Part shown: piece by piece, positions 1-64,000 of the stretch
How positions within the stretch are numbered: position 1 is the first letter of the stretch
How the letters are laid out: the number at the start of each line of letters is the position of its first letter
Assembly: GCA_036506735.1 (NCBI GenBank)
Contig: DASXRG010000152.1
Span: 3,226 to 67,225 of the forward strand
Source: Candidatus Binatia bacterium
GTDB lineage: Bacteria > Desulfobacterota > Binatia > UBA9968
Direction: 5' to 3'
Length of the DNA: 64,000 nt
Made by a program: the position numbers and the translations under genes
Notes under the pieces: generated by a model
What the model saw: the letters and a program-made list of their open reading frames with translations, nothing else
What the model was told of the DNA's origin: nothing
Database searches by the model: none

Positions 1-1
1 C

Positions 2-283
2 AGCAAAGAGAAGGGCATGTATCTCTGCGCCGCCTGCGACGCCGAGCTGTTCAGCTCCGACACGAAATTCGATTCGGGCACGGGTTGGCCGAGCTTCTGG
101 GAGCCGGTAAAGCCGGAAAATGTGGCGACCGAAGAAGACAATAGTTTTTTCATGCGCAGGACCGAAGCTGTGTGCAGCCGCTGCGGCGCGCATCTGGGCC
201 ACGTGTTCGAGGACGGCCCGGAACCCACGGGCCTCCGATACTGCATCAACTCGGCCGCGCTCAAGCTCGATAAAAAACCGTAA
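2..283 (+). CDS. msrB: peptide-methionine (R)-S-oxide reductase MsrB, 5' end cut by window edge
   Basis: Frame is open from base 2. Motifs [29 protein letters not shown] and RYCINS are typical of MsrB/SelR. Stop TAA at 281-283. Confidence 0.9.
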
Positions 284-285
284 AG

Positions 286-344
286 GTAGGGCGCGATGTC
301 AGCCGCAGGCTGATCAGCCTTAGGCTGAAATCGCCGCGCCCTAC
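286..344. repeat. nested palindromic intergenic element (family 1, TCAGCC-NNN-GGCTGA type)
   Basis: Outer 10-bp inverted repeat GTAGGGCGCG (286-295) / CGCGCCCTAC (335-344). It encloses two tandem palindromes, TCAGCCGCAGGCTGA and TCAGCCTTAGGCTGA (299-328). Lies directly after the msrB stop. Confidence 0.7.
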
Positions 345-362
345 AAGGCTTTTGCGATCGCC

Positions 363-824
363 GTGGCGACAAAAAAAACAGCTTTCCAGGATTTGGGCTC
401 GGTCCGGCACTGTCATGGCTGCGGGGCCGACAACGAAAGAGGCCTGCGCATCAAAAGCTATTGGGATGGAGACGAGGCGGTTTGCGATTGGCGGCCCGAG
501 AGTCACCACTGCGGCGGATCGAAAGAGATCGTCAACGGCGGCATCATCGCGTCGCTGATCGATTGCCACGGCCTGAATCTGGCGATCGCGCGAGCTTACA
601 GGGACGAAGGCCGCGCCATCGGCAGCTCACCCGGGATTTCCTACGTCACCGGCAATTTGAACGTTTCCTATCTCCGGCCGACTCCAATCGATGAGATGCT
701 CCAGCTCCGCGCCAAGATCCTAAGGAGCGAGGGACGAAAGGTTTGGGTGAGCTGCATCCTCAGCGCCGCGGGCCAAGTATGCGCTATGGGCGAAGTCTTA
801 GGCATACGGGTGGAAAGAAGTTAA
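363..824 (+). CDS. PaaI-family hotdog-fold thioesterase
   Basis: 153 aa track ORF with GTG start. Pattern CHGCG..N..GL followed by VNGGIIASLIDCHG resembles the 4HBT/PaaI thioesterase core. Confidence 0.75.
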   Translation: MATKKTAFQDLGSVRHCHGCGADNERGLRIKSYWDGDEAVCDWRPESHHCGGSKEIVNGGIIASLIDCHGLNLAIARAYRDEGRAIGSSPGISYVTGNLNVSYLRPTPIDEMLQLRAKILRSEGRKVWVSCILSAAGQVCAMGEVLGIRVERS

Positions 825-878
825 AAGTAAAAAGTATCCGCCACAAAGATTGGCGGATCAGCCTCAGGCTGAAAAAGG
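812..878 (+). repeat. conserved intergenic module (family 1): A-rich tract, CCGCCA-N8-TGGCGG hairpin and TCAGCCTCAGGCTGA palindrome
   Basis: Sequence gaaagaagttaaaagtaaaaagtatccgccacaaagattggcggatcagcctcaggctgaaaaagg. It is closely similar to 22709-22767. Confidence 0.7.
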
Positions 879-895
879 CAAAACTCAAAACTCCC

Positions 896-1837
896 ATGGA
901 TTACACCACGCTCGGACGAACCGGACTAAAGGTCAGCGTCGCCGGGCTCGGCTGCGGCGGGCCGAGCCGTCTCGGCATGCGCGGCAACAAGTCCGACGGG
1001 GAAGCTATTGCATTAGTCCGACAAGCGTTGGATCTCGGCGTTAATTTTCTCGATACGGCGGAGGTCTACGGCACCGAAGAGGTCGTCGGCAAAGCCATTG
1101 CCGGAATTCCGCGCGATCGAATCGTTATTTCGACCAAGAAAAAATTTCCTCTGACGGACCCGGGCGACCCGGATGGAGAAACGAAAAAAAGTCTGGAGCA
1201 AAGCCTGCGCCGGCTCAAAACCGATTACATCGACGTCTACCACGCCCACGGCGTCGAGCCCGGAGATTATGACTATGCCTCGATCAAGCTGCTTCCAGTC
1301 CTCGTGAAAATGCGCGAAGAGGGGAAGATCCGCTTTATCGCTATCAGCGAGGCGTTCGTCGAGGATTCGAGCCATTCCATGTTGCCGCAGGCGATCAAGG
1401 ACGGTTTTTGGGACGTCGTCATGGTCGGCTTCAACATTTTGAATCAGTCGGCGCGGAATCGCGTGTTTCCAAAAACGTTGCAAAAAAAGGTCGGCACCTT
1501 GGTGATGTTCGCGGTGCGGCGAGCCTTGAGCCGGCCGCAGCGATTGAAAGAGGTTTGTGCCGACCTCACAAAAAAAGGGTTGATCGAGCGGGAGGCCTGT
1601 AATTCCGAGGCGCCCCTGGATTTCTTAATCGAAGACGGCAAGGCATCGAGCGTCGTCGACGCGGCTTATCGCTTCTGCCGCCACGAGCCCGGAGTCCACG
1701 TCGTTCTCACCGGCACCGGCAGCAGCGACCATCTCAAAGCCAACATAGAATCCCTGACCAAGCCGCCGCTGCCGCCGCCGGTCGCGGCCCGGCTCAAGCG
1801 GATTTTCGCGCGAGTGGATTGCGTGACGGGAAACTGA
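896..1837 (+). CDS. aldo/keto reductase
   Basis: Internal ATG at 896 gives MDYTTLGRTGLKVSVAGLGCGG, a typical AKR N-terminus. The upstream part of track ORF 743..1837 is read through the repeat element. Motifs LDLGVNFLDTAEVYG and YIDVYHAH are present. Confidence 0.85.
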   Translation: MDYTTLGRTGLKVSVAGLGCGGPSRLGMRGNKSDGEAIALVRQALDLGVNFLDTAEVYGTEEVVGKAIAGIPRDRIVISTKKKFPLTDPGDPDGETKKSLEQSLRRLKTDYIDVYHAHGVEPGDYDYASIKLLPVLVKMREEGKIRFIAISEAFVEDSSHSMLPQAIKDGFWDVVMVGFNILNQSARNRVFPKTLQKKVGTLVMFAVRRALSRPQRLKEVCADLTKKGLIEREACNSEAPLDFLIEDGKASSVVDAAYRFCRHEPGVHVVLTGTGSSDHLKANIESLTKPPLPPPVAARLKRIFARVDCVTGN

Positions 1838-1909
1838 CAATTGGACTCTTTCCAATTGTCATTCTGAGGCGAAGCCGAAGTGATTCACTCGATAGGAATC
1901 GAGTGAATC
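1838..1909. repeat. composite palindromic element between convergent genes (family 2 core GTCATTCTGAGGCGAAGCCGAAG), likely a bidirectional terminator
   Basis: CAATTGG..CCAATTG hairpin at 1838-1857. Core at 1858-1880. Perfect 12-bp inverted repeat GATTCACTCGAT (1882-1893) / ATCGAGTGAATC (1898-1909) overlaps the stop of the minus-strand gene. Confidence 0.65.
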
Positions 1910-3017
1910 AGCTCTCTTTAAACAGCTTGGCGTACTCCTCCCAAGCCGCGGGCGCGACTTTGGCGGTTCTCAAATTCTCTTCCACGTGGGCGATCTGCTT
2001 CATTCCCACCAGCGCGGTCGTGACGCCGGGCGTGGAGCGGGCAAATTGCAGCGCCCGCTGCGCGTCGGTTTCAAGTCCGGTAAAAATTTCGCCGACGAAC
2101 GGCGGCAGGTTGCGGGCAAGCTGGGCTTGCAGAATGGACGCGCTGCACATCACGGTGATGCCGAGCGCCTGCGCGGCTTCCAGGGTCGACAACTGCTCGC
2201 CCTGCAGGGTTTGATTTCTTAGGGTCAGCGCTTCCGCCATGCCCAGATTGAACGGCAGTTGAATCGCCTTGAAGTGATGGTTCTCGCCGCCGGCCCGGCG
2301 CGCGGTCTCGACGACTTCCGCCAGCGAAAGGTATTCTTTCGTGGCCGCGTCATTCCGGTAGGCGTTCCAGGTCGCGGTTCCATACATGCGGATTTTTCCC
2401 GCGGCGACTGCGCCTTCCAGCGCCTCAAACGCTTTGAACAGACGGCGGGCGAATTCCTCCGGCGGGACGGCGGCGAGCTGCGTCTCGGGATTGTGCACGT
2501 AATAAATGTCGATGCACTCGACGCCTAAATTCGCGCGGCTCGCGTCGAGCTGGTTGAGCAGATAGGCCGGGGTCATGCAGTGGCAGCCGGCGGCCAAATC
2601 CGACACGCCGGCGATTCCCGGAGCGACGAAAGTTTCGGTGAAGTAGCCGCGCACGTCGCGCGGGGGAGTGCCGTCGAAGGGAAGGAATCCTCCCTTGGTG
2701 GCGACGACGATCTCGCCGCGGTCGAATCCTTTGGCGGCCAGCTCTTTCAGCGCCGCGCCGATTGAACGCTCGCTCCTCTGAAAGCGGTAGTTGATCGCGC
2801 TGTCGATGACGTTCGAGCCCAGCTCGACGGCGCGGACCACCGCGCGGCGATAGAGATCGTCCGCGGCGCTGTCGTGGTTGCCGAGATACGTGCCGATGCC
2901 GATCGAGGAAAGCCAAAGTTCCTGGGATTCGCGAAAGTGTTCGCGCGGGATCTTGCCCGCGAACCGTTGGCGGTAAGCGGCCGTTCCTTCCGCGGTGGCG
3001 CAGCCGGATTGTCCCAT
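1908..3017 (-). CDS. aldo/keto reductase
   Basis: 369 aa. SSIGIGTYLG, VIDSAINY and CIDIYYVHNPE motifs are consistent with the AKR fold. Confidence 0.85.
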   Translation of the reverse strand: MGQSGCATAEGTAAYRQRFAGKIPREHFRESQELWLSSIGIGTYLGNHDSAADDLYRRAVVRAVELGSNVIDSAINYRFQRSERSIGAALKELAAKGFDRGEIVVATKGGFLPFDGTPPRDVRGYFTETFVAPGIAGVSDLAAGCHCMTPAYLLNQLDASRANLGVECIDIYYVHNPETQLAAVPPEEFARRLFKAFEALEGAVAAGKIRMYGTATWNAYRNDAATKEYLSLAEVVETARRAGGENHHFKAIQLPFNLGMAEALTLRNQTLQGEQLSTLEAAQALGITVMCSASILQAQLARNLPPFVGEIFTGLETDAQRALQFARSTPGVTTALVGMKQIAHVEENLRTAKVAPAAWEEYAKLFKES

Positions 3018-3034
3018 GGATTAATTCAACCGAG

Positions 3035-3523
3035 TCAAGGGCGTCGCTGGGTTTGCGGCTTGACGAAGTTCCTGCGAAACAGCACTCCGTCCAGACCCAA
3101 AGTTCTGCCCGGACTGCAAAGGATGAACACCAGGAACGCGACGGCGAAGGTTTCCTGCTGCGCCAGCGGGGCGCCGCCTCGCGCCATGCCCGGTCCGAAG
3201 ATGTAATTCAGCATCATGAAAAGCCCCACGATCGAGCTCCAGCGCGCCAGCAATCCCAATACGAGGCAGGCGCCGACCAGTATTTCACCCCACATCACCA
3301 GATTGCCGAAAAGCACGCTATGGGGAACAACCACGTCGGCGAGGAACGACTTGTACCACGGATAGATCTCGATCTTGTCCAGCTCGCCGATTTGTTTGGT
3401 GATCCAATCGCCGTGCGGGAAATCGCGCTGGAATTTTCGAATGCCCTGGTTCGCCATGTAGTAGCCGATCCAAAGGCGCAGCGGGACGACGTACAACAGA
3501 TAGGTGCGCTCCGAGAGATTCAT
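3035..3523 (-). CDS. DoxX-family membrane protein
   Basis: 162 aa with about four hydrophobic segments. Size and pattern are DoxX/DoxD-like. Confidence 0.65.
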   Translation of the reverse strand: MNLSERTYLLYVVPLRLWIGYYMANQGIRKFQRDFPHGDWITKQIGELDKIEIYPWYKSFLADVVVPHSVLFGNLVMWGEILVGACLVLGLLARWSSIVGLFMMLNYIFGPGMARGGAPLAQQETFAVAFLVFILCSPGRTLGLDGVLFRRNFVKPQTQRRP

Positions 3524-3555
3524 GGATGCCTCCTTTTATGGAGGTTACGCCTCCG

Positions 3556-4323
3556 TTAGAATTCATCCTTGAGCTGGCGGACTTTCGCGAAGACCGATAC
3601 CGGGTTCAAGGGCAAATCGGGAAAGCGCTTTTTTAGATTTTCCTGGATCTCCGGGCTGTCCCAGCGAAGAAACGGGTTGGTCTCCTTTTCCTCGGCCATG
3701 GTGGACGGCACCGTCGGCAACCCCCGGGCCCTTAACGAGCGCACTTTTTTCATTCTCTCGGTTAGTTTTTGATTGCCCGGCTCGACGGTCAAAGCGAATT
3801 CAAGATTTTTCTCCGTGTACTCGTGGCCGCAGTAAACCAACGCGCCGCCCGGCAGCCGCATCAGCTTCGCGAGCGACCCGTGCATCTGCTCGGCCGTGCC
3901 CTCGAAGAGGCGGCCGCAGCCGCCGGTAAAGAGCGTATCGCCGCAAAATAAACCGTCGCCGAAAAGATAAGCCACATGTCCGGTGGTATGGCCCGGGATA
4001 AAAAAGACCCGGGCTTTGAGGCGGCCGATCGCGACCTCGTCGCCTTCGTCGAGCGGATGGGTCAAGCCCGGAATTCTATCTTTGTCGTTTTTGTGGCCGT
4101 AAACTTCCAGGCGGCGTCGCGCCAGGATCGCTGAATTTCCGCCGGTGTGGTCGCGGTGGTGATGCGTGTTGAGGATCGCCTTGACCGCGGCTTTTTCCTT
4201 TTCGATCCGCTCGAGGACCGGCTCGGCTTCCGACGGATCGATCACCGCCGCGTCGCCGGTTTCCTCGCCGACGATCAGATAGCCGTAATTATCGCGCAGC
4301 AGCGGGATCTGAACGACTCTCAT
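3556..4323 (-). CDS. gloB: hydroxyacylglutathione hydrolase (glyoxalase II), MBL fold
   Basis: LRDNYGYL, THHHRDHTGGN, PGHTTGH, CGRLFEGT and NPFLR are the classic GloB motifs. Confidence 0.9.
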   Translation of the reverse strand: MRVVQIPLLRDNYGYLIVGEETGDAAVIDPSEAEPVLERIEKEKAAVKAILNTHHHRDHTGGNSAILARRRLEVYGHKNDKDRIPGLTHPLDEGDEVAIGRLKARVFFIPGHTTGHVAYLFGDGLFCGDTLFTGGCGRLFEGTAEQMHGSLAKLMRLPGGALVYCGHEYTEKNLEFALTVEPGNQKLTERMKKVRSLRARGLPTVPSTMAEEKETNPFLRWDSPEIQENLKKRFPDLPLNPVSVFAKVRQLKDEF

Positions 4324-4410
4324 GTCCGCTGTTATAACAAATTATGAGAAAAAGGGAACGACGCTCCCGCCGCCTTGCAGCCATAAAGAAGAACCCATAA
4401 GATCGCTGCC

Positions 4411-5418
4411 GTGAAAAAAGTTTTGGCGCAAGCGGGATTTGCCTTGCCCGCGCTCTTATTCCTCTCGAGCGGTGATGGTCTCGCGGCCGGCTCGCTGGAA
4501 GAGTCGGCCAGGACCGAGGCCCGCGTCGTTTTTTACAGCTCTATCAATACCCCGCAGCTCCAGGCGTTGGCCGATGCGTTCGCCAAAAGATATCCGCAGA
4601 TCAAGCTGTCGCCGTACCGCGCGTCCGGCGATCGGGTGATCCAGCGCATCATGACGGAGGCCTACGCGGGAAATTTCGCGGTAGACGTTTTTTCCGCCTC
4701 GGGATTCAAGATTCAGGTCGGCAAGGAGAAGGGTTTGACGGCCAGGTTCGCGCCCGAGCCGAGCGCCTATTACGACGACGGATTGAAGGACCCCGACGGC
4801 CATTGGACCAATCTCCACTCGCTGCCGAATACGATGGCGTACAACACGAAACTGGTTCCCGCCAGCGAAGCGCCCAGGAACTATCAGGATCTGCTTCAAC
4901 TCAAATGGAAGGGCAAAATCGCCGTTAACCCTCGGGACCCCGAATGGTACGTCAACCTGCAGCGGCGGATGGGAAAGGAGACGGCGAGGGAATTTCTCAA
5001 GAAACTGGCGGCGCAGAATGCCGGCCTGCACGAATCCCATAGCCTTCTGGCACAGCTCCTGGCCGCCGGGGAATATGACGCGGCGGTGAATTCCTATACG
5101 ATCAGGATTGCGCTCGACAAACAAAAGGGAGCGCCGGTCAGATGGGTCTTCGATGAACCGGTGATCACCTATCTCCACCCGATTGCCCTCGCGAAAAACG
5201 CGCCGCACCCGAATGCCGGCAAGCTGTTTATGAATTTTCTGCTGTCCAGAGAAGGTCAAACCGTTCTGCAGGAGCAAGGATTGATTCCGGCTCACCGGGA
5301 AGTGGATGCGTCCGCTTTCCAGCTCAAGGGCGTGAAACTGTTCCCCAGCAACCCTCGATGGGCCGAAGATTATGAAGGCGCAGCGAAAGAAATGCGTGAA
5401 ATCTTGGAAGGGAAGTAA
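4411..5418 (+). CDS. ABC transporter substrate-binding protein (family 1, Fe3+/AfuA-like)
   Basis: GTG start and a signal peptide. Paralogous to 15697..16764. Confidence 0.75.
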   Translation: MKKVLAQAGFALPALLFLSSGDGLAAGSLEESARTEARVVFYSSINTPQLQALADAFAKRYPQIKLSPYRASGDRVIQRIMTEAYAGNFAVDVFSASGFKIQVGKEKGLTARFAPEPSAYYDDGLKDPDGHWTNLHSLPNTMAYNTKLVPASEAPRNYQDLLQLKWKGKIAVNPRDPEWYVNLQRRMGKETAREFLKKLAAQNAGLHESHSLLAQLLAAGEYDAAVNSYTIRIALDKQKGAPVRWVFDEPVITYLHPIALAKNAPHPNAGKLFMNFLLSREGQTVLQEQGLIPAHREVDASAFQLKGVKLFPSNPRWAEDYEGAAKEMREILEGK

Positions 5419-5429
5419 GAAAGCCGCGC

Positions 5430-6326
5430 CTAGTTCCGATAGCGGCTCAAATGCTTGACAAACAACTGGACCGTGGGAGTCTGCTCCCTGCTTTTATGAA
5501 ACACGATGTACATCTTACGCTTCAAATTGAGCGCCGGTACCTTAAGCAACTTCAGCCGGCCGGCCCGAATCTCCCAGGCAGCGTAGCACATGGAGGCAAA
5601 GCCGATTCCAAGCCCGCTTGCCACCGCGCTCCTCAGAGCATCCCGTCCTCCGTATTGGACATCGACTTCGATCACCGGCTCGAACGGCAGCCGCTTTTCA
5701 GCAAATCTTTTCTCGATCATTTGCCGGACCGGTCCACCCTCGGCCGGGACGACCAAGGGTTCCTTGGCGATAAGGTTCAGCGACACAGAGCGCTTTTTAG
5801 CCAGCGGATGGCCCGGCGGCGCGATCGCCACGATGGCCTCTTCCCGGTACGGCTTGCCGATGAGGAGACGGGAGGGAACCGGCCGGCCGAGGACGGCCAC
5901 ATCCAGTTCTCCGGCTAACAGCTTGTTTCCCAGGCTTTCGCTTTTCTGGATTTTTAAAATGACGTCGATCTCGGGATGGCGTTCTTTAAATGCGTGGACG
6001 GCGGCGGGAAGAAAGGTGGCGGCCGCAAGCGGTGAGCCTCCCACCTTGAGCAGGCTTTTCTTCAGCCCCCTGACCTCATCCATCGCCTGGGGAATTCTAT
6101 CAATGCTGGCCAGCGCTCGCTCCGCGAGCGGCAGCAGCCGTCGGCCGGCTTCGGTAAGGTAGGGCTTCATTCCCAACTTCACAAAAAGCTGCGCCCCGAG
6201 ATCTTTCTGTAGATCGCCAATCGCGGCGGAGACCGAAGGCTGGGTAATGCGCAAGACTTTTCCTGCTTGGGTAAAGCTCGTTTCCTTGGCGACGATCGTA
6301 AAAACTTTTAGCTGCCAGAAGGTCAT
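5430..6326 (-). CDS. LysR-family transcriptional regulator
   Basis: Start moved to the ATG at 6326, giving MTFWQLKVFTIVAKETSFTQAGKVLRITQPSVSAAI, a typical LysR HTH. Followed by a LysR substrate-binding domain. Confidence 0.9.
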   Translation of the reverse strand: MTFWQLKVFTIVAKETSFTQAGKVLRITQPSVSAAIGDLQKDLGAQLFVKLGMKPYLTEAGRRLLPLAERALASIDRIPQAMDEVRGLKKSLLKVGGSPLAAATFLPAAVHAFKERHPEIDVILKIQKSESLGNKLLAGELDVAVLGRPVPSRLLIGKPYREEAIVAIAPPGHPLAKKRSVSLNLIAKEPLVVPAEGGPVRQMIEKRFAEKRLPFEPVIEVDVQYGGRDALRSAVASGLGIGFASMCYAAWEIRAGRLKLLKVPALNLKRKMYIVFHKSREQTPTVQLFVKHLSRYRN

Positions 6327-6487
6327 GGCAAATCTCCAGAGTGCGAATTCTCGTCGATCGGCGCTAGGAAAGCAAGGAGATTTTCCAGGTGGCGGGCTGA
6401 CCGTCATCGGCTCGGGAGATCAAGATCCAGCAGGAGACGCGCCGCATCGGCTTGACCCTCGTGCGATCTTTTTACTAGAGTGATTCC

Positions 6488-7672
6488 ATGCTGCGCGCGG
6501 GCGTCGGGCTGTCGTCGAATCCGTCAACCGAGCGGGCCGCCGAAGAGGCGGCGGCGCAAGCGATGGATCGGGCGGGCATCGCGCAAGCGGATCTGGCGCT
6601 GGTTTTTTTTACCGTCGATCATCTTCCATCCTGCCGCAAGCTGACGGCGGCGCTCCGGCGCATCGCCGGCACGAACGAGATCGTCGGCTCCAGCGCCGCC
6701 GGCGTCCTGACCCTCGACGGCGAGATCGAAGGCAGCGCCGGACTCGCCGTCATGGTTCTCGCGGCGGACGACGTGCGCGCCTGCTCGTTTCTGCATCAGC
6801 CGCTGCGCGACCGCGAGGCGGAGATCGGCGCCGCGCTCGCTCGGACCGTAAGCGCTGGCGGCGAAAGCGCGCTTTTGATCGCCTTTCCCGACGCGTACAA
6901 CGCGCAGCCGCGCTCCCTGTTTCGCGCCATCGAAGAGTCGGCCGGTTTCGTCCCTCTGATCGGCGCCGGCGCGTCGGAGGACGGCAGCCAGGGCAAGACC
7001 TTTCAGCTCCGCGGCGAAACGACGACCGCGAATGCCCTATGCGGCTTTTCCCTGTCCGGCGATTTTGCGAGCCGCATCGGAATCACTCAAGGCTGCCAGC
7101 CGATCAGCCGGCCGATGACGATTACCAAGACGCAGGGCAATCTCATTTTCGAAATCGACGACCGTCCCGCTTTCGAGATTTTCGCCGGAATGGTCAAGGG
7201 ACCGCTGCTGGAAAATCTCGGCCGCGCGCTGTCGTATATTTTCGTCGGTCTGCCCGCGGACCCGGGAAAAAACAGCGTCGGGCCGGGAGAATATCTGGTC
7301 CGCAATATCGTCGGCCTCGATCCGCGCGCGGGAGTCCTCGCGGTCGCCGAGGAGATCTTCGCCGGGGAGCGCATGTTGTTTACTTTGCGCGACGCGCAAA
7401 GGGCGCGCGAAGATTTGGGGCAGATGCTCGAGCGGCAGGCCGCAGCGCTCGGCGACAACGCTCCGCAGCTGGGGTTTTATTTCAACTGCTGCGCGCGCGG
7501 GAGATCGCTGTACGGCATGGACGGCATCGACACGGCATATATCCGGCAGTCTTTGGGAGAGTTCCCGCTGATCGGCTTGTTCGGCAGTTTCGAGCTCGGT
7601 CCGCTCGGACAGAAAAATCATCTGCTCGCCTATACGGGCGTCCTCACGCTCATCACCGACAAAGAATTCTAG
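6488..7672 (+). CDS. FIST-domain signal-transduction protein
   Basis: 394 aa with FIST_N/FIST_C-like layout (ALVFFT near the N-terminus, LIGLFGSFELGP near the C-terminus). Confidence 0.7.
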   Translation: MLRAGVGLSSNPSTERAAEEAAAQAMDRAGIAQADLALVFFTVDHLPSCRKLTAALRRIAGTNEIVGSSAAGVLTLDGEIEGSAGLAVMVLAADDVRACSFLHQPLRDREAEIGAALARTVSAGGESALLIAFPDAYNAQPRSLFRAIEESAGFVPLIGAGASEDGSQGKTFQLRGETTTANALCGFSLSGDFASRIGITQGCQPISRPMTITKTQGNLIFEIDDRPAFEIFAGMVKGPLLENLGRALSYIFVGLPADPGKNSVGPGEYLVRNIVGLDPRAGVLAVAEEIFAGERMLFTLRDAQRAREDLGQMLERQAAALGDNAPQLGFYFNCCARGRSLYGMDGIDTAYIRQSLGEFPLIGLFGSFELGPLGQKNHLLAYTGVLTLITDKEF

Positions 7673-7736
7673 ATTTTCGATTTTAGATTTTAGATTGGGA
7701 TCCATCGGAAATCGAAAATCGGCAATCGAAAATCTA
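7670..7736. repeat. AT-rich palindromic intergenic element (GATTTTCGATTT-type)
   Basis: Perfect 13-bp inverted repeat TAGATTTTCGATT (7670-7682) / AATCGAAAATCTA (7724-7736), with further internal copies of GATTTTAGATT and ATCGAAAATC. Confidence 0.7.
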
Positions 7737-7738
7737 AA

Positions 7739-8479
7739 ATGGAGCGGGGCTTGTTGAGCTTGGGCGATGTGCTGCTGTTGGCCGGCGGCGCGTTCGTGGC
7801 CTCTATGATGGCCGCGGTCGCCGGCTTCGGCGGCGCGGCGGTGCTGCTGCCGATGTTGGTCCTGATTTTCGGCGTCCGCGATGCCATCCCGATTCTCACG
7901 GTCGCGCAGTTGATCGGCAATTTAAGCCGGGTCTGGTTCAATCGGCGCGAGCTCGACGTGCGGGTCGTCGGGCGGTTCGCCCTGGGCGGCGTGCCGGCGG
8001 CGCTCGTCGGCGGATTTCTTTTCGCCTCGGCGCCGCTGTCTTTTTTGACGCGGCTTCTGGGCGTGTTTCTCATCGCGGTCGTGCTCTATCGCCACACCGC
8101 CAAGAGCCGGACGCAACGGCTGCCGCTGCGCGCATTTCCGTTTATCGGCGCGGTTTTTAGTTTTCTCTCGGCCCTGCTGGGCAGCGTGGGGCCGATCATG
8201 ATCCCTTTTTTCCTCGCTTACGGTCTCGTCAGAGGCGCGCTCATCGGCACGGAAGCGCTCGCTACCGCCGTGATGCACGTCACCAAGCTGGTCGCTTACG
8301 GCGGCGCCGCCATCCTAACCGCTGCCGGCGCCGCGATCGGGCTTGCCCTCGGATCGATCATGATTCTCGGTTCCTTCGTCGGGAAAAAAGTTCTCGACGT
8401 CCTGCCGGAATGGATCTTTCTGCTCCTCGTAGAGGCGGCGCTCTTGATCGCGGGCGTGGGTTTTTTGCTTCGCGGCTGA
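7739..8479 (+). CDS. TauE/SafE-family sulfite exporter-like membrane protein
   Basis: 246 aa, multi-TM. GFGGAAVLLPML and VAQLIGN motifs are typical of TauE/SafE. Confidence 0.85.
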   Translation: MERGLLSLGDVLLLAGGAFVASMMAAVAGFGGAAVLLPMLVLIFGVRDAIPILTVAQLIGNLSRVWFNRRELDVRVVGRFALGGVPAALVGGFLFASAPLSFLTRLLGVFLIAVVLYRHTAKSRTQRLPLRAFPFIGAVFSFLSALLGSVGPIMIPFFLAYGLVRGALIGTEALATAVMHVTKLVAYGGAAILTAAGAAIGLALGSIMILGSFVGKKVLDVLPEWIFLLLVEAALLIAGVGFLLRG

Positions 8480-8491
8480 AAACGCCGGCGA

Positions 8492-8518
8492 CCGGCGCAG
8501 ACCGCGCCGGATTTTTTT
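8492..8518 (+). terminator. rho-independent terminator
   Basis: CCGGCGC-agacc-GCGCCGG stem-loop followed by ATTTTTTT, 13 nt after the stop of 7739..8479. Confidence 0.6.
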
Positions 8519-8575
8519 ACTTCGGTGGGGTGTTTGCTCGATTGATTTTGTCGGAGAGACTGGCAAGGTGGGGTT

Positions 8576-8932
8576 ATGTCGAGCTCAACCAGGCGAATTG
8601 CCGCTGTTATTATTGCACTCTTTCTCGGCATCGCGGTTTTGTGCGTGGACCGGGGCCGCGCTGCGGGCGCCCGCCGTACCGGACTTTCCACGTCCCGTTC
8701 GGCTGAAAAAAGCAATGCGCCCTTGCCGGAGCGCAAGACGCTCAAACGAGGACTGTGCATCGACGATGAGACTTCGCTCTCGGATCTGGCTCGAATCCCG
8801 TCGCGAAATCTGTCCTACAAAGAGAGACGCGCGGAGATTGCCAACGCCGGCTTTGGCGCGCCGTCTTTTCCCGGGTTTGTGTTTACGTCAAAAGTTTCCA
8901 CCAGCGTGTTTCTGTCCGTCCTGAACCTCTGA
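8576..8932 (+). CDS. hypothetical membrane-anchored protein
   Basis: ATG preceded by aaggtgg. N-terminal TM segment IAAVIIALFLGIAVLCV. No recognisable family. Confidence 0.3.
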   Translation: MSSSTRRIAAVIIALFLGIAVLCVDRGRAAGARRTGLSTSRSAEKSNAPLPERKTLKRGLCIDDETSLSDLARIPSRNLSYKERRAEIANAGFGAPSFPGFVFTSKVSTSVFLSVLNL

Positions 8933-9127
8933 TCACCGCGGAGTTTCTTCGATCCTGATTGAGCCGCTCAGCGTGCAGTCTGCCGTCGTCGGGGCCCTGC
9001 GACGCTGAATCCGGGGTTTCGCCTGAAACATGGGAGGCGCTCCGGCTAGGGGAGGCGGTATCGCGTTACGCGACTTCGCCGCCTGTTGATTTACCCATCT
9101 CAAGAAGACGAAGCAAGGAGAATCGAG

Positions 9128-9466
9128 ATGCTTTGCAGAAACAAGATCGAACGGTGTTTTTCTACTTTGGTTTTGACCGGCGCCCTCGCGCTCACCGCAA
9201 TGCCGGCGCGCGCCCAAGACGTTCCCGAAGACGTCCCTCCGGGGGTCCAGGGGATTCCTGGCGTGCCGGTCGCTTATTGCCACCTCAAGTTCCCCGCGAT
9301 CGATGAGAAGAGTTTAGGCACCTCACAGCCGATGCTTAAGGAACCCGACCCCGGGAACGTGGTCGATTTCTACGGGCCGTGCGATCACGACCCGCTGGGA
9401 GCCGACGAGGTGAAGAAACAAATACAAGAGCGTTCGGGGGAGACGGACAGCCAATTCTCCGACTAG
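9128..9466 (+). CDS. hypothetical secreted protein
   Basis: ATG at 9128 lies 7 nt after AAGGAG. Signal peptide LVLTGALALTAMPARAQD. No recognisable family. Confidence 0.45.
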   Translation: MLCRNKIERCFSTLVLTGALALTAMPARAQDVPEDVPPGVQGIPGVPVAYCHLKFPAIDEKSLGTSQPMLKEPDPGNVVDFYGPCDHDPLGADEVKKQIQERSGETDSQFSD

Positions 9467-9522
9467 GTTGCCAGCGCGCAGCACCGGGGAGGGGATAAGC
9501 TCTCCGGTGCCCGGCGCCTTGG

Positions 9523-11346
9523 TTATCTTCCGATGCGCTTGCGCTTGTTGGCGATGTAATCGACGACGATGTAGTTGCCGATCTGGTCCGGTGACGTGTA
9601 GAAAACGCGGCCGGTGTTCAGACGGGAAAGCTGGTCGATGAAGCCGCGGCGATAAAAGTCGGTGCCGAGCATGAAGGTATTGATCTTGATGCCGCTCTGC
9701 GTGCAGCGCCGGACCTCCTTGAGCGTTTCCTGCACGATTCTCTCGTGCAGAAGCGCCGAGCCCCAGCCGCTATGGAGCCGGCCGCCGCGGTCGAGCGTCA
9801 CCGCCGTGGGCTCGCCGTCGGTGATGAGGATGATCTGACGGTTGGCCGCTTTCTGCGCGCCCAAAACCTGACGCGAAAAGCGCAGCGCCTCCTTGATGTC
9901 GGTGCCGTGCTCCATGAAGTAAGTGATGGCGACGATCGACGGCAGATCCTGCGCGCGAATGACCTTGGCGTTGGAGCGAAAAGCCACCAGGTGAAGCACG
10001 TCCTGCGGATACTTGGTCTCGATCAGGCGGTGCAGCGCCAGCGCGACTTTCTTTCCCGCGTGCAGCGCGTCGTTCATGAGCATCGAGTAGCTCACGTCGA
10101 TGAGCAGCACGGTTTCGCAATCGGTCGAGAATTCCTGGCGATGCACGGCAAAATCTTCGGGACCGACCCTTAAGGGCACGCCGCGGCCGCCCCGTTCCAG
10201 AGAGTTCATCAAGGTCTCGCTGATCTTCACGTTCAGCGGGTCGCCGTACTCGTACTTCTTCGTCTCCTCCAGCGTCTCGCCCTGCAGTCCCCTGAGCGCC
10301 GTGTTGTGGTCGCCCCAGCGGTTCCGGTTGAGCATCTGAAAGATTTCCCGAAGCGCCTTGTCGCCGATTTTTCTCATGCCCTTCGGGCTGAGCTTCAGGC
10401 CCTGTCCCGTGCGCACGAGATAGCCGTCTTCCTCGAGCATGCGCTCGATGCCCTTCAAATACTTGAGCTGCTCGTAAGCTTCTTCTCCCAACAGCTCGCG
10501 GATCTCTTCCAGATCGAGGTCGGCGATGTCCGCCATTCCCCTCTGTCCCCAGCGGAGAAATTGTTCGAGCTTTTTGAGCTGGCCCAGAATCTGGCCCGCC
10601 TCGCCCATGCCCATCCGCTGCGACCCCTGGAAAGGGTACTGGTTGAGCAGGTCTTGCAACTGTTCCATCTGGCTCAGCGCGTCGCTCAACTGGCCGAGCT
10701 GCTCCTGGGTGAGCGAGTTCAGGTTCTCCAGGAGATTGTCCAGATCCTCCACCGCGGCGTCGAGCATGTTGGGGAGATTCTTGAGAAAGTTTTCGTCCTC
10801 CAGGAGCCGGTTCATTCGATCGAGCATCTCCATGAGATTTTGCTGGCCCTGGCCCGGCAGGTCCTGCGGCCGCTTCATCTTGCGCTGGGCGATCTGGTCC
10901 TTTAGACGGTCGCGCAATTCCTGATAGCGCTGAAATCCCTCCTGCATCTTGCGCGCCAGCTCGTCCATGTTCTGCGCGTACTTGCCGGAAAGCCGCTCCA
11001 TGAAGTTGCGCATCTTCTCATGATAGGCCTCGAGCTTTTCCGCCAAGCTGTTGAGCTTGTCGCTGAGCGCCTTGGCCTCCCCGGGCGTGAGCTTGAAGGA
11101 TTCGGGCGAGTATTTTTCCAGCAGGTCCTTTTTCTTCTCCTCGGCTTCGCGGAGAAAATCCCGCAGGCCCTTGACCGAGCGGAGGCCGTCGTCGGACGCC
11201 ACGCCGCGGCGCATCAAATCCCGTAGCGCCCGGCGCACGCCTTCCTCCTCGAGAAAATTGTCGGACAGATGCTTGAGAAGGTCCTCGGAAGTCGGAAAGC
11301 GAATTTCCTGCGTGCCGTCCCACTGCGTATAACGGTGGACTCTCAT
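9523..11346 (-). CDS. VWA-domain protein with long central coiled-coil-like region
   Basis: 607 aa. The N-terminus RYTQWDGTQ..DLL resembles MoxR-associated VWA proteins. The C-terminal VLLIDVSYSM and ILITDGEPT motifs indicate a VWA MIDAS site. Confidence 0.8.
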   Translation of the reverse strand: MRVHRYTQWDGTQEIRFPTSEDLLKHLSDNFLEEEGVRRALRDLMRRGVASDDGLRSVKGLRDFLREAEEKKKDLLEKYSPESFKLTPGEAKALSDKLNSLAEKLEAYHEKMRNFMERLSGKYAQNMDELARKMQEGFQRYQELRDRLKDQIAQRKMKRPQDLPGQGQQNLMEMLDRMNRLLEDENFLKNLPNMLDAAVEDLDNLLENLNSLTQEQLGQLSDALSQMEQLQDLLNQYPFQGSQRMGMGEAGQILGQLKKLEQFLRWGQRGMADIADLDLEEIRELLGEEAYEQLKYLKGIERMLEEDGYLVRTGQGLKLSPKGMRKIGDKALREIFQMLNRNRWGDHNTALRGLQGETLEETKKYEYGDPLNVKISETLMNSLERGGRGVPLRVGPEDFAVHRQEFSTDCETVLLIDVSYSMLMNDALHAGKKVALALHRLIETKYPQDVLHLVAFRSNAKVIRAQDLPSIVAITYFMEHGTDIKEALRFSRQVLGAQKAANRQIILITDGEPTAVTLDRGGRLHSGWGSALLHERIVQETLKEVRRCTQSGIKINTFMLGTDFYRRGFIDQLSRLNTGRVFYTSPDQIGNYIVVDYIANKRKRIGR

Positions 11347-11459
11347 CGCGACTCACTATAGCGCAGAAGAAAATGGAAGGAAATAGGGATAAAAATCGGC
11401 TGATCCGGGGTCGGTGATGAGACTCTTGGAATTTTCTCCGTTACGACGACTTCCAAAGG

Positions 11460-12473
11460 CTATCGTGGTATTTGAGGTCTCCAGCTCCTTAGCTCTTGCT
11501 CGACCTGTTTGACAAAACGGTTATCAAAAACCCGCTCCGGCGGAATCTGCCCGGTCATATTGGCGGCCTGCTGCATAATCAAAATGGCGGCGCGTTGATC
11601 CTCCTCCGTTAAATAACCCGAAGGCACATACACCTCGTCTCTCAGAGTCTCGTAGTTCTGAATCGCCTCGTCTCTGGTTAGACGAAACATCTGCATCATC
11701 TTTGAAAGGACGTACTCCTTCTGGGTCAGAACAAATTGAAGTCCTTTAAACGAAGCCCGCACCATTTTGCTTGTTTCTGAAGGTTCTCGTGATATTTTTT
11801 CGTCTCTCGTTGCTATCCCGGCCGCCGGCCACCTGACATAATCGGTGGCTTTAGCCAGTACTTTGTACCCCATCTGAACAGCCTTAAAATCAAAGGGGGT
11901 GGTAAGGACTGCGGCTTGCACCGCCCCTGATGTGAGAGCGGCAAATCGATCTTGGGAGGCGCCTACGCCGATCAAGCCAACATCTCTGAAGGGATCCAGG
12001 CCATTCCTTTTGAAAATCTCTCTTATCGTGACCTCGGTAATACTGCCGAGCCCGCCGGTACTGACCGTCCTTCCTTTCAGGTCCGCGATTGAATGGATGT
12101 CTGGTTTAGCAATCAGCCAATAATTCAGCTTTGCGGCAGTAAAGACTATTTTAAGAGGCTGCTGGCTGCGAACGATGGTATCCATGACCGCCCCGGTGGT
12201 ATGAGCGTAATCGAAATTACCGGTTATGAGACCTTTGGCCACTAAACCTCCGCCCCGAACTAAAATAAACTCCGGCGCCAAGCCCTCCTCACCGAAAAAC
12301 CGTAAATCCTTCTCAAGCAAAAACCACAACATGTAAGCGGAGAATGCAGGATAAGCTACCGTTACCTTCTTCAATGGAACTTCAGCAGGGTAAATTTTAA
12401 TGGATGAGAAGGCGATTATTAGGGGAACGAGCAAGCTCACGAGTGTATAGGTAATGACCGCAATGGGCTTCAT
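11460..12473 (-). CDS. ABC transporter substrate-binding protein (NMT1/THI5-like, NitT/TauT type)
   Basis: 337 aa with an N-terminal TM/signal segment and a DLKGRTV..G.GS pattern. The gene lies in a low-GC island (about 45-53% GC in sampled lines). Confidence 0.8.
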   Translation of the reverse strand: MKPIAVITYTLVSLLVPLIIAFSSIKIYPAEVPLKKVTVAYPAFSAYMLWFLLEKDLRFFGEEGLAPEFILVRGGGLVAKGLITGNFDYAHTTGAVMDTIVRSQQPLKIVFTAAKLNYWLIAKPDIHSIADLKGRTVSTGGLGSITEVTIREIFKRNGLDPFRDVGLIGVGASQDRFAALTSGAVQAAVLTTPFDFKAVQMGYKVLAKATDYVRWPAAGIATRDEKISREPSETSKMVRASFKGLQFVLTQKEYVLSKMMQMFRLTRDEAIQNYETLRDEVYVPSGYLTEEDQRAAILIMQQAANMTGQIPPERVFDNRFVKQVEQELRSWRPQIPR

Positions 12474-13372
12474 GGTCGTTGATTCCGTGTTTTTAAAAAG
12501 TCCTTAAATACGCGAACGGGATGGGAGTCCAGTCGTTTCTTATGAACCGCGATGTAGGTTGTTCGCTTCACCTTGAACTCCGGTACCTTCAATACTTTGA
12601 TCCTTCCCGCCTTGATATCCCCCGTCACGTGACACTTAGCAATGAATCCAATGCCCAGACCGCTCGCCACCGCATTCCTGATCGCATCCCTTACAGCAAA
12701 CTGATTGCCGATTTCTATCGAAGGCGTTAACGGCACCTCTTTATCGGCAAAGGCTTGTTCCAGGATCTCGCGGATGCGCATGCCTTCTCTTGGCACGATC
12801 AGCGGTTCACTCGAGAGCTGTTCCAAAGAAACGGAACGTTTCTTGGTTAACGGATGCTTAGGCGGAGCAATAACCACGATCTCTTCCTGGTGGTAAGGTT
12901 CCGTAGATATATTGGGCGCATGGGCAGCCCAGCCCAATAAAGCAAGATCGATATTACCTTCCGAAAGCTCCTTTTCCAAAAGATCGCTGGTATAAACATC
13001 CAAGTTGATCTCGATCTCGGGATGTTTTTTTTTGAATTTTTGGATAGCTGCCGGAAGAAAAGAGGCCGCGGCCAGGACCGACCCTCCAATTCTTAGTCGA
13101 TGTTTTCCTTCTGCTTCAGCCATCGCTTCCGGAATCTTATCGACAGTGGCGATTGTATGCTCTGCCAGCCGCAGCAACCGTCTGCCGGCTTCAGTGAGGC
13201 GAGGTTTCACCCCCAATTTTTCAAACAGCTTTACCCCCAAGCTCTTCTGTAGGCCGATAATCAACGAAGAAACTGAAGGTTGGCTGATATTCAAAACTTT
13301 CCCGGCCTCGGTGAAGCTGCTTTCCCGGGCCACCGTAGCGAACACCTTCAACTGCCACAGCGTCATTAGCAA
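12470..13372 (-). CDS. LysR-family transcriptional regulator
   Basis: LWQLKVFATVARESSFTEAGKVLNISQPSVSS forms the HTH. A 4-nt ATGA overlap couples it to the downstream SBP gene. Low-GC paralogue of 5430..6326. Confidence 0.9.
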   Translation of the reverse strand: MLMTLWQLKVFATVARESSFTEAGKVLNISQPSVSSLIIGLQKSLGVKLFEKLGVKPRLTEAGRRLLRLAEHTIATVDKIPEAMAEAEGKHRLRIGGSVLAAASFLPAAIQKFKKKHPEIEINLDVYTSDLLEKELSEGNIDLALLGWAAHAPNISTEPYHQEEIVVIAPPKHPLTKKRSVSLEQLSSEPLIVPREGMRIREILEQAFADKEVPLTPSIEIGNQFAVRDAIRNAVASGLGIGFIAKCHVTGDIKAGRIKVLKVPEFKVKRTTYIAVHKKRLDSHPVRVFKDFLKTRNQRP

Positions 13373-13386
13373 TCTCCTAAGTTATA

Positions 13387-13407
13387 GATCGAGATTTTCT
13401 CGCGATC
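13387..13407. promoter_or_regulatory. candidate LysR box (GATCG-N11-CGATC dyad)
   Basis: Dyad gatcgagattttctcgcgatc lies in the divergent region between the LysR gene (12470..13372) and the ferredoxin gene (13534). It fits the T-N11-A pattern. Confidence 0.35.
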
Positions 13408-13533
13408 TGATGGAGAAAGCAAGAATTATTCTCGCTATTCCCCCCTTTGAGTTCCTGCTCCGCCTGTTTCAATGGGTGGCCGAATCGGCGAGAATGAGCT
13501 AAATAACAAACATCACGGCCGAAGGAGGCGGAC

Positions 13534-13749
13534 ATGAAAATCACCGTCGATCGGACGAAGTGCGAGGGCTACGGCAAATGCGTCGAAGCGGTGCCGAAGG
13601 TTTTCAAGCTGGACGAAAAATTCATCGCCACGGTCGCCGATCCCAAGGGAGACACAGACGAAAAGATTCTGCTGGCGGCGAAGATTTGTCCCACCAAGGC
13701 GATCATACTCGAGGACGAGGGCGGAAAACAAATCTTTCCGCCGGCGTAA
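13534..13749 (+). CDS. small single-cluster ferredoxin
   Basis: 71 aa. CEGYGKC...CP spacing is typical of Fer4_13/15-type ferredoxins. GGAGG Shine-Dalgarno upstream. Confidence 0.8.
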   Translation: MKITVDRTKCEGYGKCVEAVPKVFKLDEKFIATVADPKGDTDEKILLAAKICPTKAIILEDEGGKQIFPPA

Positions 13750-13752
13750 ACC

Positions 13753-14886
13753 GTGACTTCCTCGGAGTACGTCATCATCGGCGCCGGTTTTGCCGGCGCC
13801 GCGACCGCCTATCATTTGGCGCTCACCGGCGCGCGGGAAATTCTCATTCTGGAACAAGAGGAAGTGCCCGGCGTCCATTCTTCGGGCCGCAACGCGGCGA
13901 TGGTGCGCCAGGTGGTTTCCGACCCGGCGCTCGCCGAGCTTACCGCGGAAGGCGCCGCCTTTTTGCAGTCCTTGCCGCCGGACTGGCCGGTCCCGGTGGA
14001 CTTCGAGCGGAACGGCTCGCTGCTTCTCGGCAGCGGCGCCGGCTGGCCGAAGCTTGCGGCCGATGCCGATGCGGCGCGGCGGATGGGCATGGCGGTGGAA
14101 TGCTGGTCACGTGAGCGCGCGTGTGATTTTGTCCCGGCGCTCGAGGACGCGGACTTCGAAGGCGCCGTGTGGTGCGCGACGGATGGAGTGGTGGATATTC
14201 ACGCGCTGCTCACCGGCTATCTCAAGGCCGCGCAATCTTTGGGCGCGCGCGTCCGTTATCGCGCCGCGGTCAAGAAGATCGAGGTGGTCGGCGGCCGGGT
14301 GACGGCCGTGGTTACCGATGGCGAAACGATAAAGACCGACGCCGTCATCGACGCCGCCGGCCCGTGGGCGGCGACGGTCGCGAAGCTGGCCGGCGCCGTA
14401 GAGGCGCCGCTCAGCCCGTGCCGCCGCCACCTGTTCGTCACCGCTCCCATCGCGTCGGTCAGTCGCAAGTGGCCGTTCGTTTGGGACACCACGCACGAAT
14501 TTTATTTTCGTCCGGAAGGCGGCGGGCTGCTGCTTTGCCCGTGCGATCAGGAGGAGATGGCGCCGTGCGATACGCCCACCGACGAGTCGGCGACCGAACT
14601 CCTGTACGAGAAGATCCGGCGCTATCTTCCGGGGCTGTCCGACGTGGCGATCAAAAAACACTGGGCGGGATTCAGAACGCTTTCGTCCGACGGCCGCTTT
14701 GTGATCGGTTGGGATCCGAAGGTGAAAGGCTTCTTCTGGGTCGCCGGCTTGGGCGGCCACGGCGTGACGACCAGCTCCGCGGTCGGCGCGCTGGCGGCGA
14801 AGCTGATCCTCAACCCTGATTCGCCGGAAGGGCGCGAGTTTTCACCCGGCCGATTTTCGCAGCGATTTCGCGGCGCAAAAATTTAA
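13753..14886 (+). CDS. FAD-dependent oxidoreductase (DAO family)
   Basis: GTG start 4 nt after the ferredoxin stop. VIIGAGFAGAATAYHLA is a dinucleotide-binding motif. Confidence 0.85.
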   Translation: MTSSEYVIIGAGFAGAATAYHLALTGAREILILEQEEVPGVHSSGRNAAMVRQVVSDPALAELTAEGAAFLQSLPPDWPVPVDFERNGSLLLGSGAGWPKLAADADAARRMGMAVECWSRERACDFVPALEDADFEGAVWCATDGVVDIHALLTGYLKAAQSLGARVRYRAAVKKIEVVGGRVTAVVTDGETIKTDAVIDAAGPWAATVAKLAGAVEAPLSPCRRHLFVTAPIASVSRKWPFVWDTTHEFYFRPEGGGLLLCPCDQEEMAPCDTPTDESATELLYEKIRRYLPGLSDVAIKKHWAGFRTLSSDGRFVIGWDPKVKGFFWVAGLGGHGVTTSSAVGALAAKLILNPDSPEGREFSPGRFSQRFRGAKI

Positions 14887-14941
14887 TTTCCGGATTCTTG
14901 GATTTCATTCGACATTCAAAGTTCACGATTCGGAATTGTTT

Positions 14942-15673
14942 TTATTTCGGCGTGCGCAGGAAAAAAGTCTGGCCGGTGATGTGCTGCGCCGGCTCCGAGA
15001 GCAGATAGCGCACCAGGCCGACGATCTCTTCCTTGGTCGTGAGACCGCCCATAAGCGGCGGCACTGTCGCGCGCTTTTGCCATTCTTCTTCGGTCGAGCC
15101 CGAGCGCGACATCGCGGTATCGGTCGCGCCCGGCGCGATCGCGTTGACGAGAACGTTGTCGGGCGCCAGCTCCACCGCGAGCGATTTAACGAACGCGATC
15201 ACGCCGGCCTTCGACGCGGCGTAGTGCGCCGCGCGCGGCTGGCCGACGACGCCGCGGCCCGAAGCGAGGCAGATGATGCGTCCGGATTTTCTCCCGGCCA
15301 TGTGGCGCGCGGCCGCCTGCGAGCAAAGGAAAGTGCCTTTCAAGTTGACGCGTAGCACCCGGTCCCAATCTTCTTCGGCCATCTCCCGGACCGAGGCGCG
15401 CGAGATCACGCCGGCGCCGTTGATCAGAAAATCGATCCTCGAGTAATGTTCGAGGGTTTTCTCCACCATGCGCGCGACGCTCGCCTTATCCCCGACGTCG
15501 ACTTTTTGAAACAGCGCCGCGCCGCCTTGGCCGGCGATTTCTTCCGCGAGGGAATTTCCAGCGCCTTCGGCGAAGTCGGCGACGATCACCTTCATTCCAT
15601 CCTGCGCCAGGGCGCGGCAGATCGGCGCGCCGATGCCGCCGGCGCCGCCGGTCACGATGACTACTTGCGACAT
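14942..15673 (-). CDS. SDR-family oxidoreductase (FabG-like)
   Basis: TGGAGGIG, NGAG and YAASKAG catalytic motifs. Confidence 0.9.
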   Translation of the reverse strand: MSQVVIVTGGAGGIGAPICRALAQDGMKVIVADFAEGAGNSLAEEIAGQGGAALFQKVDVGDKASVARMVEKTLEHYSRIDFLINGAGVISRASVREMAEEDWDRVLRVNLKGTFLCSQAAARHMAGRKSGRIICLASGRGVVGQPRAAHYAASKAGVIAFVKSLAVELAPDNVLVNAIAPGATDTAMSRSGSTEEEWQKRATVPPLMGGLTTKEEIVGLVRYLLSEPAQHITGQTFFLRTPK

Positions 15674-15696
15674 ATATTAATTACTTCAAACGGAAT

Positions 15697-16764
15697 TTAC
15701 CGGCCGAGAAGAAACTCTTCTCTCAGTTGCTGGTACTGTTTGCCGAATTGATCCGTGTCCTCGGGTTTCAGCAGGAGGATGCGGACGCGATTGGCTTCCA
15801 TATCGAGCTCGGAATATCTGGGCCGGACGTCGCGGCGGGGGGAAAGCCGGCCGAAGTCGGAAAAAATTTTCTGTCCGGCCTGAGACAACAGATAATCCAT
15901 CAACAACGCGGCGCCGTACGGGTGGGGCGCGTCCCGGGTGACCGCCACCGGGCTCGCCGTCGCTGGAGTCGGATCGGGGTAGACGATCTCTACCGGACAA
16001 CCTTTCTTGTGCTTCACGTCCGCGAGCCGGTAGGCGTATAGCTCCACCGCCGCCTTGAACTCACCGGCGCAGAGCAGCTCCGCGATCAACGTGTGGCCTT
16101 TGCGCACGACGATTTCGTTCTTGCTCAGCGCCTGGAGCAACTTCTTGGTCTTTTCCGGTCCCCAGGTCTTCAGCCATGCCATGATCGTCTTGTCCGAATC
16201 CATGTCGATGGCGAAATTTCCCTTCCATTTGGGGTCGAGAAAGTCCTCGTATTTTTTCGGCGCCTGCGCCGCGGGCACGAGCTTGGTATTGTAAGCCATC
16301 ACGGCGACGTTGTAATCGTAACCGGTCCAATAACCCGCGCGGTCCTTTTGCGAGTCGGGATAAGCCGCGCGCTCGGGCGAGTTGTAGCGGCCCAGCAAAT
16401 TGACTCGAATCAGGGCCGACACGTGCTCGTTGCTCGGGCCGACGAGGTCGGCGAAAGATTTGCCCGCTTTTGCCTCGGTGAGCGCCCGGTTGGCGATCTT
16501 CTCTCCGCTCGCGCGCCAAACCTCGAGCTTCACCGGATAAACTTTTTCGAACTCGACCCTGATCTTCTCGAAATTTTCCGCGTTCAAGTTGCCGTAAAGG
16601 ACGACCCGTCCCTCCGCCTTCGCGCCCTCGACGACGCGCTTCTGCCGCTCCGCCGCCGGCAATTTTTCCAGCTCCTTCCAGATCTCTTCCGGCTCTTTGG
16701 CTTGAGCGGACGGGAAGCAGAGCGCGAGCAGCAGAAAGACACCGGCGAATTTGAGCATCGGCAT
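15697..16764 (-). CDS. ABC transporter substrate-binding protein (family 1, Fe3+-type)
   Basis: Signal peptide FLLLALCFPSAQA. Paralogous to 4411..5418. Confidence 0.8.
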   Translation of the reverse strand: MPMLKFAGVFLLLALCFPSAQAKEPEEIWKELEKLPAAERQKRVVEGAKAEGRVVLYGNLNAENFEKIRVEFEKVYPVKLEVWRASGEKIANRALTEAKAGKSFADLVGPSNEHVSALIRVNLLGRYNSPERAAYPDSQKDRAGYWTGYDYNVAVMAYNTKLVPAAQAPKKYEDFLDPKWKGNFAIDMDSDKTIMAWLKTWGPEKTKKLLQALSKNEIVVRKGHTLIAELLCAGEFKAAVELYAYRLADVKHKKGCPVEIVYPDPTPATASPVAVTRDAPHPYGAALLMDYLLSQAGQKIFSDFGRLSPRRDVRPRYSELDMEANRVRILLLKPEDTDQFGKQYQQLREEFLLGR

Positions 16765-16817
16765 GGGCGGCTCCTTTGCCTATTCTTACCACAGAGCGGC
16801 GGAACGAAGTCAACGGC

Positions 16818-18173
16818 CTAACCTGGAAACGCCGCGGTCCAACGCCTGCTGAAAAATCGGCACAGGTTCGTCGCCAGGCGCCAGGCCATCAAAAGGCTGA
16901 GACCGATCCAGACGCCCAAGAGGCCCCATTCAAAATGGAGCGAGAGCCAGGCGATCGGCACGAAAATTCCAAGCGCGCCGGCGAGCATCGCCCACATGAG
17001 ATAGCGGGTGTCGTGCGTGCCGAGGAGGAATCCGTCCGAGGCGAACACGACTCCGTTGACCGGTTGAAAAAGGGCGAGCAGCGCGAAGATCGCGACGCCC
17101 AGAAGCGCGGCGATTTCAGGGCTTCCCGTGAACAGGGCGATCAACGACGGCTTCAGCAGGATGTAAGCGGCGCCGAACGCGAGGCCGGCGACCGAGCCGC
17201 ACAGGATCAAGACCTTTCCCATTCGATAAGCTTCGCCGGGCCGATGGGCGCCCATGTGCTTCGCGGCGAGCGTCTGCCCGGCCACCGCGATGCCGTCGAT
17301 CGTGTCCGACGAGAGGAGAAATAATTGCAGAGCGATTTCATGGCTCGACAAGACCGCCGTGCCCATGCGCGCCACCGTGCCGGTGGCGAAGACGAGCGAA
17401 AAGCGCAGCGCGCCGGTGCGCACCGCGAGGTCGCGGCCGATGCGGGAAAGCGAGAGCAGCCGGCGCGCGTCGAGCCGCCAGCGCGTGAGCTTGTATTGCG
17501 ACGTGTACGAAGAAAAAAAGAGCATGCCGAGGCAAAGGGTGCCGGCAAGAGTCTGCGAAACGAGGATCGCGACGGCGGCGCCCCTGAGGCCGAGCGCCGG
17601 GAGACCGAGGCCGCCGTAAATCAAAAGGTAATCGAGAACCGTGTTGAGACCGTTGGCGGCGAAAGCGATGATCATCGGCGTGCGCGTGTCCTGGATGCCG
17701 CGCAGAAAGCCGACGCAGGCGAAAACAAAAAAAGTGAAAGGCGTTCCCGCGATGCGGATGCGAAAATAGGCCGCGCCTTGTTCGAGCACGTCGGGACCCG
17801 CGCCCATCCATAGATAGAGCTGCGGCGCGAACAGTATTCCGAGAACGGCGACCGCGAGCCCGCCGATCGCGGCAAGAAAGAGCGCATGGAGACATATCTC
17901 GCCGCAGACCTCCGGTTCGTCCGTGCCGCGGTGGTAGCCGACCAAGGTGGTCGTGCCAAAAATGAGAAAAGCAAAAATCCAGTAGATGCCGCCGATGAGA
18001 GAGGAGGCGATGGCGCGCGCCGCGAGCGGCACGACGCCAAGGCGGCCGATCATCGCGGTGTCAGCGACCAGGAACACCGGCTCGCTGGCGATCGCCAGCA
18101 TGGCGGGAATCGCGAGGCGGAAGATATCTTTCAGGTGAGACGAAGGCTCGGCTTCAGGTTCCACTGTTGCCAC
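16818..18173 (-). CDS. MATE-family efflux transporter
   Basis: 451 aa with about 12 TM segments. The N-terminal LAIPAML...EPVFLVADTAMIGRLG is typical of MATE proteins. Confidence 0.85.
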   Translation of the reverse strand: MATVEPEAEPSSHLKDIFRLAIPAMLAIASEPVFLVADTAMIGRLGVVPLAARAIASSLIGGIYWIFAFLIFGTTTLVGYHRGTDEPEVCGEICLHALFLAAIGGLAVAVLGILFAPQLYLWMGAGPDVLEQGAAYFRIRIAGTPFTFFVFACVGFLRGIQDTRTPMIIAFAANGLNTVLDYLLIYGGLGLPALGLRGAAVAILVSQTLAGTLCLGMLFFSSYTSQYKLTRWRLDARRLLSLSRIGRDLAVRTGALRFSLVFATGTVARMGTAVLSSHEIALQLFLLSSDTIDGIAVAGQTLAAKHMGAHRPGEAYRMGKVLILCGSVAGLAFGAAYILLKPSLIALFTGSPEIAALLGVAIFALLALFQPVNGVVFASDGFLLGTHDTRYLMWAMLAGALGIFVPIAWLSLHFEWGLLGVWIGLSLLMAWRLATNLCRFFSRRWTAAFPG

Positions 18174-18243
18174 AGGCTGTCGGAAGCGTGCTCACCACGG
18201 AGACACAGTGTTTGCAGAGTTAATTTCAACTCATCCCTCCGCG

Positions 18244-18285
18244 TCAGCCTGATCCGCCTGAGGCGGATCTCTTTTTGGCCGATCC
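18244..18285 (-). repeat. family 1 palindromic element (inverted orientation)
   Basis: The reverse complement, ggatcggccaaaaagagatccgcctcaggcggatcaggctga, shares its first 18 nt exactly with the copy at 23588-23625, followed by an analogous palindrome. Confidence 0.65.
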
Positions 18286-18313
18286 TCCGCGCCTCGGCGG
18301 TGAATGACCCGAT

Positions 18314-19231
18314 CTACAATTTCAGCGCCGCTTCGGGAGACGCGCGCCACGGAAATATTTCCGGATGGATGATCGCCGCAAGAATCTCGAGACCGTCGAC
18401 CAACCGCGGACCCGGGCGATTGAAATAAGCCGAGCCGTTGACGGCGTAAACGCGTCCGTCTTTCACCGCGGGCAGCTCGTTCCAGCCGTCGAGCCCGGAG
18501 AGGAGAGAAACTTCCTTCAGGCTGCGCGCCACGTCGAAGCCGCACGGCATCAGCACGACGACTTCCGGCGCGAAGCCGCGCACGGCGCTCCACTCGATCC
18601 GCCGCGAAACTTCGCCTTTTTTCCCGAGCCCGTCCAACCCGCCGGCCAGCTCCACCATCTCGGGCACCCAGTGGCCCGCGTTGTAAATCGGCTCGAACCA
18701 CTCGATGCAGGCGACGCGCGGCCTGAGATCGGCGCGCGCGGCGCGCTCGCGCACGCGACCGATGCGCCGCTGCAACTCATCCACGAGAGCTTCCGCTTCC
18801 GCCGGTTTACCGACGGCCGCGCCGACCGCCGCGATGTCGCGCAGGACATCGTAGAGAGTCGAAGGCGCGAGAGGAATGATCTTCGGCGCGCGCGCGAGCG
18901 AGCGCGCCGCCGCGATCACCTCGTTGTAATCGAGCGCGCAGACGTCGCAGAGGTCCTGGGTGAGGATGAAATCCGGCGCGGCTTCTTGAAAGCGCGGCAG
19001 GTCGATCGTGTAAATGCTTTTCTTCGTTCGCAGGTGATCGCGAACCAGCCGGTCGATCTCGCCGCTCCCATTCCGCTCCGGATCGATGGAACTCCGCACC
19101 ACGACGCGGCGCCGCTTCGCCTCCGGCGGATAGTCGCACTCGTGCGTGACGCCGACGACGCTGTCGCCGAGCCCGAGCGCGAAAGCGATCTCGGTCGCGC
19201 CGGGAAGGAGAGAGCAGATGCGCATGCGCAA
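18314..19231 (-). CDS. periplasmic-binding-protein fold (BtuF / Fe-siderophore-like) protein, no obvious signal peptide
   Basis: 305 aa. The pattern ICSLLPGATEIAFALGLGDSVVGVTHECDYP is typical of the PBP type 2 family. Confidence 0.7.
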   Translation of the reverse strand: MRMRICSLLPGATEIAFALGLGDSVVGVTHECDYPPEAKRRRVVVRSSIDPERNGSGEIDRLVRDHLRTKKSIYTIDLPRFQEAAPDFILTQDLCDVCALDYNEVIAAARSLARAPKIIPLAPSTLYDVLRDIAAVGAAVGKPAEAEALVDELQRRIGRVRERAARADLRPRVACIEWFEPIYNAGHWVPEMVELAGGLDGLGKKGEVSRRIEWSAVRGFAPEVVVLMPCGFDVARSLKEVSLLSGLDGWNELPAVKDGRVYAVNGSAYFNRPGPRLVDGLEILAAIIHPEIFPWRASPEAALKL

Positions 19232-19275
19232 ATCATTAGCCTAAAATATTTAATTATGCTACTCGAAAGTTTCCC

Positions 19276-20484
19276 ATGAAAAATCGTGTCATGCCGTGGA
19301 ACGTTCTCGCCGCGCGCGACTTCGGTCTTTTCTGGTCGAGCCTGCTCATTTCTGCCGTCGGCAGCCAGCTCACCTCGGTCGCGCTGGCCTGGCAAATTTA
19401 TGAGATGACCAACTCGCCGCTGCAGCTCGGCATCACGGGCCTGTTCCGGGCCGTTCCGGTAATTGTGTTCGCTCTGACCGGCGGCTGGCTGGCCGACCGG
19501 ATCGACCGCCGGCGATTGTTGATCGTCACACAAATCGTCGCGATGGTGCTTTCGCTGCTCCTGGCCGTCCTCACCGACACCGGCCGCATCAGGGTGTGGC
19601 ACATTTACGCGGTTACGTTTCTTTCCACCGCGGTGATGACGTTCGATCAGCCGGCGCGCAGCGCGATGATCCCGAGTCTCGTGCCGCGCGAGCACTTGGC
19701 CACGGCGTTCGCGCTGAACATCACCTTGCGCCAGACGGCCATGCTCGCCGGTCCTTTCATCGGCGGATTGATCATCGCGTGGGCGGGCCTTAGCTGGTCG
19801 TATTATATCGACGCGGCGAGTTTTCTCGGCGTGATCGTCTGTCTGTTGTGCATGCGCGTCCGGCAGACCGAGCGGCCGGCGATTCGTGAGCCCGCGCTCA
19901 AGAGTATGCACGAGGGATTCGCCTTCGTGTGGAAGAACTCCGCGATCCTCGCGCTGCTCGTTATGGACACCTGCGTCTCGTTTTTCGGCGCCTATCGGGC
20001 GATGATGCCGGTCTTCGCGCGCGACATTCTCGGCGTCGGGCCCAAGGGACTCGGCGTGCTGCTGGGCGCGCCCGCGCTCGGCGCTTTGATCGGCTCTTCC
20101 GCCGTCATGGGCTGGAGCGGCCTCAGCCGCAAGCCCCGTCTCATCATTCCAATCACACTGCTATACACGTTCGGCCTCGTACTCTTCGGTCTCTCGCACT
20201 GGTTCGCGCTGTCTTTTCTGATTGCTTTGGTTCTCGGCGCGGTCGATTCCGTCGGCGAGACTCTGAGAATGACGATCATTCAGCTCCTCACTCCCGACCA
20301 GTTGAGAGGAAGAGTTCAAGGGCTGGTGCACGTCTTCGTCATCGGCGGCCCGTTCATGGGCCACGGTCAGATCGGTTTGATGGCGTCCGCATTCGGCGCG
20401 CCGGGCGCCGTCATCGCGGGCGGCATCATCGGCTCGATGGTCGTCGGGCTGATGGCGAAGAAGATCACCCAGGCGCAATTGTAG
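19276..20484 (+). CDS. MFS transporter (EntS/MFS_3-like)
   Basis: 402 aa with about 12 TM segments. Contains a GGWLADRIDRRR loop motif. Confidence 0.85.
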   Translation: MKNRVMPWNVLAARDFGLFWSSLLISAVGSQLTSVALAWQIYEMTNSPLQLGITGLFRAVPVIVFALTGGWLADRIDRRRLLIVTQIVAMVLSLLLAVLTDTGRIRVWHIYAVTFLSTAVMTFDQPARSAMIPSLVPREHLATAFALNITLRQTAMLAGPFIGGLIIAWAGLSWSYYIDAASFLGVIVCLLCMRVRQTERPAIREPALKSMHEGFAFVWKNSAILALLVMDTCVSFFGAYRAMMPVFARDILGVGPKGLGVLLGAPALGALIGSSAVMGWSGLSRKPRLIIPITLLYTFGLVLFGLSHWFALSFLIALVLGAVDSVGETLRMTIIQLLTPDQLRGRVQGLVHVFVIGGPFMGHGQIGLMASAFGAPGAVIAGGIIGSMVVGLMAKKITQAQL

Positions 20485-20589
20485 GGGAACTCGCAGTGTC
20501 CGCTCTTTGCGCATAGTCGTTGCCGATGAAAGTTGACTTCGCCGGCGCCGGCGTCGTAGAAAAGGCGAGGCGGCAGCGAGAACGAAGAC

Positions 20590-21579
20590 ATGCAAAAACG
20601 GAGGAAAACGGCCGCAGGCCGAATCCGGTGGTTGTCCGCGGCGGCGGCTATCGCCGCTTTCGTTTGGGTGGGAGCTGCGGCGGCGGAGAAAGTGCGCGTC
20701 GCCATGCCGTCGAAGAGCATGACGTTTCTCAACTTCTACGTCGGCGACAAATTCGGCGCCTACCGCGCCGAAGGGCTCGAAGTGTCGCTCGAAGTCATGA
20801 AGTCCGACGTGGGCGTGGCCGCGGTAATCAGCGGCGAGATGGATTACATCTCGGCGATCGGCACCACGCTCCGGGCCGCGGCGGCCGGCGTGCCGCTCAA
20901 GGCGACGATGTTCACGATGGACCGCGTGATTTTCTTTCTGACGACGAAGCCGGAGACCAAGGCGATTCAGGATTTGAAAGGCGGCAAGAGCGTGGCGGTC
21001 TCGGGCGTGGTCGCGACCGACGCGGTCGGCGCGCGCCTGATGGCGAAAGCCGCCGGTCTCAATCCCGATAAGGATTTGATCCTGGTCGCCATCCCCGACG
21101 CCGGCGACCGCCTGGCCGCTTTGCAGAGCGGCGCGGTGGCGGCGGCGATGCTGTCGCTGCCGTTCAACTTCAAGGCGGAAGAGTTGGGCTACCGGAATCT
21201 GGGCGGCACGGCCGACATCATGCGCAGCCCGTTCGCCGGCGTCGGCGCGTCGGAGGCAAAACTCCGCGCTAATCCGAGCCAGGCGAAGCGGATGATCCGC
21301 GCCACCTTGCGGTCGATGGAACTCACCCGGGACCCGGCCAATCTCGAGCGTGTGACGGCGCTCATTTCAGATGACTTCAAAGTTGAGCGTAAGACCGCCG
21401 AGCTGGCGCACCGGGAAATCGTCAAGGCCTTCACCAAGGACGGGACCACGCCGGATGAAACCGTGCTGGCCGAGATGGAAGCCGTCGCCGCGCAGGCGAA
21501 GCTCAAAGGGCAGGTGCCGATCGGCCGGCTAGTGGATTATACGATTCTGAAAGAAGTGTTGGCGGAAGGAAGGCGTTAG
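20590..21579 (+). CDS. ABC transporter substrate-binding protein (NMT1-like)
   Basis: Signal peptide, then DLKGGKSVAVSG and ALQSGAVAAAML. Distant paralogue of 11460..12473. Confidence 0.8.
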   Translation: MQKRRKTAAGRIRWLSAAAAIAAFVWVGAAAAEKVRVAMPSKSMTFLNFYVGDKFGAYRAEGLEVSLEVMKSDVGVAAVISGEMDYISAIGTTLRAAAAGVPLKATMFTMDRVIFFLTTKPETKAIQDLKGGKSVAVSGVVATDAVGARLMAKAAGLNPDKDLILVAIPDAGDRLAALQSGAVAAAMLSLPFNFKAEELGYRNLGGTADIMRSPFAGVGASEAKLRANPSQAKRMIRATLRSMELTRDPANLERVTALISDDFKVERKTAELAHREIVKAFTKDGTTPDETVLAEMEAVAAQAKLKGQVPIGRLVDYTILKEVLAEGRR

Positions 21580-21706
21580 TGGGAGTTCTCGGAGAGGGGG
21601 ACAAGAAATGCGCCGGGCTCTTCGTGGTGAGACGAATTTTAACCGAAAGTCTCGAAGGAAGACACACGATCACGCAAAGACGCAAAGTGCGCAAAGGGAG
21701 AGCGAC

Positions 21707-22711
21707 ATGAGCAAGATCGAAGATTTCAATCGCAAGCTGGAAAAGATGAACCTGGTCGGGTACTGGGGCATTGCGCGCAGCGAGTCGTTCGAGCCCAAGC
21801 CGTCGATCGAGCCGTGCATCTGGCGCTGGGACGACGTCTACGGCGCGCTCAACGAGGCCGGCGAGATTCTCGGCATGGACGATTCGCTGAGACGCTTCAT
21901 CGCGTTTCGCTCGCCGGGAAAAGTCCGCACCACGCACACGCTCGCGCTCGGCGTGCAGCTCGTCAAGCCGGGCGAGATCGCGCGCGCCCACCGGCACACG
22001 ATGGGCGCGATTCGTTTCGTGCTTCGGGGCGGTACCGCGCAAACGACCGTGGAAGGCGAAGCTTTCCCGATGGAGCCGGGCGATTTCATCACGACGCCGA
22101 GCCGGACGTGGCACGATCACTATAACGGCTCGAACGAGCCGATCATCTGGCTCGACGGCATCGAAGCGCCGCTGATGGGTCTTTTGGAGATCGGCTTCGC
22201 CGAGATTTTCGGCGCGGATCAGCAGCCGATTTCGCGTCCCGCGAATTTTTCCCAGTATGAGTTCGGCCTCGCGCGGCCGAGCTGGGTTCAGCCGGGCGCA
22301 AAGCAGCCGCCGGCTTACCGCTACCGCTGGGAAGATACCGAAAAAACGCTCCGGGCGCTGGGAGAAAGTCCCGGCGATCCGTTCGACGGTCTATTGCTGC
22401 GCTACGTCAATCCCCTGACCGGCGGCCCGACGTTGCCGACATTTTCCTGCGAGATCCAGATGCTCCGCGCCGGCGAGACGACAAAATCCCACCGCCATAC
22501 GAGCACGACGATCTACCACGCGTTCAGAGGCAAGGGCTTCACGGTTGTCGGCGACAAGCGCTTCGACTGGTCGAAAGGCGATTCGTTTACCGTGCCGCTC
22601 TGGACGCCGCACCACCACGGCAGCAACTCTCCGAATGAAGCGATTCTCTTTTCGATGAACGACCGGCCGCTGATGGAAGCGCTGGGTTTCTACCGGGAAG
22701 AAGCGACCTAA
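21707..22711 (+). CDS. bicupin dioxygenase (gentisate 1,2-dioxygenase-like)
   Basis: Start moved to the ATG at 21707 (MSKIEDFN). Two cupin motifs are present: HRHTMGAIRFVLRG and KSHRHTSTTIYHAFRGKG. Confidence 0.8.
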   Translation: MSKIEDFNRKLEKMNLVGYWGIARSESFEPKPSIEPCIWRWDDVYGALNEAGEILGMDDSLRRFIAFRSPGKVRTTHTLALGVQLVKPGEIARAHRHTMGAIRFVLRGGTAQTTVEGEAFPMEPGDFITTPSRTWHDHYNGSNEPIIWLDGIEAPLMGLLEIGFAEIFGADQQPISRPANFSQYEFGLARPSWVQPGAKQPPAYRYRWEDTEKTLRALGESPGDPFDGLLLRYVNPLTGGPTLPTFSCEIQMLRAGETTKSHRHTSTTIYHAFRGKGFTVVGDKRFDWSKGDSFTVPLWTPHHHGSNSPNEAILFSMNDRPLMEALGFYREEAT

Positions 22712-22767
22712 GAAAGGTAAAAAGGCTCCGCCAGAAACATCGGCGGATCAGCCTCTGGCTGAAAAAG
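22709..22767 (+). repeat. family 1 intergenic module (second full copy)
   Basis: Sequence taagaaaggtaaaaaggctccgccagaaacatcggcggatcagcctctggctgaaaaag. Same architecture as 812-878 and same position, directly after a stop codon. Confidence 0.7.
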
Positions 22768-23528
22768 TGACGGAGAGGACGAGCAGCGCGGAGGCGAGCG
22801 CCTTCGTCGAGGCGCATTATCGAAAAGTCGCGCGCAGGTGGCACGAGCGCGTCACCGACGCGCCGTTCATGCAAAAGTTGAGAGCCGGCACGCTCTCGCG
22901 CGACGCACTGCGGCTCTTTTTCCAAAATTGGGGCGGCTTCACGATCGAGATCAATACGCTGGAGTGCGCGTCGTATCACAAGCACATCGCGTTTTTTCGG
23001 AAACACCGCGACTTGATGGCTTTGATGGCGCAAAAGCTCGCCGACGAGCTGATCCATCCCCGGCCGCCGGGCCACGTGCACGTCGTGCTGGAAACCGCCA
23101 AGGCGTTAGGCGTTAGTGAAGACGAAATTTTTCTCGCGCCGATGCTCGCCGAGTTCCGCGCTCATTTAGACTACAAGCGGGCGCTCGTCTTCGAAGGGAC
23201 CGTGGCGGAATTTTACGCCGCGGGCGCCACCGAGCAGCAGTTCGGCTACTGGTCGCGGGATTTTTTCCAAGCTTTGACGGCGCATTACGACCTCACGCCC
23301 GCTCAAGCCATATATTTTTCCACCCATGAAGAAGCGGATTTGAGAGAGCACGGGGACGGCGTCATGGGCCACGGGAGCTTCCGGCGCATGGTCTTGCAGC
23401 GAATCTTGGAAGACGGGCCAGCGGTGGTGAGGCCCGGCTACAGCCTGGAATATTGCGGGCTGACCTCGGTGGATTTATACGGCGCGATTTTTCAGTCGGT
23501 CCTCGAAGCGGAGGACCGTGGGAAGTGA
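22767..23528 (+). CDS. heme-oxygenase-fold (TenA/PqqC-like) protein
   Basis: 253 aa, predicted all-helical, GTG start. The pattern PFMQKLRAGTLSRDALRLFFQNW resembles the TenA/PqqC/iron-containing redox enzyme family. Assignment is tentative. Confidence 0.5.
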   Translation: MTERTSSAEASAFVEAHYRKVARRWHERVTDAPFMQKLRAGTLSRDALRLFFQNWGGFTIEINTLECASYHKHIAFFRKHRDLMALMAQKLADELIHPRPPGHVHVVLETAKALGVSEDEIFLAPMLAEFRAHLDYKRALVFEGTVAEFYAAGATEQQFGYWSRDFFQALTAHYDLTPAQAIYFSTHEEADLREHGDGVMGHGSFRRMVLQRILEDGPAVVRPGYSLEYCGLTSVDLYGAIFQSVLEAEDRGK

Positions 23529-23587
23529 TCGACTAAAACTTCGTGTTCTTCGTGGTAAAAAAGTTGATCACCACGAAGATCACGAAG

Positions 23588-23625
23588 GATCGGCCAAAAA
23601 GAGAGGCTGATCAGCCTCAGGCTGA
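23588..23625 (+). repeat. family 1 palindromic element
   Basis: Sequence ggatcggccaaaaagagaggctgatcagcctcaggctga. Preceded by a CTTCGTGGT..ACCACGAAG hairpin at 23549-23577. Confidence 0.65.
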
Positions 23626-23644
23626 CACGAAGGAAGAAAAACCA

Positions 23645-23965
23645 TCACATCTTTTGCCAGAGCTTGCCCAGGAAACTCGTCTCTTCTTTTCCAGCCACTT
23701 GTTCCAACTCGCCCGAGTCGAGCCAGATGCCGCCGCAGCCGGTGCATTGATCGATCTGGATTTTTTGGAAGCTGCGTTCCTTCAAAGGCTCGCCGCATTT
23801 CGGGCAGCGCATGCGGCAAAGCTCCTTGAGCTGCGCTTTCTGCTCCGCGGCGTTTTTCGTCTTGAGCTTCTCGAGCAGCTCTTTTTCCTTCTTGACGAAG
23901 TACTCATCTTCCATCGCCTTCTTTCTCTCATCCCATTTATTGGCCAATGTAATGTCTCCTTCCAA
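23645..23965 (-). CDS. zinc-ribbon protein (zf-TFIIB-like, CPxCG...CxxCGGxWLD)
   Basis: 106 aa. Contains CPKCGEPL...CTGCGGIWLDSGEL. The N-terminal half is lysine/glutamate-rich. Confidence 0.7.
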   Translation of the reverse strand: MEGDITLANKWDERKKAMEDEYFVKKEKELLEKLKTKNAAEQKAQLKELCRMRCPKCGEPLKERSFQKIQIDQCTGCGGIWLDSGELEQVAGKEETSFLGKLWQKM

Positions 23966-23992
23966 TTGTCAGCGGTACTTGTGCTTATCGAT

Positions 23993-25414
23993 TCAATTCT
24001 CCGTCGTCAAGACTTTCAGCTCGCGCTGGCCCAGCCGCGCGAAGCCGCTTTCGGTGACGACGACGTGCTCGCCGATTTGAACCACGCGGTTTTCTTTCTG
24101 GACATCCTGAACGGCGCCGCGCTTCAAGCGAATCGCGGGCTTAAAGTCGAAGGTCATCCCCGGCGCGAGAACGATGTCGGAATCTCCGCGCGAGTTCTCG
24201 GGGCCGAGGCGCGGGCGCGACAGATTGCCGATGCCGCTCGAATGAAGCACGACGCCGGAGCGGTCCTCCGCGCCCAGTTTTTCCACCAGTTTCGCATAGG
24301 TGTCCGCGAGCTGGCCGCAGGTCGTCTTGCCCGGCGCGATCGAAGCGAGACACTCGTGAAGAATTTTCAGCGCCGTCTCCATCGCGGCGCGGTAATAATC
24401 GTAGCCCGGAGTCTTCGGCCCGCCGACGAAGATCGAATGATTCACCTGCGCGCGGTAGCCCTGCGTCGTGGCGTCGATCTCCTGGCTGATGATCTGTCCT
24501 TCTTTCAGAAGGTCGTCGGTGGGAGCGCCGAGGGTCGAATTGGCTTCGCTGTCGAGCGCGATCGATAGGCGCGTCGGATCCTCACCCGTCTCGGTGAGCA
24601 TCGCGGTGAAGGTTTGCAGCCAAATATCGCCTTGATGCCGCGACGGCGGCCGCGCCGCGCGCCGGATCACCTCGATCGCTTTTTCTCCCGCGGCGACGCT
24701 CGCGCGGATCGCCTCGCGCTCCTCGGCGCTTCGCATCATCGCGGCCTCGTCGATCGGCCCGGGATCGGCGCCCCACTTCTCTATGGATAAGAACTGAACT
24801 CCCGGCAGCGCCGCCTTTAAGTTTTCGAGAAAGGTGACCGGAACCAGTCCCTCGGGATCGAAGCGGCTGCCGGTGAGCTTGGCCACGCCGACGCGCGTCC
24901 CGGGACGATTCAAGCCGAGGCTCTTGATCTTTTCCACGACCGATTTGGCGCCCTCGCCCTCGGCGATCGAGAGCTTGCCGTCCGAATGCCAGGCGTCGAT
25001 TCTTTTTTCCCAGAAGCGGCGGTTGCGCGTGTTGCCGACGAGCGCCTGCACCGGCTTGGAATCGTCGCGCGGAAAGATCACGTCCGCGCTGCCGCCCCGG
25101 CCGCCGATCTGCGTGAGGTATTGAGCATAGGCCTTCTCGCCGCTCGCCGGCGTTATGATCGCGTCGAAGTTCCACTGCGGCCTGGCCATGCCGCGGCGGA
25201 TCGCCGCCCAGCGCCGGTCGCGCTCGGCGCGCGAAAAGACGGGATACGAAACTTTGATCCGGCCCGGCGGGTCAGCTTGCGCTCGCGCCTCATCGCCGGC
25301 GGAAAATAATCCCGGCAGCAATGGAAGCGCGATGCCCGTCGATGCGATGCCGCGGAGGAAAGCCCGCCGTGAAGTCGTGAAAGAAGATCGGCTCGGCACA
25401 AACCCGTCTGTCAT
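23993..25414 (-). CDS. M24-family (creatinase/prolidase-fold) protein with twin-arginine signal
   Basis: TSRRAFLRGIASTG is a Tat motif. The C-terminal half has the pita-bread fold pattern, but some metal-ligand positions look substituted (DFKPAI where EPG is usual). Confidence 0.7.
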   Translation of the reverse strand: MTDGFVPSRSSFTTSRRAFLRGIASTGIALPLLPGLFSAGDEARAQADPPGRIKVSYPVFSRAERDRRWAAIRRGMARPQWNFDAIITPASGEKAYAQYLTQIGGRGGSADVIFPRDDSKPVQALVGNTRNRRFWEKRIDAWHSDGKLSIAEGEGAKSVVEKIKSLGLNRPGTRVGVAKLTGSRFDPEGLVPVTFLENLKAALPGVQFLSIEKWGADPGPIDEAAMMRSAEEREAIRASVAAGEKAIEVIRRAARPPSRHQGDIWLQTFTAMLTETGEDPTRLSIALDSEANSTLGAPTDDLLKEGQIISQEIDATTQGYRAQVNHSIFVGGPKTPGYDYYRAAMETALKILHECLASIAPGKTTCGQLADTYAKLVEKLGAEDRSGVVLHSSGIGNLSRPRLGPENSRGDSDIVLAPGMTFDFKPAIRLKRGAVQDVQKENRVVQIGEHVVVTESGFARLGQRELKVLTTEN

Positions 25415-25469
25415 GGATAGCCCCTCCTATTTTAAGCGGCGCGTGAGCCGTCCGGGAAGACGCGCCGGT

Positions 25470-25880
25470 TCATTTTTCTCCGGCTGCCGAGGGTCTCTCG
25501 GTTCTGGTTAATTTTAGCGGCAGAGCCTCGCCGTTTTCCGGGATGTATTTGCCGACCAGCGAATTATTTCCTTCGCGCGTCAACTCGACCCTGCTGTGTC
25601 CGGCCGTCGCGATCGTCACCTCCGCGCCTTCCACGAGAATCAGCGCCAGGTATGGCTTCTGACCGGTGACGTACCACAAGCCCTTGGCGATCCCATCCGC
25701 GGCAACTTCGGTTACGCGCAGAGTCCGGGATGCGGAGCCTCTGCCGATGTATCCGCTGATATCTCCGTCCCAACGTCCGATCAGCCAGTGCTCCTGCGTC
25801 TCCTGCGCGCGCGCGGGCTGCGAACATAAAAGCGCGATCATCATAACAAAGGCCGCGGCGGTTTCGACGGCAAGCTTCAT
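25470..25880 (-). CDS. hypothetical secreted protein
   Basis: 136 aa. Signal peptide ending QPARAQE. Tightly packed in the minus-strand cluster. Confidence 0.5.
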   Translation of the reverse strand: MKLAVETAAAFVMMIALLCSQPARAQETQEHWLIGRWDGDISGYIGRGSASRTLRVTEVAADGIAKGLWYVTGQKPYLALILVEGAEVTIATAGHSRVELTREGNNSLVGKYIPENGEALPLKLTRTERPSAAGEK

Positions 25881-25892
25881 GTTGGCTCCGGC

Positions 25893-27770
25893 TCAATTCT
25901 GGCGCCCAGCTGGCGAAGTTTGCAGCGCAGATAAATTCGCGCGCGCGGCCGCGAAGTCGGGCTTAAGACGAAGCGCAGCCTCATATTCTCTTTTCGCCTC
26001 GGACATTCTTCCCATCCTGAACAGAGCGACCCCTAGATTGTTATGCGCTTCGACGGAGTCAGGCCCCAATTTCAGCGCGCGCCGGTAATATTCTACGGCC
26101 TCGGACGCGAGTCCGGTTTGCAGCAACGTATTACCCAATTGGTTATAAATGTCGACAAGATTCTCGCGCGCCGCCGTGAAGTCGGGGTTGAGGCGCAGCG
26201 CCGCCTCGAATTCTTTCTGCGCTTCGGCGGTCATTCCCATATGGGAGAGGACCGCGCCCAGATTGTTGTGCGCTTCGAAGTAATTCGGCTTCAGCCGCAA
26301 GGCTTCTTGGTAATGGCCCAGAGCTTCCGGCGCGCGGGCTGTTTGAAACAAGGCGTTGCCCAGATTGTTGTGCGCTTGCGGCAGGTCCGGTCTAATCCGG
26401 AGCGTCTGCTCATAGTACGGAATCGCTTCGCGCTGCCGGCCTGAGTCGGCGAGGACCATGCCGATGTTATTGCTGCACATCCAACAGCCGGGATTTTTCA
26501 CCAGGGTCGCTTGATAGAGCGCGATCGGGTCCCGATACATCCGGCTCTGGCGCCAGGTCAAGAACGCCAGGAGCGCCAATACGATCGCGCATGCCGCCTG
26601 GCCCGCCCGCGGCGGCGCGCGCTCCAGAGTGGCCGCGGTCGCGGCGGCGACCACGACGATGATACCCACGCTCGCCAAATACTGGAAGTGGTCGGCCACG
26701 AACGAGAAAATGAACGGGTAAACGTTGAAGAAGCCGAGAACGGGAAAAAGCGAGCCGATGAAAAACAAAAATCCGGCGAGCGGCGCGCGTACGCGCTCTC
26801 GCACGACCCACAGCGTCCCCGTCAACGCGACCGCGGCCAGCGGAAACAGGTACTGCCACCATGCGGCAGGGTCTACCTCCCAGCGCGGATAGATGAACAA
26901 GAGATCGGCCGGCCAGATGAGCTTTCCCAGGTAAAACCAGATCACTCTGCCCGCGAGCAAGAATCGTTGCGCGAGGGTAAACTCGAACGGCGCGCCTTGC
27001 GCGCCGATGAGCGCGCGCTCCACCCACGCGGTAAAAAGTCCGGCGACCGCGCCCAGCGCGAACCACGGCAGCAGCGGCGTGACGTCGCGCCGCCACGAGA
27101 GCCGGCCGCGCTGCCACCAGAAAACGACCAGCAAGGCGCCCGGCAAAGTCGCGGTCACGGTCTTGGTCAACAAGCCGAGAACGAACAAAGCCAGCGCTAT
27201 GCCGTAGAGCGCGGCGCGGCGCTCTACGTCGAAGCGCAGGTACACGAGCGCCGCGCTGAAGTAAAAAAGCGCCGAAAGCGTATTCTTCTGTTCCGTGATC
27301 CAGGCCACCGACTCGACATAGACCGGATGGAGCGCGAAGAGCGCCGCCGCCAGGGCGGCGCCGGGAATTTTCAGCCGGCGGAGAATCAGCAGCAGCAGGC
27401 AGGCGTCGGCCGCGTGGAGCAAGATATTGATCAGATGATATCCCGCGCTCGCGTCGCCCCAGAGCTTGTGCTCGAACCAGAAAGCGCTGTGCAAGAGCGG
27501 ATAGTATTGCTGCGTCGCTCCGAGGTCGAACCAGATGCGCCACAAGCCGTAGAGAGAACGGAGATTCGCGCGGGTCACGTGCGCGGCGTCGTCCCAGAGA
27601 AACTTTCCGGAGAGCGCGGGGAAATAGACGATCAGGACCGCGCCGACGAGTAACGCCGCCGTCCACAGAAGTTCGGGTTGGAAGGCCGTTTGGGCAGGCG
27701 GCGCCGGACGCGGGCGCCCTCGGTCCGGACCTTTTGTTTTCACCTTTGCGGTTTTCTGAGTCGCAGCCAT
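25893..27770 (-). CDS. TMTC-like membrane protein: N-terminal multi-TM GT-C-like domain plus C-terminal TPR repeats
   Basis: 625 aa. FLWDDAAHV...YYPLLHSAFWFEHKLWG..AGYHLINILLH resembles the TMTC/DUF1736 region. About 7 TPR units follow (AHNNLG repeats). Confidence 0.8.
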   Translation of the reverse strand: MAATQKTAKVKTKGPDRGRPRPAPPAQTAFQPELLWTAALLVGAVLIVYFPALSGKFLWDDAAHVTRANLRSLYGLWRIWFDLGATQQYYPLLHSAFWFEHKLWGDASAGYHLINILLHAADACLLLLILRRLKIPGAALAAALFALHPVYVESVAWITEQKNTLSALFYFSAALVYLRFDVERRAALYGIALALFVLGLLTKTVTATLPGALLVVFWWQRGRLSWRRDVTPLLPWFALGAVAGLFTAWVERALIGAQGAPFEFTLAQRFLLAGRVIWFYLGKLIWPADLLFIYPRWEVDPAAWWQYLFPLAAVALTGTLWVVRERVRAPLAGFLFFIGSLFPVLGFFNVYPFIFSFVADHFQYLASVGIIVVVAAATAATLERAPPRAGQAACAIVLALLAFLTWRQSRMYRDPIALYQATLVKNPGCWMCSNNIGMVLADSGRQREAIPYYEQTLRIRPDLPQAHNNLGNALFQTARAPEALGHYQEALRLKPNYFEAHNNLGAVLSHMGMTAEAQKEFEAALRLNPDFTAARENLVDIYNQLGNTLLQTGLASEAVEYYRRALKLGPDSVEAHNNLGVALFRMGRMSEAKREYEAALRLKPDFAAARANLSALQTSPAGRQN

Positions 27771-27791
27771 GGCACGGGCTTATTGCGCGCC

Positions 27792-29720
27792 TTAGCGAGT
27801 GTTTGGCCGAGACGCCGAACCGCTGTGCTCGCGAGCGGCACTCACCGTGCCGTTCGCGCCGCGCCGAGCACTGATGACCAGGCCGCGCTGGTTGGAATCC
27901 AGGGGGTCGCCGCCGATCCGATAGACCGGTTGATAATTGTTTTCGACGAATTCGAGGATCTCACGGCCGCTCTCGGGACTCTCGCCGAAGCGGCGCACGC
28001 CGAACTCCTGCAAATCGCGCGTGATGAAGACCACTCGGTCGGGCGGATCGGCGTGCAATTGTTCCATCAAGATTTTTCGTTCTGCGGGCGTCAAGAAGGC
28101 CGGCTGGAAAACGTAAATGGACGCAGGGCTCGGCAGGCGCGTCAGGTAATTCAACATGATGCCTTCCGGCAATACGAGCAACGTTTGCGCCGACCGGTCG
28201 GCCGTCAGGTACCTCCTCGCCGCCTCGACCAGCGCGCCGGACGGCTCGACGTCCGAGGCGTAGGCGTAAAATCGGTCCGGCCCGGTTCCCACGGGTTGCT
28301 CCTGAAGCGCGAACCGGTCGGCGGAATCCCACGCGACGGCGCCGCCGCCGTAAAGTATCACGACGATCAGCAGAGCTTGATAACATATTCGCGCCGTTCC
28401 AACCAGGGCGAAGCGATCCGGCACGACGGAAAGCAAAGTTGCAATGGCGACAATCGCCGCCAGGGCCGCTTGGTAAAAGCCGTAATGGTACACTCTGGGA
28501 TTCAAAGCCATGCGTACGAGCAGAACGGCGGCCGCAAGCCACAGCAGAATCCGGGTGGCCGTCGCAGCGTCGACGCGGGCGTCGGACCGGGCGCGCCCCA
28601 TGCGCGATAGCTCCAGAAGCCCGGCCAGGATCAGCAGTGCGGGAATGGTTCGCCCCACTTCATTCCAGGGAACCCACGAAAAAATCCAAATGCCGGAGAT
28701 CGCCGCGAGCGCGGCAAAGAGGTACAGCAGGTCGGGAGAACGGCTCCAGCGTCGGCACGCCCAGCCGATGCTTCCGGGGATCGCGACGGCGACGCCGCCC
28801 CAAAGAACCTCTCGCAGCAGATTCGCGGAGATGTTGTCGGTGCCCCGAAAGTATTGCTGTTCCAGCCCTCGTAAGTGAGCCGGAAACCGCAGTGGAGTGA
28901 TCCACGCATTGTTCGCGTATTGCAGCGCGTCCGAAAGCGGAACCCCGGTCCACAGCCGGAACAGCGCCGTCGCCGCGAGCGGCGGCACGATACCGCCCAG
29001 TACGAAACAGAGCGCGGGCACGGCCCAGCGCCGGTTCCACGGCTCGCCGCGTAGTTTTTGCATCAGCAGCGCGACCGCTCCCGTCGTCACCGCCGCCGCG
29101 GCGAGGATGAATTCCGGCTTGAGCAGGACGCAGAGGCCCGCCAGAATCCCCGCGCCAAAAAATTTCCAAGGGCGAAAATGCTCGACGATGCTGCGCCACA
29201 TCAAAACCAACAGCAGGGTCAGCGCTATTCCATGCGTGGCCTCATGCGCGTAGGGAGCGGCGTACGTGTAGTTCCCGATGCCGGCCAGGTGGGAAAAAGA
29301 GAACACCGCCACGAAGACGGCGCACGAGACGCACGCTGCCGCGCGCCCCCAGCCTTCGCGCATCAAATAATACAACAGGACAAGGATCGTCGCGTAAACA
29401 GTCAAGTTGGCGGCGATCAGCGTGGTCAATCCCACTCCAGCCGTTTTGAAGAGCAGGCTGTGGAAATATTGCGACAGCGGCCCGTAGATATGGTACACGT
29501 CCCGATAGAGCACGGCGCCTTGACTGAGGCGCCAGGGCAGGTAAAGTTCGCGGCCGAAATCCACCACCGGGTCCGGCCACTTGCGCCAGGATAAATAAAG
29601 AAAAAAAATCGCCAGCAACACCAGGGCTGCCAGGAGCGCCGTATCGATCAACGTCCACGGGCGCGCGGGAAGAACCGGCGCCGCACGGTTACTCGGTGTG
29701 GCTTTTTTCGCCTTGGCCAT
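27792..29720 (-). CDS. putative GT-C-fold (ArnT/PMT-like) membrane glycosyltransferase
   Basis: Start set at the ATG at 29720 (MAKAKK), 9 nt downstream of the upstream gene stop. More than 10 TM segments and a C-terminal soluble domain of about 200 aa. DFGRELY sits in the first loop. Confidence 0.55.
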   Translation of the reverse strand: MAKAKKATPSNRAAPVLPARPWTLIDTALLAALVLLAIFFLYLSWRKWPDPVVDFGRELYLPWRLSQGAVLYRDVYHIYGPLSQYFHSLLFKTAGVGLTTLIAANLTVYATILVLLYYLMREGWGRAAACVSCAVFVAVFSFSHLAGIGNYTYAAPYAHEATHGIALTLLLVLMWRSIVEHFRPWKFFGAGILAGLCVLLKPEFILAAAAVTTGAVALLMQKLRGEPWNRRWAVPALCFVLGGIVPPLAATALFRLWTGVPLSDALQYANNAWITPLRFPAHLRGLEQQYFRGTDNISANLLREVLWGGVAVAIPGSIGWACRRWSRSPDLLYLFAALAAISGIWIFSWVPWNEVGRTIPALLILAGLLELSRMGRARSDARVDAATATRILLWLAAAVLLVRMALNPRVYHYGFYQAALAAIVAIATLLSVVPDRFALVGTARICYQALLIVVILYGGGAVAWDSADRFALQEQPVGTGPDRFYAYASDVEPSGALVEAARRYLTADRSAQTLLVLPEGIMLNYLTRLPSPASIYVFQPAFLTPAERKILMEQLHADPPDRVVFITRDLQEFGVRRFGESPESGREILEFVENNYQPVYRIGGDPLDSNQRGLVISARRGANGTVSAAREHSGSASRPNTR

Positions 29721-29728
29721 GCCGGCGA

Positions 29729-30514
29729 TCAAATCCCCGCATACCACTCATAACCGCGGTCTTCCCAATAGCCGCCTTTGCCCTGGGCGATTTCTTCGAA
29801 GCTCGCGACGAACTCGATGCGCCGGATGTACTTCGCCATTTTGTATCCCAACTGGGTTTCCACGCGCAGCCGCAGCGGCGCGCCGTGCTCGACGGGCAGC
29901 GGCCGGTCGTTCATCTCGTAAGCGAGGATCGTCTGCGGGTGGCCCGCGTCGCGGAGATCGATGCTTTCATAGAACGCGTTGCCGTCGTCGTCGGTATCCA
30001 TGCAGTAGAAAACTGCGTAGCGCGCGCGGGGGTCCGGCTCGACGTTGATCATGAGCTCCTTTACCGGCACGCCTTTCCACTTGGCGATCGCGCTCCAGCC
30101 CTCGACGCAATCGTGGCGCGTAACCTGCGTCCGCGCCGGCATCGCCTTCAATTGCTCCAGAGTAAAGCGCGCGCGCTTTTTCACCAGGCCGCCGACTTCC
30201 AATCGCCAGTTCGGCCAACCCTGGGCGCTGTCTGTTTGGTACTCGATCGTGAACGGCGGCGGGTTGCCGTTGGGCTTGAAGTGCTTCGAAATGTCTTTTT
30301 CCTCGAATTCCTGGGCCAGGCGTCTTTTCCCGGTCAGCAAGCGGAGCAGGCCGCGATTGGCCGACTCGGCCCATTCGAGAACCGAAACCACCTTCCGGTT
30401 CTGCTGCAGGCCGTTGAACAACTTTTCGCAGCCGGAAAGAAGGACGATGCCGCCGAGTTGAAGCGCGCCCATAAGAATCCGCCTGCGCGAGACGGCCGGA
30501 CTATTTTTCTGCAT
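29729..30514 (-). CDS. molybdopterin-dependent oxidoreductase (YedY/MsrP-like) with Tat signal
   Basis: Start at 30514 (MQKNSPAVSRRRILMG). Contains VTRHDCVEGWSAIAKWKGVP and GAPLRLRVETQLGYKMAKY, typical of the sulfite-oxidase-fold YedY family. Confidence 0.85.
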   Translation of the reverse strand: MQKNSPAVSRRRILMGALQLGGIVLLSGCEKLFNGLQQNRKVVSVLEWAESANRGLLRLLTGKRRLAQEFEEKDISKHFKPNGNPPPFTIEYQTDSAQGWPNWRLEVGGLVKKRARFTLEQLKAMPARTQVTRHDCVEGWSAIAKWKGVPVKELMINVEPDPRARYAVFYCMDTDDDGNAFYESIDLRDAGHPQTILAYEMNDRPLPVEHGAPLRLRVETQLGYKMAKYIRRIEFVASFEEIAQGKGGYWEDRGYEWYAGI

Positions 30515-31523
30515 CGGTTTTTTCCTTTCTCTCCGTCTGCTCAGCGGCGGGCTTAACCGTTTCAGGCTTGAATGGTTTCCGGGGTTCGGGGTCAACGACT
30601 TCGGAAGCTTCCGGGCTGAAGTGTTTCAGGGTTGAAGGTTTGAGACCTTCGGCAGGCTCAGGATTCAAGGGCCGTGGCGCTTCAGCGCCGGCGTCAGTTT
30701 GTGCTTCTTCCTTTTGAACTCTTGGCGCTTCAATTTTTAAACTCTTCTGCCGATACCAGCCCGTGATCATCGACCGCATGTTGTTGATGACGCCCGTGGT
30801 CGCGACCATGAAGACGTGGCCGAAGGTAAAGAAGGCGAAAAGAAAAGTCGTAATGAAATGAAAGCTGCGCGCCGATTGTCTGCCGCCGAACATCGCCGGC
30901 AGCCAGTTGAACGCCGCGTCCATTTGCGGCGACATGGCGAATCCCGAGGCGATGATGAGCGGCGTGAGGATGAAAAACACGCTCGTGTAGGCGAATTTCT
31001 GCAGTGGATTGTATTCACCCTCCTGCGGCGAAGTTTTCCTCAGCCGCAGGTAGTAAAGCACCATGGGAAAAAGCTTGCGCACGTCGCGCGGCGTCCAAAT
31101 GAATTTTCTCAAATGGCCGTTGGCGAGATTGTAGATCAGATAGAGCAGCCCGTTCAGCGCGAAGATCCAGGCGAAGAAAAAATGCCATCTCCTGCCGCCG
31201 GCCAGCCAGTAGAAGCCGGGAATCGTGATCCAGCTGGGAAAGGCGCGCGGCATCGGGCCCATCTCGGTATTCTGCAATCCCAGAAAGCCGGTCGTTTCGA
31301 TCCTCCGGCCGTAAAGCTCCGTGTAGGCGCGCAGCGCGCCGTCCTCGCGCGCCGTGTAGATCGAAAAAAAGGCGTCTTCCGGCTCCGCCTTGCTGCCCCA
31401 GTGAAGATGCGGGTAGGCGTTGAAGATCATGAGACCGCTCATGAATAGGATCACGAGCGCGAGCGCATTGATCCAGTGGGTCGCGCGCGTGATCGGGTTG
31501 TGGCGGTAGGCGAGAGCGCTCAT
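30501..31523 (-). CDS. cytochrome b (Ni/Fe-hydrogenase b-type / PhsC-like) membrane subunit with P/E/K-rich tail
   Basis: Start at 31523 (MSALAYRHNPITRATHWINAL). Four to five TM segments with conserved His. Overlaps the downstream Mo-enzyme gene by 14 nt. Confidence 0.8.
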   Translation of the reverse strand: MSALAYRHNPITRATHWINALALVILFMSGLMIFNAYPHLHWGSKAEPEDAFFSIYTAREDGALRAYTELYGRRIETTGFLGLQNTEMGPMPRAFPSWITIPGFYWLAGGRRWHFFFAWIFALNGLLYLIYNLANGHLRKFIWTPRDVRKLFPMVLYYLRLRKTSPQEGEYNPLQKFAYTSVFFILTPLIIASGFAMSPQMDAAFNWLPAMFGGRQSARSFHFITTFLFAFFTFGHVFMVATTGVINNMRSMITGWYRQKSLKIEAPRVQKEEAQTDAGAEAPRPLNPEPAEGLKPSTLKHFSPEASEVVDPEPRKPFKPETVKPAAEQTERKEKTDAEK

Positions 31524-31624
31524 GTTTTTTCCGGGTCGGCGTGAGGAGTCGAAAACTCCCTCGTTCGCCAACATTTATATCACGGCGGTACGGCGCACCC
31601 AACTCGGACGCGCTGCGACGGTTC

Positions 31625-32404
31625 TTAAAACGAATTCTCTTGCGCGGGATAAGGTTCTTCGTGCTCCGGCGACTCTTCTCCTTTATAAAACAACGGCCGG
31701 CGCTTTTCGCGCTCCGCCTCATCCGCGCTGATGTAGCCGATGCTCGCCATGCGCGACAAGATGAGATTTCTCCGGTACAGCAAACTCTTTTCGCCGGGAT
31801 TGCGCGGGCTGGGCAGCAAGCCGGCGAGAGTCGCGGCGTCGGCCGGAGTCAACGCGGCGGCGGACTTCGCGAGATAGTAGCGCGCCGCCGCCTCGGCGCC
31901 GTAGATTCCGTGGCCCCATTCGACGACGTTCAGATAGAGCTCGAAGATTCTTTTTTTCGACAGCGCGCGTTCGAGCTGTAAAGCGATCACAACCTCGCGC
32001 AGCTTTCTGAGCGGATCTTTGGACGGGCTCAAGTAGAGATTGCGGGCGAGCTGCATCGTGATCGTGCTGCCGCCGCGTTTCAACTGGCGCGTCTCAAGAT
32101 CTTTCCAGAACGCTTCCTTCAGCTCGTATAAATCCACGCCCTTGTGGCTGAAAAACGACGCGTCCTCGCTGACGACGATGGCTTTCTTCAGGTGTTCCGA
32201 TACCGCCTCGTAAGGCACCCAGATCTGCTGCCGGACGGGACGAAGTTTCCGGGCGCGGTATTCTTCGTCGCGTAATTCCATCAACGCCGTAGTGCGCGGA
32301 TTTCTTCGCTTCAGCAGCGCGACGTCCGGCAGGCTCACATACTCGTAAGCCGCCACCCCGAGAATGAGCGACAGCAGAAGGCTCTTAAAGAGAAGGCGCT
32401 TCAC
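31625..32404 (-). CDS. mtgA: monofunctional peptidoglycan glycosyltransferase
   Basis: SEDASFFSHKGVD, GGSTITMQLARN and LLPSPRN are GT51 motifs. N-terminal TM anchor. Confidence 0.9.
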   Translation of the reverse strand: MKRLLFKSLLLSLILGVAAYEYVSLPDVALLKRRNPRTTALMELRDEEYRARKLRPVRQQIWVPYEAVSEHLKKAIVVSEDASFFSHKGVDLYELKEAFWKDLETRQLKRGGSTITMQLARNLYLSPSKDPLRKLREVVIALQLERALSKKRIFELYLNVVEWGHGIYGAEAAARYYLAKSAAALTPADAATLAGLLPSPRNPGEKSLLYRRNLILSRMASIGYISADEAEREKRRPLFYKGEESPEHEEPYPAQENSF

Positions 32405-33435
32405 GGTCGCGCCAGGAGTCTGGCGGCCTTCAGGCTCAGCGACGAAAGCGGATGCCGCCCGAGCGAGGAAACGCGAACCCAGCGCCAGCGCGGGCCGCGC
32501 GGACGCGCGGTGCCGGTGCAGAGATAGACCGGCGCGCGAATTTTTCGGTTGGTTATCGTGTGGCGGATCACGGCCATCAACGATTGCGGTTTAATCAGTT
32601 TACCCGCGCCGTTCAAATGGCGGCGGAGGGCCGCGCGCAGCGTCTCGTTCTTTTTTCTTTCGCCGCCGGGAATTTCCCAGAGGCCCGGCAAGATGCCGCC
32701 CGCGGGCCGGCGGCGCAACAGGATCTTACCCGTATTTTCGACGAGGGCTAAGGGCCAGTCGATGTTTCGCGTCACCGGCTTGGCGCGGCGGCCGCGCAGC
32801 CGGGTGCGTCCGGATTTTCGCGCGCCGCAGCATGAGGCGACGGGACACTTCGAGCAACGCGGCTCGCGCGGCAGGCAAACCGTCGCGCCCAAATCCATCA
32901 AAGCCTGATTAAAATCTCCCGGGCGCGGCGCCGCCGCCAGCCGCGCGGCGTTTTGCCGCAGATTGTTTTCCGTCCTGGCGTTGAACAGCCGCGCCAGCAC
33001 GCGGCGGGCGTTGCCGTCGAGCGCGGGATAGGGCGCGTCGAAAGCGATGCTCATCAAGGCGCCGGCGGTGTAGTCGCCGATTCCCGGCAGGGCGCGGAGC
33101 GCGCGGAAGTCGCGCGGCATGTGGCCTTGGTATTCGCGCACAATCGTTCTTGCCGCCGCTTTCAAATTTATCGCGCGGCGATAGTAGCCGAGGCCGGACC
33201 AAAGCGCCAACACGTCTTCGCGGCGCGCGCGATCGAGCGCGGCGACCGATGGGAAAGCTCGCAAGAATCGTCGGTAGTAGGGAAGAACGGTTTTGACTTG
33301 CGTCTGCTGCAGCATCGTCTCGGCGATCCAGATCGCGTACGGATCGCGCGTGCGGCGCCACGGCAAATCGCGCCGCGTCCGGCCGTACCAAGCGAGCAGC
33401 GCGCGGCGCACGCGCTTGTGCTTGTCGCTGTCCAC
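32401..33435 (-). CDS. mutY: A/G-specific adenine DNA glycosylase
   Basis: LPWRRTRDPYAIWIAETMLQQTQV, PGIGDYTAGA, the C..C..C Fe-S loop CLPREPRCSKCPVASCC, and a C-terminal NUDIX-like domain. Confidence 0.9.
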   Translation of the reverse strand: MDSDKHKRVRRALLAWYGRTRRDLPWRRTRDPYAIWIAETMLQQTQVKTVLPYYRRFLRAFPSVAALDRARREDVLALWSGLGYYRRAINLKAAARTIVREYQGHMPRDFRALRALPGIGDYTAGALMSIAFDAPYPALDGNARRVLARLFNARTENNLRQNAARLAAAPRPGDFNQALMDLGATVCLPREPRCSKCPVASCCGARKSGRTRLRGRRAKPVTRNIDWPLALVENTGKILLRRRPAGGILPGLWEIPGGERKKNETLRAALRRHLNGAGKLIKPQSLMAVIRHTITNRKIRAPVYLCTGTARPRGPRWRWVRVSSLGRHPLSSLSLKAARLLARP

Positions 33436-33520
33436 GACGGCAAGCTACTGAGTAAAAGCGCGCAAATCAAGCGCGCCTCGTCGCAGCACCCACGAATTTC
33501 GGGGATTTACGGCGCTTTCC

Positions 33521-33549
33521 TTGCGAAGAATCCTCTCGTGGCGTATAAA
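33521..33549 (+). promoter_or_regulatory. sigma70-like promoter (TTGCGA-N17-TATAAA) giving a near-leaderless ABC exporter transcript
   Basis: -35 at 33521-33526 and -10 at 33544-33549. The ATG of the ABC gene is at 33558 and has no Shine-Dalgarno. Confidence 0.4.
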
Positions 33550-33557
33550 TTTCTCCT

Positions 33558-35306
33558 ATGGGCGGAATGGGACGGCTCAAGGGCTACCTGCTGCGTTACT
33601 GGCGGCGCTATCTTTTCGGCTCCGTCTGTTTATTGGCCACGGTGACCCTGGTGATGTGGATTCCGTGGTGGATGCGGGAGGCCGTCCGGATCATGGAGCA
33701 CGGCGGCTCGCTCGCCGACGTGCGCTATTACGCGCTGCTGATCGGCATCGCCGGCACGGCGCAGGGATTCATCCGCACTTTTTCGCGCGCGCTTATCTTC
33801 AACGCCGGCCGCGACATCGAGTACGATCTGCGCAACGATCTGTTTGCGCACCTGCAGAAGCTGCCGATCAGCTTCTACCACTCGCAGCGGACCGGCGACT
33901 TGATGTCGCGCGTAATCAACGACATCTCCGCGGTGCGCTCGCTGCTCGGTCCCGGCATTCTCAATTTCTTCAACGCGCCGGTCTATTTCGTCTACGCCAC
34001 CGTCCTGATGTTGTCGATCGACGTGCGGCTGACTCTCGTCGCGCTCCTGCCGTGCCCGCTGTTGATCTACGCGGTGCGCAAATTTCGCGGCCGGATCATG
34101 AGGGCGTCGCTCCGGGTGCAGCAGCAGATGGCGGAGCTGAGCAGCCATATCCAGGAGAACTTGAGCGGCATGCACGTCGTCAAGGCGTACACGCAGGAGG
34201 AAAATCAGATTCGCGACTTCGTCCGCCTCAATCAGGATTTCCAGGCAAAAAGCATGGAGCTGGCCAAGCTCCGTGGTCTGGTGAGCCCGGTGATGCAGGG
34301 ACTCAGCGGCCTCACCGTTCTGTTCGTGATCGGCTACGGCGGCTTCCGCGTCATCCGCGGCGATCTACTCATCGCGGACATCGTCGCGTTTATCGCCTAT
34401 CTCAGCGTGCTCGCCTGGCCGACCGCCGCGTTCGGCTGGATGATCTCGCTCATAGAACGCGGTCGGGCGGCGATGGAGCGGCTGGAAGAGATTTTCAAAG
34501 TCGAGCCGGCGATCACGAGCCCGGCGCAGCCGCTGGCGCTGGCGGACTCACGGGAAGGCATCGAGTTCCGCAAGGTCTCTTTCGGTTACGACGCGAAGGG
34601 GAACGGCGACGCGATTCTGCAAGAGATCGACGTCGTGGTGCCGCGCGGCCGCACGCTCGCGATCGTGGGCCGCACCGGCGCGGGCAAGAGCACCTTGGCG
34701 CAGCTCATCCCGCGGCTTTACGACGTGTCCTCGGGCGAGATTCGGCTGGGCGGAAAAGATCTCCGCTCGCTGTCGCTCGCCGAGCTGCGCCGGACGCTGG
34801 GCTACGTGCCGCAGGATCCTTTTCTCTTTTCCACCTCGCTCAACCGCAACCTGGCGTTCGGCCGGGACTCGATCTCGGACGAGGAGATCGAAGAGGCGGT
34901 GCGCGTGACGCGCCTGGACCGTGACGTGGCGATTTTTCCCGACGGCTTGCACACGGTCGTGGGCGAGCGGGGGATCACACTGTCGGGCGGACAAAAACAG
35001 CGCGCGACTCTGGCGCGCGCGCTGCTCCTCGATCCGCCGTTTCTCGTCCTGGACGATTGCCTCTCCAGCGTGGACACCGAGACCGAGGACAAAATCCTGC
35101 GCGGCCTCAAGTCCGCGCTCAAGGAAAAAACCTGCGTGATTATTTCGCACCGGATCTCCGCGGTCAGAGAGGCGGACGAAATACTGGTGCTCGACGAGGG
35201 CAGGATTATCGAGCGCGGCACGCACCAGGAGCTGGTGCTCAAAGACGGCCTCTACGCCGATCTTTATCGCCAGCAGCAGTTGTCGGAGGAGCTCGAGCAG
35301 ATCTGA
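33558..35306 (+). CDS. ABC exporter, fused permease/ATPase (MsbA/MdlA-like half transporter)
   Basis: 582 aa. Six TM segments, then GRTGAGKST (Walker A), LSGGQKQR and LVLDD. Confidence 0.9.
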   Translation: MGGMGRLKGYLLRYWRRYLFGSVCLLATVTLVMWIPWWMREAVRIMEHGGSLADVRYYALLIGIAGTAQGFIRTFSRALIFNAGRDIEYDLRNDLFAHLQKLPISFYHSQRTGDLMSRVINDISAVRSLLGPGILNFFNAPVYFVYATVLMLSIDVRLTLVALLPCPLLIYAVRKFRGRIMRASLRVQQQMAELSSHIQENLSGMHVVKAYTQEENQIRDFVRLNQDFQAKSMELAKLRGLVSPVMQGLSGLTVLFVIGYGGFRVIRGDLLIADIVAFIAYLSVLAWPTAAFGWMISLIERGRAAMERLEEIFKVEPAITSPAQPLALADSREGIEFRKVSFGYDAKGNGDAILQEIDVVVPRGRTLAIVGRTGAGKSTLAQLIPRLYDVSSGEIRLGGKDLRSLSLAELRRTLGYVPQDPFLFSTSLNRNLAFGRDSISDEEIEEAVRVTRLDRDVAIFPDGLHTVVGERGITLSGGQKQRATLARALLLDPPFLVLDDCLSSVDTETEDKILRGLKSALKEKTCVIISHRISAVREADEILVLDEGRIIERGTHQELVLKDGLYADLYRQQQLSEELEQI

Positions 35307-35309
35307 AGC

Positions 35310-37178
35310 ATGGATAATCGCCCAGCGACAAACAATAACAGGCCGGGCAACAGACCGCCGGCCGGCCCATCGACTTCCCCTTACCAGGAAGAAATTTTCG
35401 GCAAGGCCTACGATCTCCGGTTGATCCGGAGATTGTGGCGCTTTCTCATTCCCTACAAAAAACTTTTCTGGCTGGCGGCGCTGCTGCTGCCGCTGCTGCA
35501 ACTCTTCGGCCTCGCCCAACCCTATCTCATGAAGGTCGCCATCGATAACTACATGGCGTCGAAAGATGTCTGGGGACTCCAGGGAATCGCCGCGCTGCTG
35601 CTCGTGGCGATCGTCGGGGAGGCGGTGACCACCTACCTCCACTATTACCTGACGATGCTGGTGGCGCAGCGGTCGCTCGCCGACATGCGCGTGGCGATCT
35701 TTTCGCACGTGCAAAAACTGCCGATGAGCTACTTCGACCGCAATCCGGTGGGCCGCCTGGTGACGCGCATGACCACCGACGTGGACGTTCTGCAGGAAAT
35801 GTTCGCGGCGGGCGCGATGACCGTGCTATCGGATTTCATCATGCTGGTGTGGATCGTCGCGATCATGTTCTACCTGCACGTGAAGCTCGCGCTGGTCTCG
35901 CTCGCGCTGATTCCGCCGATGTTTTTCGCGATCAATTTCTTCCGCCACCGAGCGCGGCGGGCCTACCGGCTCATCCGCGAGCGCATCGCCCGCATCAACG
36001 CCTATCTCGGCGAGGCGATCTCGGGAATGGCCGTGATCCAATTATTCGTCCGCGAGGGCAAGAGTTACCGGGACTTCGACGAGCTCAACGCCGCGCACCG
36101 CGACGCGAACCAGCTGTCCAACATTTACGAGGCGTCGCTTTATTCGATGGTCGAGGCGGCGGGCTCGATCAGCATCGGTCTGCTCCTCTGGTACGGCAGC
36201 GGCGAGGTGCTGGCCGGAGTCATCGGGATCGGAACTCTGGTGGCGTTCAAAGAATACATCAGCCGCTTCTTCGTGCCGCTGCGCGACTTCAGCCAGAAGT
36301 ACACCGTCATGCAGTCGGCGATGTCGTCCGCCGAGCGCATCTTTCATCTGCTCGATACGCCGGTCGCGATCGCCAGCCCGACGAATCCGATAGTCCCGAA
36401 GCCCTTCCGCGGCGAGGTCAGCTTCGAGGACGTCTGGTTCAGCTATAAAGAAGACACGCCGGTGTTGAAGGGGGTCTCGTTCCGCATCGAGCCCGGCGAG
36501 AGAGTGGCGGTGGTCGGAGCGACCGGCTCGGGGAAAACCACGACGATCAAGCTGCTGAGCCGCTTCTACGATATCCAGCGCGGCTCGATCAAAGTCGGCG
36601 GCGTGGACGTTCGCGAGTGGGATTTACAGGCGCTCCGAAGGCACATCGGCGTTGTGCTACAAGACGTATTTCTCTTCTCCGGCGACATCCGGACCAACCT
36701 GTCGCTCGGCGACGTGGACATTCCGACCGAGCGTATCGAGCAGGCGACGAAATACGCCAACGTCGAGCGCGTCATTTATCGCCTGCCGGCCGGGCTCGGC
36801 GCGCAGGTGCGCGAGCGCGGCAGCAATTTCTCCACCGGCCAGCGGCAGCTTTTGTCGCTGGCGCGCGTGCTCGTGTTCCAGCCGGAAATTCTAGTCTTGG
36901 ACGAGGCGACATCGAGCGTGGACACGGAAACCGAATTGTTGATTCAAGACGCGCTGGAGAAAGTCATGGAAGGCCGGACATGTTTGGTCATCGCCCACCG
37001 CCTCTCCACGATCCGCAACGCCGACCGGATCATCGTCTTTCACCACGGCGAGATCCGCGAAGTCGGCACGCACGCCGAGCTGATGCAAAAGCGGGGAATT
37101 TATTACCGGCTCTACGAGCTGCAATACGCCACGGAAGAGCCGAAAGTTGCGGCGGAGGATACGGGGGCGAAGATGTGA
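35310..37178 (+). CDS. ABC exporter, fused permease/ATPase (MdlB-like partner half transporter)
   Basis: 622 aa, 3 nt after the previous stop. Contains GATGSGKTT, FSTGQRQL and LVLDEATS. Confidence 0.9.
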   Translation: MDNRPATNNNRPGNRPPAGPSTSPYQEEIFGKAYDLRLIRRLWRFLIPYKKLFWLAALLLPLLQLFGLAQPYLMKVAIDNYMASKDVWGLQGIAALLLVAIVGEAVTTYLHYYLTMLVAQRSLADMRVAIFSHVQKLPMSYFDRNPVGRLVTRMTTDVDVLQEMFAAGAMTVLSDFIMLVWIVAIMFYLHVKLALVSLALIPPMFFAINFFRHRARRAYRLIRERIARINAYLGEAISGMAVIQLFVREGKSYRDFDELNAAHRDANQLSNIYEASLYSMVEAAGSISIGLLLWYGSGEVLAGVIGIGTLVAFKEYISRFFVPLRDFSQKYTVMQSAMSSAERIFHLLDTPVAIASPTNPIVPKPFRGEVSFEDVWFSYKEDTPVLKGVSFRIEPGERVAVVGATGSGKTTTIKLLSRFYDIQRGSIKVGGVDVREWDLQALRRHIGVVLQDVFLFSGDIRTNLSLGDVDIPTERIEQATKYANVERVIYRLPAGLGAQVRERGSNFSTGQRQLLSLARVLVFQPEILVLDEATSSVDTETELLIQDALEKVMEGRTCLVIAHRLSTIRNADRIIVFHHGEIREVGTHAELMQKRGIYYRLYELQYATEEPKVAAEDTGAKM

Positions 37179-37181
37179 GGT

Positions 37182-37598
37182 TCACGGCTTCGGATTCTTG
37201 ATCCAGTTCGCAATGATGTCCACGGCCTCTTTCTCCATGCCGATAAAACCGTGCCAGTGGAGAGACTCGCACGGATCGCCGGAAGGATTGGTGCCGCCGT
37301 TCACTATGATCAATTTTTTCACCGACGCGTTTTTGAGGCCGTCGATGATCCAACGCGCTCCCCGCGGGAAGGTCACCGAGCAGGCGTCTTTTTCGTGATG
37401 CAAAACGAGCACCGGAATCCTTATCGTCTCCAGTTTTTGTTCGGGCACGGCGCCGGTTCGCTTCGAGCTCGTCACGCTCGACGTGAGCGCGAGACCGGCC
37501 AGCTTCTCGTTGCCGAACGCTATCGCCGCGGCCGCGGCCGAAACGGTGCCGCGGCTGGTGCCCGGGCGGCACTCATTTCGTTTTTTACGGGGGTTCTT
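37182..37598 (-). pseudogene. alpha/beta-hydrolase gene remnant lacking its N-terminal third
   Basis: The frame is open only from the in-frame stop at 37599-37601. It reads GTSRGTVSAAAAAI (G-x-S-x-G nucleophile elbow) ... IPVLVLHHEKDACS ... HGF. The only start codon (GTG at 37475) lies after the nucleophile. Confidence 0.5.
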
Positions 37599-37637
37599 TT
37601 ATTTGGTCGCCGTTTTGTGATAGAAAGAAAATATCTG

Positions 37638-38780
37638 GTGAGAAGTTTCATACCGTTCAAGCTAAAATTTCTGCTGGTTGTTTTACCCCTCTTGGCCTTG
37701 TCCTGCTCGGGCTGCTCGCCGACGTATGTCTTCCAGGCCGCCTATGAGGAGGGCAAGATTCTGTGGCGGCGGGAGCCGATCGAGGAGGCGCTCCAAAAAC
37801 CCGACCTCGATCCGAAGACCCGGGACCAGTTCAAGCTGGTTCTCGACGTGCGCGAGTACGCGCGCGAGCAACTGAAGTTCAACGTCAAGGGAAGCTATGC
37901 GTCGTACTCGTTCGTCGATCGGGCGAATCTTTCGTACGTCCTCATGGCGACGCCGAAAAACGACCTGCGCCCCTATACCTGGTGGTTCCTCGTCGTCGGC
38001 AGCGTGCCGTACAAGGGGTTCTTCTCGCAGCAGGACGCGCTCGCCGAAGCGCAGGCGTTCGAGAAAAACGGCTACGACACCCACATCCGGACCTCGCCCG
38101 CCTTCAGCACGCTCGGCTGGTTCGACGATCCGCTGCTCGCGCACTTGTTGCGCTACGACAAGGTGACGCTTGCGGAGATCATTTTTCACGAGCTGTTTCA
38201 TAATACGCTCTACGTCGGCGGCGCCGGCGACTTCAACGAAAGCCTCGCCAATTTCGTCGGCCACCGCGCGGCGAGTCTTTTCTTTCGCGACCGCTACGGT
38301 GAGAAGAGCGCCGAATACCTCCGGTCGATCGACGCGTGGAAGGAAGCGCTGGAGTTTTCCGGCGCGGTCGGAGACATGGCGACATCTTTGAAAAACCTCT
38401 ACGCCAAAAAATTGCCGGAAGAAGAAACGCTGCGGCTGAGAGAGGAGATCTTTGCGACCGGGCAGAAAGACTGGGCGCAACGGGTCAAGGGCCGTCCCAA
38501 TCACCGTTACCGCGGTTTCGGCAAGGAGAAAATCAACAACGCCGTGGTCGCCAATTACCTTCTTTATTTGAAGGACCTCGAGTTGTTCGAGGCGGTCTAC
38601 GAGGCGAAGGGAAAAGATCTGGCGCAGTCGGTCGCGGCGATCAAGGAGTCCGTGCGCGGGGGAAATCCGTTCGAAGACGTGCGGACATTGGCGAAAAAGT
38701 TGAACGGCCAGGGATCACAGATCGGCAACAGTCTCCTTAAACCGGCGGATAGCGGCGACGTGGGCGGCGGCGCCGAATAG
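37638..38780 (+). CDS. putative lipoprotein zinc aminopeptidase (Pfam Aminopep-like)
   Basis: GTG at 37638 gives VRSFIPFKLKFLLVVLPLLALSCSGC, with a lipobox. HELFHNT provides the HExxH motif. The upstream part of the track ORF is discarded. Confidence 0.7.
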   Translation: MRSFIPFKLKFLLVVLPLLALSCSGCSPTYVFQAAYEEGKILWRREPIEEALQKPDLDPKTRDQFKLVLDVREYAREQLKFNVKGSYASYSFVDRANLSYVLMATPKNDLRPYTWWFLVVGSVPYKGFFSQQDALAEAQAFEKNGYDTHIRTSPAFSTLGWFDDPLLAHLLRYDKVTLAEIIFHELFHNTLYVGGAGDFNESLANFVGHRAASLFFRDRYGEKSAEYLRSIDAWKEALEFSGAVGDMATSLKNLYAKKLPEEETLRLREEIFATGQKDWAQRVKGRPNHRYRGFGKEKINNAVVANYLLYLKDLELFEAVYEAKGKDLAQSVAAIKESVRGGNPFEDVRTLAKKLNGQGSQIGNSLLKPADSGDVGGGAE

Positions 38781-39584
38781 ACCGGCCTTCATCGTGTTCA
38801 CCGAGAGGTGCGTCGCGCCGAGCTCTTTCCATTGAGAAATCGTTTCCAGCCACTTCTCGGGCGTTGCGTTGGCGACCGTCACGCGGCCTTCGAGGCCGAT
38901 CGCTGACGGATCGCGTCCCGCTTCTTTGGCATAAGCCTTTACTTTCTCGATCATCGCCCGCAGTTTCTCGCGCGGCTCGGCCAGAGGAAACCAGCCGTCG
39001 GCGAGGCGCCCGACTCTGCGGAGCACGGGCTCGGCGCTGCCGCCGAACCAAATCGGTATCGGCCGTTGAACGGGCAGCGGATTGATACCGGCGTCGGTGA
39101 TGGTGTGCCACCGGCCCTTGAAAGTAACCAGCTCTTTCGTCCACAGCGCGCGCAAGACCTCGACCTGCTCCTCCGAGCGCCTGCCTCTGTCGTTAAAATT
39201 CATCCCGAGCGCTTCGTACTCGACCGGGTTCCAGCCGATACCGATCCCCAGGCGAAGCCGGCCGCCGCTCAGCACGTCCGCCGCCGCGGCCTGCTTGGCG
39301 ACCAGCACGGTTTGCCGCTGCGGTAGAATGATCACGCCGCTCGCGAGTCCGATCTTTTTCGTCACGGCCGCCAGATAGCCGAACAGCACGAACGGCTCGT
39401 GAAACATATCCTGATGAGTGTATGGCGGGCTCCAGCCGGGCCGGCTCGCGGGATTCGCGCCGACGACGTGATCGTAGGGCACGATGTGGTCGTAGCCCAA
39501 CTCTTCGGCGGCCTGCGCGAAGTCGCGAACGCCGGCCGGATCGGCGCCGATTTCGGTTTGCGGAAAAATCACGCCGAGCTTCAT
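38715..39584 (-). CDS. LLM-class F420-dependent oxidoreductase
   Basis: ATG at 39584 preceded by GGAGGA. MKLGVIFPQTEIG..., ILPQRQ and LGIGIGW are typical of luciferase-like monooxygenases. The R-rich N-terminal extension in the track ORF is rejected. Confidence 0.85.
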   Translation of the reverse strand: MKLGVIFPQTEIGADPAGVRDFAQAAEELGYDHIVPYDHVVGANPASRPGWSPPYTHQDMFHEPFVLFGYLAAVTKKIGLASGVIILPQRQTVLVAKQAAAADVLSGGRLRLGIGIGWNPVEYEALGMNFNDRGRRSEEQVEVLRALWTKELVTFKGRWHTITDAGINPLPVQRPIPIWFGGSAEPVLRRVGRLADGWFPLAEPREKLRAMIEKVKAYAKEAGRDPSAIGLEGRVTVANATPEKWLETISQWKELGATHLSVNTMKAGLFGAAAHVAAIRRFKETVADL

Positions 39585-39595
39585 ACGATCCTCCG

Positions 39596-40264
39596 TTACG
39601 GCGCTATGATTCTGGGCGCGAGGATTTTCACTTCGAGCCAGGCCGAAAGCTCGGCGAGGCTTTGACCGTTGATCTCGTGGCCCATCTCGTATTCGCGGTA
39701 GGTGACCTCGACGCTGAGACCGCGGAGTATCTCGATCGATTCCCGCGCGCGCTGCACCTCGATCATCTCGTCGAGCGTGCCGTGTTGGACCATGGCGGGC
39801 GGAAGACCGGTTTTTTCTTTCTTCGAGAACAGACCGACCAGCTCTTTGGGCAGCCAGGAGCTCAGCACCGCGAGCGCGGCGAAGCGCTCCGGCTCGCCCA
39901 GCGCGAGGCCGTACGACATGACGCCGCCCTGGCTGAAGCCCAGCGCGACGATTTTTTTTCGGTCGATCGGATAGCGCTCGACCGCCGCGTCGAGAAACGC
40001 GCGGAGCTGGTCCCTGGCGGAAACGATCGCGGGAAGATCGGGCGGATTTCCCATGGTCAGCGGAAACCAGCCGGAGCCGACCGCGCGGCCGCCGAGCGGC
40101 ACTTCCAAAGGTCCTTGCGGACAAATCACGAGGAAGCGGCCGCCGCAGAGGTAAGGCGCGAGTCCAAGCAGGTCAAGGGCATTGGCGCCCCAGCCGTGCA
40201 GCGCCAGGATCGTCGGGTGCGGCCCGTCGCCGGCCGGCTCAAAGAGGGCGTGTGCGAGTTGCAT
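39596..40264 (-). CDS. alpha/beta hydrolase (phospholipase/carboxylesterase family)
   Basis: ILALHGWGAN and GFSQGGVMS (nucleophile elbow). Start is taken at the ATG at 40264, because the longer ORF begins inside the TTGAAC palindrome. Start position is uncertain. Confidence 0.75.
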   Translation of the reverse strand: MQLAHALFEPAGDGPHPTILALHGWGANALDLLGLAPYLCGGRFLVICPQGPLEVPLGGRAVGSGWFPLTMGNPPDLPAIVSARDQLRAFLDAAVERYPIDRKKIVALGFSQGGVMSYGLALGEPERFAALAVLSSWLPKELVGLFSKKEKTGLPPAMVQHGTLDEMIEVQRARESIEILRGLSVEVTYREYEMGHEINGQSLAELSAWLEVKILAPRIIAP

Positions 40265-40307
40265 ATCTCCGCGTGCAGTCTCCGGATATATTGAGGAGGA
40301 TTTGCTA

Positions 40308-40372
40308 TTGAACGACTTGAACATTTGAACGACTTGAACTGTTCAATGGTTCAAAACGTTCAAGCCGTTCAA
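40308..40372. repeat. 65-bp imperfect palindrome built from four TTGAAC and four GTTCAA hexamers
   Basis: The 15-mer ttgaacgacttgaac occurs twice (40308-40322 and 40325-40339). It is followed by gttcaatggttcaaaacgttcaagccgttcaa, which is close to the reverse complement. Confidence 0.7.
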
Positions 40373-40413
40373 GATTTTTGTCAAGCCGAGTCATATTGGC
40401 CAAGGTGTTCGAT

Positions 40414-42189
40414 TTACTCTCGCATACTCTCCAGGCTTTTTAAACCCAATTTGATCGGCACGGCGACCGCGGCGGCGGTGAGCGCGGCGACGAGCGCGAC
40501 GGAAAGCGCGAGGAGCCACAGGCTCGGCTCGGCTGCGTCCGGCTTCAGGGCGCGCGCGGCGATGAGATAGACCGGCCACGCCTCGATCATCACGCACAGC
40601 CCCACGAACGCCACGCTGAAAATCATCGACGTGACGCCGCCGAAGCTGGTCGGGATTTGCGCCGCGTGATCGTAGTCGAATTTCGGATGCATCGCCCCGA
40701 CGCCGACGCCGATCGCCGTGATGCCGAACGTCATCAGAAAAACGGTCACGAGAGAAAGCGCCATCATCCATCCCGGAACGTGCAGCAGCCGGTTGGTGAG
40801 GAAAGTCAGCAGCTCGCCGAGCACGAGCAGCGGGACCAGATTCATCCAGAATTTGCTCCTCAGGATGGACCTCAGGGCGATAGGCGAGGTCTGGAGAATC
40901 CACAGCGCCTTTCCTTCCAGGCTGACGGCCGGGAAGGCGAAGCGGACCGCGACGGCGCTCAAGACGAAACCGGCCAGAGCCAGGTTGGCGAACGACACCG
41001 CGGCGCGCAGGGTGGCCGCTGGAATCGGCGAGCGGTCAAGCGGCAGGGCGTTGAAGTTGTAAACGTAAACCACCATGAGCGCGATCAGGAGAAAAAGCTG
41101 GGACCACTGCGTCGTGTCGCGCAGGAAACTCTTGATGTCTTTGACCGCTATCGCCCGGGTCGGCTCGGGAAACGGCCGCGTCACGGCTTCGAGCATGGCG
41201 TCGAGCAGGCGATTGTCGCGCCGGCCTTGCCGCGATTCCTGCGCCTTCGACCATGCGGCGAGATGGACGAGCGACGAAATCCAGCATGCCACCCAGGGAA
41301 GAAACAAAGCGTAGCTCGCGAGCAACGGATAAAAGAACCATAAATCGGCGGGCCGCTTGAACAGCGTCACACCGAGAATCTCGGCCGACCAACTGCTCGG
41401 CGCGTAGGGCGACGAAGGGGTCTCCATGGCGGCCAGATATTGGAGAAAAAATCCGAAGTTTTCCGGGTGAACCAGTTGCTCCGGCCGGGAGAAGCGAAAA
41501 AGAAAATACAGGATGATGAAGGCGAAGAGCCCGATGAAAAACAACACGTCGCGGATCCGGCGCGCCGGCAAAAAATAGACCAAAAGATGAGTGACGAGCA
41601 CGCCGATGGCCGCCGGAATGACGAGAAAAAGCGGCAACACCAAACCGATCCAAAAATAGAAAAGCGCGCCGCCGTGGAACACGGAGTCGTACGCGGCGAG
41701 TATCGGCAGGGTGAAGAACAGCACCATCCAGGAAGAATTGATCGTCGTGGTCGTGAGCCGGGCGGCGAAAAAATCGCGCGCCGCGGTCGGCGCCGAGCGC
41801 AACAGGTCGAGGTCGCGAGCGAGAAAAAAAGCCGACAGAGCGGTGATGAGATTGCTGAAGAGGAGCATGGAGAAAAAACTCAGCAGGATGATCAAGAGGA
41901 GCTGGAATGCGAGCGGCGGGCCCAGCCCATGCACGCTTTGGAAGTACGTCAAGACGCGCTTCACCGTCCAGTAAGTCGCGAACCAGAAGCCGACGGCGAG
42001 ACCGGCGAGAAAGAGCCGGCGCAGCCAAGCGCCTTTGCCGCTCCGGAAAAGCTCGTTTTTCCAGGAAAGAACGGTGGGGGAAAGCAAAACCAAAAATTTT
42101 GAGTTTTGAGTTTTGACCCGTTCGACGACGCTCAGGGTCAACCCTGAGGTTCTCGAAGGGTTGAGTTTTGAATTAAATTCATCATTCAT
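40414..42189 (-). CDS. multi-TM permease of a putative ABC exporter (ABC-2 / ABC_export-like)
   Basis: 591 aa with more than 12 hydrophobic segments, 6 nt downstream of the ABC ATPase gene. The first 35 or so codons are read through a palindromic repeat, so the true start may be further in. Confidence 0.7.
   Translation of the reverse strand: MNDEFNSKLNPSRTSGLTLSVVERVKTQNSKFLVLLSPTVLSWKNELFRSGKGAWLRRLFLAGLAVGFWFATYWTVKRVLTYFQSVHGLGPPLAFQLLLIILLSFFSMLLFSNLITALSAFFLARDLDLLRSAPTAARDFFAARLTTTTINSSWMVLFFTLPILAAYDSVFHGGALFYFWIGLVLPLFLVIPAAIGVLVTHLLVYFLPARRIRDVLFFIGLFAFIILYFLFRFSRPEQLVHPENFGFFLQYLAAMETPSSPYAPSSWSAEILGVTLFKRPADLWFFYPLLASYALFLPWVACWISSLVHLAAWSKAQESRQGRRDNRLLDAMLEAVTRPFPEPTRAIAVKDIKSFLRDTTQWSQLFLLIALMVVYVYNFNALPLDRSPIPAATLRAAVSFANLALAGFVLSAVAVRFAFPAVSLEGKALWILQTSPIALRSILRSKFWMNLVPLLVLGELLTFLTNRLLHVPGWMMALSLVTVFLMTFGITAIGVGVGAMHPKFDYDHAAQIPTSFGGVTSMIFSVAFVGLCVMIEAWPVYLIAARALKPDAAEPSLWLLALSVALVAALTAAAVAVPIKLGLKSLESMRE
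42106..42171. repeat. 44-bp palindromic MITE-like element (family 3) flanked by 11-bp direct repeats
   Basis: Core cccgttcgacgacgctcagggtcaaccctgaggttctcgaaggg at 42117-42160, containing the CTCAGGGT-ca-ACCCTGAG palindrome. TTGAGTTTTGA is present at both 42106-42116 and 42161-42171. Confidence 0.6.
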
Positions 42190-42195
42190 AATTCA

Positions 42196-42930
<735 letters not shown>

Positions 42931-43029
42931 TTTAATTAATGGGCGAGAGGCGCGAGGCAACAGGCGCTCGTAAAGGCGGTTCGCGAACCGTCCCTACCTC
43001 ATGCCTCACGCCTTTCGCCTCGCGCCTGC

Positions 43030-44496
43030 TCACGATGCTTCCATCACCCGGATCTTCAGGTTGCCGATGAGTTGGAGAATATCGACCTGCCGGTCGATCT
43101 CGCCTTCGAGGAATTTGACGTGGGTCGCGTCGGCCGGAAATTGATTCAAGACCGGATCCAGCGAAACCCACTCGCCCAGCCAAACCTCGGACCAGGCGTG
43201 ATAGTAAAATGCGCCGCGGAGATAGACCACGCCGACGGCGGTTTTCGCCGGGATGCCCGCGGCGCGCGCGAGGGCGTTGAACAGGACGGCGTGCTCGTTG
43301 CAATCGCCTTTTTTGGTGCGCAAAACCTCCAGCGCGTTGGGAATGCTGACGGTCGGCTCCTTGGCCAGTTCGCGGTAAACCCAGTCTTTGATCCGCGCCG
43401 CGGCTTTGACGGCGTCGCTTTCTGCCCCGACGATGCTCCGCGCCACGGCGCGAATTCGCGGATGGTCGCTTTGGAGAAACGGCGTGGGTTGCAGGTATGA
43501 GGCGAATCTCTGGCCCCTTGCCGGGAGCGCATAAGAATGAACGTTGTCGAGCGCCTCGCGCTTGATTTGCAATTCGTCTTGATCGAGCCGCTGGCGGTCG
43601 CCGTCGAGGGCGAACCGGGTGAGGTCGAAGCCGGAGAGCTTCAAACGGAGAAATTCTTTGCGCCGCGGATCCGCAATCGGAGTTTGCACCGGGACGGCGG
43701 TTTGCGCCAGGAGATCGAGAGACAACGATCTCGTTCCGGGAATGCTCACCGCCTGCTCGGCGTTCTCCTTGACGAGGGACATTCCGGTAGGGCTTTCTTC
43801 CTTCAGCGTTCTGCCGGCGCCGTCAACCCAGGAGATGACCGAGATCCCTTTGAATTGCTGGCGCAGGCGAATCGCCGGCTCCATCTTTCCGCCGATTTGT
43901 ATACGCTCGCGGCCTTCTATGGTGACCGCGGTGAGCTGCTGCGAGAGCGTCGCCGGATCGAAGGTCGGAAAAATATGCTCCTTTCCGGGCTCGAGGTTTT
44001 GCGTGACGACGTATGGCTTCAACGCGGCGAGCAGGTACGGCGGCTGGCGCAGCGCGAGTTCCGTCGCGCTCTGCTCGGCGCCGGAATTCAATTCCAGGCG
44101 CAGCTTGCCGGCGGCGAATGATCCGCGAGCGTTGAAGCGCACGTTATTGGAATCGAGTTGGAAAGCGAACTGTTTCAAAGCCCATTCCGGATCGGCGCTC
44201 ATCTCGAGCCGCGTGGTGACCGTTTGCGTCGTCTCCATGAGATTGAGGCGCAGCACCGAAGAGCTGTGTACGTCGTAGCCGCCGGAGGACCGCGGAGTTA
44301 TTTTCTGGCTCGAGTAGCCGATCTTTTCGCCGTGGAAGTAAACGCCCCACCATTCATCGAGCGGCTCGGTGATGGCGCTCACGGTGGCGAGCGCGATCGG
44401 GGCGGGCGGCGCGGCGATCTGGCGCTTCACGAGCAGGACATTCATGAAGCACCAGAAGAGAACGATGGCGACGCCCACGGTGCGGTTTAAATTCAT
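43030..44496 (-). CDS. transglutaminase-like domain protein, N-terminally membrane-anchored
   Basis: 488 aa. KGDCNEHAVLFNALARAAGIPA...YHAWSEVW is the transglutaminase core Cys-His pattern. Confidence 0.8.
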   Translation of the reverse strand: MNLNRTVGVAIVLFWCFMNVLLVKRQIAAPPAPIALATVSAITEPLDEWWGVYFHGEKIGYSSQKITPRSSGGYDVHSSSVLRLNLMETTQTVTTRLEMSADPEWALKQFAFQLDSNNVRFNARGSFAAGKLRLELNSGAEQSATELALRQPPYLLAALKPYVVTQNLEPGKEHIFPTFDPATLSQQLTAVTIEGRERIQIGGKMEPAIRLRQQFKGISVISWVDGAGRTLKEESPTGMSLVKENAEQAVSIPGTRSLSLDLLAQTAVPVQTPIADPRRKEFLRLKLSGFDLTRFALDGDRQRLDQDELQIKREALDNVHSYALPARGQRFASYLQPTPFLQSDHPRIRAVARSIVGAESDAVKAAARIKDWVYRELAKEPTVSIPNALEVLRTKKGDCNEHAVLFNALARAAGIPAKTAVGVVYLRGAFYYHAWSEVWLGEWVSLDPVLNQFPADATHVKFLEGEIDRQVDILQLIGNLKIRVMEAS

Positions 44497-44599
44497 GCCG
44501 CGCCGATTATATACTACCGGCGGTGAAAAAAGTATCTTACGGAGCCGTCAGCCGGATGTGTTTCATATGAGCTGAGAGCCGATCGCTGAAAACTTTCTC

Positions 44600-45064
44600 A
44601 TGAAATTCGTGGCCGACAAAATGCTCGGGCGCCTTGCCCGCTGGCTCAGGATCATCGGGCAGGACGTGGCGTACGGCCCGGAGCTGTCGGGCGCGGGATT
44701 GATGCGCGCCGCGCGGCGCGAAGAGCGGCTGATTCTCACGCGCGATCTCGGCCTCGGGAAAAAAAGTCCTCCGCCCTATCTTTTTATCCGCAGCGACCAT
44801 TTTCGCGAGCAGTTGAGACAGGTGATCGAAGAGTGCGGTATCGACCCGCTGAAAGATGCGTTCACGCGTTGCGTGGAATGCAACGCGCCGCTCGAGGCGA
44901 TAGCGAAAGCGGAAGTGGAGGACAAGGTGCCGCCCTACGTCTTCGCCACGCAGGAGAAATTCTCTTTCTGCCGCACATGCCGCCGCATCTACTGGCCGGC
45001 GACGCACCAGGAGAAAATGGCGCAGGAGTTGAAATCGTTGGCAGGGAAATCACCTGGAATTTGA
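44600..45064 (+). CDS. Mut7-C (DUF82) PIN-like RNase-domain protein with C-terminal zinc ribbon
   Basis: MKFVADKMLGRLARWLRIIGQD and C..CN...C..C are typical of the Mut7-C family. Confidence 0.8.
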   Translation: MKFVADKMLGRLARWLRIIGQDVAYGPELSGAGLMRAARREERLILTRDLGLGKKSPPPYLFIRSDHFREQLRQVIEECGIDPLKDAFTRCVECNAPLEAIAKAEVEDKVPPYVFATQEKFSFCRTCRRIYWPATHQEKMAQELKSLAGKSPGI

Positions 45065-45118
45065 GCGTCCCGTGTGTTAATTATTACGGATTCACTGGTT
45101 ATTTCTCCTGTTGAGCAT

Positions 45119-45194
45119 TCCCCGGTAGCTCAGTCGGTAGAGCGGGTGACTGTTAATCACTAGGTCGGGGGTTCGAGTCCCTCCCGGGGAGCCA
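45119..45194 (+). tRNA. tRNA-Asn (anticodon GUU), CCA encoded
   Basis: Manual cloverleaf. Acceptor UCCCCGG/CCGGGGA, D arm GCUC-AGUCGGUA-GAGC, anticodon arm GGUGA-CUGUUAA-UCACU, T arm GGGGG-UUCGAGU-CCCUC, discriminator G and CCA. Confidence 0.9.
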
Positions 45195-45203
45195 AATTTT
45201 AAG

Positions 45204-45237
45204 AAGGCCGCTTTTCGCCGGAGCGGCCTTTTCTTGG
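45204..45237 (+). terminator. rho-independent terminator after tRNA-Asn
   Basis: AAGGCCGC-loop-GCGGCCTT stem followed by TTCTT. Confidence 0.6.
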
Positions 45238-45306
45238 ATGGTCATATTAACGCCGCTCAAGTGTTTTCCGAATTGACGACCTTTCCCCCGCTCCGCAAGA
45301 TAAAAC

Positions 45307-45636
45307 ATGGCATCGACAAAGCGAAGGCCGGCGGCCAAGAAAAAAGGCGGACGCCGGGGAGCGACGCGTCGCTATTGGTCCGCCGCTGTCACGCGACGGA
45401 GCGACGCGCTCGATCTCGATTCCAAGATTTTCACGTCAGGCAGCTCCCGACGCATCGCGCAATCTCTCAAGCGGTCGGCCGAACGGAGCAGGAGACGCAA
45501 AGCGACGCCCTATCAATCAGCCATGTCGATGCTGAACTTCTACATCAACCGCGCCGGCAAAGGTTTGTCGAAGCGACAGAGAGGCGTCTTGGAACGAGCC
45601 AAAGGCGAACTGCGGAAAACTTTCCGCCGGGTGTGA
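45307..45636 (+). CDS. DUF3175-domain protein
   Basis: 109 aa. IAQSLKRSAERSRRRKATPYQSAMSMLNFYINRAGKGL matches my recollection of the DUF3175 signature. Confidence 0.7.
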   Translation: MASTKRRPAAKKKGGRRGATRRYWSAAVTRRSDALDLDSKIFTSGSSRRIAQSLKRSAERSRRRKATPYQSAMSMLNFYINRAGKGLSKRQRGVLERAKGELRKTFRRV

Positions 45637-45667
45637 TCGTCAAAAACGGAAGGTTGAAGCTCGACTG

Positions 45668-46348
45668 CTAAATTTCTCTTATGGACTTGCCGTGAACCGG
45701 CCGGCGAGTCCCGGCCCGTTGGAGCAATGCGCGCACCTCTTCGTCGGTCGTCTGGGAAAAATCTTCATACCACTCGCCAACGGCCATAAAGGGATCCGGG
45801 GTTGCATCGCAGACGACTTCGTCCACTTCGCTGCGAAACTCTTCGCACGTTTCGGGGGCCGCGACCGGCACGGCGACGACAACCCTCGACGGTTCCATCT
45901 TCCGGAGCGCCATGGCGGCCGCGCGCATGGTCGAACCGGTTGCCAGCCCATCATCGACCAGGATCACCGTGCGCCCTCGTAGCTCGGGCAAGGGACGATC
46001 GCCGCGGTACAACCGCTCGCGCCGCATGAGCTCCCGTTGTTCCCGGCTTGCGACCGCGTCGATAACCGCGTCGGGGAGATCGATGTAGCGCGTCACCTCC
46101 TCGTTCATCACCCGCACGCCGCCCGTGGCGATCGCGCCCATCGCCAGCTCTTCATATCCCGGCAGGCCGAGTTTGCGCACCAGAAAAACGTCCAGCGGCG
46201 CGTGGAGCGCGAGCGCCACTTCATAACCGACCGGCACGCCGCCGCGCGGCAACGCCAGCACGACCACATCCGGCCGGTTGGCATACCTCATCAATCTCCG
46301 AGCCAGTTCCTTACCGGCGTCCGATCGATTGGCAAAAAGTTTGGCCAT
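45668..46348 (-). CDS. phosphoribosyltransferase-family protein
   Basis: Start at the ATG at 46348 ([12 protein letters not shown]). [13 protein letters not shown] and [14 protein letters not shown] form the PRPP-binding loop. Confidence 0.8.
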
Positions 46349-46442
46349 GGTCTGCGCCCTGACCACTGAGCACGTCGTCAATTGGAGAACGTCAAGCGCG
46401 CCGGTATTGGCGATGCGCGCGAGAAAGAAGCCGTCGGACTCA

Positions 46443-46865
46443 TCACGCGCGCCGAGCACGGGTGCGCGCGGCTTTGCGCGCCGCAACGGTGCGTCCGCGC
46501 CGGCCCTTGGTGCGCGCCGCCGGGCGGGCGGACGCCGAGCGCTCGCGCTTCAGGGCGGCTTCGGTGGCTCGTGCACGGCGGCGAGACGTTGTCGATTTTC
46601 TCGGCCGGCCGGATTTATAGGCGCGCACGGCGCTCCGGCGGGTTTTTTCGGAAACACCGCCTTTCTCAGGCGGCCGAAGCGGAACGCCCGCGCGGCGCGC
46701 TTTCGATAGCCCGATAGCGATCGCTTGCTTGGTCGACCGCGCGCCGTGTTTGCCTTCCCGGATATGATGCATCTCCTCGCGCACGAATTCGCCGGCTTGC
46801 GTGGTCGGCGATTTTCCTTTGCGCCGGGCTCTCTGGGCTTTTTCCAAGGTTTCTTTCTCCGGCAT
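46443..46865 (-). CDS. small basic protein (DUF6496-like N-terminus, Arg/Lys-rich tail)
   Basis: ATG at 46865 preceded by [43 protein letters not shown] is a conserved small-protein signature, recalled as DUF6496. Confidence 0.6.
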
Positions 46866-47171
46866 AGAAACCTCCAACGAAATAAATTCCGCCGTTCCGC
46901 GTGAGGCAGACCACGGATGGGCGGGGTTGCCGTGCCGGCGAACAGAGAGCAGCGCGGCACCCGACAAGCAAAGGGCCTCTTCAATCCTAGCTTAACCGGC
47001 TTCATGCGATCGCCAAATCCGGTGATTCCTTCAGGGAAGTTACGCCCGGCGGCCGTTCAGAGGTTGGGCGTTGAGGCGGGGCCCGATAAACTCATCACTG
47101 GATCCATTTGAATCCGATTCTGTGATCAAATACGATGCTGATCAGCGCTGAGCGAAAGATGAGGTGATCAC

Positions 47172-48344
47172 ATGCTGACAGCCGAGGAAAATGAGATGCT
47201 CACCCGCGTCGGCCCCGGCACGCCCGTGGGAGAACTGCTGCGCCGCTATTGGCATCCGGTCGCGATCGTCAAGGAGCTTACCGAGGAGCAGCCGATCAAG
47301 TTTGTCAGAATTTTCGGCGAAGATCTCGTGCTGTTTCGAAATAAGAGTGGAGAAGTCGGTTTGTTGGAAGACCGCTGCTCGCACCGCGGCGCGTCGCTTT
47401 CTTACGGCCGGGTCGACGAGCGCGGCATCGCCTGCGGTTATCACGGCTGGCTCTACGACACGAAAGGCAATTGTTTGGAGACGCCGGCCGAGCCGCCCGG
47501 AAGCAAGTTCGCGCTGACCATAAAACACAAAGCCTACCCGACGCAAAAGTTCGCCGGTTTCTATTGGGGCTATCTCGGGCCGCTTCCCGCTCCCGTGATT
47601 CCGAAATACGACGTATGGGCGCGCACGGACGGCTGGCATTGGATTCGCGCGCTGCCGCGTCTGGACTGCAACTGGCTCCAGGCGATGGAAAATTCCGTCG
47701 ACACCACCCACCTGCACATTCTCCATCAGGAGCTCGTCACGCGCGGCTTCACCGTGCGCGGCACCACGCGCGGAACGATCGACGATCTGGAGAAATACGC
47801 TTTTTACGAGGTGCCTTACGGGATCATGAAGCGGCGCGAGTTCACCGACGGCACGATGGAAGAGCATCCGATTATTTTCCCGAACATCCTGCGGCAGGCG
47901 AATCGAACGCAGATTCGGGTGCCGATCGACGACACGCATACCTGGGTCGTCTATCTTCATTTTGTCCCCCGCAGCGAAGGAGAGCCGATCGACGGCGACG
48001 AAGTTCCGGTCGATTATAGGAAAGACTTCAAGAATCCCGCGGACGCGCTCCATCCGTTGGCCAGGTTCAGTATGGACGAAGTAGACGGCCAGGATTTCAT
48101 GGCCTGGGAGACGCAGGGGCCGATCGCCGATCGCACGCGCGAGCGGCTGGCGACCTCCGACCACGGCGTCGTGATGTTCAGGGAGATGCTCAAGGCCGAA
48201 ATCGAGAAAGTCCGGCGCAACCTCGATCCGATGAACGTAATCCGCGATCCGCACCATCCGATCATCGATACGCAGCTCGAGGCGTCGCTGCGCGCCGAAA
48301 AGGCCGGCTCCGTCACTTATCATCTGCCCACCGGACGGCAATGA
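47172..48344 (+). CDS. Rieske [2Fe-2S] aromatic-ring-hydroxylating oxygenase, alpha subunit
   Basis: CSHRGASL...CGYHGW is the Rieske motif. The downstream ENSVDTTHLHILH region suggests the mononuclear iron site. Confidence 0.85.
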   Translation: MLTAEENEMLTRVGPGTPVGELLRRYWHPVAIVKELTEEQPIKFVRIFGEDLVLFRNKSGEVGLLEDRCSHRGASLSYGRVDERGIACGYHGWLYDTKGNCLETPAEPPGSKFALTIKHKAYPTQKFAGFYWGYLGPLPAPVIPKYDVWARTDGWHWIRALPRLDCNWLQAMENSVDTTHLHILHQELVTRGFTVRGTTRGTIDDLEKYAFYEVPYGIMKRREFTDGTMEEHPIIFPNILRQANRTQIRVPIDDTHTWVVYLHFVPRSEGEPIDGDEVPVDYRKDFKNPADALHPLARFSMDEVDGQDFMAWETQGPIADRTRERLATSDHGVVMFREMLKAEIEKVRRNLDPMNVIRDPHHPIIDTQLEASLRAEKAGSVTYHLPTGRQ

Positions 48345-48386
48345 AAATCGCCAAGGCGATCGCCGCGCGCCTGCTTTCGTAGCGAG

Positions 48387-48516
48387 ACTGTTGAAAAAGC
48401 TCCCGTTCGCCCTTCGAAACGCTCAGGACGAACGGGGGGGTGGTGCTTTGAGGAGGTTGATTTATTTTCGTTCATGCTGAGCCCCGTCGAAGCGTGAGAA
48501 GCGCTTTTTCAACAGT
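48387..48516. repeat. 130-bp composite MITE-like element with 14-bp terminal inverted repeats
   Basis: ACTGTTGAAAAAGC (48387-48400) and GCTTTTTCAACAGT (48503-48516) flank two family 3 modules: cccgttcgcccttcgaaacgctcaggacgaacggg (a CCCGTTCG/CGAACGGG hairpin) and cgttcatgctgagccccgtcgaagcgtgag. Confidence 0.65.
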
Positions 48517-48579
48517 GCTTTTACCTCGGGCGCCGGTGTGCTAGATAAAGTCGAAAGGATATTCTGAAGAGGGGGCGAG

Positions 48580-50796
48580 ATGGCGAAAAAAGTTGTCGGC
48601 AATCCGACGCCGAGAGTGGAAGGCGAATATAAAGTAACCGGCAAGGCGATGTATGCGGCCGATGTAACGCTTCCGGGAATGCTGTGGGGCAAGACTTTGC
48701 GCAGCCCGATTTCTTACGGGCGCATCAAAAAAATCGATCCTAGCCGCGCGCTACAGCTGCCGGGCGTCCACGCGGTCGTCACCGGAGAAGACGTGACCGG
48801 ACTCAAGATCGGCAGGAAGCTTTACGATATGCCGATCCTCGCCGACGGCGTCGTACGCTTCATCGGCGAAAAAGTCGCCGCGGTCACGGCGGACGACGAG
48901 CATACCGCCGAAGAGGCGGTGAATTTGATCGACGTGGAATACGAAGAACTGGCGCCGGTGCTGGATCCCCTCAAAGCGATGGAGCCCTCCGCGCCGATCT
49001 TGCACCCCGACGTGCCGAATTATAAAGGCCTGCCCAACAAGCTGGCGGCGGCCACCAACGACTTCATCTATGTCACCTGGAAAAAAGGCGACCTCGAAGC
49101 GGGTTTTCGCGAGGCGGACATCGTCGTCGAGAATATGTTCTATACCAACCCGGTCCATCAAGCTTACATCGAGCCGCACTCGTGCATGGTCAGCGCGGCG
49201 CCGGACGGCTCGGCGGAAATCTGGGCGTGCAGCAAGGTGCCGTACGGGCTGCGCGAGCAGGTGGCCAACGCCGTGCGCACCACGCCCGATAAGCTCGTCG
49301 TCCATCCGTGCTACATCGGCGGCGACTTCGGCGGCAAGGGCGACTTCATGGACGTCGCGCTGGTTTACGTCATGTCGAAAAAAAGCCGCCGGCCGGTCAA
49401 GATGGTGATGGATTACGACGAGGAGTTCGTGGCCGGCAATCCGCGCCACGCGTCGGTGATTCGAGTGAAAACCGGCGTCAAGAAAGACGGCGCGATCGTC
49501 GCGCATCACATGGAATTCGTCTTCGACAGCGGCGCTTACGGCGCGTTCAAGCCCAACGCGTTTCTCGGCGGCCCGCACGCCTCCGCCGGGCCGTACAAGA
49601 TTCCCCACGTGTTCATCGAGGAGCACATGGTCTACACGAATAAAATTCCGTGCGGCCACATGCGCGCCCCGGGCGACCCGCAGGGCTTTTTCGCCAACGA
49701 AAGCCAGCTCGACCTGGTCGCCAAGAAGCTCGGGATGGACCGGATCAAATTTCGACAAAAAAATCTGATGCACGACGGCGACCAGGACCCGACCGGCGAG
49801 ACCGTCCACTACATCAAGACCGAAGAGACGCTCGAGCGCGCTCTGAAAGACGCGGATTTTTACCGGCCCAAGCCCAAGAACGTCGGGCGCGGCGTGGCGC
49901 TGGTCCAGTGGATGCCGAACGGCGGCTCGGGCACGGTGCGAATCGAGATCGACGCAGAAGGCACGGCAACCATTTCTTCCGCGATGCTCGATCAAGGCGC
50001 CGGAACATATACGCTCCTATGCGAGATCATCGGACAGGAACTGGAAATCCCGCTCAATCAAATCAAAGTCGAAATTCTGGATACCAAGACCGGCAAGCAG
50101 GACACCGGCGTCGGCGCGAGCCGCGCGACGCGGGTCTACGGCAACGCGGCTTACCAGGCGGCGATCAAGGCGGTCGAGGAGATCAAGCGCGTGGCCGCGG
50201 AACAGATGAAGACCTCGCCGGATCAACTCACGCTCGCGAAAGGCGGCGTGCAGCCCAAGCGCGGCGGCAAGCGCGTGAGTTACGCCGATCTTGTCAAAGC
50301 GAAGGGCTCTCCGATCGCCGTCGAAGCGACTTACAGCGACACTTCTAAAGTTCACGAGGCTTCGATGTGCGCTCAGGTCGCGGAAGTGGAAGTCGATCCC
50401 GAGACCGGGCAGGTAAAGCTCAGAAAATTTACCTCGACGCACAACACGGGAACCGTCATCAATCCGCTTATGCATCAGGGGCAGATCGAAGGCGGCGCCA
50501 TGATGGGAATCGGTTACGCTCTCATGGAGCATCTCATGATCTCCGACGGCAAAGTGACGACGACGCACTTCGGCGACTACAAAATTCCCACGATTCAAGA
50601 CGTCCCGGTATTCAAGACTTCGGTTACTCAGAGACTGAAGGGTGCCGGGCCGTATCACAGCATGCCGATCGGTGAGACTACCAATATTCCGGCGGCGGCC
50701 GCGATCGCCAACGCCGTCGAGGACGCCGTGGGAGTGAGGATCAACTCGCTGCCGATTACGGCGGAAAAAGTGCTGGCGGCGCTCCGCGGCGCGTGA
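48580..50796 (+). CDS. xanthine dehydrogenase / aldehyde oxidase family molybdopterin-binding large subunit
   Basis: 738 aa. GEYKVTGKAMYAADV, QAYIEPH, GGDFGGKG and GQIEGGAMMGIGYAL are typical of the Mo-hydroxylase large subunit. Confidence 0.9.
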   Translation: MAKKVVGNPTPRVEGEYKVTGKAMYAADVTLPGMLWGKTLRSPISYGRIKKIDPSRALQLPGVHAVVTGEDVTGLKIGRKLYDMPILADGVVRFIGEKVAAVTADDEHTAEEAVNLIDVEYEELAPVLDPLKAMEPSAPILHPDVPNYKGLPNKLAAATNDFIYVTWKKGDLEAGFREADIVVENMFYTNPVHQAYIEPHSCMVSAAPDGSAEIWACSKVPYGLREQVANAVRTTPDKLVVHPCYIGGDFGGKGDFMDVALVYVMSKKSRRPVKMVMDYDEEFVAGNPRHASVIRVKTGVKKDGAIVAHHMEFVFDSGAYGAFKPNAFLGGPHASAGPYKIPHVFIEEHMVYTNKIPCGHMRAPGDPQGFFANESQLDLVAKKLGMDRIKFRQKNLMHDGDQDPTGETVHYIKTEETLERALKDADFYRPKPKNVGRGVALVQWMPNGGSGTVRIEIDAEGTATISSAMLDQGAGTYTLLCEIIGQELEIPLNQIKVEILDTKTGKQDTGVGASRATRVYGNAAYQAAIKAVEEIKRVAAEQMKTSPDQLTLAKGGVQPKRGGKRVSYADLVKAKGSPIAVEATYSDTSKVHEASMCAQVAEVEVDPETGQVKLRKFTSTHNTGTVINPLMHQGQIEGGAMMGIGYALMEHLMISDGKVTTTHFGDYKIPTIQDVPVFKTSVTQRLKGAGPYHSMPIGETTNIPAAAAIANAVEDAVGVRINSLPITAEKVLAALRGA

Positions 50797-50799
50797 CGT

Positions 50800-51087
50800 G
50801 TGAACAATCTTTCGTCACCCTTCGACAGGCTCAGGGTGACCGACCCTTATCCACTGCGTCTTCTCTCGGATCCGAAAGCCGATCTGATTCGAGCGGCCGG
50901 GGTGGCGAACGAGGGCCATTGGGCCGGTTTGATTTCGCATCCGGTCACGTTCGTCGTCGATCGGCAGAGAATCGTCCGATGGATTTACACCGGCGACAGC
51001 GCGTCCGATCGCCCGAGTCCGGTCGCCCTGGCGAAGACGGCCGTGATGGTTGCGAGAGGAGAACCGCTGCCGGAGGAACATGGCTAG
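50800..51087 (+). pseudogene. C-terminal fragment of a peroxiredoxin-like (AhpC/TSA) gene fused to a repeat element
   Basis: YPLRLLSDPKADLIRAAGV...HPVTFVVDRQRIVRWIY..DRPSP resembles only the C-terminal half of Bcp-like redoxins. The catalytic-Cys half is absent. The first 14 codons are the GTCACCC..GGGTGAC hairpin element (50814-50840). Confidence 0.45.
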
Positions 51088-51100
51088 GTCCTCTCGGATT

Positions 51101-51160
51101 GTCATTCTGAGGCGCAGCCGAAGAATCTCGGAGAGATCCTTCGCTTCGCTCAGGATGACA
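51101..51160. repeat. family 2 hairpin element (GTCATTCTGAGGCGCAGCCGAAG / inverted partner)
   Basis: Left arm at 51101-51123. The reverse complement of the right arm (51139-51160) reads GTCATCCTGAGCGAAGCGAAGG. The left arm matches 1858-1880 at 22 of 23 nt. Confidence 0.65.
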
Positions 51161-51197
51161 TGCCAACTGTGACTTCCGCATCTGGAAGGAGTCAGTC

Positions 51198-52031
51198 ATG
51201 TCTGACCACGCCAAGCCGCTTGAAACCGTTCCCGGCGTAGGATCATCGGTTCCCGAATGGCCGAAAAGTTCCGCGTCGGATCACTGGATACACATCGAGG
51301 AAAGTCCACGGCGCGTGCGCGTAACTTTCGGCGGCGCGACGATCGCCGACAGTAAGCGCGTTCTGCTTCTCCGCGAATCTAAATGCTTACCGGTCTACTA
51401 TTTTCCGAGCCAAGACGTGCGCCTGGACCTCATGCAGCCTACGACTAAGCGGACTCAGTGCCCCTATAAGGGCGACGCTTCCTACTGGACGATTGTCGTC
51501 GGCTCAAAGACCGCGGAAAATGCAGTGTGGAGTTACCTCGATCCACCGGCCTCGGCGGCGGCGATCAGAGGATGTTTCGCTTTTCAATGGACTTCGATGG
51601 ACGCCTGGCGCGAAGAAGAGGAAGAGATCTTCGTCCATCCGCGCGATCCCTACAAGCGGGTGGATGCGCTGCAAAGCTCCCGGCACGTTCGGATCGTGGT
51701 CGCCGGCGAGACCGTCGCCGATACGCGCCGGCCGCGTCTCCTCTTCGAGACCGGCCATCCATCGAGATATTATATCCCGCTGGACGATATCAGGCAGGAT
51801 TTGTTGCTGCGGTCCGAGACGACTTCCCGCTGTCCTTACAAAGGGCCCGCCTCTTACTGGTCGGTCAAAATAGGCGACAAAATTTTTCCGGACCTGGCGT
51901 GGAGCTATCTCGATCCGATTGCCGAGTGTCCGAAAATCAAGGGGCTGCTCTGCTTTTTTCAAGAACGGGAGGCGACGATCCACGTCGATGGGGAGGAATT
52001 GCCCAAGCTCTGGACGAAATGGTCCAGGTGA
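51198..52031 (+). CDS. tandem DUF427-domain protein
   Basis: Two copies of the pattern VRV.FGG..IADS...LL.E...P.YYFP..DV...L.....T.CPYKG.ASYW. Confidence 0.75.
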   Translation: MSDHAKPLETVPGVGSSVPEWPKSSASDHWIHIEESPRRVRVTFGGATIADSKRVLLLRESKCLPVYYFPSQDVRLDLMQPTTKRTQCPYKGDASYWTIVVGSKTAENAVWSYLDPPASAAAIRGCFAFQWTSMDAWREEEEEIFVHPRDPYKRVDALQSSRHVRIVVAGETVADTRRPRLLFETGHPSRYYIPLDDIRQDLLLRSETTSRCPYKGPASYWSVKIGDKIFPDLAWSYLDPIAECPKIKGLLCFFQEREATIHVDGEELPKLWTKWSR

Positions 52032-52062
52032 AAGAAAGTGAGCAGTGAGCAAAGAGAAAACC

Positions 52063-53012
52063 ATGAAAGCGCTTTACTGGGATGGAAACGATTTAACGCT
52101 TAAAGCCGCACATCCGACGCCCGCGCAAAGCCGCGACCAAGCTCTCGTCCGCGTCCGTCTCGCCGGTATCTGTTCTACGGACCTTCAGATCTTCCAAGGC
52201 TACATGGGATTTCGCGGCGTGCCCGGGCATGAGTTCGTCGGCGAGGTGATGGAAGGCCCGCCCGCCCTGGCGCGCAAGCGCGTCGTCGGCGAGATCAACT
52301 TCGGTTGCGGCCGGTGCGAATTTTGCCGGCGCGGGCTAAGCCGTCACTGTCCGAAGCGGCAAGTGATGGGCATTCTCGGCGCGGACGGCTGCTTCGCCGA
52401 AGTCGTCGCCGTGCCCGCGCGCAATCTTCATCCGGTTCCGGAGAGCGTGTCGGATGAAGAGGCGGTTTTCACCGAGCCGCTGGCGGCGGCGTTCGAAATT
52501 CTCGAACAGGTCGAGATCGATTTTACGCGTGAAGTCCTGGTCTTCGGCGACGGCAAGCTCGGGCTTCTCTGCGCTCAGGTTCTGGCGCTCACCGGCGCGC
52601 GCGTGACGCTCGTCGGAAAGCATCCCAACAAGCTCGCGATGGCCAAGAAGGCCGGCGTGCGCTCTGTTCTGCTGTCCGATTGGCAGTCGCGTCCGGCGGA
52701 CATCGTCGTCGAAGCGACCGGTTCGGCGTCCGGCCTCGAGACGGCTCTCGGCGCGGTGCGCCCGCGCGGCACGCTGGTTCTGAAGAGCACGGTGGCCGAG
52801 GAGCACAAACTTTCGCTCGCGCCCGTGGTGATCAACGAGATCAACGTCGTCGGCTCGCGCTGCGGCCTTTTCCCTCCGGCGCTCGATGCGCTGGCGCAAA
52901 AAAAACTCGCCGTCACCCGATGATCGAGAAAATCTACCCATTAAGTGAAGGTCTTGATGCTGTCGCGCACGCCCGCCGGACCGGAGCGCTTAAAGTACTG
53001 CTGAAGAGCTAG
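52063..53012 (+). pseudogene. zinc-type MDR alcohol dehydrogenase with a 1-nt frameshift about 30 codons before the end
   Basis: GICSTDLQIFQGY..PGHEFVG and GKLGLL motifs. The frame ends at TGA 52921-52923, but the expected C-terminus PMIEKIYPLSEGLDAVAHARRTGALKVLLKS continues in the +2 frame to 53012. Confidence 0.65.
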
Positions 53013-53059
53013 AATAATCTCATCCGCGGCCCGCCTCACCTCAGAAATCTTTTAAATAG

Positions 53060-53100
53060 TTGACAAATACCTCGCCAGATTGGTATATAGCGCCAATTTG
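53060..53100 (+). promoter_or_regulatory. sigma70-like promoter with conserved downstream box (TTGACA-N17-GTATATAGCGCCAATTTG)
   Basis: TTGACA at 53060-53065 and TATATA at 53084-89. The 18-mer at 53083-53100 recurs at 61777-61794 with one mismatch. Confidence 0.5.
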
Positions 53101-53143
53101 CCGTCGGATATGCCTGACTAGCGGGCCGCAAGAAAGGAGTCCC

Positions 53144-54892
53144 ATGAATTATTTTCACCCGTACGCGCCTTCACTGGACGAGACGATAATCACTGCGTGG
53201 GATTCTCAGGTCGCCGAGACTCCGTGGCTGGCGCCATCGCTGGCGGCGCAGACTGCTGATTTATTCCCCCGCTTCGCCGTCGCTTACGCCCAGTTGCGCG
53301 CCTTGCCGCGCGGCGCGCGCCGCGCGCTGCAGCGTCAACTCGCGCACTCGCAAGAGCTGGCGACGATTCCGTCTGAGTGGCAACAGAAGCTGGCCCGCTC
53401 GCTGGCCGGCGCGGCGCTGCTGTTGGCGCTTAGCCACGGAGTAGCACAGGCGAACACGATCACGGTTAACACAAACGTTCCGAAGATCATCACAGACGGC
53501 AAGTGTTCGCTGGTCGAGGCGATCATCAATGCCAACAACGACGCCGCGACACACGTCGACTGCGCGGCAGGCAGCGGCGCGGACACGATCGTGCTGCCGG
53601 CGGCCAGTGTTCATACGGTTTTAACCGACTACGATTTTACCTATGGCGCGACACGTCTGCCGGCGATCACGAGCCAAATCACGATTCAAGGAAACGGCAG
53701 CACGATAAACCGAAAGAAGAGCAAGTTACTGTCGCGTCTCATCGCTGTTGCGGCGAGTGGCGATCTCACGCTGGATCGGGTCACCTTAAGCGGCGGGGGG
53801 CAATACAATGGCGGTGCCATTATTAACTTAGGGAGTCTAACGGCCACGAATAGTACGATCTCAGGCAATACGGCTGTCAAAGGCGGCGGCATATACAATG
53901 CCGGCGGCGCTCTCTCTGTCGAAGAAGCTCTCTTTACCAAGAATGCAGGGGTCTATGGCGCCGGGATATTCGACTACAGCGGCACGACCGATATCGAGCA
54001 GAGCACTTTCACGGGTAACAGGACGGTGTATGGCGGGGCCGCTGTATATGGTCGCTTTGGTACGGTAACCATCCAAAACAGTACCATCACCGGTAATAGA
54101 GCCAGCCGTGCCGCGATCTATAATCAAGGCGGCATCCTCGAAATTCACAATACTATTATCACCAAGAACAGCGCTTCAGAGCATGGCGGCGGAGTGATGT
54201 CCAATAATAACCGGAGCTTTTCGCCGCCACCGTGTTCGGTGACGATCGAAAACAGCACGATTAGCGCCAACGCGGCTCATTATGATGGCGGCGGGATCGA
54301 GAACGAAAGCTGCACACTGGTCGTTAGCAACAGCACAATATCGGCCAACAAGTCCGGAACGGGTGCTGGCGGAATATCTACGGGTTTTGCACCGAGTCTG
54401 ATTGAGAACAGCACGATTTCCGCAAACAGTGGGAGATATACAGGCGGGGTGTACGGAGCTACCATCACGGTCACAAACAGCACCATCACGGGTAACAGGG
54501 CGAAATTAGTCGGCGGGGTTTACAATCGAGGCGACATGACTGTAAAGCGGACTATTGTGTCGGGAAACAAAGGGCCGGTGGGTGAGGCCTTAAGCAATCC
54601 CTCCGGGACGATGACCGTCGATAATTTCAACCTCTTCGGCACCAACGGCAATGCCGGGGTCAGCGGATTTACCGCTGGCGCCAGTGATATCATCCCGGGT
54701 GCCGGCGTCCTCACCGGCAATATCCTCGCGCCGCTGGCGAACAACGGCGGGCCGACTCAGACGCATGCCCTCGTCGCCGGTAGTCCGGCGATCGACGCAT
54801 CACCGGTCGACGCGGATTGTCCGTCCAGCGACCAACGTGGAACCTTGCGACCACAGGGTCCGCTGTGCGACATAGGTGCTTTCGAAAAGTAG
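53144..54892 (+). CDS. beta-helix paralogue A: conserved N-extension, signal-like segment, CSLREA-type domain, Pmp-like parallel beta-helix repeats, choice-of-anchor-Q-type C-terminus
   Basis: ATG at 53144 lies 5 nt after AAAGGAG. Order of elements: MNYFHPYAP..., LAGAALLLALSHGVAQA, ITVNT...DGKCSLVEAIINAN, a dozen or more coils of about 23 aa (NSTISGN..GGGIxN), then NNGGPTQTHALVAGSPAIDA...DQRGTLRPQGPLCDIGAFEK. Confidence 0.85.
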   Translation: MNYFHPYAPSLDETIITAWDSQVAETPWLAPSLAAQTADLFPRFAVAYAQLRALPRGARRALQRQLAHSQELATIPSEWQQKLARSLAGAALLLALSHGVAQANTITVNTNVPKIITDGKCSLVEAIINANNDAATHVDCAAGSGADTIVLPAASVHTVLTDYDFTYGATRLPAITSQITIQGNGSTINRKKSKLLSRLIAVAASGDLTLDRVTLSGGGQYNGGAIINLGSLTATNSTISGNTAVKGGGIYNAGGALSVEEALFTKNAGVYGAGIFDYSGTTDIEQSTFTGNRTVYGGAAVYGRFGTVTIQNSTITGNRASRAAIYNQGGILEIHNTIITKNSASEHGGGVMSNNNRSFSPPPCSVTIENSTISANAAHYDGGGIENESCTLVVSNSTISANKSGTGAGGISTGFAPSLIENSTISANSGRYTGGVYGATITVTNSTITGNRAKLVGGVYNRGDMTVKRTIVSGNKGPVGEALSNPSGTMTVDNFNLFGTNGNAGVSGFTAGASDIIPGAGVLTGNILAPLANNGGPTQTHALVAGSPAIDASPVDADCPSSDQRGTLRPQGPLCDIGAFEK

Positions 54893-54896
54893 GCCT

Positions 54897-56660
54897 ATGA
54901 ATTATTTTCAGCATGTTTCTCTAGCGGCGGATCAGACGATTATCGCCGCGTGGGACTCGCAAGTTGCAGAAGCGATCGGAACGCCCGAGGTTGAGGAGCT
55001 CTTAGTGCAGCGGGGAGGCGAGTTGTTTGCGCGCTTCGCTGTGTGCTACGCGCAGTTGCGCGCATTGCCGCGGGGCGCCCGCCGCGCTCTGCTGCGTCAA
55101 CTCACGCGGTCGCAAGTCCTGACGGGCATTTCACCTGAGTCGCAACGCAATCTCGCGCGCACGTTGGCCGGGGCGGCGTTGGTGCTTGCGCTGGGACAAG
55201 GAGTGGCTCAATCGGCCACGATTACCGTCAACACAAACATTCCAACGATTCTTGCGGACGGAAAGTGTTCGCTCGTCGAGGCGATCATCAACGCCAACAA
55301 CGACGCTTTAACCCATCCGGACTGCGCAGCGGGCAGCGGCGCCGACACGATCGCGCTGCCTGCGGCCAGCGTGCACACGATTTTAACCGATTACGACTCC
55401 ACGTATGGCGCCACGCGGTTACCGGCGATCACGAGCCAAATCACCATTCAAGGAAACGGCGGCAAGATCACGCGGAAGAAAAGTAAGCTCCTCTCGCGCT
55501 TAATTGCCGTGGCCAGCTCAGGAGACCTTACACTGGACAATGTAAGCGTAAGCGGCGGGGCGCAATATTTCGGCGGCGCCATAGTTAATTTTGGCATGCT
55601 CACGATTACGGACAGCACACTCTCCGGCAATACGGCCGTCCGCGGCGGCGCCATATATAACTACACGGACGGCGCGGTCACAATTTCTAATAGCGTCATA
55701 ACCGGCAATAAAGCCGCCTATGGCGGCGCGGGTATATTTACGTACCGCGGCGCAGTCACTGTAGAGAGCAGCGCCTTAACAAAAAATGTCGCTCCTTATG
55801 GCGGGGGCGTCTATAGCTACAATGGGACGGTGAGTATCGAGAATAGCACCATATCAAGCAATACGGGCTATCGCGGGGGTGGAATTCGTTATCATGGGGG
55901 AGAGTTCACCATCGAGCGCAGCCTCGTTGCAAACAATAAGGCTGCCGCCAGTGGAGGCGGTATCTCAGGCGAAGACAACGGAACTCTCACCATAAGCAAC
56001 AGCGTCATTTCGGGCAATAGCACCCCTTCGTTTGGCGCCGGCATATCGCTGGCTTCCGCCTACGTGACAATCGAAAACAGCACGATCTCCGGCAACAAGG
56101 CAGGTTACGCGGGTGGCGGCATTGCGAATTTCGGGGCATTTCTAATCATCGAGAACAGCACGATTTCCGGCAACAGTGCCAAGAGGATCGGCGGCGGCCT
56201 ATGGAACCAAGGGCCCGCCGCTCTTAGCCAGACGACCATTTCAAGCAATAGCGTAAAAAATATCGGCGGGGGCATTTACAACTCGTTCAATCAACTGACT
56301 TTGAACCGTAGTCTTGTTTCCGGTAACAAGGCCGGAGTCGGACCTGAAATAAACAATCGCAGCTCGAATTCGGCGACGGTCGTCGCCGATAACTTCAACC
56401 TCTTCGGCGTCAACGGCAATTCCGGGGTCACGGGCTTTGCCCCCGGTGTGTCCGACATCGTACCTCCCGCCGGCGTTCTTATCAGCAACATCCTCGCGCC
56501 GCTCGCGAACAACGGCGGGCCGACTCAGACGCATGCGCTCGTCGCCGGTAGTCCGGCGATCGATGCATCACCGGCCGACGCGGATTGTCCGTCCACCGAT
56601 CAGCGCGGCACTTTGCGACCCCAGGGCCCGCTCTGCGACATCGGCGCTTTCGAAAAATAA
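54897..56660 (+). CDS. beta-helix paralogue B
   Basis: ATG 4 nt after the stop of A. Same architecture as A. The segment after AAWDSQVAE in the N-extension is more divergent. Confidence 0.85.
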   Translation: MNYFQHVSLAADQTIIAAWDSQVAEAIGTPEVEELLVQRGGELFARFAVCYAQLRALPRGARRALLRQLTRSQVLTGISPESQRNLARTLAGAALVLALGQGVAQSATITVNTNIPTILADGKCSLVEAIINANNDALTHPDCAAGSGADTIALPAASVHTILTDYDSTYGATRLPAITSQITIQGNGGKITRKKSKLLSRLIAVASSGDLTLDNVSVSGGAQYFGGAIVNFGMLTITDSTLSGNTAVRGGAIYNYTDGAVTISNSVITGNKAAYGGAGIFTYRGAVTVESSALTKNVAPYGGGVYSYNGTVSIENSTISSNTGYRGGGIRYHGGEFTIERSLVANNKAAASGGGISGEDNGTLTISNSVISGNSTPSFGAGISLASAYVTIENSTISGNKAGYAGGGIANFGAFLIIENSTISGNSAKRIGGGLWNQGPAALSQTTISSNSVKNIGGGIYNSFNQLTLNRSLVSGNKAGVGPEINNRSSNSATVVADNFNLFGVNGNSGVTGFAPGVSDIVPPAGVLISNILAPLANNGGPTQTHALVAGSPAIDASPADADCPSTDQRGTLRPQGPLCDIGAFEK

Positions 56661-56666
56661 GAGCGT

Positions 56667-58160
56667 ATGAATTATTTTCAGCCATACGCGCTGGACGAAA
56701 CGATAGTCGCTGCGTGGGATTCTCAGATCGCCGAGACACCGTGGCTGGCGCAATCGGCGGCGGCGCAGAGTGCTGATTTATTTCCGCGCTTCGCAACCTG
56801 CTACGCGAAGTTGCGCGCATTGCCGCGGGGCTCGCGCCGGGCGTTGCAGCGGCAGCTCGCCCGCTCCCAAGGACCGGCGGCGATTCCGCTGGAGTGGCAG
56901 CCAAAACTCGCGCGCGCGTTGGCCGGAGCCGCGTTGTTGCTGGCGCTGCGACAAGGTTCAGTGCAGGCGGCCACGATAACGGTCAACACAAACATTCCGA
57001 AGATTCTTGCAGACGGCAAGTGTTCGCTGGTCGAGGCCATGGTAAACGCCAATGATACGGCTACAGGTCAGCCCTACGCGGACTGCGCGGCGGGCGATCC
57101 TACCGGAGCCGATACGATCATCCTGCGCAAAGGGACTCAAACGCTCGTAGATTTCTACTACTATGGGCTTGGTTTGCCGCCGGTTACCAGCCAGATCACG
57201 ATTCAAGGCAACGGCGCCAAGATTGTCCGCGCAAAGAATGCACCGGACTTCGGTCTGTTCTTGGTGCGTTCGTATGGTGGCGACCTCACACTCAATAATC
57301 TGACACTCAGCGGGGGTACTCAGTATGTCGGCGCTGTATCTAATCACGGAACTCTCAGAATCACCAACTGTGTCATCACAGGAAACCGAGCCGTAAGCGG
57401 CGGCGGAATATATAATCGCGGCCTTGGCTATATAAGCGACAGCACAATCTCGACAAATAGGGCGACATTCGGCGGCGGCGTGTTCAACATCGGCTCTCTA
57501 CGAATCATTAACTCTGTCATTACCGGTAACACGGCCAGCGGTTTCGGCGGCGGCGTTGATAACGCCTACAGTATCAGCCTTTCTATCGAGAACAGCACTA
57601 TCACGAAAAATTCGTCGGATAACGGCGGCGGGGTAAGCAACTATGGAGGTACCTTTAAAATCTCCAACAGCACCATTTCGAAGAACACAGCTATCCACGA
57701 TGGAGGCGGCGTTTACAACAATCCCGCATATGATGGCAGCTCTTCGTCTATTATCGGCAGCACCATCACGGGAAATAGCTCGGTTAGAGGTGGCGGAGTG
57801 TTTAACTCACGCAACAACTATAGTTACGGCTTCAAAACCACTCTTTCGATCAGCAACAGCACGATCTCAAAGAATTCGGCGACAAATGGCGGCGGTATAT
57901 TCAGCGAGTACCCCGGCGCCGGTCTTGCGACGATGCTCTACGTGAACCAAAACAGCACGATCCAAGGAAACAAAGCTGGCAATGACGGCGGCGGCGTTTA
58001 TAACGGGAGCTACTTTTACCTCGATAACAGCGCAATCTCAAAGAATTCGGCAGGGGCCCGCGGCGGCGGCGTGTTCAATGCGACCCCGTATGTTTTCTCC
58101 CCGACTAACAGCACGATCAGCGGCAACAAGGCGGCTGTTGGACCGAACGTTTTTCTGTGA
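56667..58160 (+). CDS. beta-helix paralogue C, lacking the C-terminal choice-of-anchor-Q-type domain
   Basis: ATG 6 nt after the stop of B. Same N-extension, signal-like segment and CSLVEAM motif. Ends ...SGNKAAVGPNVFL where the other paralogues continue for about 100 aa. Confidence 0.8.
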   Translation: MNYFQPYALDETIVAAWDSQIAETPWLAQSAAAQSADLFPRFATCYAKLRALPRGSRRALQRQLARSQGPAAIPLEWQPKLARALAGAALLLALRQGSVQAATITVNTNIPKILADGKCSLVEAMVNANDTATGQPYADCAAGDPTGADTIILRKGTQTLVDFYYYGLGLPPVTSQITIQGNGAKIVRAKNAPDFGLFLVRSYGGDLTLNNLTLSGGTQYVGAVSNHGTLRITNCVITGNRAVSGGGIYNRGLGYISDSTISTNRATFGGGVFNIGSLRIINSVITGNTASGFGGGVDNAYSISLSIENSTITKNSSDNGGGVSNYGGTFKISNSTISKNTAIHDGGGVYNNPAYDGSSSSIIGSTITGNSSVRGGGVFNSRNNYSYGFKTTLSISNSTISKNSATNGGGIFSEYPGAGLATMLYVNQNSTIQGNKAGNDGGGVYNGSYFYLDNSAISKNSAGARGGGVFNATPYVFSPTNSTISGNKAAVGPNVFL

Positions 58161-58201
58161 GCGTCGCCGGGTTTAGTTTGGCGCTTTAGTCAAAAAACAC
58201 C

Positions 58202-59962
58202 ATGAACTACTTGCGGCCTTACGCGCCTCCACTGGACGTGACGATAGTCGCTGCGTGGGATTTTCAGATCGCCGAGACACCGTGGCTGGCGCAATCGGCG
58301 GCGGCGCAGAGTGCTGATTTATTTCCGCGCTTCGCAACCTGCTACGCGCAGTTGCGCGCATTGCCGCGGGGCGCCCGCCGCGCGCTCCAACGTCGACTCG
58401 CGAGCTCGCAAGACCTGGCGGCGATTCCGCCTGAGTGGCGACAGAAACTGGCGCGCTCCGTGGCCGGCGCAGCGTTGCTGTTGGCGCTGGGGCAAGGAGT
58501 AGCTCAGGCGGCCACGATAACGGTCAACACAAACATTCCGAAGATTCTTGCTGACGGAAAGTGTTCGCTCGTCGAGGCGATCATCAACGCCAACAACGAC
58601 GCTTTAACCCATCCGGACTGCGCAGCGGGCAGCGGCGCCGACACGATCGTGCTGCCAGCAGCCAGTGTCCATACGGTATTAAACGATTACGATTTCACCT
58701 ATGGCGCCACCCGTCTGCCGGCGATCACGAGCCAAATCACGATCGAAGGAAACGGCAGCAAGATTACGCGAAAGAAAAGTAAAGTCCAGTCTCGATTAAT
58801 GGCTGTAACGACTACCGGCGATCTGACCCTCAAGAACGTGACGCTCAGTGGGGGGCAACATTCCTATGGAGGTGCGCTGTTCAATTATGGCGGTCTCATG
58901 ATCAACGAGAGCACCATTACAGGAAACAGTGCCGTTACAGGTGGAGCGGTAGCTAACGGTGCCGGTGCCGGCCTCGTTATCGAAGATAGCCTCTTTTCGA
59001 AAAACACGGCTGTTACCGGTGGCGGGATTTTTAATTATAAAGGCGATGTCACGGTTCGTAACAGTAGTCTCACCGGACACAAGACGATCTTCAGCGGCGG
59101 CGGTTTGTATGATGTTTCCGGGACCGTAACGATCGAGAGCGTGATCATTGATGGAAATAAGGCCGGCGCCGGCGGCGCCATCTATGCCAAAGGTAGCCTG
59201 CTCGACGTTAACAGCAGCATGATCTCGGGGAACAGCGCCGGTAGTCACGGCGGCGGCATTTGGATCGCTTCTACTCTTGGCGGCAGCGCCACAGTAACGA
59301 TTGCAAATAGCACGGTCGCGGGTAACAAGGCTCACTACAGTTCTGCCGGAATCCTACACCAAAACTTCGGCGGCACGCTTACGATTCAGAACAGCGCCGT
59401 TTTAGGCAATACTGCAAGTGCAGGCGGCGGAGGGATCGAGCAGACGTCCGGGACCATGACGATTGAGAATAGCACTATTTCCGGTAACCGCGGCGGTTCT
59501 GAAGGTGCCGGTATATGGAATCAGAACACTGCAACAATTCGTAATAGCACTATCTCGGGTAATACATCTAAACGGAGCGGGGGAGTTCGCAATTCGGGAC
59601 AACTTACACTCGATCGGAACCTTATTTCCGGTAATAAAGCCGCAGTCGGGCGTGAAATCTACAGTTACACGAGCGGCACGGTCGTCGCCGACAACTTCAA
59701 CTTATTTGGTAATAACGGCAGTGCGGGCGTGGTAGGTTTCTTACCCGGCGCCACCGACATCGTGCCGGGCGCCGGCGTCCTCATCAGCAACATCCTCGCG
59801 CCGCTCGCGAACAACGGCGGGCCGACTCAGACGCATGCGCTCGTCGCCGGTAGTCCGGCGATCGATGCATCACCGGCCGACGCGGATTGTCCGTCCACCG
59901 ACCAACGTGGAACCTTGCGGCCACAGGGTCCGCTCTGCGACATCGGCGCTTTCGAAAAATAA
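58202..59962 (+). CDS. beta-helix paralogue D
   Basis: Same architecture. The 5' end is nearly identical to C, an internal block is identical to B, and the 3' end is a B-like then A-like chimera. Confidence 0.85.
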   Translation: MNYLRPYAPPLDVTIVAAWDFQIAETPWLAQSAAAQSADLFPRFATCYAQLRALPRGARRALQRRLASSQDLAAIPPEWRQKLARSVAGAALLLALGQGVAQAATITVNTNIPKILADGKCSLVEAIINANNDALTHPDCAAGSGADTIVLPAASVHTVLNDYDFTYGATRLPAITSQITIEGNGSKITRKKSKVQSRLMAVTTTGDLTLKNVTLSGGQHSYGGALFNYGGLMINESTITGNSAVTGGAVANGAGAGLVIEDSLFSKNTAVTGGGIFNYKGDVTVRNSSLTGHKTIFSGGGLYDVSGTVTIESVIIDGNKAGAGGAIYAKGSLLDVNSSMISGNSAGSHGGGIWIASTLGGSATVTIANSTVAGNKAHYSSAGILHQNFGGTLTIQNSAVLGNTASAGGGGIEQTSGTMTIENSTISGNRGGSEGAGIWNQNTATIRNSTISGNTSKRSGGVRNSGQLTLDRNLISGNKAAVGREIYSYTSGTVVADNFNLFGNNGSAGVVGFLPGATDIVPGAGVLISNILAPLANNGGPTQTHALVAGSPAIDASPADADCPSTDQRGTLRPQGPLCDIGAFEK

Positions 59963-60137
59963 TCGTTGTCGGCCTCGTTTTTTCTCGCCAGCCTCCAGTT
60001 TACTGTAGGGAAAATCCGTCAGTTTAGCCTCCAGTAAACTTTTTTTCCAAACCCACGTCTAAGTAAGTGCCAGTTTACTTACATGGGGTTTCTACCTGCA
60101 TGTTCGCGCTCAGGATACAGAAAGTTGAGGAACCAGC

Positions 60138-61721
60138 ATGAATTATTTTAGTCCGTTCTCGCTTTCCGCAGACGAAACGGTACTCGCCGCGTGGGATTCG
60201 CAAGTTGCTCAAGCGTCGGAGGATCCCTTTCTTGCCGAGGCGTTGGCGCAGGCTGGAAGCGAGATGTTGCCGCGCTTTGCCGCCCGTTACGCGCAGTTGC
60301 GCGCGTTGCCCCGCGGCGCCCGCCGCACTCTCCAGCGCCAATTGGCGCGTTCGCGCGAGCTGGCCACGATTTCGCCGGAGTGGCAGCCAAAACTCGCGCG
60401 CACGTTGGCCGGCACCGCGTTGTTGCTAGCCCTCGCGCACGGCGTCAGCCAGGCCGCGACGATAACGGTCAACACCAACATTCCGAAGATCAATCCGGAC
60501 GGACTATGCTCGCTGATCGAGGCGATCGTCAATGCCAACGACGACGCTGCAACCCATGCCGATTGCGCCGCGGGCAGCGGCGCGGACGTAATCGATCTGG
60601 CGCCGGCCAGCATCCATACGGTCACGAACAAGTTCGTCCAATATCATGGCGCCACCGGCCTGCCGACGATTACGAGCCAAATCACGATCGACGGCAACGG
60701 CGGCAAGATCGTCGCTAAAAGAGGCGCGTCGTTTCGCTTGTTGGCGGTGGAAAGCTCAGGGGATCTTACCCTATCGAACGTGACCGTGAGCGGCGGGTCG
60801 CAAAATCATGGCGGCGCGATATTTAGCTATGGCACGCTCACGATCAACGACAGCACGATCACCGCGAGCAAGGCCAACTTGGGCGGCGGCGTATTCAACG
60901 GCGCAGCCGCCGTTCTCAACATCGACGGCAGCACCATTTCGAAGAACACGGCGGCATACGGCGGCGGCTTGTACGATTACAGCGGCGCCGTCACCATCGC
61001 CAACAGCACGATCACCGGCAACAAGGCGTTCATCGACGGCGGCGGCATTTACGAACGCTCCGGTACTCTCACGGTCACGTACAGCACGATTTCGAAAAAC
61101 ACCTCGATTCGCGACGGCGCCGGCCTGCACGGCCGCGACAGCTACGCTACGATCGGCTACAGCACGATCTCCGGCAACACCGCCGGCTTCTTCGGTTACG
61201 GCGGCGGCGTTTACGACCGCTCGAGCACGACCACGATCGAAAACAGCACGATCTCAGGCAACAAGGCGAGAGCCGGCGCCGGCATATTCACGCGCGCGAC
61301 GCTCACCGTTTCCAACAGCACGATCGCGAAAAATACCGCCGACGACGGCGGCGGGATATTGAACCTGCGCGATCTGACTCTCAAGCGCACCCTGATATCG
61401 GGCAACTCCGCGTTCATCGGGCGGGAGATCGACGATTTCGACACGGTCACGCGGAATAATTACAACTTGTTCGGTAACAACGGCTACGACGGCGTTATCG
61501 GTTTTTCGCCAGGGGGAACGGACATCGTGCCCGGCGTCGGTCTTGCCGGCATCATCGGTCCGCTCGCCAACAACGGCGGCCCGACGCAGACGCATGCGCT
61601 GGTTACCGGGAGTCCGGCCATAGATGCGGCTCCTGCGGATGCCGACTGTCCCGCGGCCGATCAGCGCGGCACCGCGCGGCCGCAAGGAGCGAGCTGCGAC
61701 ATCGGTTCTTTCGAAAAGTAG
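60138..61721 (+). CDS. beta-helix paralogue E (higher-GC, most divergent copy)
   Basis: Preceded by a 175-nt spacer and GAGGAA. Same architecture: MNYFSPFS..., LAGTALLLALAHGVSQA, DGLCSLIEAIVNAN, NSTITGN coils, and DQRGTARPQGASCDIGSFEK. Confidence 0.85.
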   Translation: MNYFSPFSLSADETVLAAWDSQVAQASEDPFLAEALAQAGSEMLPRFAARYAQLRALPRGARRTLQRQLARSRELATISPEWQPKLARTLAGTALLLALAHGVSQAATITVNTNIPKINPDGLCSLIEAIVNANDDAATHADCAAGSGADVIDLAPASIHTVTNKFVQYHGATGLPTITSQITIDGNGGKIVAKRGASFRLLAVESSGDLTLSNVTVSGGSQNHGGAIFSYGTLTINDSTITASKANLGGGVFNGAAAVLNIDGSTISKNTAAYGGGLYDYSGAVTIANSTITGNKAFIDGGGIYERSGTLTVTYSTISKNTSIRDGAGLHGRDSYATIGYSTISGNTAGFFGYGGGVYDRSSTTTIENSTISGNKARAGAGIFTRATLTVSNSTIAKNTADDGGGILNLRDLTLKRTLISGNSAFIGREIDDFDTVTRNNYNLFGNNGYDGVIGFSPGGTDIVPGVGLAGIIGPLANNGGPTQTHALVTGSPAIDAAPADADCPAADQRGTARPQGASCDIGSFEK

Positions 61722-61753
61722 CGGCTCGCATCGCTGCAGCTTTCTATTCTTTA

Positions 61754-61805
61754 TTGACAGGGCGCGGTTAAATTTAGTATATAGCGCCAGTTTGTAGCGC
61801 TATAT
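61754..61805 (+). promoter_or_regulatory. sigma70-like promoter with the same conserved box, plus a 9-bp inverted repeat reaching the start codon
   Basis: TTGACA at 61754-61759 and TATATA at 61778-83. GTATATAGCGCCAGTTTG at 61777-61794. ATATAGCGC (61779-87) / GCGCTATAT (61797-61805). Confidence 0.5.
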
Positions 61806-64000
61806 GGCCGAAGTTCCTCCCTCGCCGCAGGACGCTGCCTTGCGCAGCGTTCACACCGCAAACCTGCCGGCAATCTTCGATCAGCTCCAAATCAGTGTCG
61901 TCGTTTCCACCTATCAGGCGGGCAAAACGATCCTCGTCCGCAACGACAACGGCACGCTCAACACCCACTTCCGCACATTTGCCAAGCCGATGGGGATCGC
62001 CGCGGATCACGCGCGGCTCACGATCGGCGGCTCGAACACGGTTTGGGAATACCGCAACATGCCGGCCGTGGCGGAGAAACTGGAGCCCGCCGGGAAACAC
62101 GACGGCTGCTATCTCCCGCGCCGCATCCATGTGACCGGCGACATCGACATCCACGAGCTCGCGTGGGACCGCGACAACGAGCTGTGGATCGTGAACACGC
62201 GTTTTTGCTGTCTCTGCACGCTCGACGCCGACCACAGCTTTCATCCGCGCTGGCGCCCGAAGTTCGTCACGGCCTTGGCGCCCGAGGATCGGTGCCATTT
62301 GAACGGCCTCGCGATGGTCGATGGCCGGCCGAAATACGTCACGGCGCTGGGTGAGACCGACACGGCCGGCGGCTGGCGCGCGAACAAGGCCAAGGGCGGT
62401 ATTCTGATGGACGTCGAGACCGACGAAATCCTGCTGCGCGGTCTCTCGATGCCGCACTCGCCGCGCTGGTATCAGGGGAAGCTCTGGGTGCTCGAATCAG
62501 GCGAAGGGAGCTTGGCGCTGGTCGATCTCGACAAGCGCACGTGGCGCACCATCGCGCAAGTGCCCGGCTTCACGCGCGGGATCGATTTTCTCGGCCCGCT
62601 CGCATTCATCGGGCTCTCGCAGGTGCGCGAGAGCGCGGTGTTCAGCGGCATTCCACTGGTCCAGCGGCTCAGCGAGCGCACCTGCGGTGTGTGGGTGGTG
62701 AATATAGAAACCGGCCAGACCGTCGGCTTTCTCCGCTTCGAGGCGGGTGTGCAAGAGATCTTCGCGGTGCAGCTCCTGCAAGGCATCCGTTTTCCCGAGA
62801 TGCTGGAATGGAACGACCCGCGGGTCTCTCAGTCATATGTCCTTCCCGACGAGGCGCTCGCCGATGTGGTTCTTCCCACCGCGGAAGAGCTGGCGCGCAG
62901 TCCGGCGTTCCACTTCCAACGCGGCAATGAATTTTATGACCAGGGCAAGCTCGGCGAAGCCATCGCCGCGTATCGCCAGTGCGTCGCCGTCCAGCCGGAT
63001 TTTCCCAATGCGCGCTACAATCTCGGCGTGGCGCTCGGCGACGCCGGGCGATATCAGGAGGCGACGAGCTGGTTGCAGCAGGTCGTCGAGGCCGAGCACG
63101 AAAAAGCCGAAGCGCACAACAGCCTGGGATTCGTTCTCGCCCGGCAGCGTCAGCCGCGTAAAGCGATCGCGTGCTACGAGCGCGCGATCGAGCTGCAACC
63201 GAATTATATTCAAGCGCATGTCAATCTCGGCATGAGCCTGCTGCAAATCGGCGACTACGCGCGCGGCTTCGCCGAATACGATTGGCGCTCAAAGCTGACG
63301 CCGATGCCGTTTCAATCGTCCCATCCCAAATGGGACGGCAGTCCGATAGCGGAGAAGACGCTTCTCGTCCCTGCCGAGCAGGGCGCCGGCGACGCGATTC
63401 AATTCGCGCGCTATCTGCCGCTGGCGGCAAAGCTTTGCCGGAAATTGGTCGTCATGTGCCGCGCGGATCTGATTCCGCTATTTTCCACTCTGCCCGGAAT
63501 AGCCGAGCTGCGGCAACCCGGCCAGATCGGGATGGCGGAGTTCGATACCTACCTGCCGCTGCTCAGCCTGCCGCGCGTGTTCGGCACAACCGTCGATGCG
63601 ATTCCCGCGGACGTGCCGTATATCGATAGCGCCGCGCTCCGCCGGCGCAGAGACGATCCGTCCCTGCTCTTGCCGGCCGCGTCGTGTCCGCGCGTCGGCA
63701 TCGTTTGGGCGGGGAGCCCGGACAACCGCACCGACAGCCAGCGCTCGTGCGCATTGGCGGAGTTTCTGCCGCTTCTGCGCATTCCAACCTTGGCGTTCTA
63801 CAGCTTGCAAAAAGGAGAGCGCGCGAAAGATCTCGCCGATGTGCCTGCCGCGGTGACCGATCTGCAGCCGCTGCTCGGCGACTTCGGCGATACCGCCGTG
63901 ATCGTCGATCAACTCGATCTGCTCATCACCGTCGATACGGCGGCGGCCCACCTGGCCGGAGCGCTCGGCAAGCCGGTGTGGAATCTGCTGACCGACGTCG
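61804..64000 (+). CDS. TIGR03032/DUF4915-like domain + TPR repeats + GT9 (heptosyltransferase-like) glycosyltransferase fusion; 3' end beyond window
   Basis: Not in the supplied ORF track. My own translation from the ATG at 61804 is open for 732 codons to base 64000: MAEVPPSPQD...VVVSTYQAGKTILVRN...ELAWDRDNELWIVNTRFCCLCTL...HPRWRPKFVTALAPEDRCHLNGLAMVDGRPKYVT... then TPR units (AIAAYRQCVAVQPDFPNARYNLG, AHNSLG, AHVNLG), then EQGAGDAIQFARYLP...VGIVWAGSP...ITVDTAAAHLAGALGKPVW. Confidence 0.85.
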   Translation, partial: MAEVPPSPQDAALRSVHTANLPAIFDQLQISVVVSTYQAGKTILVRNDNGTLNTHFRTFAKPMGIAADHARLTIGGSNTVWEYRNMPAVAEKLEPAGKHDGCYLPRRIHVTGDIDIHELAWDRDNELWIVNTRFCCLCTLDADHSFHPRWRPKFVTALAPEDRCHLNGLAMVDGRPKYVTALGETDTAGGWRANKAKGGILMDVETDEILLRGLSMPHSPRWYQGKLWVLESGEGSLALVDLDKRTWRTIAQVPGFTRGIDFLGPLAFIGLSQVRESAVFSGIPLVQRLSERTCGVWVVNIETGQTVGFLRFEAGVQEIFAVQLLQGIRFPEMLEWNDPRVSQSYVLPDEALADVVLPTAEELARSPAFHFQRGNEFYDQGKLGEAIAAYRQCVAVQPDFPNARYNLGVALGDAGRYQEATSWLQQVVEAEHEKAEAHNSLGFVLARQRQPRKAIACYERAIELQPNYIQAHVNLGMSLLQIGDYARGFAEYDWRSKLTPMPFQSSHPKWDGSPIAEKTLLVPAEQGAGDAIQFARYLPLAAKLCRKLVVMCRADLIPLFSTLPGIAELRQPGQIGMAEFDTYLPLLSLPRVFGTTVDAIPADVPYIDSAALRRRRDDPSLLLPAASCPRVGIVWAGSPDNRTDSQRSCALAEFLPLLRIPTLAFYSLQKGERAKDLADVPAAVTDLQPLLGDFGDTAVIVDQLDLLITVDTAAAHLAGALGKPVWNLLTDV

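Follow-up and report, generated by a model that had tools for sequence, protein, structure and literature searches.

A tandem array of five exported beta-helix genes with a conserved leader domain adjoins a TIGR03032/DUF4915 gene in a Candidatus Binatia contig

Introduction

Five paralogous genes for beta-helix proteins, each with a long N-terminal extension ahead of a signal-peptide-like segment, stand one after another in a contig of a Candidatus Binatia bacterium (DASXRG010000152.1). What kind of proteins these are, what the extension does, and whether the array is linked to the gene that follows it were examined computationally in a 64,000-nt stretch of this contig (i.e. the window), starting from a preliminary description of the array.

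Layout of the array

An ORF check and alignment confirmed five co-directional paralogues at the positions first described (Table 1), with gaps of exactly 4, 6, 41 and 175 nt. The products of genes 2–5 were 52–65% identical to that of gene 1, and the array pattern far exceeds chance. The five copies diverge chiefly in their coils, a pattern suggestive of varied surfaces upon a common chassis for export and modification. The architecture described for these genes is almost certainly correct. At position 53060, given earlier as a start, an in-frame TTG coincides with the beginning of a TTGACA box; the true start of gene 1 is the ATG at 53144, with the SD sequence GAAAGGAG in front. The ATG of gene 5 is preceded by GAGGA.

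A promoter-like element was common to the array and the partner gene downstream. Its 17-nt core, TATATAGCGCCARTTTG, occurred twice in the window as compared to zero expected occurrences; the gene 1 copy was missing from the list of a consensus scanner because its -10 box ends in A. RNA folding of 59955–60140, which spans a terminator-like hairpin, gave -47.4 kcal/mol (z = -2.4). This hairpin was not among the results of a consensus terminator scan.

Table 1. Features of the array and its partner gene, in window positions
Feature	Position	Strand	Description
Promoter-like element, upstream of gene 1	53060..53100	+	TTGACA-N18-TATATAGCGCCAATTTG, read from sequence
Gene 1	53144..54892	+	582 aa: N-extension, signal peptide, beta-helix, choice-of-anchor Q
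N-extension, gene 1	53144..53404	+	aa 1-87
N-extension equivalents, genes 2-5	54897-55166, 56667-56921, 58202-58462, 60138-60407	+	
Gene 2	54897..56660	+	587 aa, architecture as gene 1; starts 4 nt past the gene 1 stop
Gene 3	56667..58160	+	497 aa: N-terminus and beta-helix as in the others, C-terminal choice-of-anchor Q deleted
41-nt spacer	58161..58201	+	GGCGCTTTAGTCAAAAA resembles a decayed GGCGCTTTCGAAAAATAA (GAFEK-stop), which ends genes 2 and 4
Gene 4	58202..59962	+	586 aa, architecture as gene 1; used for AlphaFold model
Terminator-like hairpin and U7	59997..60047 (hairpin 59997-60040)	+	in the 175-nt spacer, genes 4/5
Gene 5	60138..61721	+	527 aa, architecture as gene 1, shorter by two coils
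Promoter-like element, second copy	61754..61794	+	TTGACA-N18-TATATAGCGCCAGTTTG, ~10 nt before the partner ATG
Partner gene	61804..64000, beyond window end	+	TIGR03032/DUF4915, then TPR repeats, then GT9-like domain

Domains of the exported proteins

The coils had been described as PMP-type repeats of about 23 residues, a dozen or more per protein. The repeat type was real, with Pfam Beta_helix matching genes 1 and 5 (47–51 bits; 50.9 and 46.7, respectively) and Chlam_PMP matching genes 2, 3 and 4 (21.6–27.9 bits, cut-off 20.6, with gene 2 at 21.6), but the period was about 25 aa (24–26) and approximately 10–12 repeats per protein were clear. A proposed CSLREA N-terminal domain also stood in part: the CSLVEA region is present, but the CSLREA_Nterm model (TIGR04214) gave no match at E ≤ 1 on the window proteins. 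As this model does reach its cut-off with P0212, a remote member of the family, the resemblance is one of sub-threshold homology. The AlphaFold model of gene 4 (mean pLDDT 85.6) contained a beta-helix at residues 105–530 with pLDDT >90, whilst the last 53 residues, in the C-terminal choice-of-anchor Q region, were below 50. This model and the Pfam and NCBIfam matches support the reading of the array as exported right-handed beta-helix proteins in tandem.

The NCBIfam choice_anch_Q model matched genes 1, 2, 4 and 5 at 82–86 bits (82.5, 86.0 and 84.2 in genes 1, 2 and 5; cut-off 25) and reached the last residue of each with nothing beyond, in agreement with the C-terminus without a sorting anchor first proposed for four of the five. 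No choice_anch_Q match was found for gene 3 in the NCBIfam search, and its protein alignment to the paralogues stops at GNKAAVGPNVFL. Alignment of the DNA with genes 2 and 4 showed that the C-terminal block is missing, indicating a deletion; the following spacer appears to retain a degenerate remnant of the gene end.

The RbtA-like type found here (RbtA, Rhombotarget A) combines a CSL(R/V)EA cap, PMP-type coils, a choice-of-anchor Q cap and two conserved cysteine pairs, the four invariant residues being C121, C140, C563 and C579. Some relatives have C-terminal TM-plus-basic tails and one has a weak, sub-threshold match to the sortase-type LAVTG motif. Together with the invariant cysteines, these features argue for an extracytoplasmic location of the beta-helix. 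NxS/T sequons were not enriched over composition, a point against the model proposed below.

The N-terminal leader domain

The conserved extension, first put at about 80 residues in all five proteins, was present in each at ~85 aa and was under purifying selection (dN/dS 0.2–0.4, dS up to 1.3). Residues Y3, W19, Y48, P55, R56, R59 and R60 were invariant, as was the motif LPRxxRRxLQR, and a leader HMM gave local matches of 113–129 bits on all five genes. Helices were predicted by AlphaFold at residues 11–25, 27–35, 37–53, 56–67 and 77–84 (block-mean pLDDT 71–89), i.e. a predicted helical bundle. In an exhaustive profile search, at least 568 clusters matched, and in nearly all of the 150 clusters listed the match began within the first few residues. 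Distant family members still carried such a beta-helix in all ten cases scanned or read, and choice_anch_Q in all four scanned by HMM; among the members examined, the domain is confined to the N-terminus of RbtA-like beta-helix proteins.

The extension could be an annotation artefact with the true start near the hydrophobic segment, since there is a Leu or Val codon immediately before the h-region and export would need no more than an ordinary signal peptide. This reading is effectively refuted by the ATG and MNYFxPY start, kept in nearly all of the best 120 homologues, by the strong SD sequence of gene 1, by the dN/dS values and by the breadth and N-terminal position of the profile matches. 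With the predicted fold, the same observations indicate that the leader is a real, selected domain; it had no match in Pfam, NCBIfam or PDB families and is previously undescribed.

The hydrophobic segment after the leader ends in AQA or VQA in the window proteins and aligns with the signal-peptide end of the RbtA model, whose match begins at about residue 83. This alignment and a core of ~10–11 residues followed by AxA identify a signal peptide, one of the two readings (signal peptide or TM) first offered. The conserved TITVNTN, directly after the small-x-small site (AQA, VQA or AQS), is the start of the mature domain.

The partner gene and its pairing with the array

The gene directly downstream of the array was absent from the preliminary description and is rated here as the most informative feature of the locus. 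Its product matched DUF4915 at 441 bits (cut-off 35), TPR families and, weakly, Glyco_transf_9; an orthologue matched TIGR03032 at 425 bits (cut-off 251.5), and the TIGR03032/DUF4915 partner is very highly conserved. The DUF4915 domain was modelled as a six-bladed Kelch/YWTD-like beta-propeller (pTM 0.82). As the fold match is generic (TM ~0.5), the partner may instead be some other type of enzyme. The GT9-like domain scored 16 bits in the incomplete window copy and 20–23 bits in orthologues (cut-off 22). Glyco_transf_9 and heptosyltransferase models matched the partner at E ~1e-5 and PF01075 was found in many relatives of its C-terminal domain; a profile of the domain had no match in PDB sequences at a threshold as loose as E ≤ 10. 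From these matches and models the partner looks like a binder or a transferase. No N-terminal hydrophobic segment or signal peptide was seen in its translation, and the protein is probably cytoplasmic. No paper on the TIGR03032/DUF4915 family was found in the library searched.

Leader-type genes adjoin a DUF4915 gene in the window and in six further loci (L001–L006), of which L006 has an unrelated, non-syntenic neighbourhood and a stand-alone propeller. Pairing was assessed by two independent scans. Long loci found via DUF4915 contained same-strand N-extension genes in 15 of 20 cases, and loci found via the N-extension protein contained a same-strand DUF4915 gene in 7 of 9 (≥12 kb) or 11 of 17 (≥8 kb). 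The pairing spans labelled phyla, with many uncultured bacteria, and extends to divergent leaders with a short spacer. Exceptions included some 20-kb loci with N-extension genes and no DUF4915 (L007, L054 and L072) and some with DUF4915-TPR-GT genes and no beta-helix neighbour (L025 and L037). Related metagenomic loci also contain arrays of 3–5 leader/beta-helix genes, all of them uncharacterised. The array had been put forward as not belonging to a described system, with a search for similar arrays suggested; it still fits no such system, as the extension belongs to no family of Pfam, NCBIfam or the PDB and RbtA has no known function. As far as we found, the pairing with DUF4915 has not been recorded previously. 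A functional link between the array and the partner gene is very probable.

This link is at odds with a reading of the five proteins as ordinary secreted carbohydrate-active enzymes of the lyase, epimerase or glycosidase kind, arisen by tandem duplication beside a functionally unrelated DUF4915 gene, with an extension that slows Sec export like an ESPR. Structural matches to the gene 4 model after RbtA were indeed GH110, phage tailspikes and alginate epimerases, and the genes flanking the module are metabolic, but no catalytic family was found among the Pfam/NCBIfam matches of the window proteins. DUF4915 adjacency holds across labelled phyla and at one non-syntenic locus, with no other recurring non-syntenic neighbour among the loci examined, and the promoter-like element is shared. 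ESPR-type extensions occur on long beta-helical passengers, but the leader is 3–4 times as long, is predicted to fold and gave no ESPR family among Pfam matches. The enzyme reading is quite unlikely.

Export route

Two other readings concern the leader itself. In the first, it would be a long Tat signal n-region and the DUF4915 propeller a substrate-specific chaperone that proofreads as TorD, DmsD or NapD do. The propeller would keep hold of the leader while the beta-helix folds in the cytoplasm and is perhaps glycosylated there, and the folded protein would leave via Tat. The twin arginines are invariant across the leader family, and in a divergent class the motif lies 5–8 residues before an Ala/Gly-rich h-region (LPRRTRRALQRKLAxSLAGAALLLAL...AxA), a Tat-like geometry. 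In the window proteins, however, RR (position 59–60) lies 21–22 residues before the h-region, a spacing outside the usual range of Tat predictors, and Q rather than a hydrophobic residue follows RR-x-L. No Tat-signal family was found among the Pfam/NCBIfam matches of the window proteins or the short-spacer members. A cytoplasmic partner acting before export suits Tat logic, and TibC works on a folded beta-helix (PMC4358343), but the two invariant cysteine pairs suggest oxidative folding after export, and the weak, sub-threshold LAVTG match of one relative also counts against Tat. Overall, this route is unlikely.

In the second, the leader would stay uncleaved as a signal anchor, giving type II membrane proteins whose cytoplasmic helical domain serves as a permanent tether for the DUF4915-TPR-GT protein and links a surface beta-helix to a cytoplasmic enzyme or scaffold. 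A hydrophobic helix (aa 87–99) does follow the folded leader in the gene 4 model, and the partner is conserved in adjacency and probably cytoplasmic. The short core with its conserved small-x-small site before TITVNTN, and the match of the segment to that part of the RbtA model which covers a cleavable signal peptide, make a permanent anchor very unlikely.

Proposed model

The locus is best explained as a two-part module of five RbtA-like exported beta-helix paralogues and one cytoplasmic partner gene. Pre-proteins would be made with a ~103-aa leader, i.e. the helical domain plus the signal peptide. Whilst still cytoplasmic, the leader domain may offer the beta-propeller and/or TPR partner a handle to recognise, a docking role to which we give slightly less than an even chance. 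A GT9-fused partner might then add sugars to Ser/Thr within the NST/ISGN coils ahead of export, much as AAH and TibC heptosylate the beta-helices of AIDA-I and TibA; such glycosylation is rated as less likely than not. As many partners in the surveyed loci are a propeller alone, glycosylation cannot be a universal partner function, and a stand-alone propeller could be a holding or targeting factor. On export, signal peptidase would remove the whole leader, cutting between AQA and A, and the mature beta-helix would then function at or beyond the cell surface as an adhesin, matrix or glycan-binding protein. The chances of the model as a whole, with docking of the partner at the leader and modification or chaperoning of the pre-protein ahead of export, are about evenly balanced.

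Comparison with known systems

RbtA of Acinetobacter baumannii (TIGR04212; PDB 9CDU/9CDV) shares with the window proteins a signal peptide, a CSLREA-type cap and a right-handed beta-helix with PMP-like coils; to our knowledge it has neither an ~85-aa pre-signal domain nor a DUF4915 partner. It was the best PDB match of the gene 4 model (Foldseek E 1e-5, TM-scores 0.25–0.39), and its HMM scored 32–46 bits on the window proteins as compared to an equivalog cut-off of 295. Unlike RbtA, a surface protein without assigned function (PMC12643943), the window proteins lack a GlyGly-CTERM or rhombosortase signal. NCBI names some homologues choice-of-anchor Q proteins (NF041518), after the domain that ends four of the five window proteins. 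The domain is named for its position before alternative C-terminal sorting signals, whereas nothing stands behind it here, and the name is uninformative on function. The partner is a full-length member of TIGR03032/DUF4915, a family without assigned function.

ESPRs and the long chaperone-bound n-regions of Tat signals resemble the leader as conserved extensions that precede the signal peptide in exported proteins that are large and beta-helical or need special handling, the latter also through the twin arginine. An ESPR is ~25 aa and unstructured, whereas the leader is 85–100 aa, predicted helical and unrelated in sequence.

Modification by AAH and TibC takes place in the cytoplasm, before export. 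Both belong to the WaaC-like heptosyltransferases of GT-B type, and their targets are Ser residues in beta-helix repeats (PMC4358343). The window GT9-like domain is weakly similar, without a sequence match to TibC or WaaC among PDB chains; it forms part of a fusion with TPR repeats and a DUF4915 propeller, and in many loci the partner has no GT domain. Although the window proteins differ from AIDA-I and TibA in having no autotransporter barrel and in carrying a leader without counterpart there, the AAH-AIDA-I and TibC-TibA pairs place an LPS-heptosyltransferase-related GT gene beside the gene for an exported beta-helix repeat protein, as at this locus, and are the closest analogy to it.

Organization of the beta-helix gene array

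An ORF listing of the window confirmed the five + strand genes of the preliminary description, with spacers of exactly 4, 6, 41 and 175 nt (see table). The proposal that all five paralogues share one architecture was upheld by protein alignment, with 52–65% identity to gene 1. Going by the names of the closest homologues, the source is most likely a soil bacterium of the Binatia type. The first position of the array as described, 53060, is an in-frame TTG at a TTGACA box, and an ATG preceded by GAAAGGAG is the likelier start of gene 1. This box forms part of a promoter-like element, TTGACA-N18-TATATAGCGCCARTTTG, of which the window contains exactly two copies (0 expected), one before gene 1 and one before the partner gene described below. 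The second copy lies so close to the partner ATG, with a distance of only about 10 nt, that an mRNA initiated there would be nearly leaderless. The element was absent from 37 related loci examined, indicating that it is genome-specific. An operator-like motif, CCAGTTTAC, was discarded as it occurred no more often than by chance in the window.

Gene 3 lacks the C-terminal choice-of-anchor Q domain. A clean internal deletion became evident when the 3' part of the gene was aligned with genes 2 and 4, and sequence comparison detected an apparent decayed copy of the GAFEK-stop end codons (GGCGCTTT..AAAAA) in the 41-nt spacer that follows. A hairpin followed by U7 (fold z = -2.4) lies in the 175-nt spacer that separates gene 4 from gene 5; it may be a terminator or attenuator dividing the array, and suggests that genes 1–4 are transcribed separately from gene 5. 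Among the paralogues, dS was higher in the coil region than at either terminus, consistent with diversified surfaces carried on a conserved chassis for export and capping. The metabolic genes upstream of the array are syntenic with it in one clade only (i.e. loci L001–L005, L008–L011 and L032), and hence are probably not part of the module.

Coordinates of features in the window and in related loci
Feature	Position	Strand	Remarks
ABC_tran_2 protein, ABC ATPase, transglutaminase-like protein	40414-44496	-	gene cluster; strong AT skew (0.26)
tRNA-Asn	45119-45194		just downstream of the preceding cluster
Xanthine-dehydrogenase-type molybdopterin subunit, DUF427 protein, zinc alcohol dehydrogenase (ADH)	48580-52923		upstream of array
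Promoter-like element, copy 1	53060-53100		before gene 1
Gene 1	53144-54892	+	ATG 53144
Gene 2	54897-56660	+	
Gene 3	56667-58160	+	
Region of internal deletion, gene 3	58095-58201		
Gene 4	58202-59962	+	
Hairpin then U7	59997-60047		genes 4/5 spacer
Gene 5	60138-61721	+	
Region translated for the partner gene	61701-64000		
Promoter-like element, copy 2	61754-61794		before partner gene
Partner gene	61804 to window end	+	ATG 61804; runs off window
DUF4915 domain	61804-62862		compared with loci L008-L032
Split DUF4915 and beta-helix genes	L027 9830-15500; L028 9788-11147; L031 4300-9830		long-read MAG contigs
Distant DUF4915 genes	L035 1115-11969; L033 1618-2713; L036 7746-8735		about 40% identical

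Mature proteins

The beta-helix/PMP assignment was borne out by Pfam matches above the gathering cut-off in all five proteins, with Beta_helix (PF13229; cut-off 25.9 bits) matching genes 1 and 5 (50.9 and 46.7 bits) and Chlam_PMP (PF02415; cut-off 20.6 bits) matching genes 2, 3 and 4 (21.6, 27.9 and 24.4 bits). The structural check gave the same answer: an AlphaFold model of gene 4, built from 47 aligned sequences, contained an unbroken beta-solenoid over residues 105–530 with pLDDT >90, and its top PDB structural matches were all beta-helices. The repeats are therefore real, but the period originally given as 23 aa was measured as 24–26 aa, with ~10–12 clear coils per protein.

The choice-of-anchor Q model (NF041518; NCBIfam cut-off 25 bits) matched genes 1, 2, 4 and 5 at 82.5, 86.0, 86.2 and 84.2 bits, the four of five proteins expected, with no match to gene 3 in the NCBIfam scan. 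As also anticipated, no sorting signal follows, the matches ending at residues 581 of 582, 586 of 587, 585 of 586 and 526 of 527, respectively; such a signal is typical of the family, not obligatory. The domain of gene 4 (aa 534–586) combines a strong HMM match and two invariant Cys yet was modelled at pLDDT <50, and its folding may require disulfides, a ligand or a partner. The predicted CSLREA domain was not recovered at the other end, as CSLREA_Nterm (TIGR04214; cut-off 25 bits) gave nothing at E<=1 in any of the five proteins. The model does pass on a distant family member, the homologue P0212 (26.4 bits), indicating that the CSL region is homologous to CSLREA_Nterm and falls below threshold in the window proteins. 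Cys pairs are invariant in both caps.

Tails after choice-of-anchor Q vary among the leader-bearing homologues P0235, P0255, P0212, P0218 and P0065, whilst the N-terminal leader is constant. Tail types in relatives comprise TM-plus-basic, a weak sub-threshold LAVTG match, RTX, thrombospondin type 3 and He_PIG Ig; hexapeptide tails also occur among divergent leader-bearing members.

A conserved N-terminal leader domain

All five proteins carry an extension of ~85 aa ahead of the signal peptide. The 120 best homologues almost all begin with MNYFxPY and have a hydrophobic segment at residue 83–100, and the extensions of the five paralogues exhibit dN/dS of 0.2–0.4 (dS 0.3–1.3). In 29 diverse aligned extensions, Y3, W19, Y48, P55, R56, R59 and R60 were invariant and a motif, LPR(G/R)xRRxLQR, was apparent. 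AlphaFold placed leader helices at residues 11–25, 27–35, 37–53, 56–67 and 77–84, followed by a hydrophobic helix at 87–99 (pLDDT 71–89). The extension is a real domain, and its dismissal as a mis-called start is effectively refuted. No matching family was found in Pfam, NCBIfam or PDB, and ESPR matched neither the full proteins (Pfam, E<=1) nor the 29 isolated extensions (E<=10).

An exhaustive search of 1.84 billion cluster representatives with a leader profile (E<=0.001) matched 568 clusters; among the 150 of these listed, nearly all leader matches start within the first few residues. All 10 divergent leader-bearing members examined had the same passenger (i.e. CSL cap, beta-helix and choice_anch_Q), the last of these domains having been verified by NCBIfam scans of four members.

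The hydrophobic core spans 10–11 residues and is followed by AxA directly ahead of the conserved TITVNTN, an arrangement that fits a cleavable signal peptide. An uncleaved signal anchor is disfavoured, given the short h-region and the presence of the AxA site. The invariant arginines raise a rival reading, namely a Tat leader attended by a proofreading chaperone. A twin-arginine motif is present, R59 and R60 being invariant in both the 29 and the 47 aligned sequences, and the spacing between RR and the hydrophobic core defines four classes (5–8, 16, 21–25 and 30–34 residues), of which the shortest resembles Tat signals, where the h-region directly follows the motif. This short spacing occurs only in a divergent class, whereas the window proteins have 21–22 residues. 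The Cys pairs also argue against Tat, as does the finding that neither the Pfam nor the NCBIfam matches include a Tat-signal family.

A DUF4915 gene adjoins the array

Translation of the window end revealed a further gene, overlooked at first; ORF listings leave out genes running off the window. The product contains a full TIGR03032/DUF4915 domain (441 bits; Pfam cut-off 35) followed by TPR repeats, and its orthologue at L003, a related locus, reached 425 bits against TIGR03032 (NCBIfam cut-off 251.5). Matches of the C-terminal domain to Glyco_transf_9 (cut-off 22 bits) were weak, at 16.0 bits for the incomplete window copy and 23.1 and 20.3 bits for loci L001 and L002, respectively. Heptosyltransferase I/III and RfaQ models matched this domain with E of 2e-5 to 2e-4. 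Its signature is ...DLVIxVDTxxAHLAGALGxPVW..., and many relatives of the GT9-like domain carry PF01075, some being named heptosyltransferase by JGI. A profile of the domain detected no solved relative among PDB sequences, even at E<=10. Inspection of the translation found no N-terminal hydrophobic segment, indicating that the partner is probably cytoplasmic.

Modelling of the DUF4915 domain gave a beta-propeller with six blades (pTM 0.82), whose resemblance to Kelch, YWTD and YVTN propellers is generic only (TM about 0.5). Identity of this domain is 68–90% across MAGs labelled Binatia, Chloroflexi, Gammaproteobacteria, Spirochaetota and Actinomycetota, the beta-helix neighbours being far more divergent. 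Extreme constraint, horizontal spread in recent times or wrongly labelled bins could each account for such identity across labelled phyla. The searched literature contained nothing on DUF4915/TIGR03032, and the choice-of-anchor papers found were unrelated.

Recurrence of the leader–DUF4915 pairing

A same-strand DUF4915 gene directly adjoined the beta-helix genes in five of six homologue neighbourhoods; the sixth had no DUF4915 within 10 kb. At one of the five, locus L006, a stand-alone 378-aa propeller adjoins the leader gene in a wholly different genomic context. A DUF4915-seeded scan of species-representative genomes yielded 30 loci, whose six-frame ORFs were searched with a local extension HMM; L001 and L008 are one contig, as are L003 and L011. 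Of 20 long loci holding a close DUF4915, 15 contained one to five extension-bearing genes, one had beta-helix fragments and four had none. The reciprocal metagenome scan, seeded with the leader plus CSL region, produced 77 loci, and a same-strand DUF4915 was found in 7/9 loci of at least 12 kb, 11/17 of at least 8 kb and 19/32 of at least 5 kb. These adjacency statistics disfavour the view that the DUF4915 gene is an unrelated neighbour.

Both fused (~790 aa) and stand-alone (~380–410 aa) propellers adjoin extension genes, and the divergent short-spacer leaders likewise adjoin DUF4915. Clustering of all flanking ORFs identified no further partner beyond the syntenic clade. The gene-neighbourhood check also established the recurrence of three- to five-gene arrays (L001, L010, L003, L012, L089 and L051), which often enclose the partner gene. 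In several long-read MAG contigs (L027, L028 and L031), DUF4915 and beta-helix genes are split into overlapping frame fragments, for which frameshifts in the assembly are a likelier cause than pseudogene formation; L027 apparently has two DUF4915 copies.

Distant DUF4915 genes had no leader-bearing neighbours, and their contexts were heterogeneous. One, in a Bacteroidales MAG, is surrounded by genes for type IX secretion cargo, namely an FG-GAP protein and peptidases of the C25 and M14 families, each bearing Por_Secre_tail. Another, in a Porticoccaceae MAG, adjoins EF-hand and 2OG-Fe(II) oxygenase genes, and a gene of the NAD-dependent sugar-nucleotide epimerase/dehydratase family lies near a third in a Bythopirellula MAG.

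A possible role for the leader before export

With the architecture, leader domain, linkage and common promoter-like element settled, a mechanism can be proposed. The Cys pairs in the caps and the TM-plus-basic tails of some relatives fit an extracytoplasmic destination for the beta-helix proteins, so that a cytoplasmic partner could meet them only before or during export. As the leader is the sole family-specific cytoplasmic feature of the pre-proteins, it is proposed as the docking handle: it would dock the propeller-TPR partner ahead of export, and the ~103-aa leader would then be removed whole upon export. Where the GT9-like domain is fused, the partner might glycosylate the coils, by analogy with TibC and AAH. 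The existence of stand-alone propellers implies that the core role is something other than glycosylation, for example holding, targeting or a different modification. N-glycosylation of the HMW1C type was dropped as a candidate, since NxS/T sequons are not enriched, numbering 6–12 per protein versus 5.8–8.6 +/- 2.5 in composition shuffles.

We tentatively suggest, whilst recognizing that the odds are somewhat against it, that leader and DUF4915 propeller constitute an unrecognised, widespread system in which a folded leader recruits a dedicated cytoplasmic factor pre-export and is afterwards shed along with the signal peptide. On this proposal, the factor would be a chaperone or, where fused, a TPR-glycosyltransferase, and the logic of leader-guided peptide maturation would be operating on 500-residue surface proteins. 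If true, this model would provide the first functional context for TIGR03032/DUF4915 and a new type of N-terminal export leader, namely a folded domain before the signal peptide. It would also mean that modification of beta-helix surface proteins in the cytoplasm, prior to export, is not confined to enterobacterial autotransporters but reaches abundant uncultured bacteria of soil, Binatia among them. The components are small and expressible, leaving the hypothesis open to direct test.

Comparison with known families

In their mature form, the proteins are new additions to a known group, the RbtA-like, choice-of-anchor Q beta-helix surface proteins. Rhombotarget A (RbtA) of Acinetobacter baumannii, a protein without known function, was the best structural match to the window protein model. 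By HMM criteria, however, the window proteins lie outside the RbtA equivalog, the autotransporters and CSLREA_Nterm. They scored 32–46 bits against the RbtA equivalog (TIGR04212; >=295 bits), over the N-terminal half only, and the match begins at about residue 83, the hydrophobic segment. The GlyGly-CTERM of RbtA is absent, the window proteins ending in ...CDIGAFEK without a hydrophobic tail. Chlamydial Pmp proteins and classical autotransporters differ at the same end: these terminate in a barrel, whereas the window C-terminus is choice_anch_Q, and no autotransporter beta-barrel domain was detected in the five proteins (Pfam, E<=1).

The suggestion that the array represents an undescribed system stands, in that neither the leader nor its TIGR03032/DUF4915 pairing was found in the searched family databases or literature. 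We regard the whole as an exported beta-helix protein with a dedicated cytoplasmic partner. Where the GT9-like domain is fused, as in the window, the closest precedent comes from autotransporter systems, in which the heptosyltransferases TibC and AAH, GT-B enzymes resembling WaaC, add heptose to Ser residues of the beta-helix coils in TibA and AIDA-I (PMC4358343).

Follow-up and report, generated by a model that had tools for sequence, protein, structure and literature searches.

TibC and AAH heptosylate beta-helix autotransporters in the cytoplasm, and an N-terminal beta-barrel and a four-Cys iron finger are the hallmarks of their family, BAHT (PMC4358343). In Caulobacter, the N-terminal TPR domain of FlmG binds six flagellin paralogues, which are glycosylated by the C-terminal GT-B domain before export (PMC7591256). 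A related arrangement, i.e. a beta-helix surface-protein family with its own glycosyltransferase, had been predicted for the 64,000 nucleotides of a Candidatus Binatia contig analyzed here (the window). This prediction was supported in part. Recurrent adjacency of the genes, a GT9-like fold and a leader on the beta-helix proteins speak in its favor, while the GT9 domain turned out not to be the conserved partner.

ORF calls as well as Pfam and NCBIfam matches bore out the anatomy of the window: five beta-helix paralogues (bh1 to bh5) lie in tandem on the plus strand (53144-61721), with the TIGR03032-TPR-GT9-like gene ORF6 directly downstream (Table 1). Position 53060, formerly taken as the gene start, is the -35 hexamer, the true start of bh1 being an ATG at 53144. 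The paralogues match Beta_helix or Chlam_PMP repeats of Pfam, and four of them possess a C-terminal choice-of-anchor-Q domain (NCBIfam, E about 1e-23 to 1e-24), bh3 being the exception. They belong to the PMP-repeat/CSLREA-like/choice-of-anchor-Q kind of right-handed beta-helix proteins, which are secreted or located at the surface. Their coils repeat the motif L-T-I-x-N-S-T-I-S-G-N-x-A-x-x-G-G-G-I, and serine and threonine make up 18-19% of the residues. The N-S-T within this motif, which had been described as invariant, is merely frequent, since there are three to six exact copies per paralogue and other coils read D/G/Y/E-S-T or N-S-V/A. It is a general trait of these repeats and does not necessarily mark an acceptor site. 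A 41-nt promoter box (TTGACA-N18-TATATAGCGCCARTTTG) has exactly two matches in the window, where none is expected by chance. As predicted, it is common to both units, with one copy ahead of the bh genes and one ahead of ORF6. The second copy leads into an inverted repeat of 10 bp, which terminates on the ORF6 ATG.

Table 1. Features of the beta-helix/ORF6 locus (positions within the window).
Feature	Position	Strand	Description
Promoter box P1	53060-53100	+	TTGACA-N18-TATATAGCGCCAATTTG; upstream of bh1
bh1	53144-54892	+	582 aa; leader (~85 aa), Sec-type signal peptide, right-handed beta-helix, choice-of-anchor-Q C-terminus; Pfam Beta_helix E 3e-12; NF041518 E 2e-23; leader HMM E 2e-38
bh2	54897-56660	+	587 aa; architecture like bh1; Chlam_PMP repeat; NF041518 E 1.5e-24; leader HMM E 6e-38
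bh3	56667-58160	+	497 aa; without choice-of-anchor-Q C-terminus; leader HMM E 3e-35
bh4	58202-59962	+	586 aa; leader aa 1-85; signal peptide aa 86-103 (SVAGAALLLALGQGVAQA/ATITV)
Terminator-like hairpin, then U7	59997-60047	+	between bh4 and bh5; dG -15.6 kcal/mol, z -3.1
bh5	60138-61721	+	527 aa; Beta_helix E 3e-12; NF041518 E 5.5e-24; leader HMM E 1e-39
Promoter box P2	61754-61794	+	TTGACA-N18-TATATAGCGCCAGTTTG; upstream of ORF6
ORF6	61804-window end	+	732 aa fragment; TIGR03032/DUF4915-TPR-GT9-like
ORF6 domain 1, TIGR03032/DUF4915 six-bladed beta-propeller	61849-62817	+	TIGR03032 420 bits (cut-off 251.5); DUF4915 E 3e-132; AF2
ORF6 domain 2, TPR repeats	62899-63273	+	aa 366-490; TPR_1, TPR_2, TPR_11, E 1e-20 to 1e-26
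ORF6 domain 3, GT9-like GT-B	63277-64000	+	PF01075 in homologues; AF2; Foldseek

ORF6 is devoid of a signal peptide and is probably a cytoplasmic protein. Alignment to full-length homologues of 780-805 aa revealed that the window ends about 55-70 aa short of its C-terminus. The match of the fragment to GT9 remained below the threshold (16 bits, cut-off 22), but PF01075 was detected in 12 of 12 full-length homologues (26.7 bits), covering only 45 of the 247 profile positions, namely the donor-binding segment. A sequence-profile search of the PDB with this domain gave no match. The AF2 model shows a GT-B fold (pLDDT 91.5), whose top Foldseek matches are all GT9 enzymes, WaaF (1psw, E 1e-8), WaaC and TibC (4rap/4rb4, E ~1e-5). 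A conserved D-T-x-x-x-H appears to align with D261/T262/H266 of the HepI (WaaC) donor site, and a G-D motif occupies the place of the catalytic Asp13 of HepI, this Asp of the N-lobe having been positioned by motif inspection instead of superposition (residue roles: bioRxiv 10.1101/2021.06.16.448588). According to model and motifs, the C-terminal domain is thus a GT9-like GT-B fold that keeps its donor-binding motifs, in agreement with the GT9-like identity originally proposed. Genes for ADP-heptose or other nucleotide sugars were not found among the ten other window genes scanned.

The DUF4915 domain is confidently modeled as a six-bladed propeller (pLDDT 93.6). A Foldseek search with this model yielded generic propellers only and no specific enzyme relative; because the closest matches are non-enzymatic Kelch and designed propellers (TM ~0.5), the propeller could have a binding rather than an enzymatic role. 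Its sequence is 60-80% identical across phyla, and four His, three Cys, seven Arg and several Asp, Glu and Asn residues are invariant. Literature on TIGR03032 or DUF4915 was not found.

As a test of the proposed co-occurrence, 79 genome loci holding a DUF4915 gene were compared. They stem from Binatia, Delta- and Gammaproteobacteria, Chloroflexota, Cyanobacteria and Planctomycetota. The only neighbor family common to many of them is the beta-helix family of the window (65 genes at 44 loci); the runner-up was encountered at nine. In 43 of the 44 loci the nearest beta-helix gene is less than 1.8 kb away. Beta-helix genes account for 19-26% of the bases within 2 kb of DUF4915 and for about 1% at 6-10 kb, which corresponds to a 20- to 25-fold enrichment with monotonic decay. 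Representatives of at least five phyla show the pairing, in varied orientations; among DUF4915 loci whose flanks are complete, approximately 40-50% are without a neighboring beta-helix gene. DUF4915 is fused to TPR plus a GT9-like domain (29 loci), to Asp_Arg_Hydrox plus Sulfotransfer_3 (six loci, E 1e-10 to 1e-29) or to TPR only, and it also occurs standalone. All these fusion partners are protein- or group-transfer tailoring domains that depend on cytoplasmic cofactors. A beta-helix gene was adjacent in 8/17 GT9-fused cases, in 16/28 standalone or TPR-only cases and in 4/5 hydroxylase-sulfotransferase fusions, the loci without GT9 fusion in this comparison having no GT9 domain within 10 kb. 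Hence, TIGR03032 and beta-helix genes are indeed neighbors in many phyla, but adjacency is equally frequent without GT9. Since the pairing holds with either fusion and with the standalone form, it is the TIGR03032/DUF4915 propeller, and not the glycosyltransferase domain, that is conserved as partner of the beta-helix genes.

The conserved N-terminal extension noticed before is real. Each bh paralogue carries a leader of about 85 aa N-terminal to a Sec-type signal peptide with a basic n-region, the h-region LAGAALLLAL and AQA/A. Due to its position ahead of the signal peptide, the leader would act in the cytoplasm. No covering match to it exists in Pfam or PDB. The domain was detected in 566 clusters (50% identity), always at residues 1 to ~97. 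Full-length carriers number 67; RbtA-like beta-helices make up 44 of them, and choice-of-anchor-Q is present in 39. Among 998 ORFs of the loci, the leader HMM matched only beta-helix genes adjoining DUF4915. Conversely, a DUF4915 gene lies directly beside six of nine informative leader-bearing proteins; near the other three, which are divergent, none was found within the sequence available, and one of their genes is clustered with methyltransferase, NTP-transferase and GT2 genes. Many beta-helix genes adjoining DUF4915 have an ordinary signal peptide and no leader. Leader-bearing ones go along with DUF4915 proteins of the window's own subclade (identity of 70% or more). The leader is an undescribed N-terminal domain that, in essence, only this beta-helix family possesses, mostly beside DUF4915.

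Genomic context and fold led us to propose, with moderate confidence, a two-part module that tailors secreted beta-helix proteins in the cytoplasm before export. The bh precursor would consist of the conserved leader, an ordinary Sec-type signal peptide and the coils. The propeller, as core partner, may serve for substrate recognition or perform a catalytic step, the TPR domain may provide additional protein binding, and the GT9-like domain would transfer a sugar from a nucleotide-sugar to the precursor, the most plausible acceptors being Ser, Thr or Asn in the motif that recurs in the coils. Leader and signal peptide would be removed on export. Because other lineages have the propeller on its own or joined to an Asp/Asn beta-hydroxylase and a sulfotransferase, the chemistry of tailoring appears to be modular and the propeller-to-beta-helix pairing constant. 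The neighborhood in many phyla thus provides a first functional context for TIGR03032/DUF4915, an uncharacterized family.

It is conceivable, albeit unlikely, that the propeller (with TPR) has no catalytic role and works in the cytoplasm as a holdase, targeting factor or adaptor, which binds the leader or nascent coils and keeps the precursors export-competent or times their export, the fused GT9, hydroxylase and sulfotransferase domains being lineage-specific add-ons. The top fold matches are peptide-binding Kelch propellers, the enzyme-free standalone DUF4915 is the commonest form beside beta-helix genes, and both the leader's position and its association with one subclade would suit such a role. 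On the other hand, the many invariant polar residues resemble an active or ligand site more than a protein-binding face, the cross-phylum identity is unusually high for a chaperone, and many adjacent beta-helix genes lack the leader. Still less probable is that both units serve a glycan and not each other. In this case, the beta-helix proteins would be secreted carbohydrate-active enzymes (lyase, hydrolase or epimerase-like), and in the cytoplasm the DUF4915 fusions would build or decorate a polysaccharide or glycolipid. Polysaccharide lyases and epimerases are the classic examples of right-handed beta-helix enzymes, LPS cores are the normal acceptors of GT9 enzymes, glycans are also decorated by sulfotransferases and glycosyltransferases, and the gene cluster around the one divergent leader-bearing gene fits this assumption. 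However, polymerase, flippase, exporter and sugar-nucleotide genes are not conserved neighbors at the 79 loci, Asp/Asn beta-hydroxylase and TPR domains indicate protein substrates, the module is present in Chloroflexota, a phylum not known to possess LPS, and the families matched by the beta-helix proteins are of the adhesin type (PMP-repeat and RbtA-like), with no lyase family among them. Chance or hitch-hiking adjacency of a functionally unrelated TIGR03032 gene in genomes rich in beta-helix genes is strongly disfavored: although a beta-helix neighbor is missing from about half of the loci and this family is large and often multi-copy, the graded enrichment, the recurrence across phyla, the agreeing reverse look-ups and the common promoter box all contradict it.

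Compared to known systems, the proposed tailoring module shares individual traits with several of them. The best structural matches of the GT domain are WaaC/WaaF (1psw, 2h1h, 2gt1, 6dfe), which have the D-T-x-x-x-H donor motif and the G-D motif in common with ORF6, even though identity is only 11-14%, the Pfam match is limited to the donor-binding segment, and ORF6 is fused to protein-binding modules and located beside protein genes rather than LPS core genes. The bh proteins resemble the RbtA/CSLREA/choice-of-anchor-Q family in the N-terminal cap motif C-S-L-V/I-E-A-I-x-N-A-N, the PMP-like coils and the choice-of-anchor-Q domain, but score 32-45 bits against the equivalog cut-off of 295, have no GlyGly-CTERM and carry the novel leader. 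The term CSLREA reportedly appears in work on Acinetobacter type II secretion substrates, and we know of no dedicated modifying enzyme for this family. HMW1C/NGT (GT41) with HMW1 is similar in concept, in that a cytoplasmic glycosyltransferase is reserved for a secreted beta-helix adhesin with N-x-S/T sequons and an extended signal peptide. ORF6 is not a member of GT41, and its fold match to AaNGT (8p0o, Foldseek rank 50, TM 0.37) is far weaker than to GT9. Nor does it belong to BAHT: according to alignments, it lacks the beta-barrel and the iron finger, and its GT domain is preceded by DUF4915 propeller and TPR instead. Moreover, the bh proteins are not autotransporters, having a choice-of-anchor-Q C-terminus and no beta-barrel translocator, and their leader is not an ESPR. 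What ORF6 has in common with TibC/AAH is that a cytoplasmic GT9-related GT-B enzyme is encoded beside a repetitive beta-helix protein, its predicted substrate before Sec export; TibC is also among the best structural matches of the C-terminal domain (TM 0.51-0.54), and TibA/AIDA-I possess extended N-terminal signal regions as well. FlmG, which lacks a DUF4915 propeller, modifies flagellins with pseudaminic acid as donor, but by analogy ORF6, too, may act on several paralogous secreted structural proteins before their export.

Five tandem beta-helix paralogues (bh1-bh5), all on the plus strand, and a sixth open reading frame (ORF6) downstream of them fill the final 11 kb of the window. The paralogues match the Pfam repeats Beta_helix or Chlam_PMP, and bh1, bh2, bh4 and bh5 possess the choice-of-anchor-Q domain (NF041518) at the C-terminus (82-86 bits versus a cut-off of 25). 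The bh3 gene stops inside a coil (...NSTISGNKAAVGPNVFL) and is devoid of this domain, a loss that looks like natural variation because choice-of-anchor-Q is present in only 39 of 67 full-length homologues sharing the N-terminal leader of these proteins. With 32-45 bits against a cut-off of 295, the proteins fall outside the rhombotarget A equivalog (TIGR04212), and neither GlyGly-CTERM nor another sorting signal was detected in them, their C-terminal end being ...CDIGAFEK. The coils follow the consensus L-T-I-x-N-S-T-I-S-G-N-x-A-x-x-G-G-G-I, and Ser and Thr make up 18-19% of the residues. The N-S-T triplet, originally thought to be invariant in the coils, occurs in exact form only three to six times per protein.

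ORF6 comprises TIGR03032 (amino acids 16-338; 420.2 bits, cut-off 251.5), equivalent to DUF4915 (PF16261; 441 bits, cut-off 35), TPR repeats (amino acids 366-490) and a GT9-like domain, and carries no signal peptide. It has 5,361 homologues with E < 1e-10. Those of full length (780-805 aa, 67-80% identical to ORF6) stem from metagenome-assembled genomes of Binatia, Delta- and Gammaproteobacteria and are annotated just as 'TIGR03032 family'. Cultured carriers include Dokdonella immobilis, Marinicella spp., Chiayiivirga flava, Pseudomarimonas arenosa, Halioxenophilus aromaticivorans and Wenzhouxiangella sp.; those of Dokdonella, Marinicella, Chiayiivirga and Pseudomarimonas were retrieved when the search was repeated with a Lysobacterales protein (44% identity) as the query. 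Across phyla, TIGR03032/DUF4915 identity amounts to 60-80%, and no mention of either name was found in the literature searched.

Coordinates of the features discussed (in the window unless another locus is named)
Feature	Position	Strand	Description
PMT_2-like gene pair	25893-29747	-	two neighbouring genes
Promoter box 5' of bh1	53060-53100		TTGACA-N18-TATATAGCGCCARTTTG
bh1	53144-54892	+	beta-helix paralogue
bh2	54897-56660	+	beta-helix paralogue
bh3	56667-58160	+	beta-helix paralogue
bh4	58202-59962	+	beta-helix paralogue
bh4-bh5 hairpin	59997-60047		hairpin followed by U7
bh5	60138-61721	+	beta-helix paralogue
Promoter box 5' of ORF6	61754-61794		TTGACA-N18-TATATAGCGCCARTTTG
Inverted repeat	61778-61806		TATATAGCGC-N9-GCGCTATATG
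ORF6	61804 to window end		732 codons, runs off the window
DUF4915 of ORF6	61804-62865		window copy used for identity values
L057, L058, L061, L071, L073, L077	gene ~8000-11100 in most		hydroxylase-sulfotransferase-DUF4915 fusions
L081	8809-9843		divergent DUF4915 homologue
L083	10001-10423		P0125 mini-gene
L084	5649-6071		P0125 mini-gene
L086	2254-12800		divergent leader-bearing gene and its neighbours

The co-occurrence of TIGR03032 genes with the beta-helix family, which the original prediction had put forward as a check, was confirmed in other genomes. Taking one genome per GTDB species, 79 DUF4915 loci with flanks of up to 10 kb on each side were compiled, and tblastn with the five paralogues detected a homologue in 44 of them. 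When the ORFs of all loci were clustered, this beta-helix family was the sole widely common neighbour (65 genes in the 44 loci), the runner-up family being present in nine loci. The nearest beta-helix gene nearly always adjoins DUF4915, upstream or downstream and mostly on the same strand, at a distance below 1.8 kb in 43 of the 44 loci. The pairing was found in Binatia, Delta- and Gammaproteobacteria, Cyanobacteria, Planctomycetota and Chloroflexota (Caldilineales, Anaerolineales, Ardenticatenaceae).

The GT9-like domain was encountered near DUF4915 in fused form only (29 loci); no separate GT9-like gene lies within 10 kb of an unfused DUF4915. In a second fusion type, DUF4915 is joined to an Asp/Asn beta-hydroxylase (E 1e-10 to 1e-15) and a Sulfotransfer_3 domain (E 1e-24 to 1e-29) in proteins of 1,000-1,075 aa from Wenzhouxiangellaceae, Alcanivoracaceae, Alcaligenaceae and Holophagales. 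At most of these loci the fusion gene has a giant beta-helix gene beside it. At two other loci (L050, L066), an N-terminal region of about 400 aa without Pfam match is hydroxylase-like by eye. When only loci flanked by 2.5 kb or more on each side were counted, beta-helix adjacency was seen for 8 of 17 GT9 fusions, 4 of 5 hydroxylase-sulfotransferase fusions and 16 of 28 standalone or TPR-only DUF4915 genes. Since adjacency persists across all of these forms, the propeller formed by DUF4915 is the constant element and the attached chemistry is interchangeable. The idea of a dedicated GT9-like enzyme holds as regards its position next to beta-helix genes, but GT9 is not the conserved partner.

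The model of the DUF4915 domain is a six-bladed propeller (pLDDT 93.6). Because the Foldseek matches were restricted to generic propellers (Kelch, designed and YWTD; TM ~0.5), its chemistry could not be inferred from the fold; a PDB profile search gave a non-significant match to one blade of soluble PQQ glucose dehydrogenase (E 0.13). The invariant positions of 28 diverse DUF4915 sequences comprise four His, three Cys and seven Arg, besides several Asp, Glu and Asn, and these polar residues suggest a ligand or active site. The propeller may thus be catalytic itself or may form the core of substrate recognition. The main alternative is that the propeller acts as a non-catalytic holdase or adaptor, a reading that has the Kelch-type fold matches on its side and the invariant polar residues to account for. 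An analogy to NosZ/NosD-like metal assembly, in which a propeller and a beta-helix protein also come together, was discarded, as DUF4915 has no signal peptide, yet the beta-helix proteins are exported.

Evidence for the GT9-like domain came from profiles, structure prediction and motif comparison. The ORF6 fragment, whose C-terminus is cut off in the window, scored 16 bits with PF01075 (GT9), short of the 22-bit cut-off; each of the 12 full-length homologues tested reached about 26.7 bits, the match covering just profile positions 174-218 of 247 and being confined to the donor-binding segment. AlphaFold2 yielded a confident two-lobed alpha/beta model (pLDDT 91.5), for which Foldseek ranks 1 to 21 were all GT9 enzymes (E 1e-8 to 5e-5, TM 0.51-0.58), in the order WaaF (1psw, E 1e-8), a Veillonella GT9 protein, WaaC and then TibC (E ~1e-5). 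A PDB sequence-profile search with the domain gave no match even at E 10. In the heptosyltransferase HepI (WaaC), Asp13, Lys192 and Asp261/Thr262/His266 have catalytic or donor-binding roles (bioRxiv 10.1101/2021.06.16.448588). In a profile alignment with WaaC, a conserved V-D-T-x-x-x-H-L probably falls on D261/T262/H266, and K192 probably lies opposite a basic stretch, D-R-x-R-S, that is likewise conserved; D220/T221/H225 of the GT domain are at least 90% conserved or invariant. A conserved E-Q-G-x-G-D (G36-D37) occupies the position of S-M-G-D13 (G12-D13) in HepI, as placed by motif inspection alone. Owing to the donor-motif alignment and the placement of the G-D motif, the domain looks catalytically competent, and the catalytic residues asked about beforehand are probably kept in D-T-x-x-x-H and G-D, with the D13 equivalent assigned by inspection.

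Heptose and nucleotide-sugar pathway genes (ADP-heptose among them), which the original prediction advised looking for in the genome, were not seen among the 10 other window genes scanned. Two neighbouring genes of the window, encoding 625 and 651 aa, gave weak PMT_2 matches, of the kind seen in dolichyl-phosphate-mannose protein mannosyltransferase-like membrane glycosyltransferases; the first one bears TPR repeats at its C-terminus. The pair is possibly a second protein-glycosylation system, its link to the beta-helix module not being evident. A further rival reading, rather unlikely, is that the beta-helix proteins and ORF6 cooperate on a glycan.

The conserved N-terminal extension proposed for the beta-helix proteins was verified. 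All five begin with M-N-Y-F and have about 85 residues in common (...A-A-W-D-S-Q...F-P-R-F-A-x-x-Y-A-x-L-R-A-L-P-R-G-A-R-R-A-L-Q-R...), followed by a textbook signal peptide (K-L-A-R / S-L-A-G-A-A-L-L-L-A-L / G-x-G-V-A-Q-A | A-T-I-T-V). Tat export, an idea derived from the motif LPRxxRR, is unsupported, the gap from RR to the h-region being 20-30 residues in the window. Pfam, ESPR (PF13018) included, showed nothing over residues 1-110 of the five paralogues and 67 leader-bearing homologues, and a PDB sequence-profile search with the leader produced noise only. Judged by its sequence, the leader is a new domain ahead of Sec signal peptides. An exhaustive profile search retrieved 566 clusters at 50% identity, in which the match always comprises residues 1 to ~97 of proteins of 400-1,066 aa; 44 of the 67 full-length carriers are RbtA-like beta-helices.

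Among the 998 ORFs of the 79 loci, the leader HMM matched in 17 loci, each time a beta-helix gene beside DUF4915. They coincide with the loci in which DUF4915 shares about 70% identity or more with the window copy, among them Chloroflexota at 76-78%. This pattern is compatible with en bloc transfer of the module, with joint evolution of propeller and leader, or with the two combined. As the Chloroflexota copies in L028 and L030 (Anaerolineales, Promineifilaceae), with this 76-78%, are closer to the window copy than many proteobacterial ones, they point to cross-phylum horizontal transfer of the propeller together with the leader-bearing beta-helix gene. In reverse look-ups, six of nine informative leader-bearing proteins (P0219, P0143, P0125, P0224, P0478, P0227) directly adjoin a DUF4915 gene; three divergent carriers do not. 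The homologue directly upstream of P0227 (L081, long-read assembly) is divergent (35% identity, E 2e-46), uncalled, and was overlooked by gene callers and the Pfam table. In other lineages many beta-helix genes adjoining DUF4915 have ordinary signal peptides; therefore, the leader is a clade-specific addition that is dispensable for the pairing.

Some leader-bearing genes deviate from this organization. The P0125 mini-gene (140 aa), located directly 3' of a DUF4915-TPR-GT9 gene in two independent assemblies, consists of the leader and about 1.5 beta-helix coils without signal peptide; it may serve as a decoy or regulator, or be a paralogue undergoing decay. In L086, a divergent leader-bearing beta-helix protein of 1,066 aa is surrounded by genes for a TPR-sulfotransferase, several methyltransferases, an NTP-transferase and a GT2 enzyme, which may be an alternative tailoring set; DUF4915 is absent from the available sequence. 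The hits of a word-indexed search with the leader (P0121-P0227) were mostly fragments of 70-190 aa with a frame switch just past the signal peptide. They arise from frameshifts that long-read assembly leaves inside repetitive, GC-rich beta-helix genes, so that gene calls for this family are systematically wrong in public metagenome assemblies.

A promoter-like box exists in exactly two copies in 64 kb (chance expectation none), preceding bh1 and ORF6, as had been claimed for the two units; the exact box is absent from the other 85 loci searched. What had been read as a TTG start at 53060 is the -35 hexamer of the first copy. The spacers within the tightly packed bh1-bh4 measure 4-41 nt, and the bh4-bh5 hairpin is terminator-like (dG -15.6 kcal/mol, z -3.1). 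The hairpin and a recurring GTAAACTTTTTTT element of the same region, which reappears in beta-helix intergenic spacers of L001 and L002, suggest that bh1-bh4 form a single transcription unit and that bh5 is separately transcribed or attenuated. At ORF6, a 10-bp inverted repeat (dG -12 kcal/mol, z -1.75) covers the -10 region of the box and terminates on the start codon, where it might act as an operator or fold into a hairpin that makes the codon inaccessible. In L001, L002 and L083 the DUF4915 gene is likewise preceded by a comparable layout (ATAGCGC...GCGCTAT).

With beta-helix coding sequence accounting for 19-26% of bases up to 2 kb from DUF4915 and declining steadily to about 1% at 6-10 kb, which served as internal control, pure coincidence of the adjacency is effectively excluded. 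DUF4915 and the beta-helix family are probably linked in function, whereas the chances that the beta-helix proteins are post-translationally tailored are about even, and glycosylation specifically by the GT9-like domain is put forward somewhat more tentatively still. Since every attached domain draws on co-substrates found in the cytoplasm and ORF6 lacks a signal peptide, we infer that the site of action is the cytoplasm. The general idea of a cytoplasmic enzyme that acts on neighbouring beta-helix proteins prior to export, the N-terminal extension being of use for this step, fits the data, GT9 being one of several optional tailoring modules. It is conceivable, albeit rather doubtful, that DUF4915 is the core of an unrecognised, widespread pre-export tailoring system, in which the propeller recognises full-size beta-helix precursors and directs interchangeable chemistry. 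The propeller would then be a new metallo- or phospho-/sulfo-enzyme, or an obligate adaptor, that recognises the precursors in the cytoplasm, in one clade through the ~85-aa leader ahead of the Sec signal peptide, and it would steer glycosylation, Asn/Asp hydroxylation or sulfation. If true, leader-guided RiPP logic would be extended to whole secreted proteins. With its more than 5,000 members at E < 1e-10, TIGR03032/DUF4915 is a large family, and the ties to one substrate-like family and to three kinds of tailoring enzyme domain make it a testable problem. To our knowledge, cytoplasmic decoration of beta-helix proteins has until now been documented for a handful of adhesins from pathogens (AIDA-I, TibA, HMW1); the present data suggest that it is widespread among environmental bacteria.

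The original prediction likened ORF6 to the BAHT (TibC/AAH) and HMW1C enzymes, but it belongs to neither family. The GT41 enzyme AaNGT (8p0o), representing HMW1C/NGT, was found at Foldseek rank 50 (TM 0.37), and a Pfam GT41 match is absent from ORF6 and its full-length homologues. BAHT enzymes contain an N-terminal flattened beta-barrel before the catalytic domain and a four-Cys iron finger inserted in the C-lobe (PMC4358343). They also form dodecameric rings by way of a beta-hairpin thumb. In ORF6, by contrast, the propeller and TPR repeats precede the catalytic domain, and the alignments of its family are without four conserved C-lobe Cys, the only conserved ones of the GT domain being C52 and C59 in the N-lobe. 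What ORF6 has in common with BAHT is its location beside a beta-helix gene, seen in the window as well as at 11 of the 29 GT9-fused loci. The proposed role of ORF6 has a precedent in FlmG, where a TPR domain captures six flagellin paralogues on behalf of the GT-B domain (PMC7591256). TibC/AAH acting on TibA/AIDA-I are the precedent for a dedicated cytoplasmic enzyme that modifies a beta-helix protein before export, and the module described here would be a version of this theme, a beta-helix adhesin with its own cytoplasmic modifying enzyme, in which the DUF4915 propeller and a new leader are the uncharacterised components.

Follow-up and report, generated by a model that had tools for sequence, protein, structure and literature searches.

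A conserved, predicted helical extension ahead of the signal-peptide-like segment in five beta-helix paralogues of a Candidatus Binatia bacterium

Introduction

Most bacterial signal peptides are short and show little sequence conservation, and a folded, strongly conserved domain of 80 residues in front of a signal peptide is rare. Each of the known cases, namely the ESPR, the leaders of serine-rich-repeat proteins and the Tat leaders that are served by chaperones, has revealed its own means of linking maturation to export. The serine-rich-repeat glycoproteins GspB and Fap1, which are exported by the accessory Sec system of Gram-positive bacteria, have a signal peptide of ~90 residues with an extended n-region; sugars are added to these adhesins while they are still in the cytoplasm, and features of the h-region matter for their routing. 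In the proofreading of Tat substrates by REMPs (TorA/TorD, DmsA/DmsD) a cytoplasmic factor binds the leader and export waits for maturation.

Among the type V secretion systems, beta-helical passengers receive their glycans in the cytoplasm, from GT9-related BAHTs or HMW1C-type enzymes, and the signal peptide of some of these passengers is extended, which slows or redirects export (PMC8151025, PMC4358343). The passengers of AIDA-I, TibA and Ag43, for example, are modified before export by a co-encoded GT9-related heptosyltransferase (PMC8151025, PMC4358343), and the BAHTs of the TibC/Aah type, which have a GT9-related GT-B fold, are marked by an iron-finger motif and a dodecameric assembly (PMC4358343).

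Here we describe five paralogous genes in a 64,000-nucleotide stretch of a Candidatus Binatia genome (the window), the products of which carry an N-terminal extension that appears, from sequence comparison, to be a new variant of the extended signal peptide. No account of this module was found in the literature on DUF4915, TIGR03032, choice-of-anchor Q, CSLREA or Binatia.

Results

Five paralogues share a long presequence

The open reading frames of the five paralogues all lie on the plus strand, span positions 53144-61721 and have an MNYF/L start in common (Table 1). In each of them 80-85 conserved residues precede a signal-peptide-like segment, and the mean column identity over the first 101-106 residues of the five aligned proteins is 79%. 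An earlier note on this DNA had reported a conserved extension of ~80 residues in all five paralogues; the alignment bears this out, the consensus given there is essentially correct, and the interval 53144-53452 assigned to it coincides with the 103 codons of the paralogue 1 presequence. A degenerate DNA pattern encoding AAWDSQ matched once in each of the five paralogues and nowhere else, where 0.79 matches were expected by chance. An exact-sequence look-up of the window protein returned no entry.

In the five paralogues the first residue of the hydrophobic core lies at 83-88, and the segment ends in V-A-Q-A, directly followed by A-T-I-T-V. The order within the segment is K/R-LA-x-S, LAGAALLLAL, G-Q-G and A-x-A, and then ATITVNT. 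The sequence AGGAG is located 6 nt upstream of the ATG of paralogue 1, and AGGAG or GAGGA is found close to the paralogue starts. The terminator-like hairpin between paralogues 4 and 5 suggests that paralogue 5 and the glycosyltransferase gene that follows it may form a separate unit.

Table 1. Positions of the paralogues, their presequence elements and adjoining features in the window.
Feature	Position	Strand	Description
Possible promoter	53060-53089	+	TTGACA ... TGgTATATA; read by eye, absent from consensus-scan output, weak
Paralogue 1 ORF	53144-54892	+	
Paralogue 1 whole presequence	53144-53452	+	103 codons
Paralogue 1 N-terminal extension	53144-53389	+	Residues 1-82; alignment, AlphaFold2, dN/dS
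Paralogue 1 LPRGARRALQR motif	53303-53335	+	Residues 54-64; best-conserved presequence element
Paralogue 1 signal-peptide-like segment	53390-53452	+	LARSLAGAALLLALSHGVAQA; predicted cleavage after AQA
Paralogue 1 mature part	53453-54892	+	CSLVEAI motif, right-handed beta-helix with PMP-type repeats, C-terminal choice-of-anchor Q domain
Paralogue 2 ORF	54897-56660	+	
Paralogue 2 presequence	54897-55214	+	Extension 54897-55151, signal segment 55152-55214
Paralogue 3 ORF	56667-58160	+	
Paralogue 3 presequence	56667-56969	+	Extension 56667-56906, signal segment 56907-56969
Paralogue 4 ORF	58202-59962	+	
Paralogue 4 presequence	58202-58510	+	Extension 58202-58447, signal segment 58448-58510
Terminator-like hairpin	59997-60047	+	With U7; between paralogues 4 and 5; z = -3.1
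Paralogue 5 ORF	60138-61721	+	
Paralogue 5 presequence	60138-60455	+	Extension 60138-60392, signal segment 60393-60455
Conserved neighbour	61804-64000	+	Cut by window end; DUF4915/TIGR03032 six-bladed beta-propeller, OGT-like TPRs, GT9-like domain

The extension is translated and under purifying selection

In comparisons between the paralogues the dN/dS of the extension was 0.18-0.45, equal to that of the mature part, with dS values of 0.3-1.5. The module was found in 362 clusters at 50% identity, which derive mostly from Binatia-type MAGs; it is located at residue 1 in every one, and the passenger behind it is always of the CSLxEAI/choice-of-anchor-Q beta-helix type. Given these dS values and the recurrence of the module in 362 clusters, its conservation does not merely reflect recent duplication. 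The extension is confirmed as a real, translated sequence under purifying selection.

The matches of a homologue search using the presequence only were all 224 aa or shorter and were fragments or frameshifted calls, and the domain architecture was therefore taken from the search with representatives and from the fetched loci. Scanning of metagenomes with the presequence alignment yielded mostly short contigs.

The extension matches no described family

Searches of Pfam and NCBIfam with residues 1-109, and with the leaders of short-form relatives, returned only noise at E values up to 10. DUF4726, ASH2L_WH, CwsA and HrpV were considered as families for the extension and rejected, as every score fell below cut-off. 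A profile of the extension had no match under E = 0.5 in a PDB sequence search, and the best Foldseek match of its AlphaFold2 model to the PDB had an E value of 1.4 with a TM score of ~0.3. The earlier statement that the extension could be placed in no known family therefore stands, and, as judged from these comparisons, the extension would represent a domain family that has not been described so far and comprises at least 362 clusters at 50% identity.

AlphaFold2 predicts three to four helices for the extension, at moderate confidence (pLDDT 66, pTM 0.53); in paralogue 1 the predicted helices comprise residues 11-25, 30-53, 56-68 and 77-85.

The motif and the signal segment are more conserved than the mature N-terminus

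Across 81 representative homologues the best-conserved element of the presequence is LPRxxRRALQR, at 3.63 bits per column. R56 of this motif is invariant among the aligned relatives, and R59 and R60 are each retained in at least 90%. In bits per column the h-region follows at 3.23 bits, compared with 2.71 bits for the start of the passenger. G89 of the hydrophobic core is present in 81/81 representatives and L92, L93 and L96 in at least 79/81, which is a level of conservation far above that of ordinary signal peptides. That the motif and the h-region are both better conserved than the mature N-terminus argues for sequence-specific recognition as opposed to generic targeting.

As read from the sequence, the segment has the features expected for Sec and signal peptidase I, namely a basic n-region, a core of 7-15 residues, a breaker and small residues at positions -3 and -1. 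Position -1 is Ala in 80 of the 81 representatives and position -3 is A, V, G or S in 79. Conservation of the -3/-1 site speaks for cleavage of the presequence and against a permanent anchor, and the C-terminal 21 residues of the presequence are probably a cleavable signal peptide. The earlier description of this segment as similar to an ordinary Sec signal has to be qualified on account of the high conservation of its core.

The passengers are beta-helices of the choice-of-anchor Q type

The choice-of-anchor Q model NF041518 matched paralogues 1, 2, 4 and 5 with 82.5-86.2 bits against a cut-off of 25, and this search detected no such domain in paralogue 3. Beta_helix and Chlam_PMP were the only Pfam matches of the full proteins, in which neither Pfam nor NCBIfam detected a translocator domain. 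Matches to TIGR04212 (RbtA) were partial (38-46 bits, against a cut-off of 295), and positions 2-4 of this model align to residues 83-88; that the model starts here indicates that the ~80 residues ahead of this point are an addition. The mature part is therefore of the same kind as in the RbtA, CSLREA and choice-of-anchor Q families (TIGR04212, NF041518), but the members of those families start directly at the signal peptide, whereas here the extension precedes it, and a GlyGly-CTERM is absent. The N-x-S/T sequons in the NSTISGN repeats were not enriched over shuffled sequences (p = 0.12-0.55).

A propeller-TPR-GT9 gene adjoins many extension genes

The conserved neighbour belongs to the TIGR03032/DUF4915-TPR-GT9 family, a very conserved group of more than 5,000 proteins, and is ~800 aa in length. 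Its TPRs match those of human OGT (E = 5e-42). Its similarity to GT9 is weak: for PF01075 (cut-off 22 bits) the score was 29.9 bits in the orthologue at locus L002, which is full-length, and 16 bits in the window copy, which is cut by the window end, and weak matches to TIGR02193 were also seen. The similarities of DUF4915 in Foldseek (TM ~0.5) were only to six-bladed propellers of a generic kind (Kelch, SAKe designs, LDLR YWTD), and they show the fold class and nothing on function. The enzyme has two protein-binding modules, the OGT-like TPRs and the Kelch-like propeller. No signal peptide or N-terminal hydrophobic segment was found in this protein, which suggests that it is cytoplasmic.

The extension genes occur in same-strand arrays with this gene. 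Of 41 loci seeded with the extension, 18 have it next to the extension gene in the same orientation, as do 9 of 10 MAGs; no glycosyltransferase is visible in the other 23 loci, many of which are short contigs. The two genes frequently abut or overlap. The gap between the last paralogue and the glycosyltransferase gene is 82 nt in the window, and in L002 the extension gene starts at 3303, shortly before the glycosyltransferase ORF ends at 3306. When the loci were seeded with the glycosyltransferase an extension gene was next door in three of five; in L041 the neighbour is instead a choice-of-anchor-Q beta-helix protein that lacks the extension and has an ordinary signal peptide, and the remaining locus has no such beta-helix neighbour. 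The co-occurrence that the earlier note had suggested for testing is thus real but not exclusive, and L041 indicates that the enzyme associates with the passenger family and not strictly with the extension.

Discussion

The earlier note had considered three readings of the extension, namely an extended signal peptide, the cytoplasmic domain of a type II anchor, and a handle for a dedicated factor of modification or export. The reading that we tentatively prefer, and to which we give a little less than an even chance, is that the presequence is bipartite and that its helical part controls how the preprotein is handled in the cytoplasm before export, probably by docking or holding it for the glycosyltransferase. 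Each paralogue would be made with a bipartite presequence of ~103 residues, of which the helical domain of ~80 residues, centred on the near-invariant LPRxxRRALQR, would remain on the cytoplasmic face. This domain, probably together with the conserved hydrophobic core, would be bound in the cytoplasm, possibly by the TPRs or the propeller, and the beta-helix preprotein would be held back from immediate export. The operon-encoded, presumably cytoplasmic beta-propeller-TPR-GT9 enzyme could then glycosylate the Ser/Thr-rich repeats, after which the signal peptide would engage the translocon and be cleaved off. In a more specific form, which is possible but distinctly doubtful, the presequence would be a leader for leader-guided glycosylation with built-in proofreading: the propeller and/or the TPRs would bind the LPRxxRRALQR helix and the hydrophobic core, keep the signal peptide masked while the repeats are being glycosylated, and release it for export thereafter.

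The extension may alternatively act as an export timer or router, in the manner of the ESPR or of the serine-rich-repeat leaders, altering the route or slowing translocation to counter misfolding of the beta-helix, with no direct role for the glycosyltransferase. The layout matches that of the known extended signal peptides, in which an add-on precedes a canonical signal on a beta-helical passenger (PMC8151025, PMC2805444); the ESPR is likewise a conserved N-terminal addition to a Sec signal on long, beta-helical secreted proteins, and the extension-free passenger beside the glycosyltransferase in L041 points the same way. However, the ESPR has ~25 residues, whereas the extension is about three times as long, at 60-85 residues, and is predicted to be a folded unit of three to four helices. 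The ESPR model PF13018 had no match in the full proteins at E values up to 1 or in the isolated presequences at up to 10. ESPR carriers have an autotransporter beta-barrel or a TPS domain and the window paralogues have neither; the partner enzymes also differ (a TibC/Aah-type dodecamer there, a propeller-TPR-GT9 fusion here), as does the lineage, which here is that of uncultured Binatia-type bacteria. With GspB and Fap1 the paralogues have in common a presequence of great length and an extended n-region on an adhesin-like protein, but the passenger is of another type and the host here is presumably diderm; NCBIfam gave no match to KxYKxGKxW (TIGR03715), this motif is absent from the paralogue alignment, and no SecA2, SecY2 or Asp genes were found among the conserved neighbours. 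Since the extension is also strongly linked to the glycosyltransferase gene, and the conservation of the motif and h-region suggests a specific binding partner, we consider a timer without such a partner unlikely.

An uncleaved signal anchor, which we rate as quite unlikely, would tether the beta-helix to the inner membrane by a permanent N-in/C-out transmembrane helix and leave the 80-residue domain to act in cytoplasmic signalling or docking, as in the layout of anti-sigma factors. The core is conserved as a functional transmembrane helix would be, AlphaFold2 draws the hydrophobic segment as one continuous helix (77-99) behind the helical domain, and no C-terminal anchor was found after the choice-of-anchor Q domain in these proteins. 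Against this, strong hydrophobicity is confined to a core of ~11 residues; G-Q-G and the conserved A-x-A follow, and this arrangement is typical of cleaved signals. Neither ECF sigma factor genes, other sigma factor genes nor other regulators occur among the conserved neighbours, and anti-sigma N-terminal domains (zf-HC2, RskA, FecR-N type) had no match in Pfam and none below E = 1 in Foldseek.

It is improbable that the presequence is a Tat-type leader, in which the RR of LPRxxRRALQR would be the twin arginine and the long n-region a site for proofreading or chaperone binding, and by which a folded, possibly glycosylated beta-helix would be exported. The nearly invariant RR and the conserved leader do recall the REMP systems, and in its conservation and its richness in Ala and Gly the h-region follows the tendency of Tat leaders. 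In short-form relatives the RR is located 6-9 residues ahead of the h-region (T-R-R-A-L-Q-R-K-x3-SLAG), a spacing that would suit a Tat signal in these relatives, and long-form relatives have a second RRxLQ adjoining it. In all five window paralogues, however, 22-26 residues separate the RR from the h-region, and no RR occurs at the proximal position, which reads QQK, QRN, QPK or RQK. Gln also stands where S/T-R-R-x-F-L-K has a hydrophobic residue (RRALQR as opposed to RRxFLK), a cofactor-binding passenger is absent, and PF10518 and TIGR01409 gave no match at E values up to 10, even with the isolated short-form leaders.

That the extension is an annotation artefact, with translation starting close to the hydrophobic segment and an untranslated leader made up of the 80 codons before it, is suggested by its unusual length and by a Met just before the h-region in some long-form relatives (HRMAWSLAG), but it is effectively refuted, and its probability is negligible, given the purifying selection with many synonymous changes, the amino-acid conservation over 362 clusters, the closure of the in-frame ORF space within 1-46 codons above MNYF in related loci, the AGGAG before the ATG and, as the earlier note had observed, the lack of an in-frame ATG near the segment in the window, where only TTG and GTG codons occur, inside the segment and without a basic n-region.

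The extension family sits in widespread soil and groundwater bacteria of the Binatia type. If it acts as a timer of export only, the concept of the extended signal peptide would reach beyond type V secretion. If instead the functional link to the glycosyltransferase is true, this would give the DUF4915 proteins their first testable role, in protein glycosylation before export, and the leader and enzyme would be a portable pair of possible use in glyco-engineering. Were the leader-guided form correct, the presequence would be a secretory-protein counterpart, from an uncultured phylum, of the RiPP leader peptides and of Tat REMP proofreading.

Five tandem paralogues share a presequence

All five paralogues begin with MNYF/L, and mean column identity over their first 101-106 residues is 79% (alignment A2), which bears out the description in the earlier note of a conserved extension of about 80 residues before a signal-like segment. 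A degenerate DNA pattern encoding the AAWDSQ core matched at the five paralogue sites and nowhere else (chance expectation 0.79). In each paralogue the presequence, comprising the extension and the signal-like segment, is followed in order by ATITVNT, a CSLxEAI motif and a right-handed beta-helix containing PMP-type repeats. Four of the five also have the choice-of-anchor Q domain (NF041518) at the C-terminus, scoring 82-86 bits where the cut-off is 25. Paralogue 3 is shorter, lacks this domain and ends in AAVGPNVFL, which may be compared with the GADVYP/GADIFP ends of a subgroup of relatives from loci L003 and L006.

The element upstream of paralogue 1 (TTGACA, 15-nt spacer, TGgTATATA) resembles an extended -10 promoter but was not covered by the rules of the consensus scan. 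The strong hairpin between paralogues 4 and 5 precedes U7 (MFE z-score -3.1) and has a second hairpin just 3' of it; paralogue 5 and the glycosyltransferase gene may have a transcript of their own, separate from that of paralogues 1-4.

Features of the window and of two related loci
Feature	Sequence	Position	Strand	Description
Syntenic genes 5' of array	window	48580-52923		xanthine-dehydrogenase-type molybdopterin subunit; DUF427 protein; Zn-dependent alcohol dehydrogenase
Promoter-like element	window	53060-53089	+	~55 nt 5' of paralogue 1 ATG
Paralogue array	window	53144-61721	+	five ORFs in tandem, 497-587 codons each
Presequence, paralogue 1	window	53144-53452	+	codons 1-103
Paralogue 1	window	53144-54892	+	
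Paralogue 2	window	54897-56660	+	
Paralogue 3	window	56667-58160	+	497 aa
Paralogue 4	window	58202-59962	+	
Hairpin	window	59997-60047	+	between paralogues 4 and 5
Paralogue 5	window	60138-61721	+	
Enzyme gene	window	61804-64000, continues past window end	+	DUF4915/TIGR03032 + TPR + GT9-like
Three secreted proteins	L041	378-7892		directly 5' of glycosyltransferase
Presequence protein	L008	6001-7548		variable C-terminal module

The extension is translated and constrained

The extension is translated and under constraint: dN/dS between paralogues was 0.18-0.45 (dS 0.3-1.5), indistinguishable from the 0.20-0.31 of the mature part. AGGAG lies 6 nt 5' of the paralogue 1 ATG, and GAGGA lies 5' of the paralogue 5 start. 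In 14 related genome loci the in-frame open stretch upstream is just 1-46 codons, mostly fewer than 20, and the match begins at the MNY/MDY start in 12. Near the hydrophobic segment only TTG/GTG codons occur, within the segment itself, and a start there would yield a signal that lacks its n-region.

When 1.84 billion cluster representatives were searched exhaustively with a profile (E up to 1e-3), the extension reached further than the five paralogues of the earlier note, to 362 representatives of about 300-860 aa. The module is N-terminal in these, mostly from residue 1, and every member inspected has the same passenger type. Many long-read MAG homologues have frameshifts inside the presequence or shortly beyond it, such as GHNHRHDK in place of ATITVTTN (loci L008-L011, L013, L015 and L016; proteins P0021, P0063, P0065, P0070, P0072 and P0098); these are probably homopolymer assembly errors, although this position is hit repeatedly.

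Anatomy of the module

The residues directly N-terminal of ATITV have the predicted anatomy of a signal-peptidase-I signal: one basic residue, then the core LAGAALLLAL, a break at G-Q-G and finally A-Q-A. Among 81 representatives, 80 have Ala at position -1 and 79 have A/V/G/S at position -3; within the hydrophobic core G89 is present in all 81, and L92, L93 and L96 each in at least 79. Such strong conservation is unusual for a signal peptide and points to sequence-specific recognition. Positions 2-4 of the RbtA-family NCBIfam model align to paralogue residues 83-88, so related beta-helix proteins start where the signal segment starts, and the first ~80 residues are a true add-on.

Distant relatives (alignment A3) lack MNYF and keep a core of AW(Q/D)xQ(V/I)A ... 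P.L ... EL.PRFA..Y..LRALPRxxRRALQR, then SLAGxALLLALGxGxAxA|A. The most conserved stretch within the first 140 residues is LPRxxRRALQR (3.63 bits/column in the 81 representatives), followed by the hydrophobic core (3.23 bits), with the start of the mature protein lower (2.71 bits). Three discrete spacings separate RR from the hydrophobic core, 6-9 (short form), 22-26 (window form) and 31-35 residues (long form), and the long-form insert looks like a duplication of an RRxLQRxxAxS unit. An AlphaFold2 model of the presequence (114-sequence alignment) has helices at 11-25, 30-53, 56-68, 77-85 and 87-99, at moderate confidence (pLDDT 66 overall, 70-82 in helices; pTM 0.53).

Variable modules (RTX-type GGxGxD repeats, thrombospondin-type-3-like repeats, four copies of a ~85-aa domain, DUF4214-like repeats) lie C-terminal of the choice-of-anchor Q domain in the homologues P0248, P0238 and P0258 and in the L008 protein; across these the presequence is constant and the C-terminus varied.

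The presequence had no match in Pfam or NCBIfam at E up to 10, ESPR, TAT_signal/TIGR01409 and KxYKxGKxW included. A PDB sequence profile search gave nothing below E = 0.5, and Foldseek with the presequence model gave no match in the PDB (best E 1.4), in agreement with the failure of the earlier note to place the extension in a known family. No literature was found on the module or on DUF4915/TIGR03032.

A DUF4915-TPR-GT9 enzyme adjoins the paralogues

When the ORFs of the window and 14 genome loci were clustered all-against-all, the sole conserved neighbour apart from the paralogues was a protein of ~800 aa. It matches TIGR03032/DUF4915 at E = 5e-126, its TPRs have those of OGT as closest solved relatives (E = 5e-42), and its GT9-like domain matches PF01075 at 29.9 bits in the L002 orthologue, which is full-length, and weakly in the partial window copy. 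It has no N-terminal hydrophobic segment, from which we infer that it is cytoplasmic. In the AlphaFold2 model (pLDDT 85, pTM 0.87) DUF4915 is a Kelch-like beta-propeller with six blades, for which Foldseek returned generic propellers only; its many invariant Cys/His (HVTGDIDIHE, NTRFCCLCTLD, EDRCHLNG, SMPHSPRW) suggest a metal or catalytic site, not a plain scaffold. The family is very conserved, the best 120 of more than 5,000 matches being 67-80% identical over the whole protein and the DUF4915 domain up to 87%.

The enzyme gene lies on the same strand as the extension gene and usually abuts it; 82 nt separate it from paralogue 5, and in L002 the extension gene start (3303) overlaps the glycosyltransferase ORF end (3306). 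Of 41 extension-seeded loci, 18 showed the co-occurrence raised in the earlier note, and many of the 23 without it are contigs <5 kb; counted by MAG, the enzyme adjoins one or more extension genes in 9 of 10. In the reverse check, with the glycosyltransferase as seed for five distinct loci, an extension gene was adjacent in three (L042, L043, L046/47), and L044/45 had no choice-of-anchor-Q beta-helix neighbour. L041 does have such a neighbour, but its signal peptide is ordinary and it lacks the extension. The enzyme is therefore tied to the choice-of-anchor-Q beta-helix passenger family, and its link to the extension is usual, not invariable.

The three L041 proteins (MAG labelled Gammaproteobacteria) are different: the choice-of-anchor-Q beta-helix, a Calx-beta protein of 1073 aa and a third protein of 845 aa. 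Each has an ordinary signal peptide, and the three have in common a basic C-terminal domain of ~70 residues ending R(I/L/H)KRR at the stop; this domain has no NCBIfam match and may be an alternative tag in place of the N-terminal extension. Synteny 5' of the array is kept in L001, L004, L006, L007 and L046; as L006 shares it, the Verrucomicrobiia label of that locus is doubtful. The NCBI labels of these MAGs vary.

Interpretation

In type V secretion, GT9-related BAHTs or HMW1C-type enzymes glycosylate beta-helical passengers while these are still in the cytoplasm, and extended signal peptides on some of the passengers slow their export or reroute it (PMC8151025, PMC4358343, PMC2805444). The best-supported reading, held tentatively, is a bipartite presequence in which a cytoplasmic helical control domain would precede a cleavable signal peptide. 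The extension would be bound in the cytoplasm, perhaps along with the conserved hydrophobic core, and the preprotein would be glycosylated before its signal peptide engages the translocon. This is proposed because of the type V analogy and the two protein-binding modules of the partner, and is inferred from gene linkage and conservation. The L041 exception shows that enzyme and passenger can be paired without the extension. There is no enrichment of N-x-S/T sequons, so no claim is made on linkage type.

An ESPR-like export timer independent of the enzyme follows the same logic but leaves the tight gene linkage and the domain size unexplained, and is unlikely. Somewhat less probable is an uncleaved signal anchor with a cytoplasmic domain, which the conserved core would fit; however, the core is short (11 residues), the G-Q-G break and conserved A-x-A argue against it, and no regulator partner is present. 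A Tat-type leader is less probable again: it is attractive for the short forms, which carry T-R-R-A-L-Q-R 6-9 residues ahead of the core, and cytoplasmic glycosylation would go well with a route that exports folded protein, but in the window the RR is 22-26 residues off, there is no RR at the proximal site, and none of the Tat HMMs matched. A mis-called start, the downstream initiation by which the earlier note could have been overturned, is effectively refuted by the purifying constraint on the extension and the lack of an in-frame ATG near the hydrophobic segment.

The module is an undescribed domain family that goes with a single passenger family; its hosts are uncultured bacteria, most of them labelled Binatia. 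In concept it is a variant of the extended-signal-peptide theme and not a new category, notable to specialists in protein export and bacterial glycosylation for its size, the conservation of its hydrophobic core and its pairing with the uncharacterised DUF4915-TPR-GT9 family.
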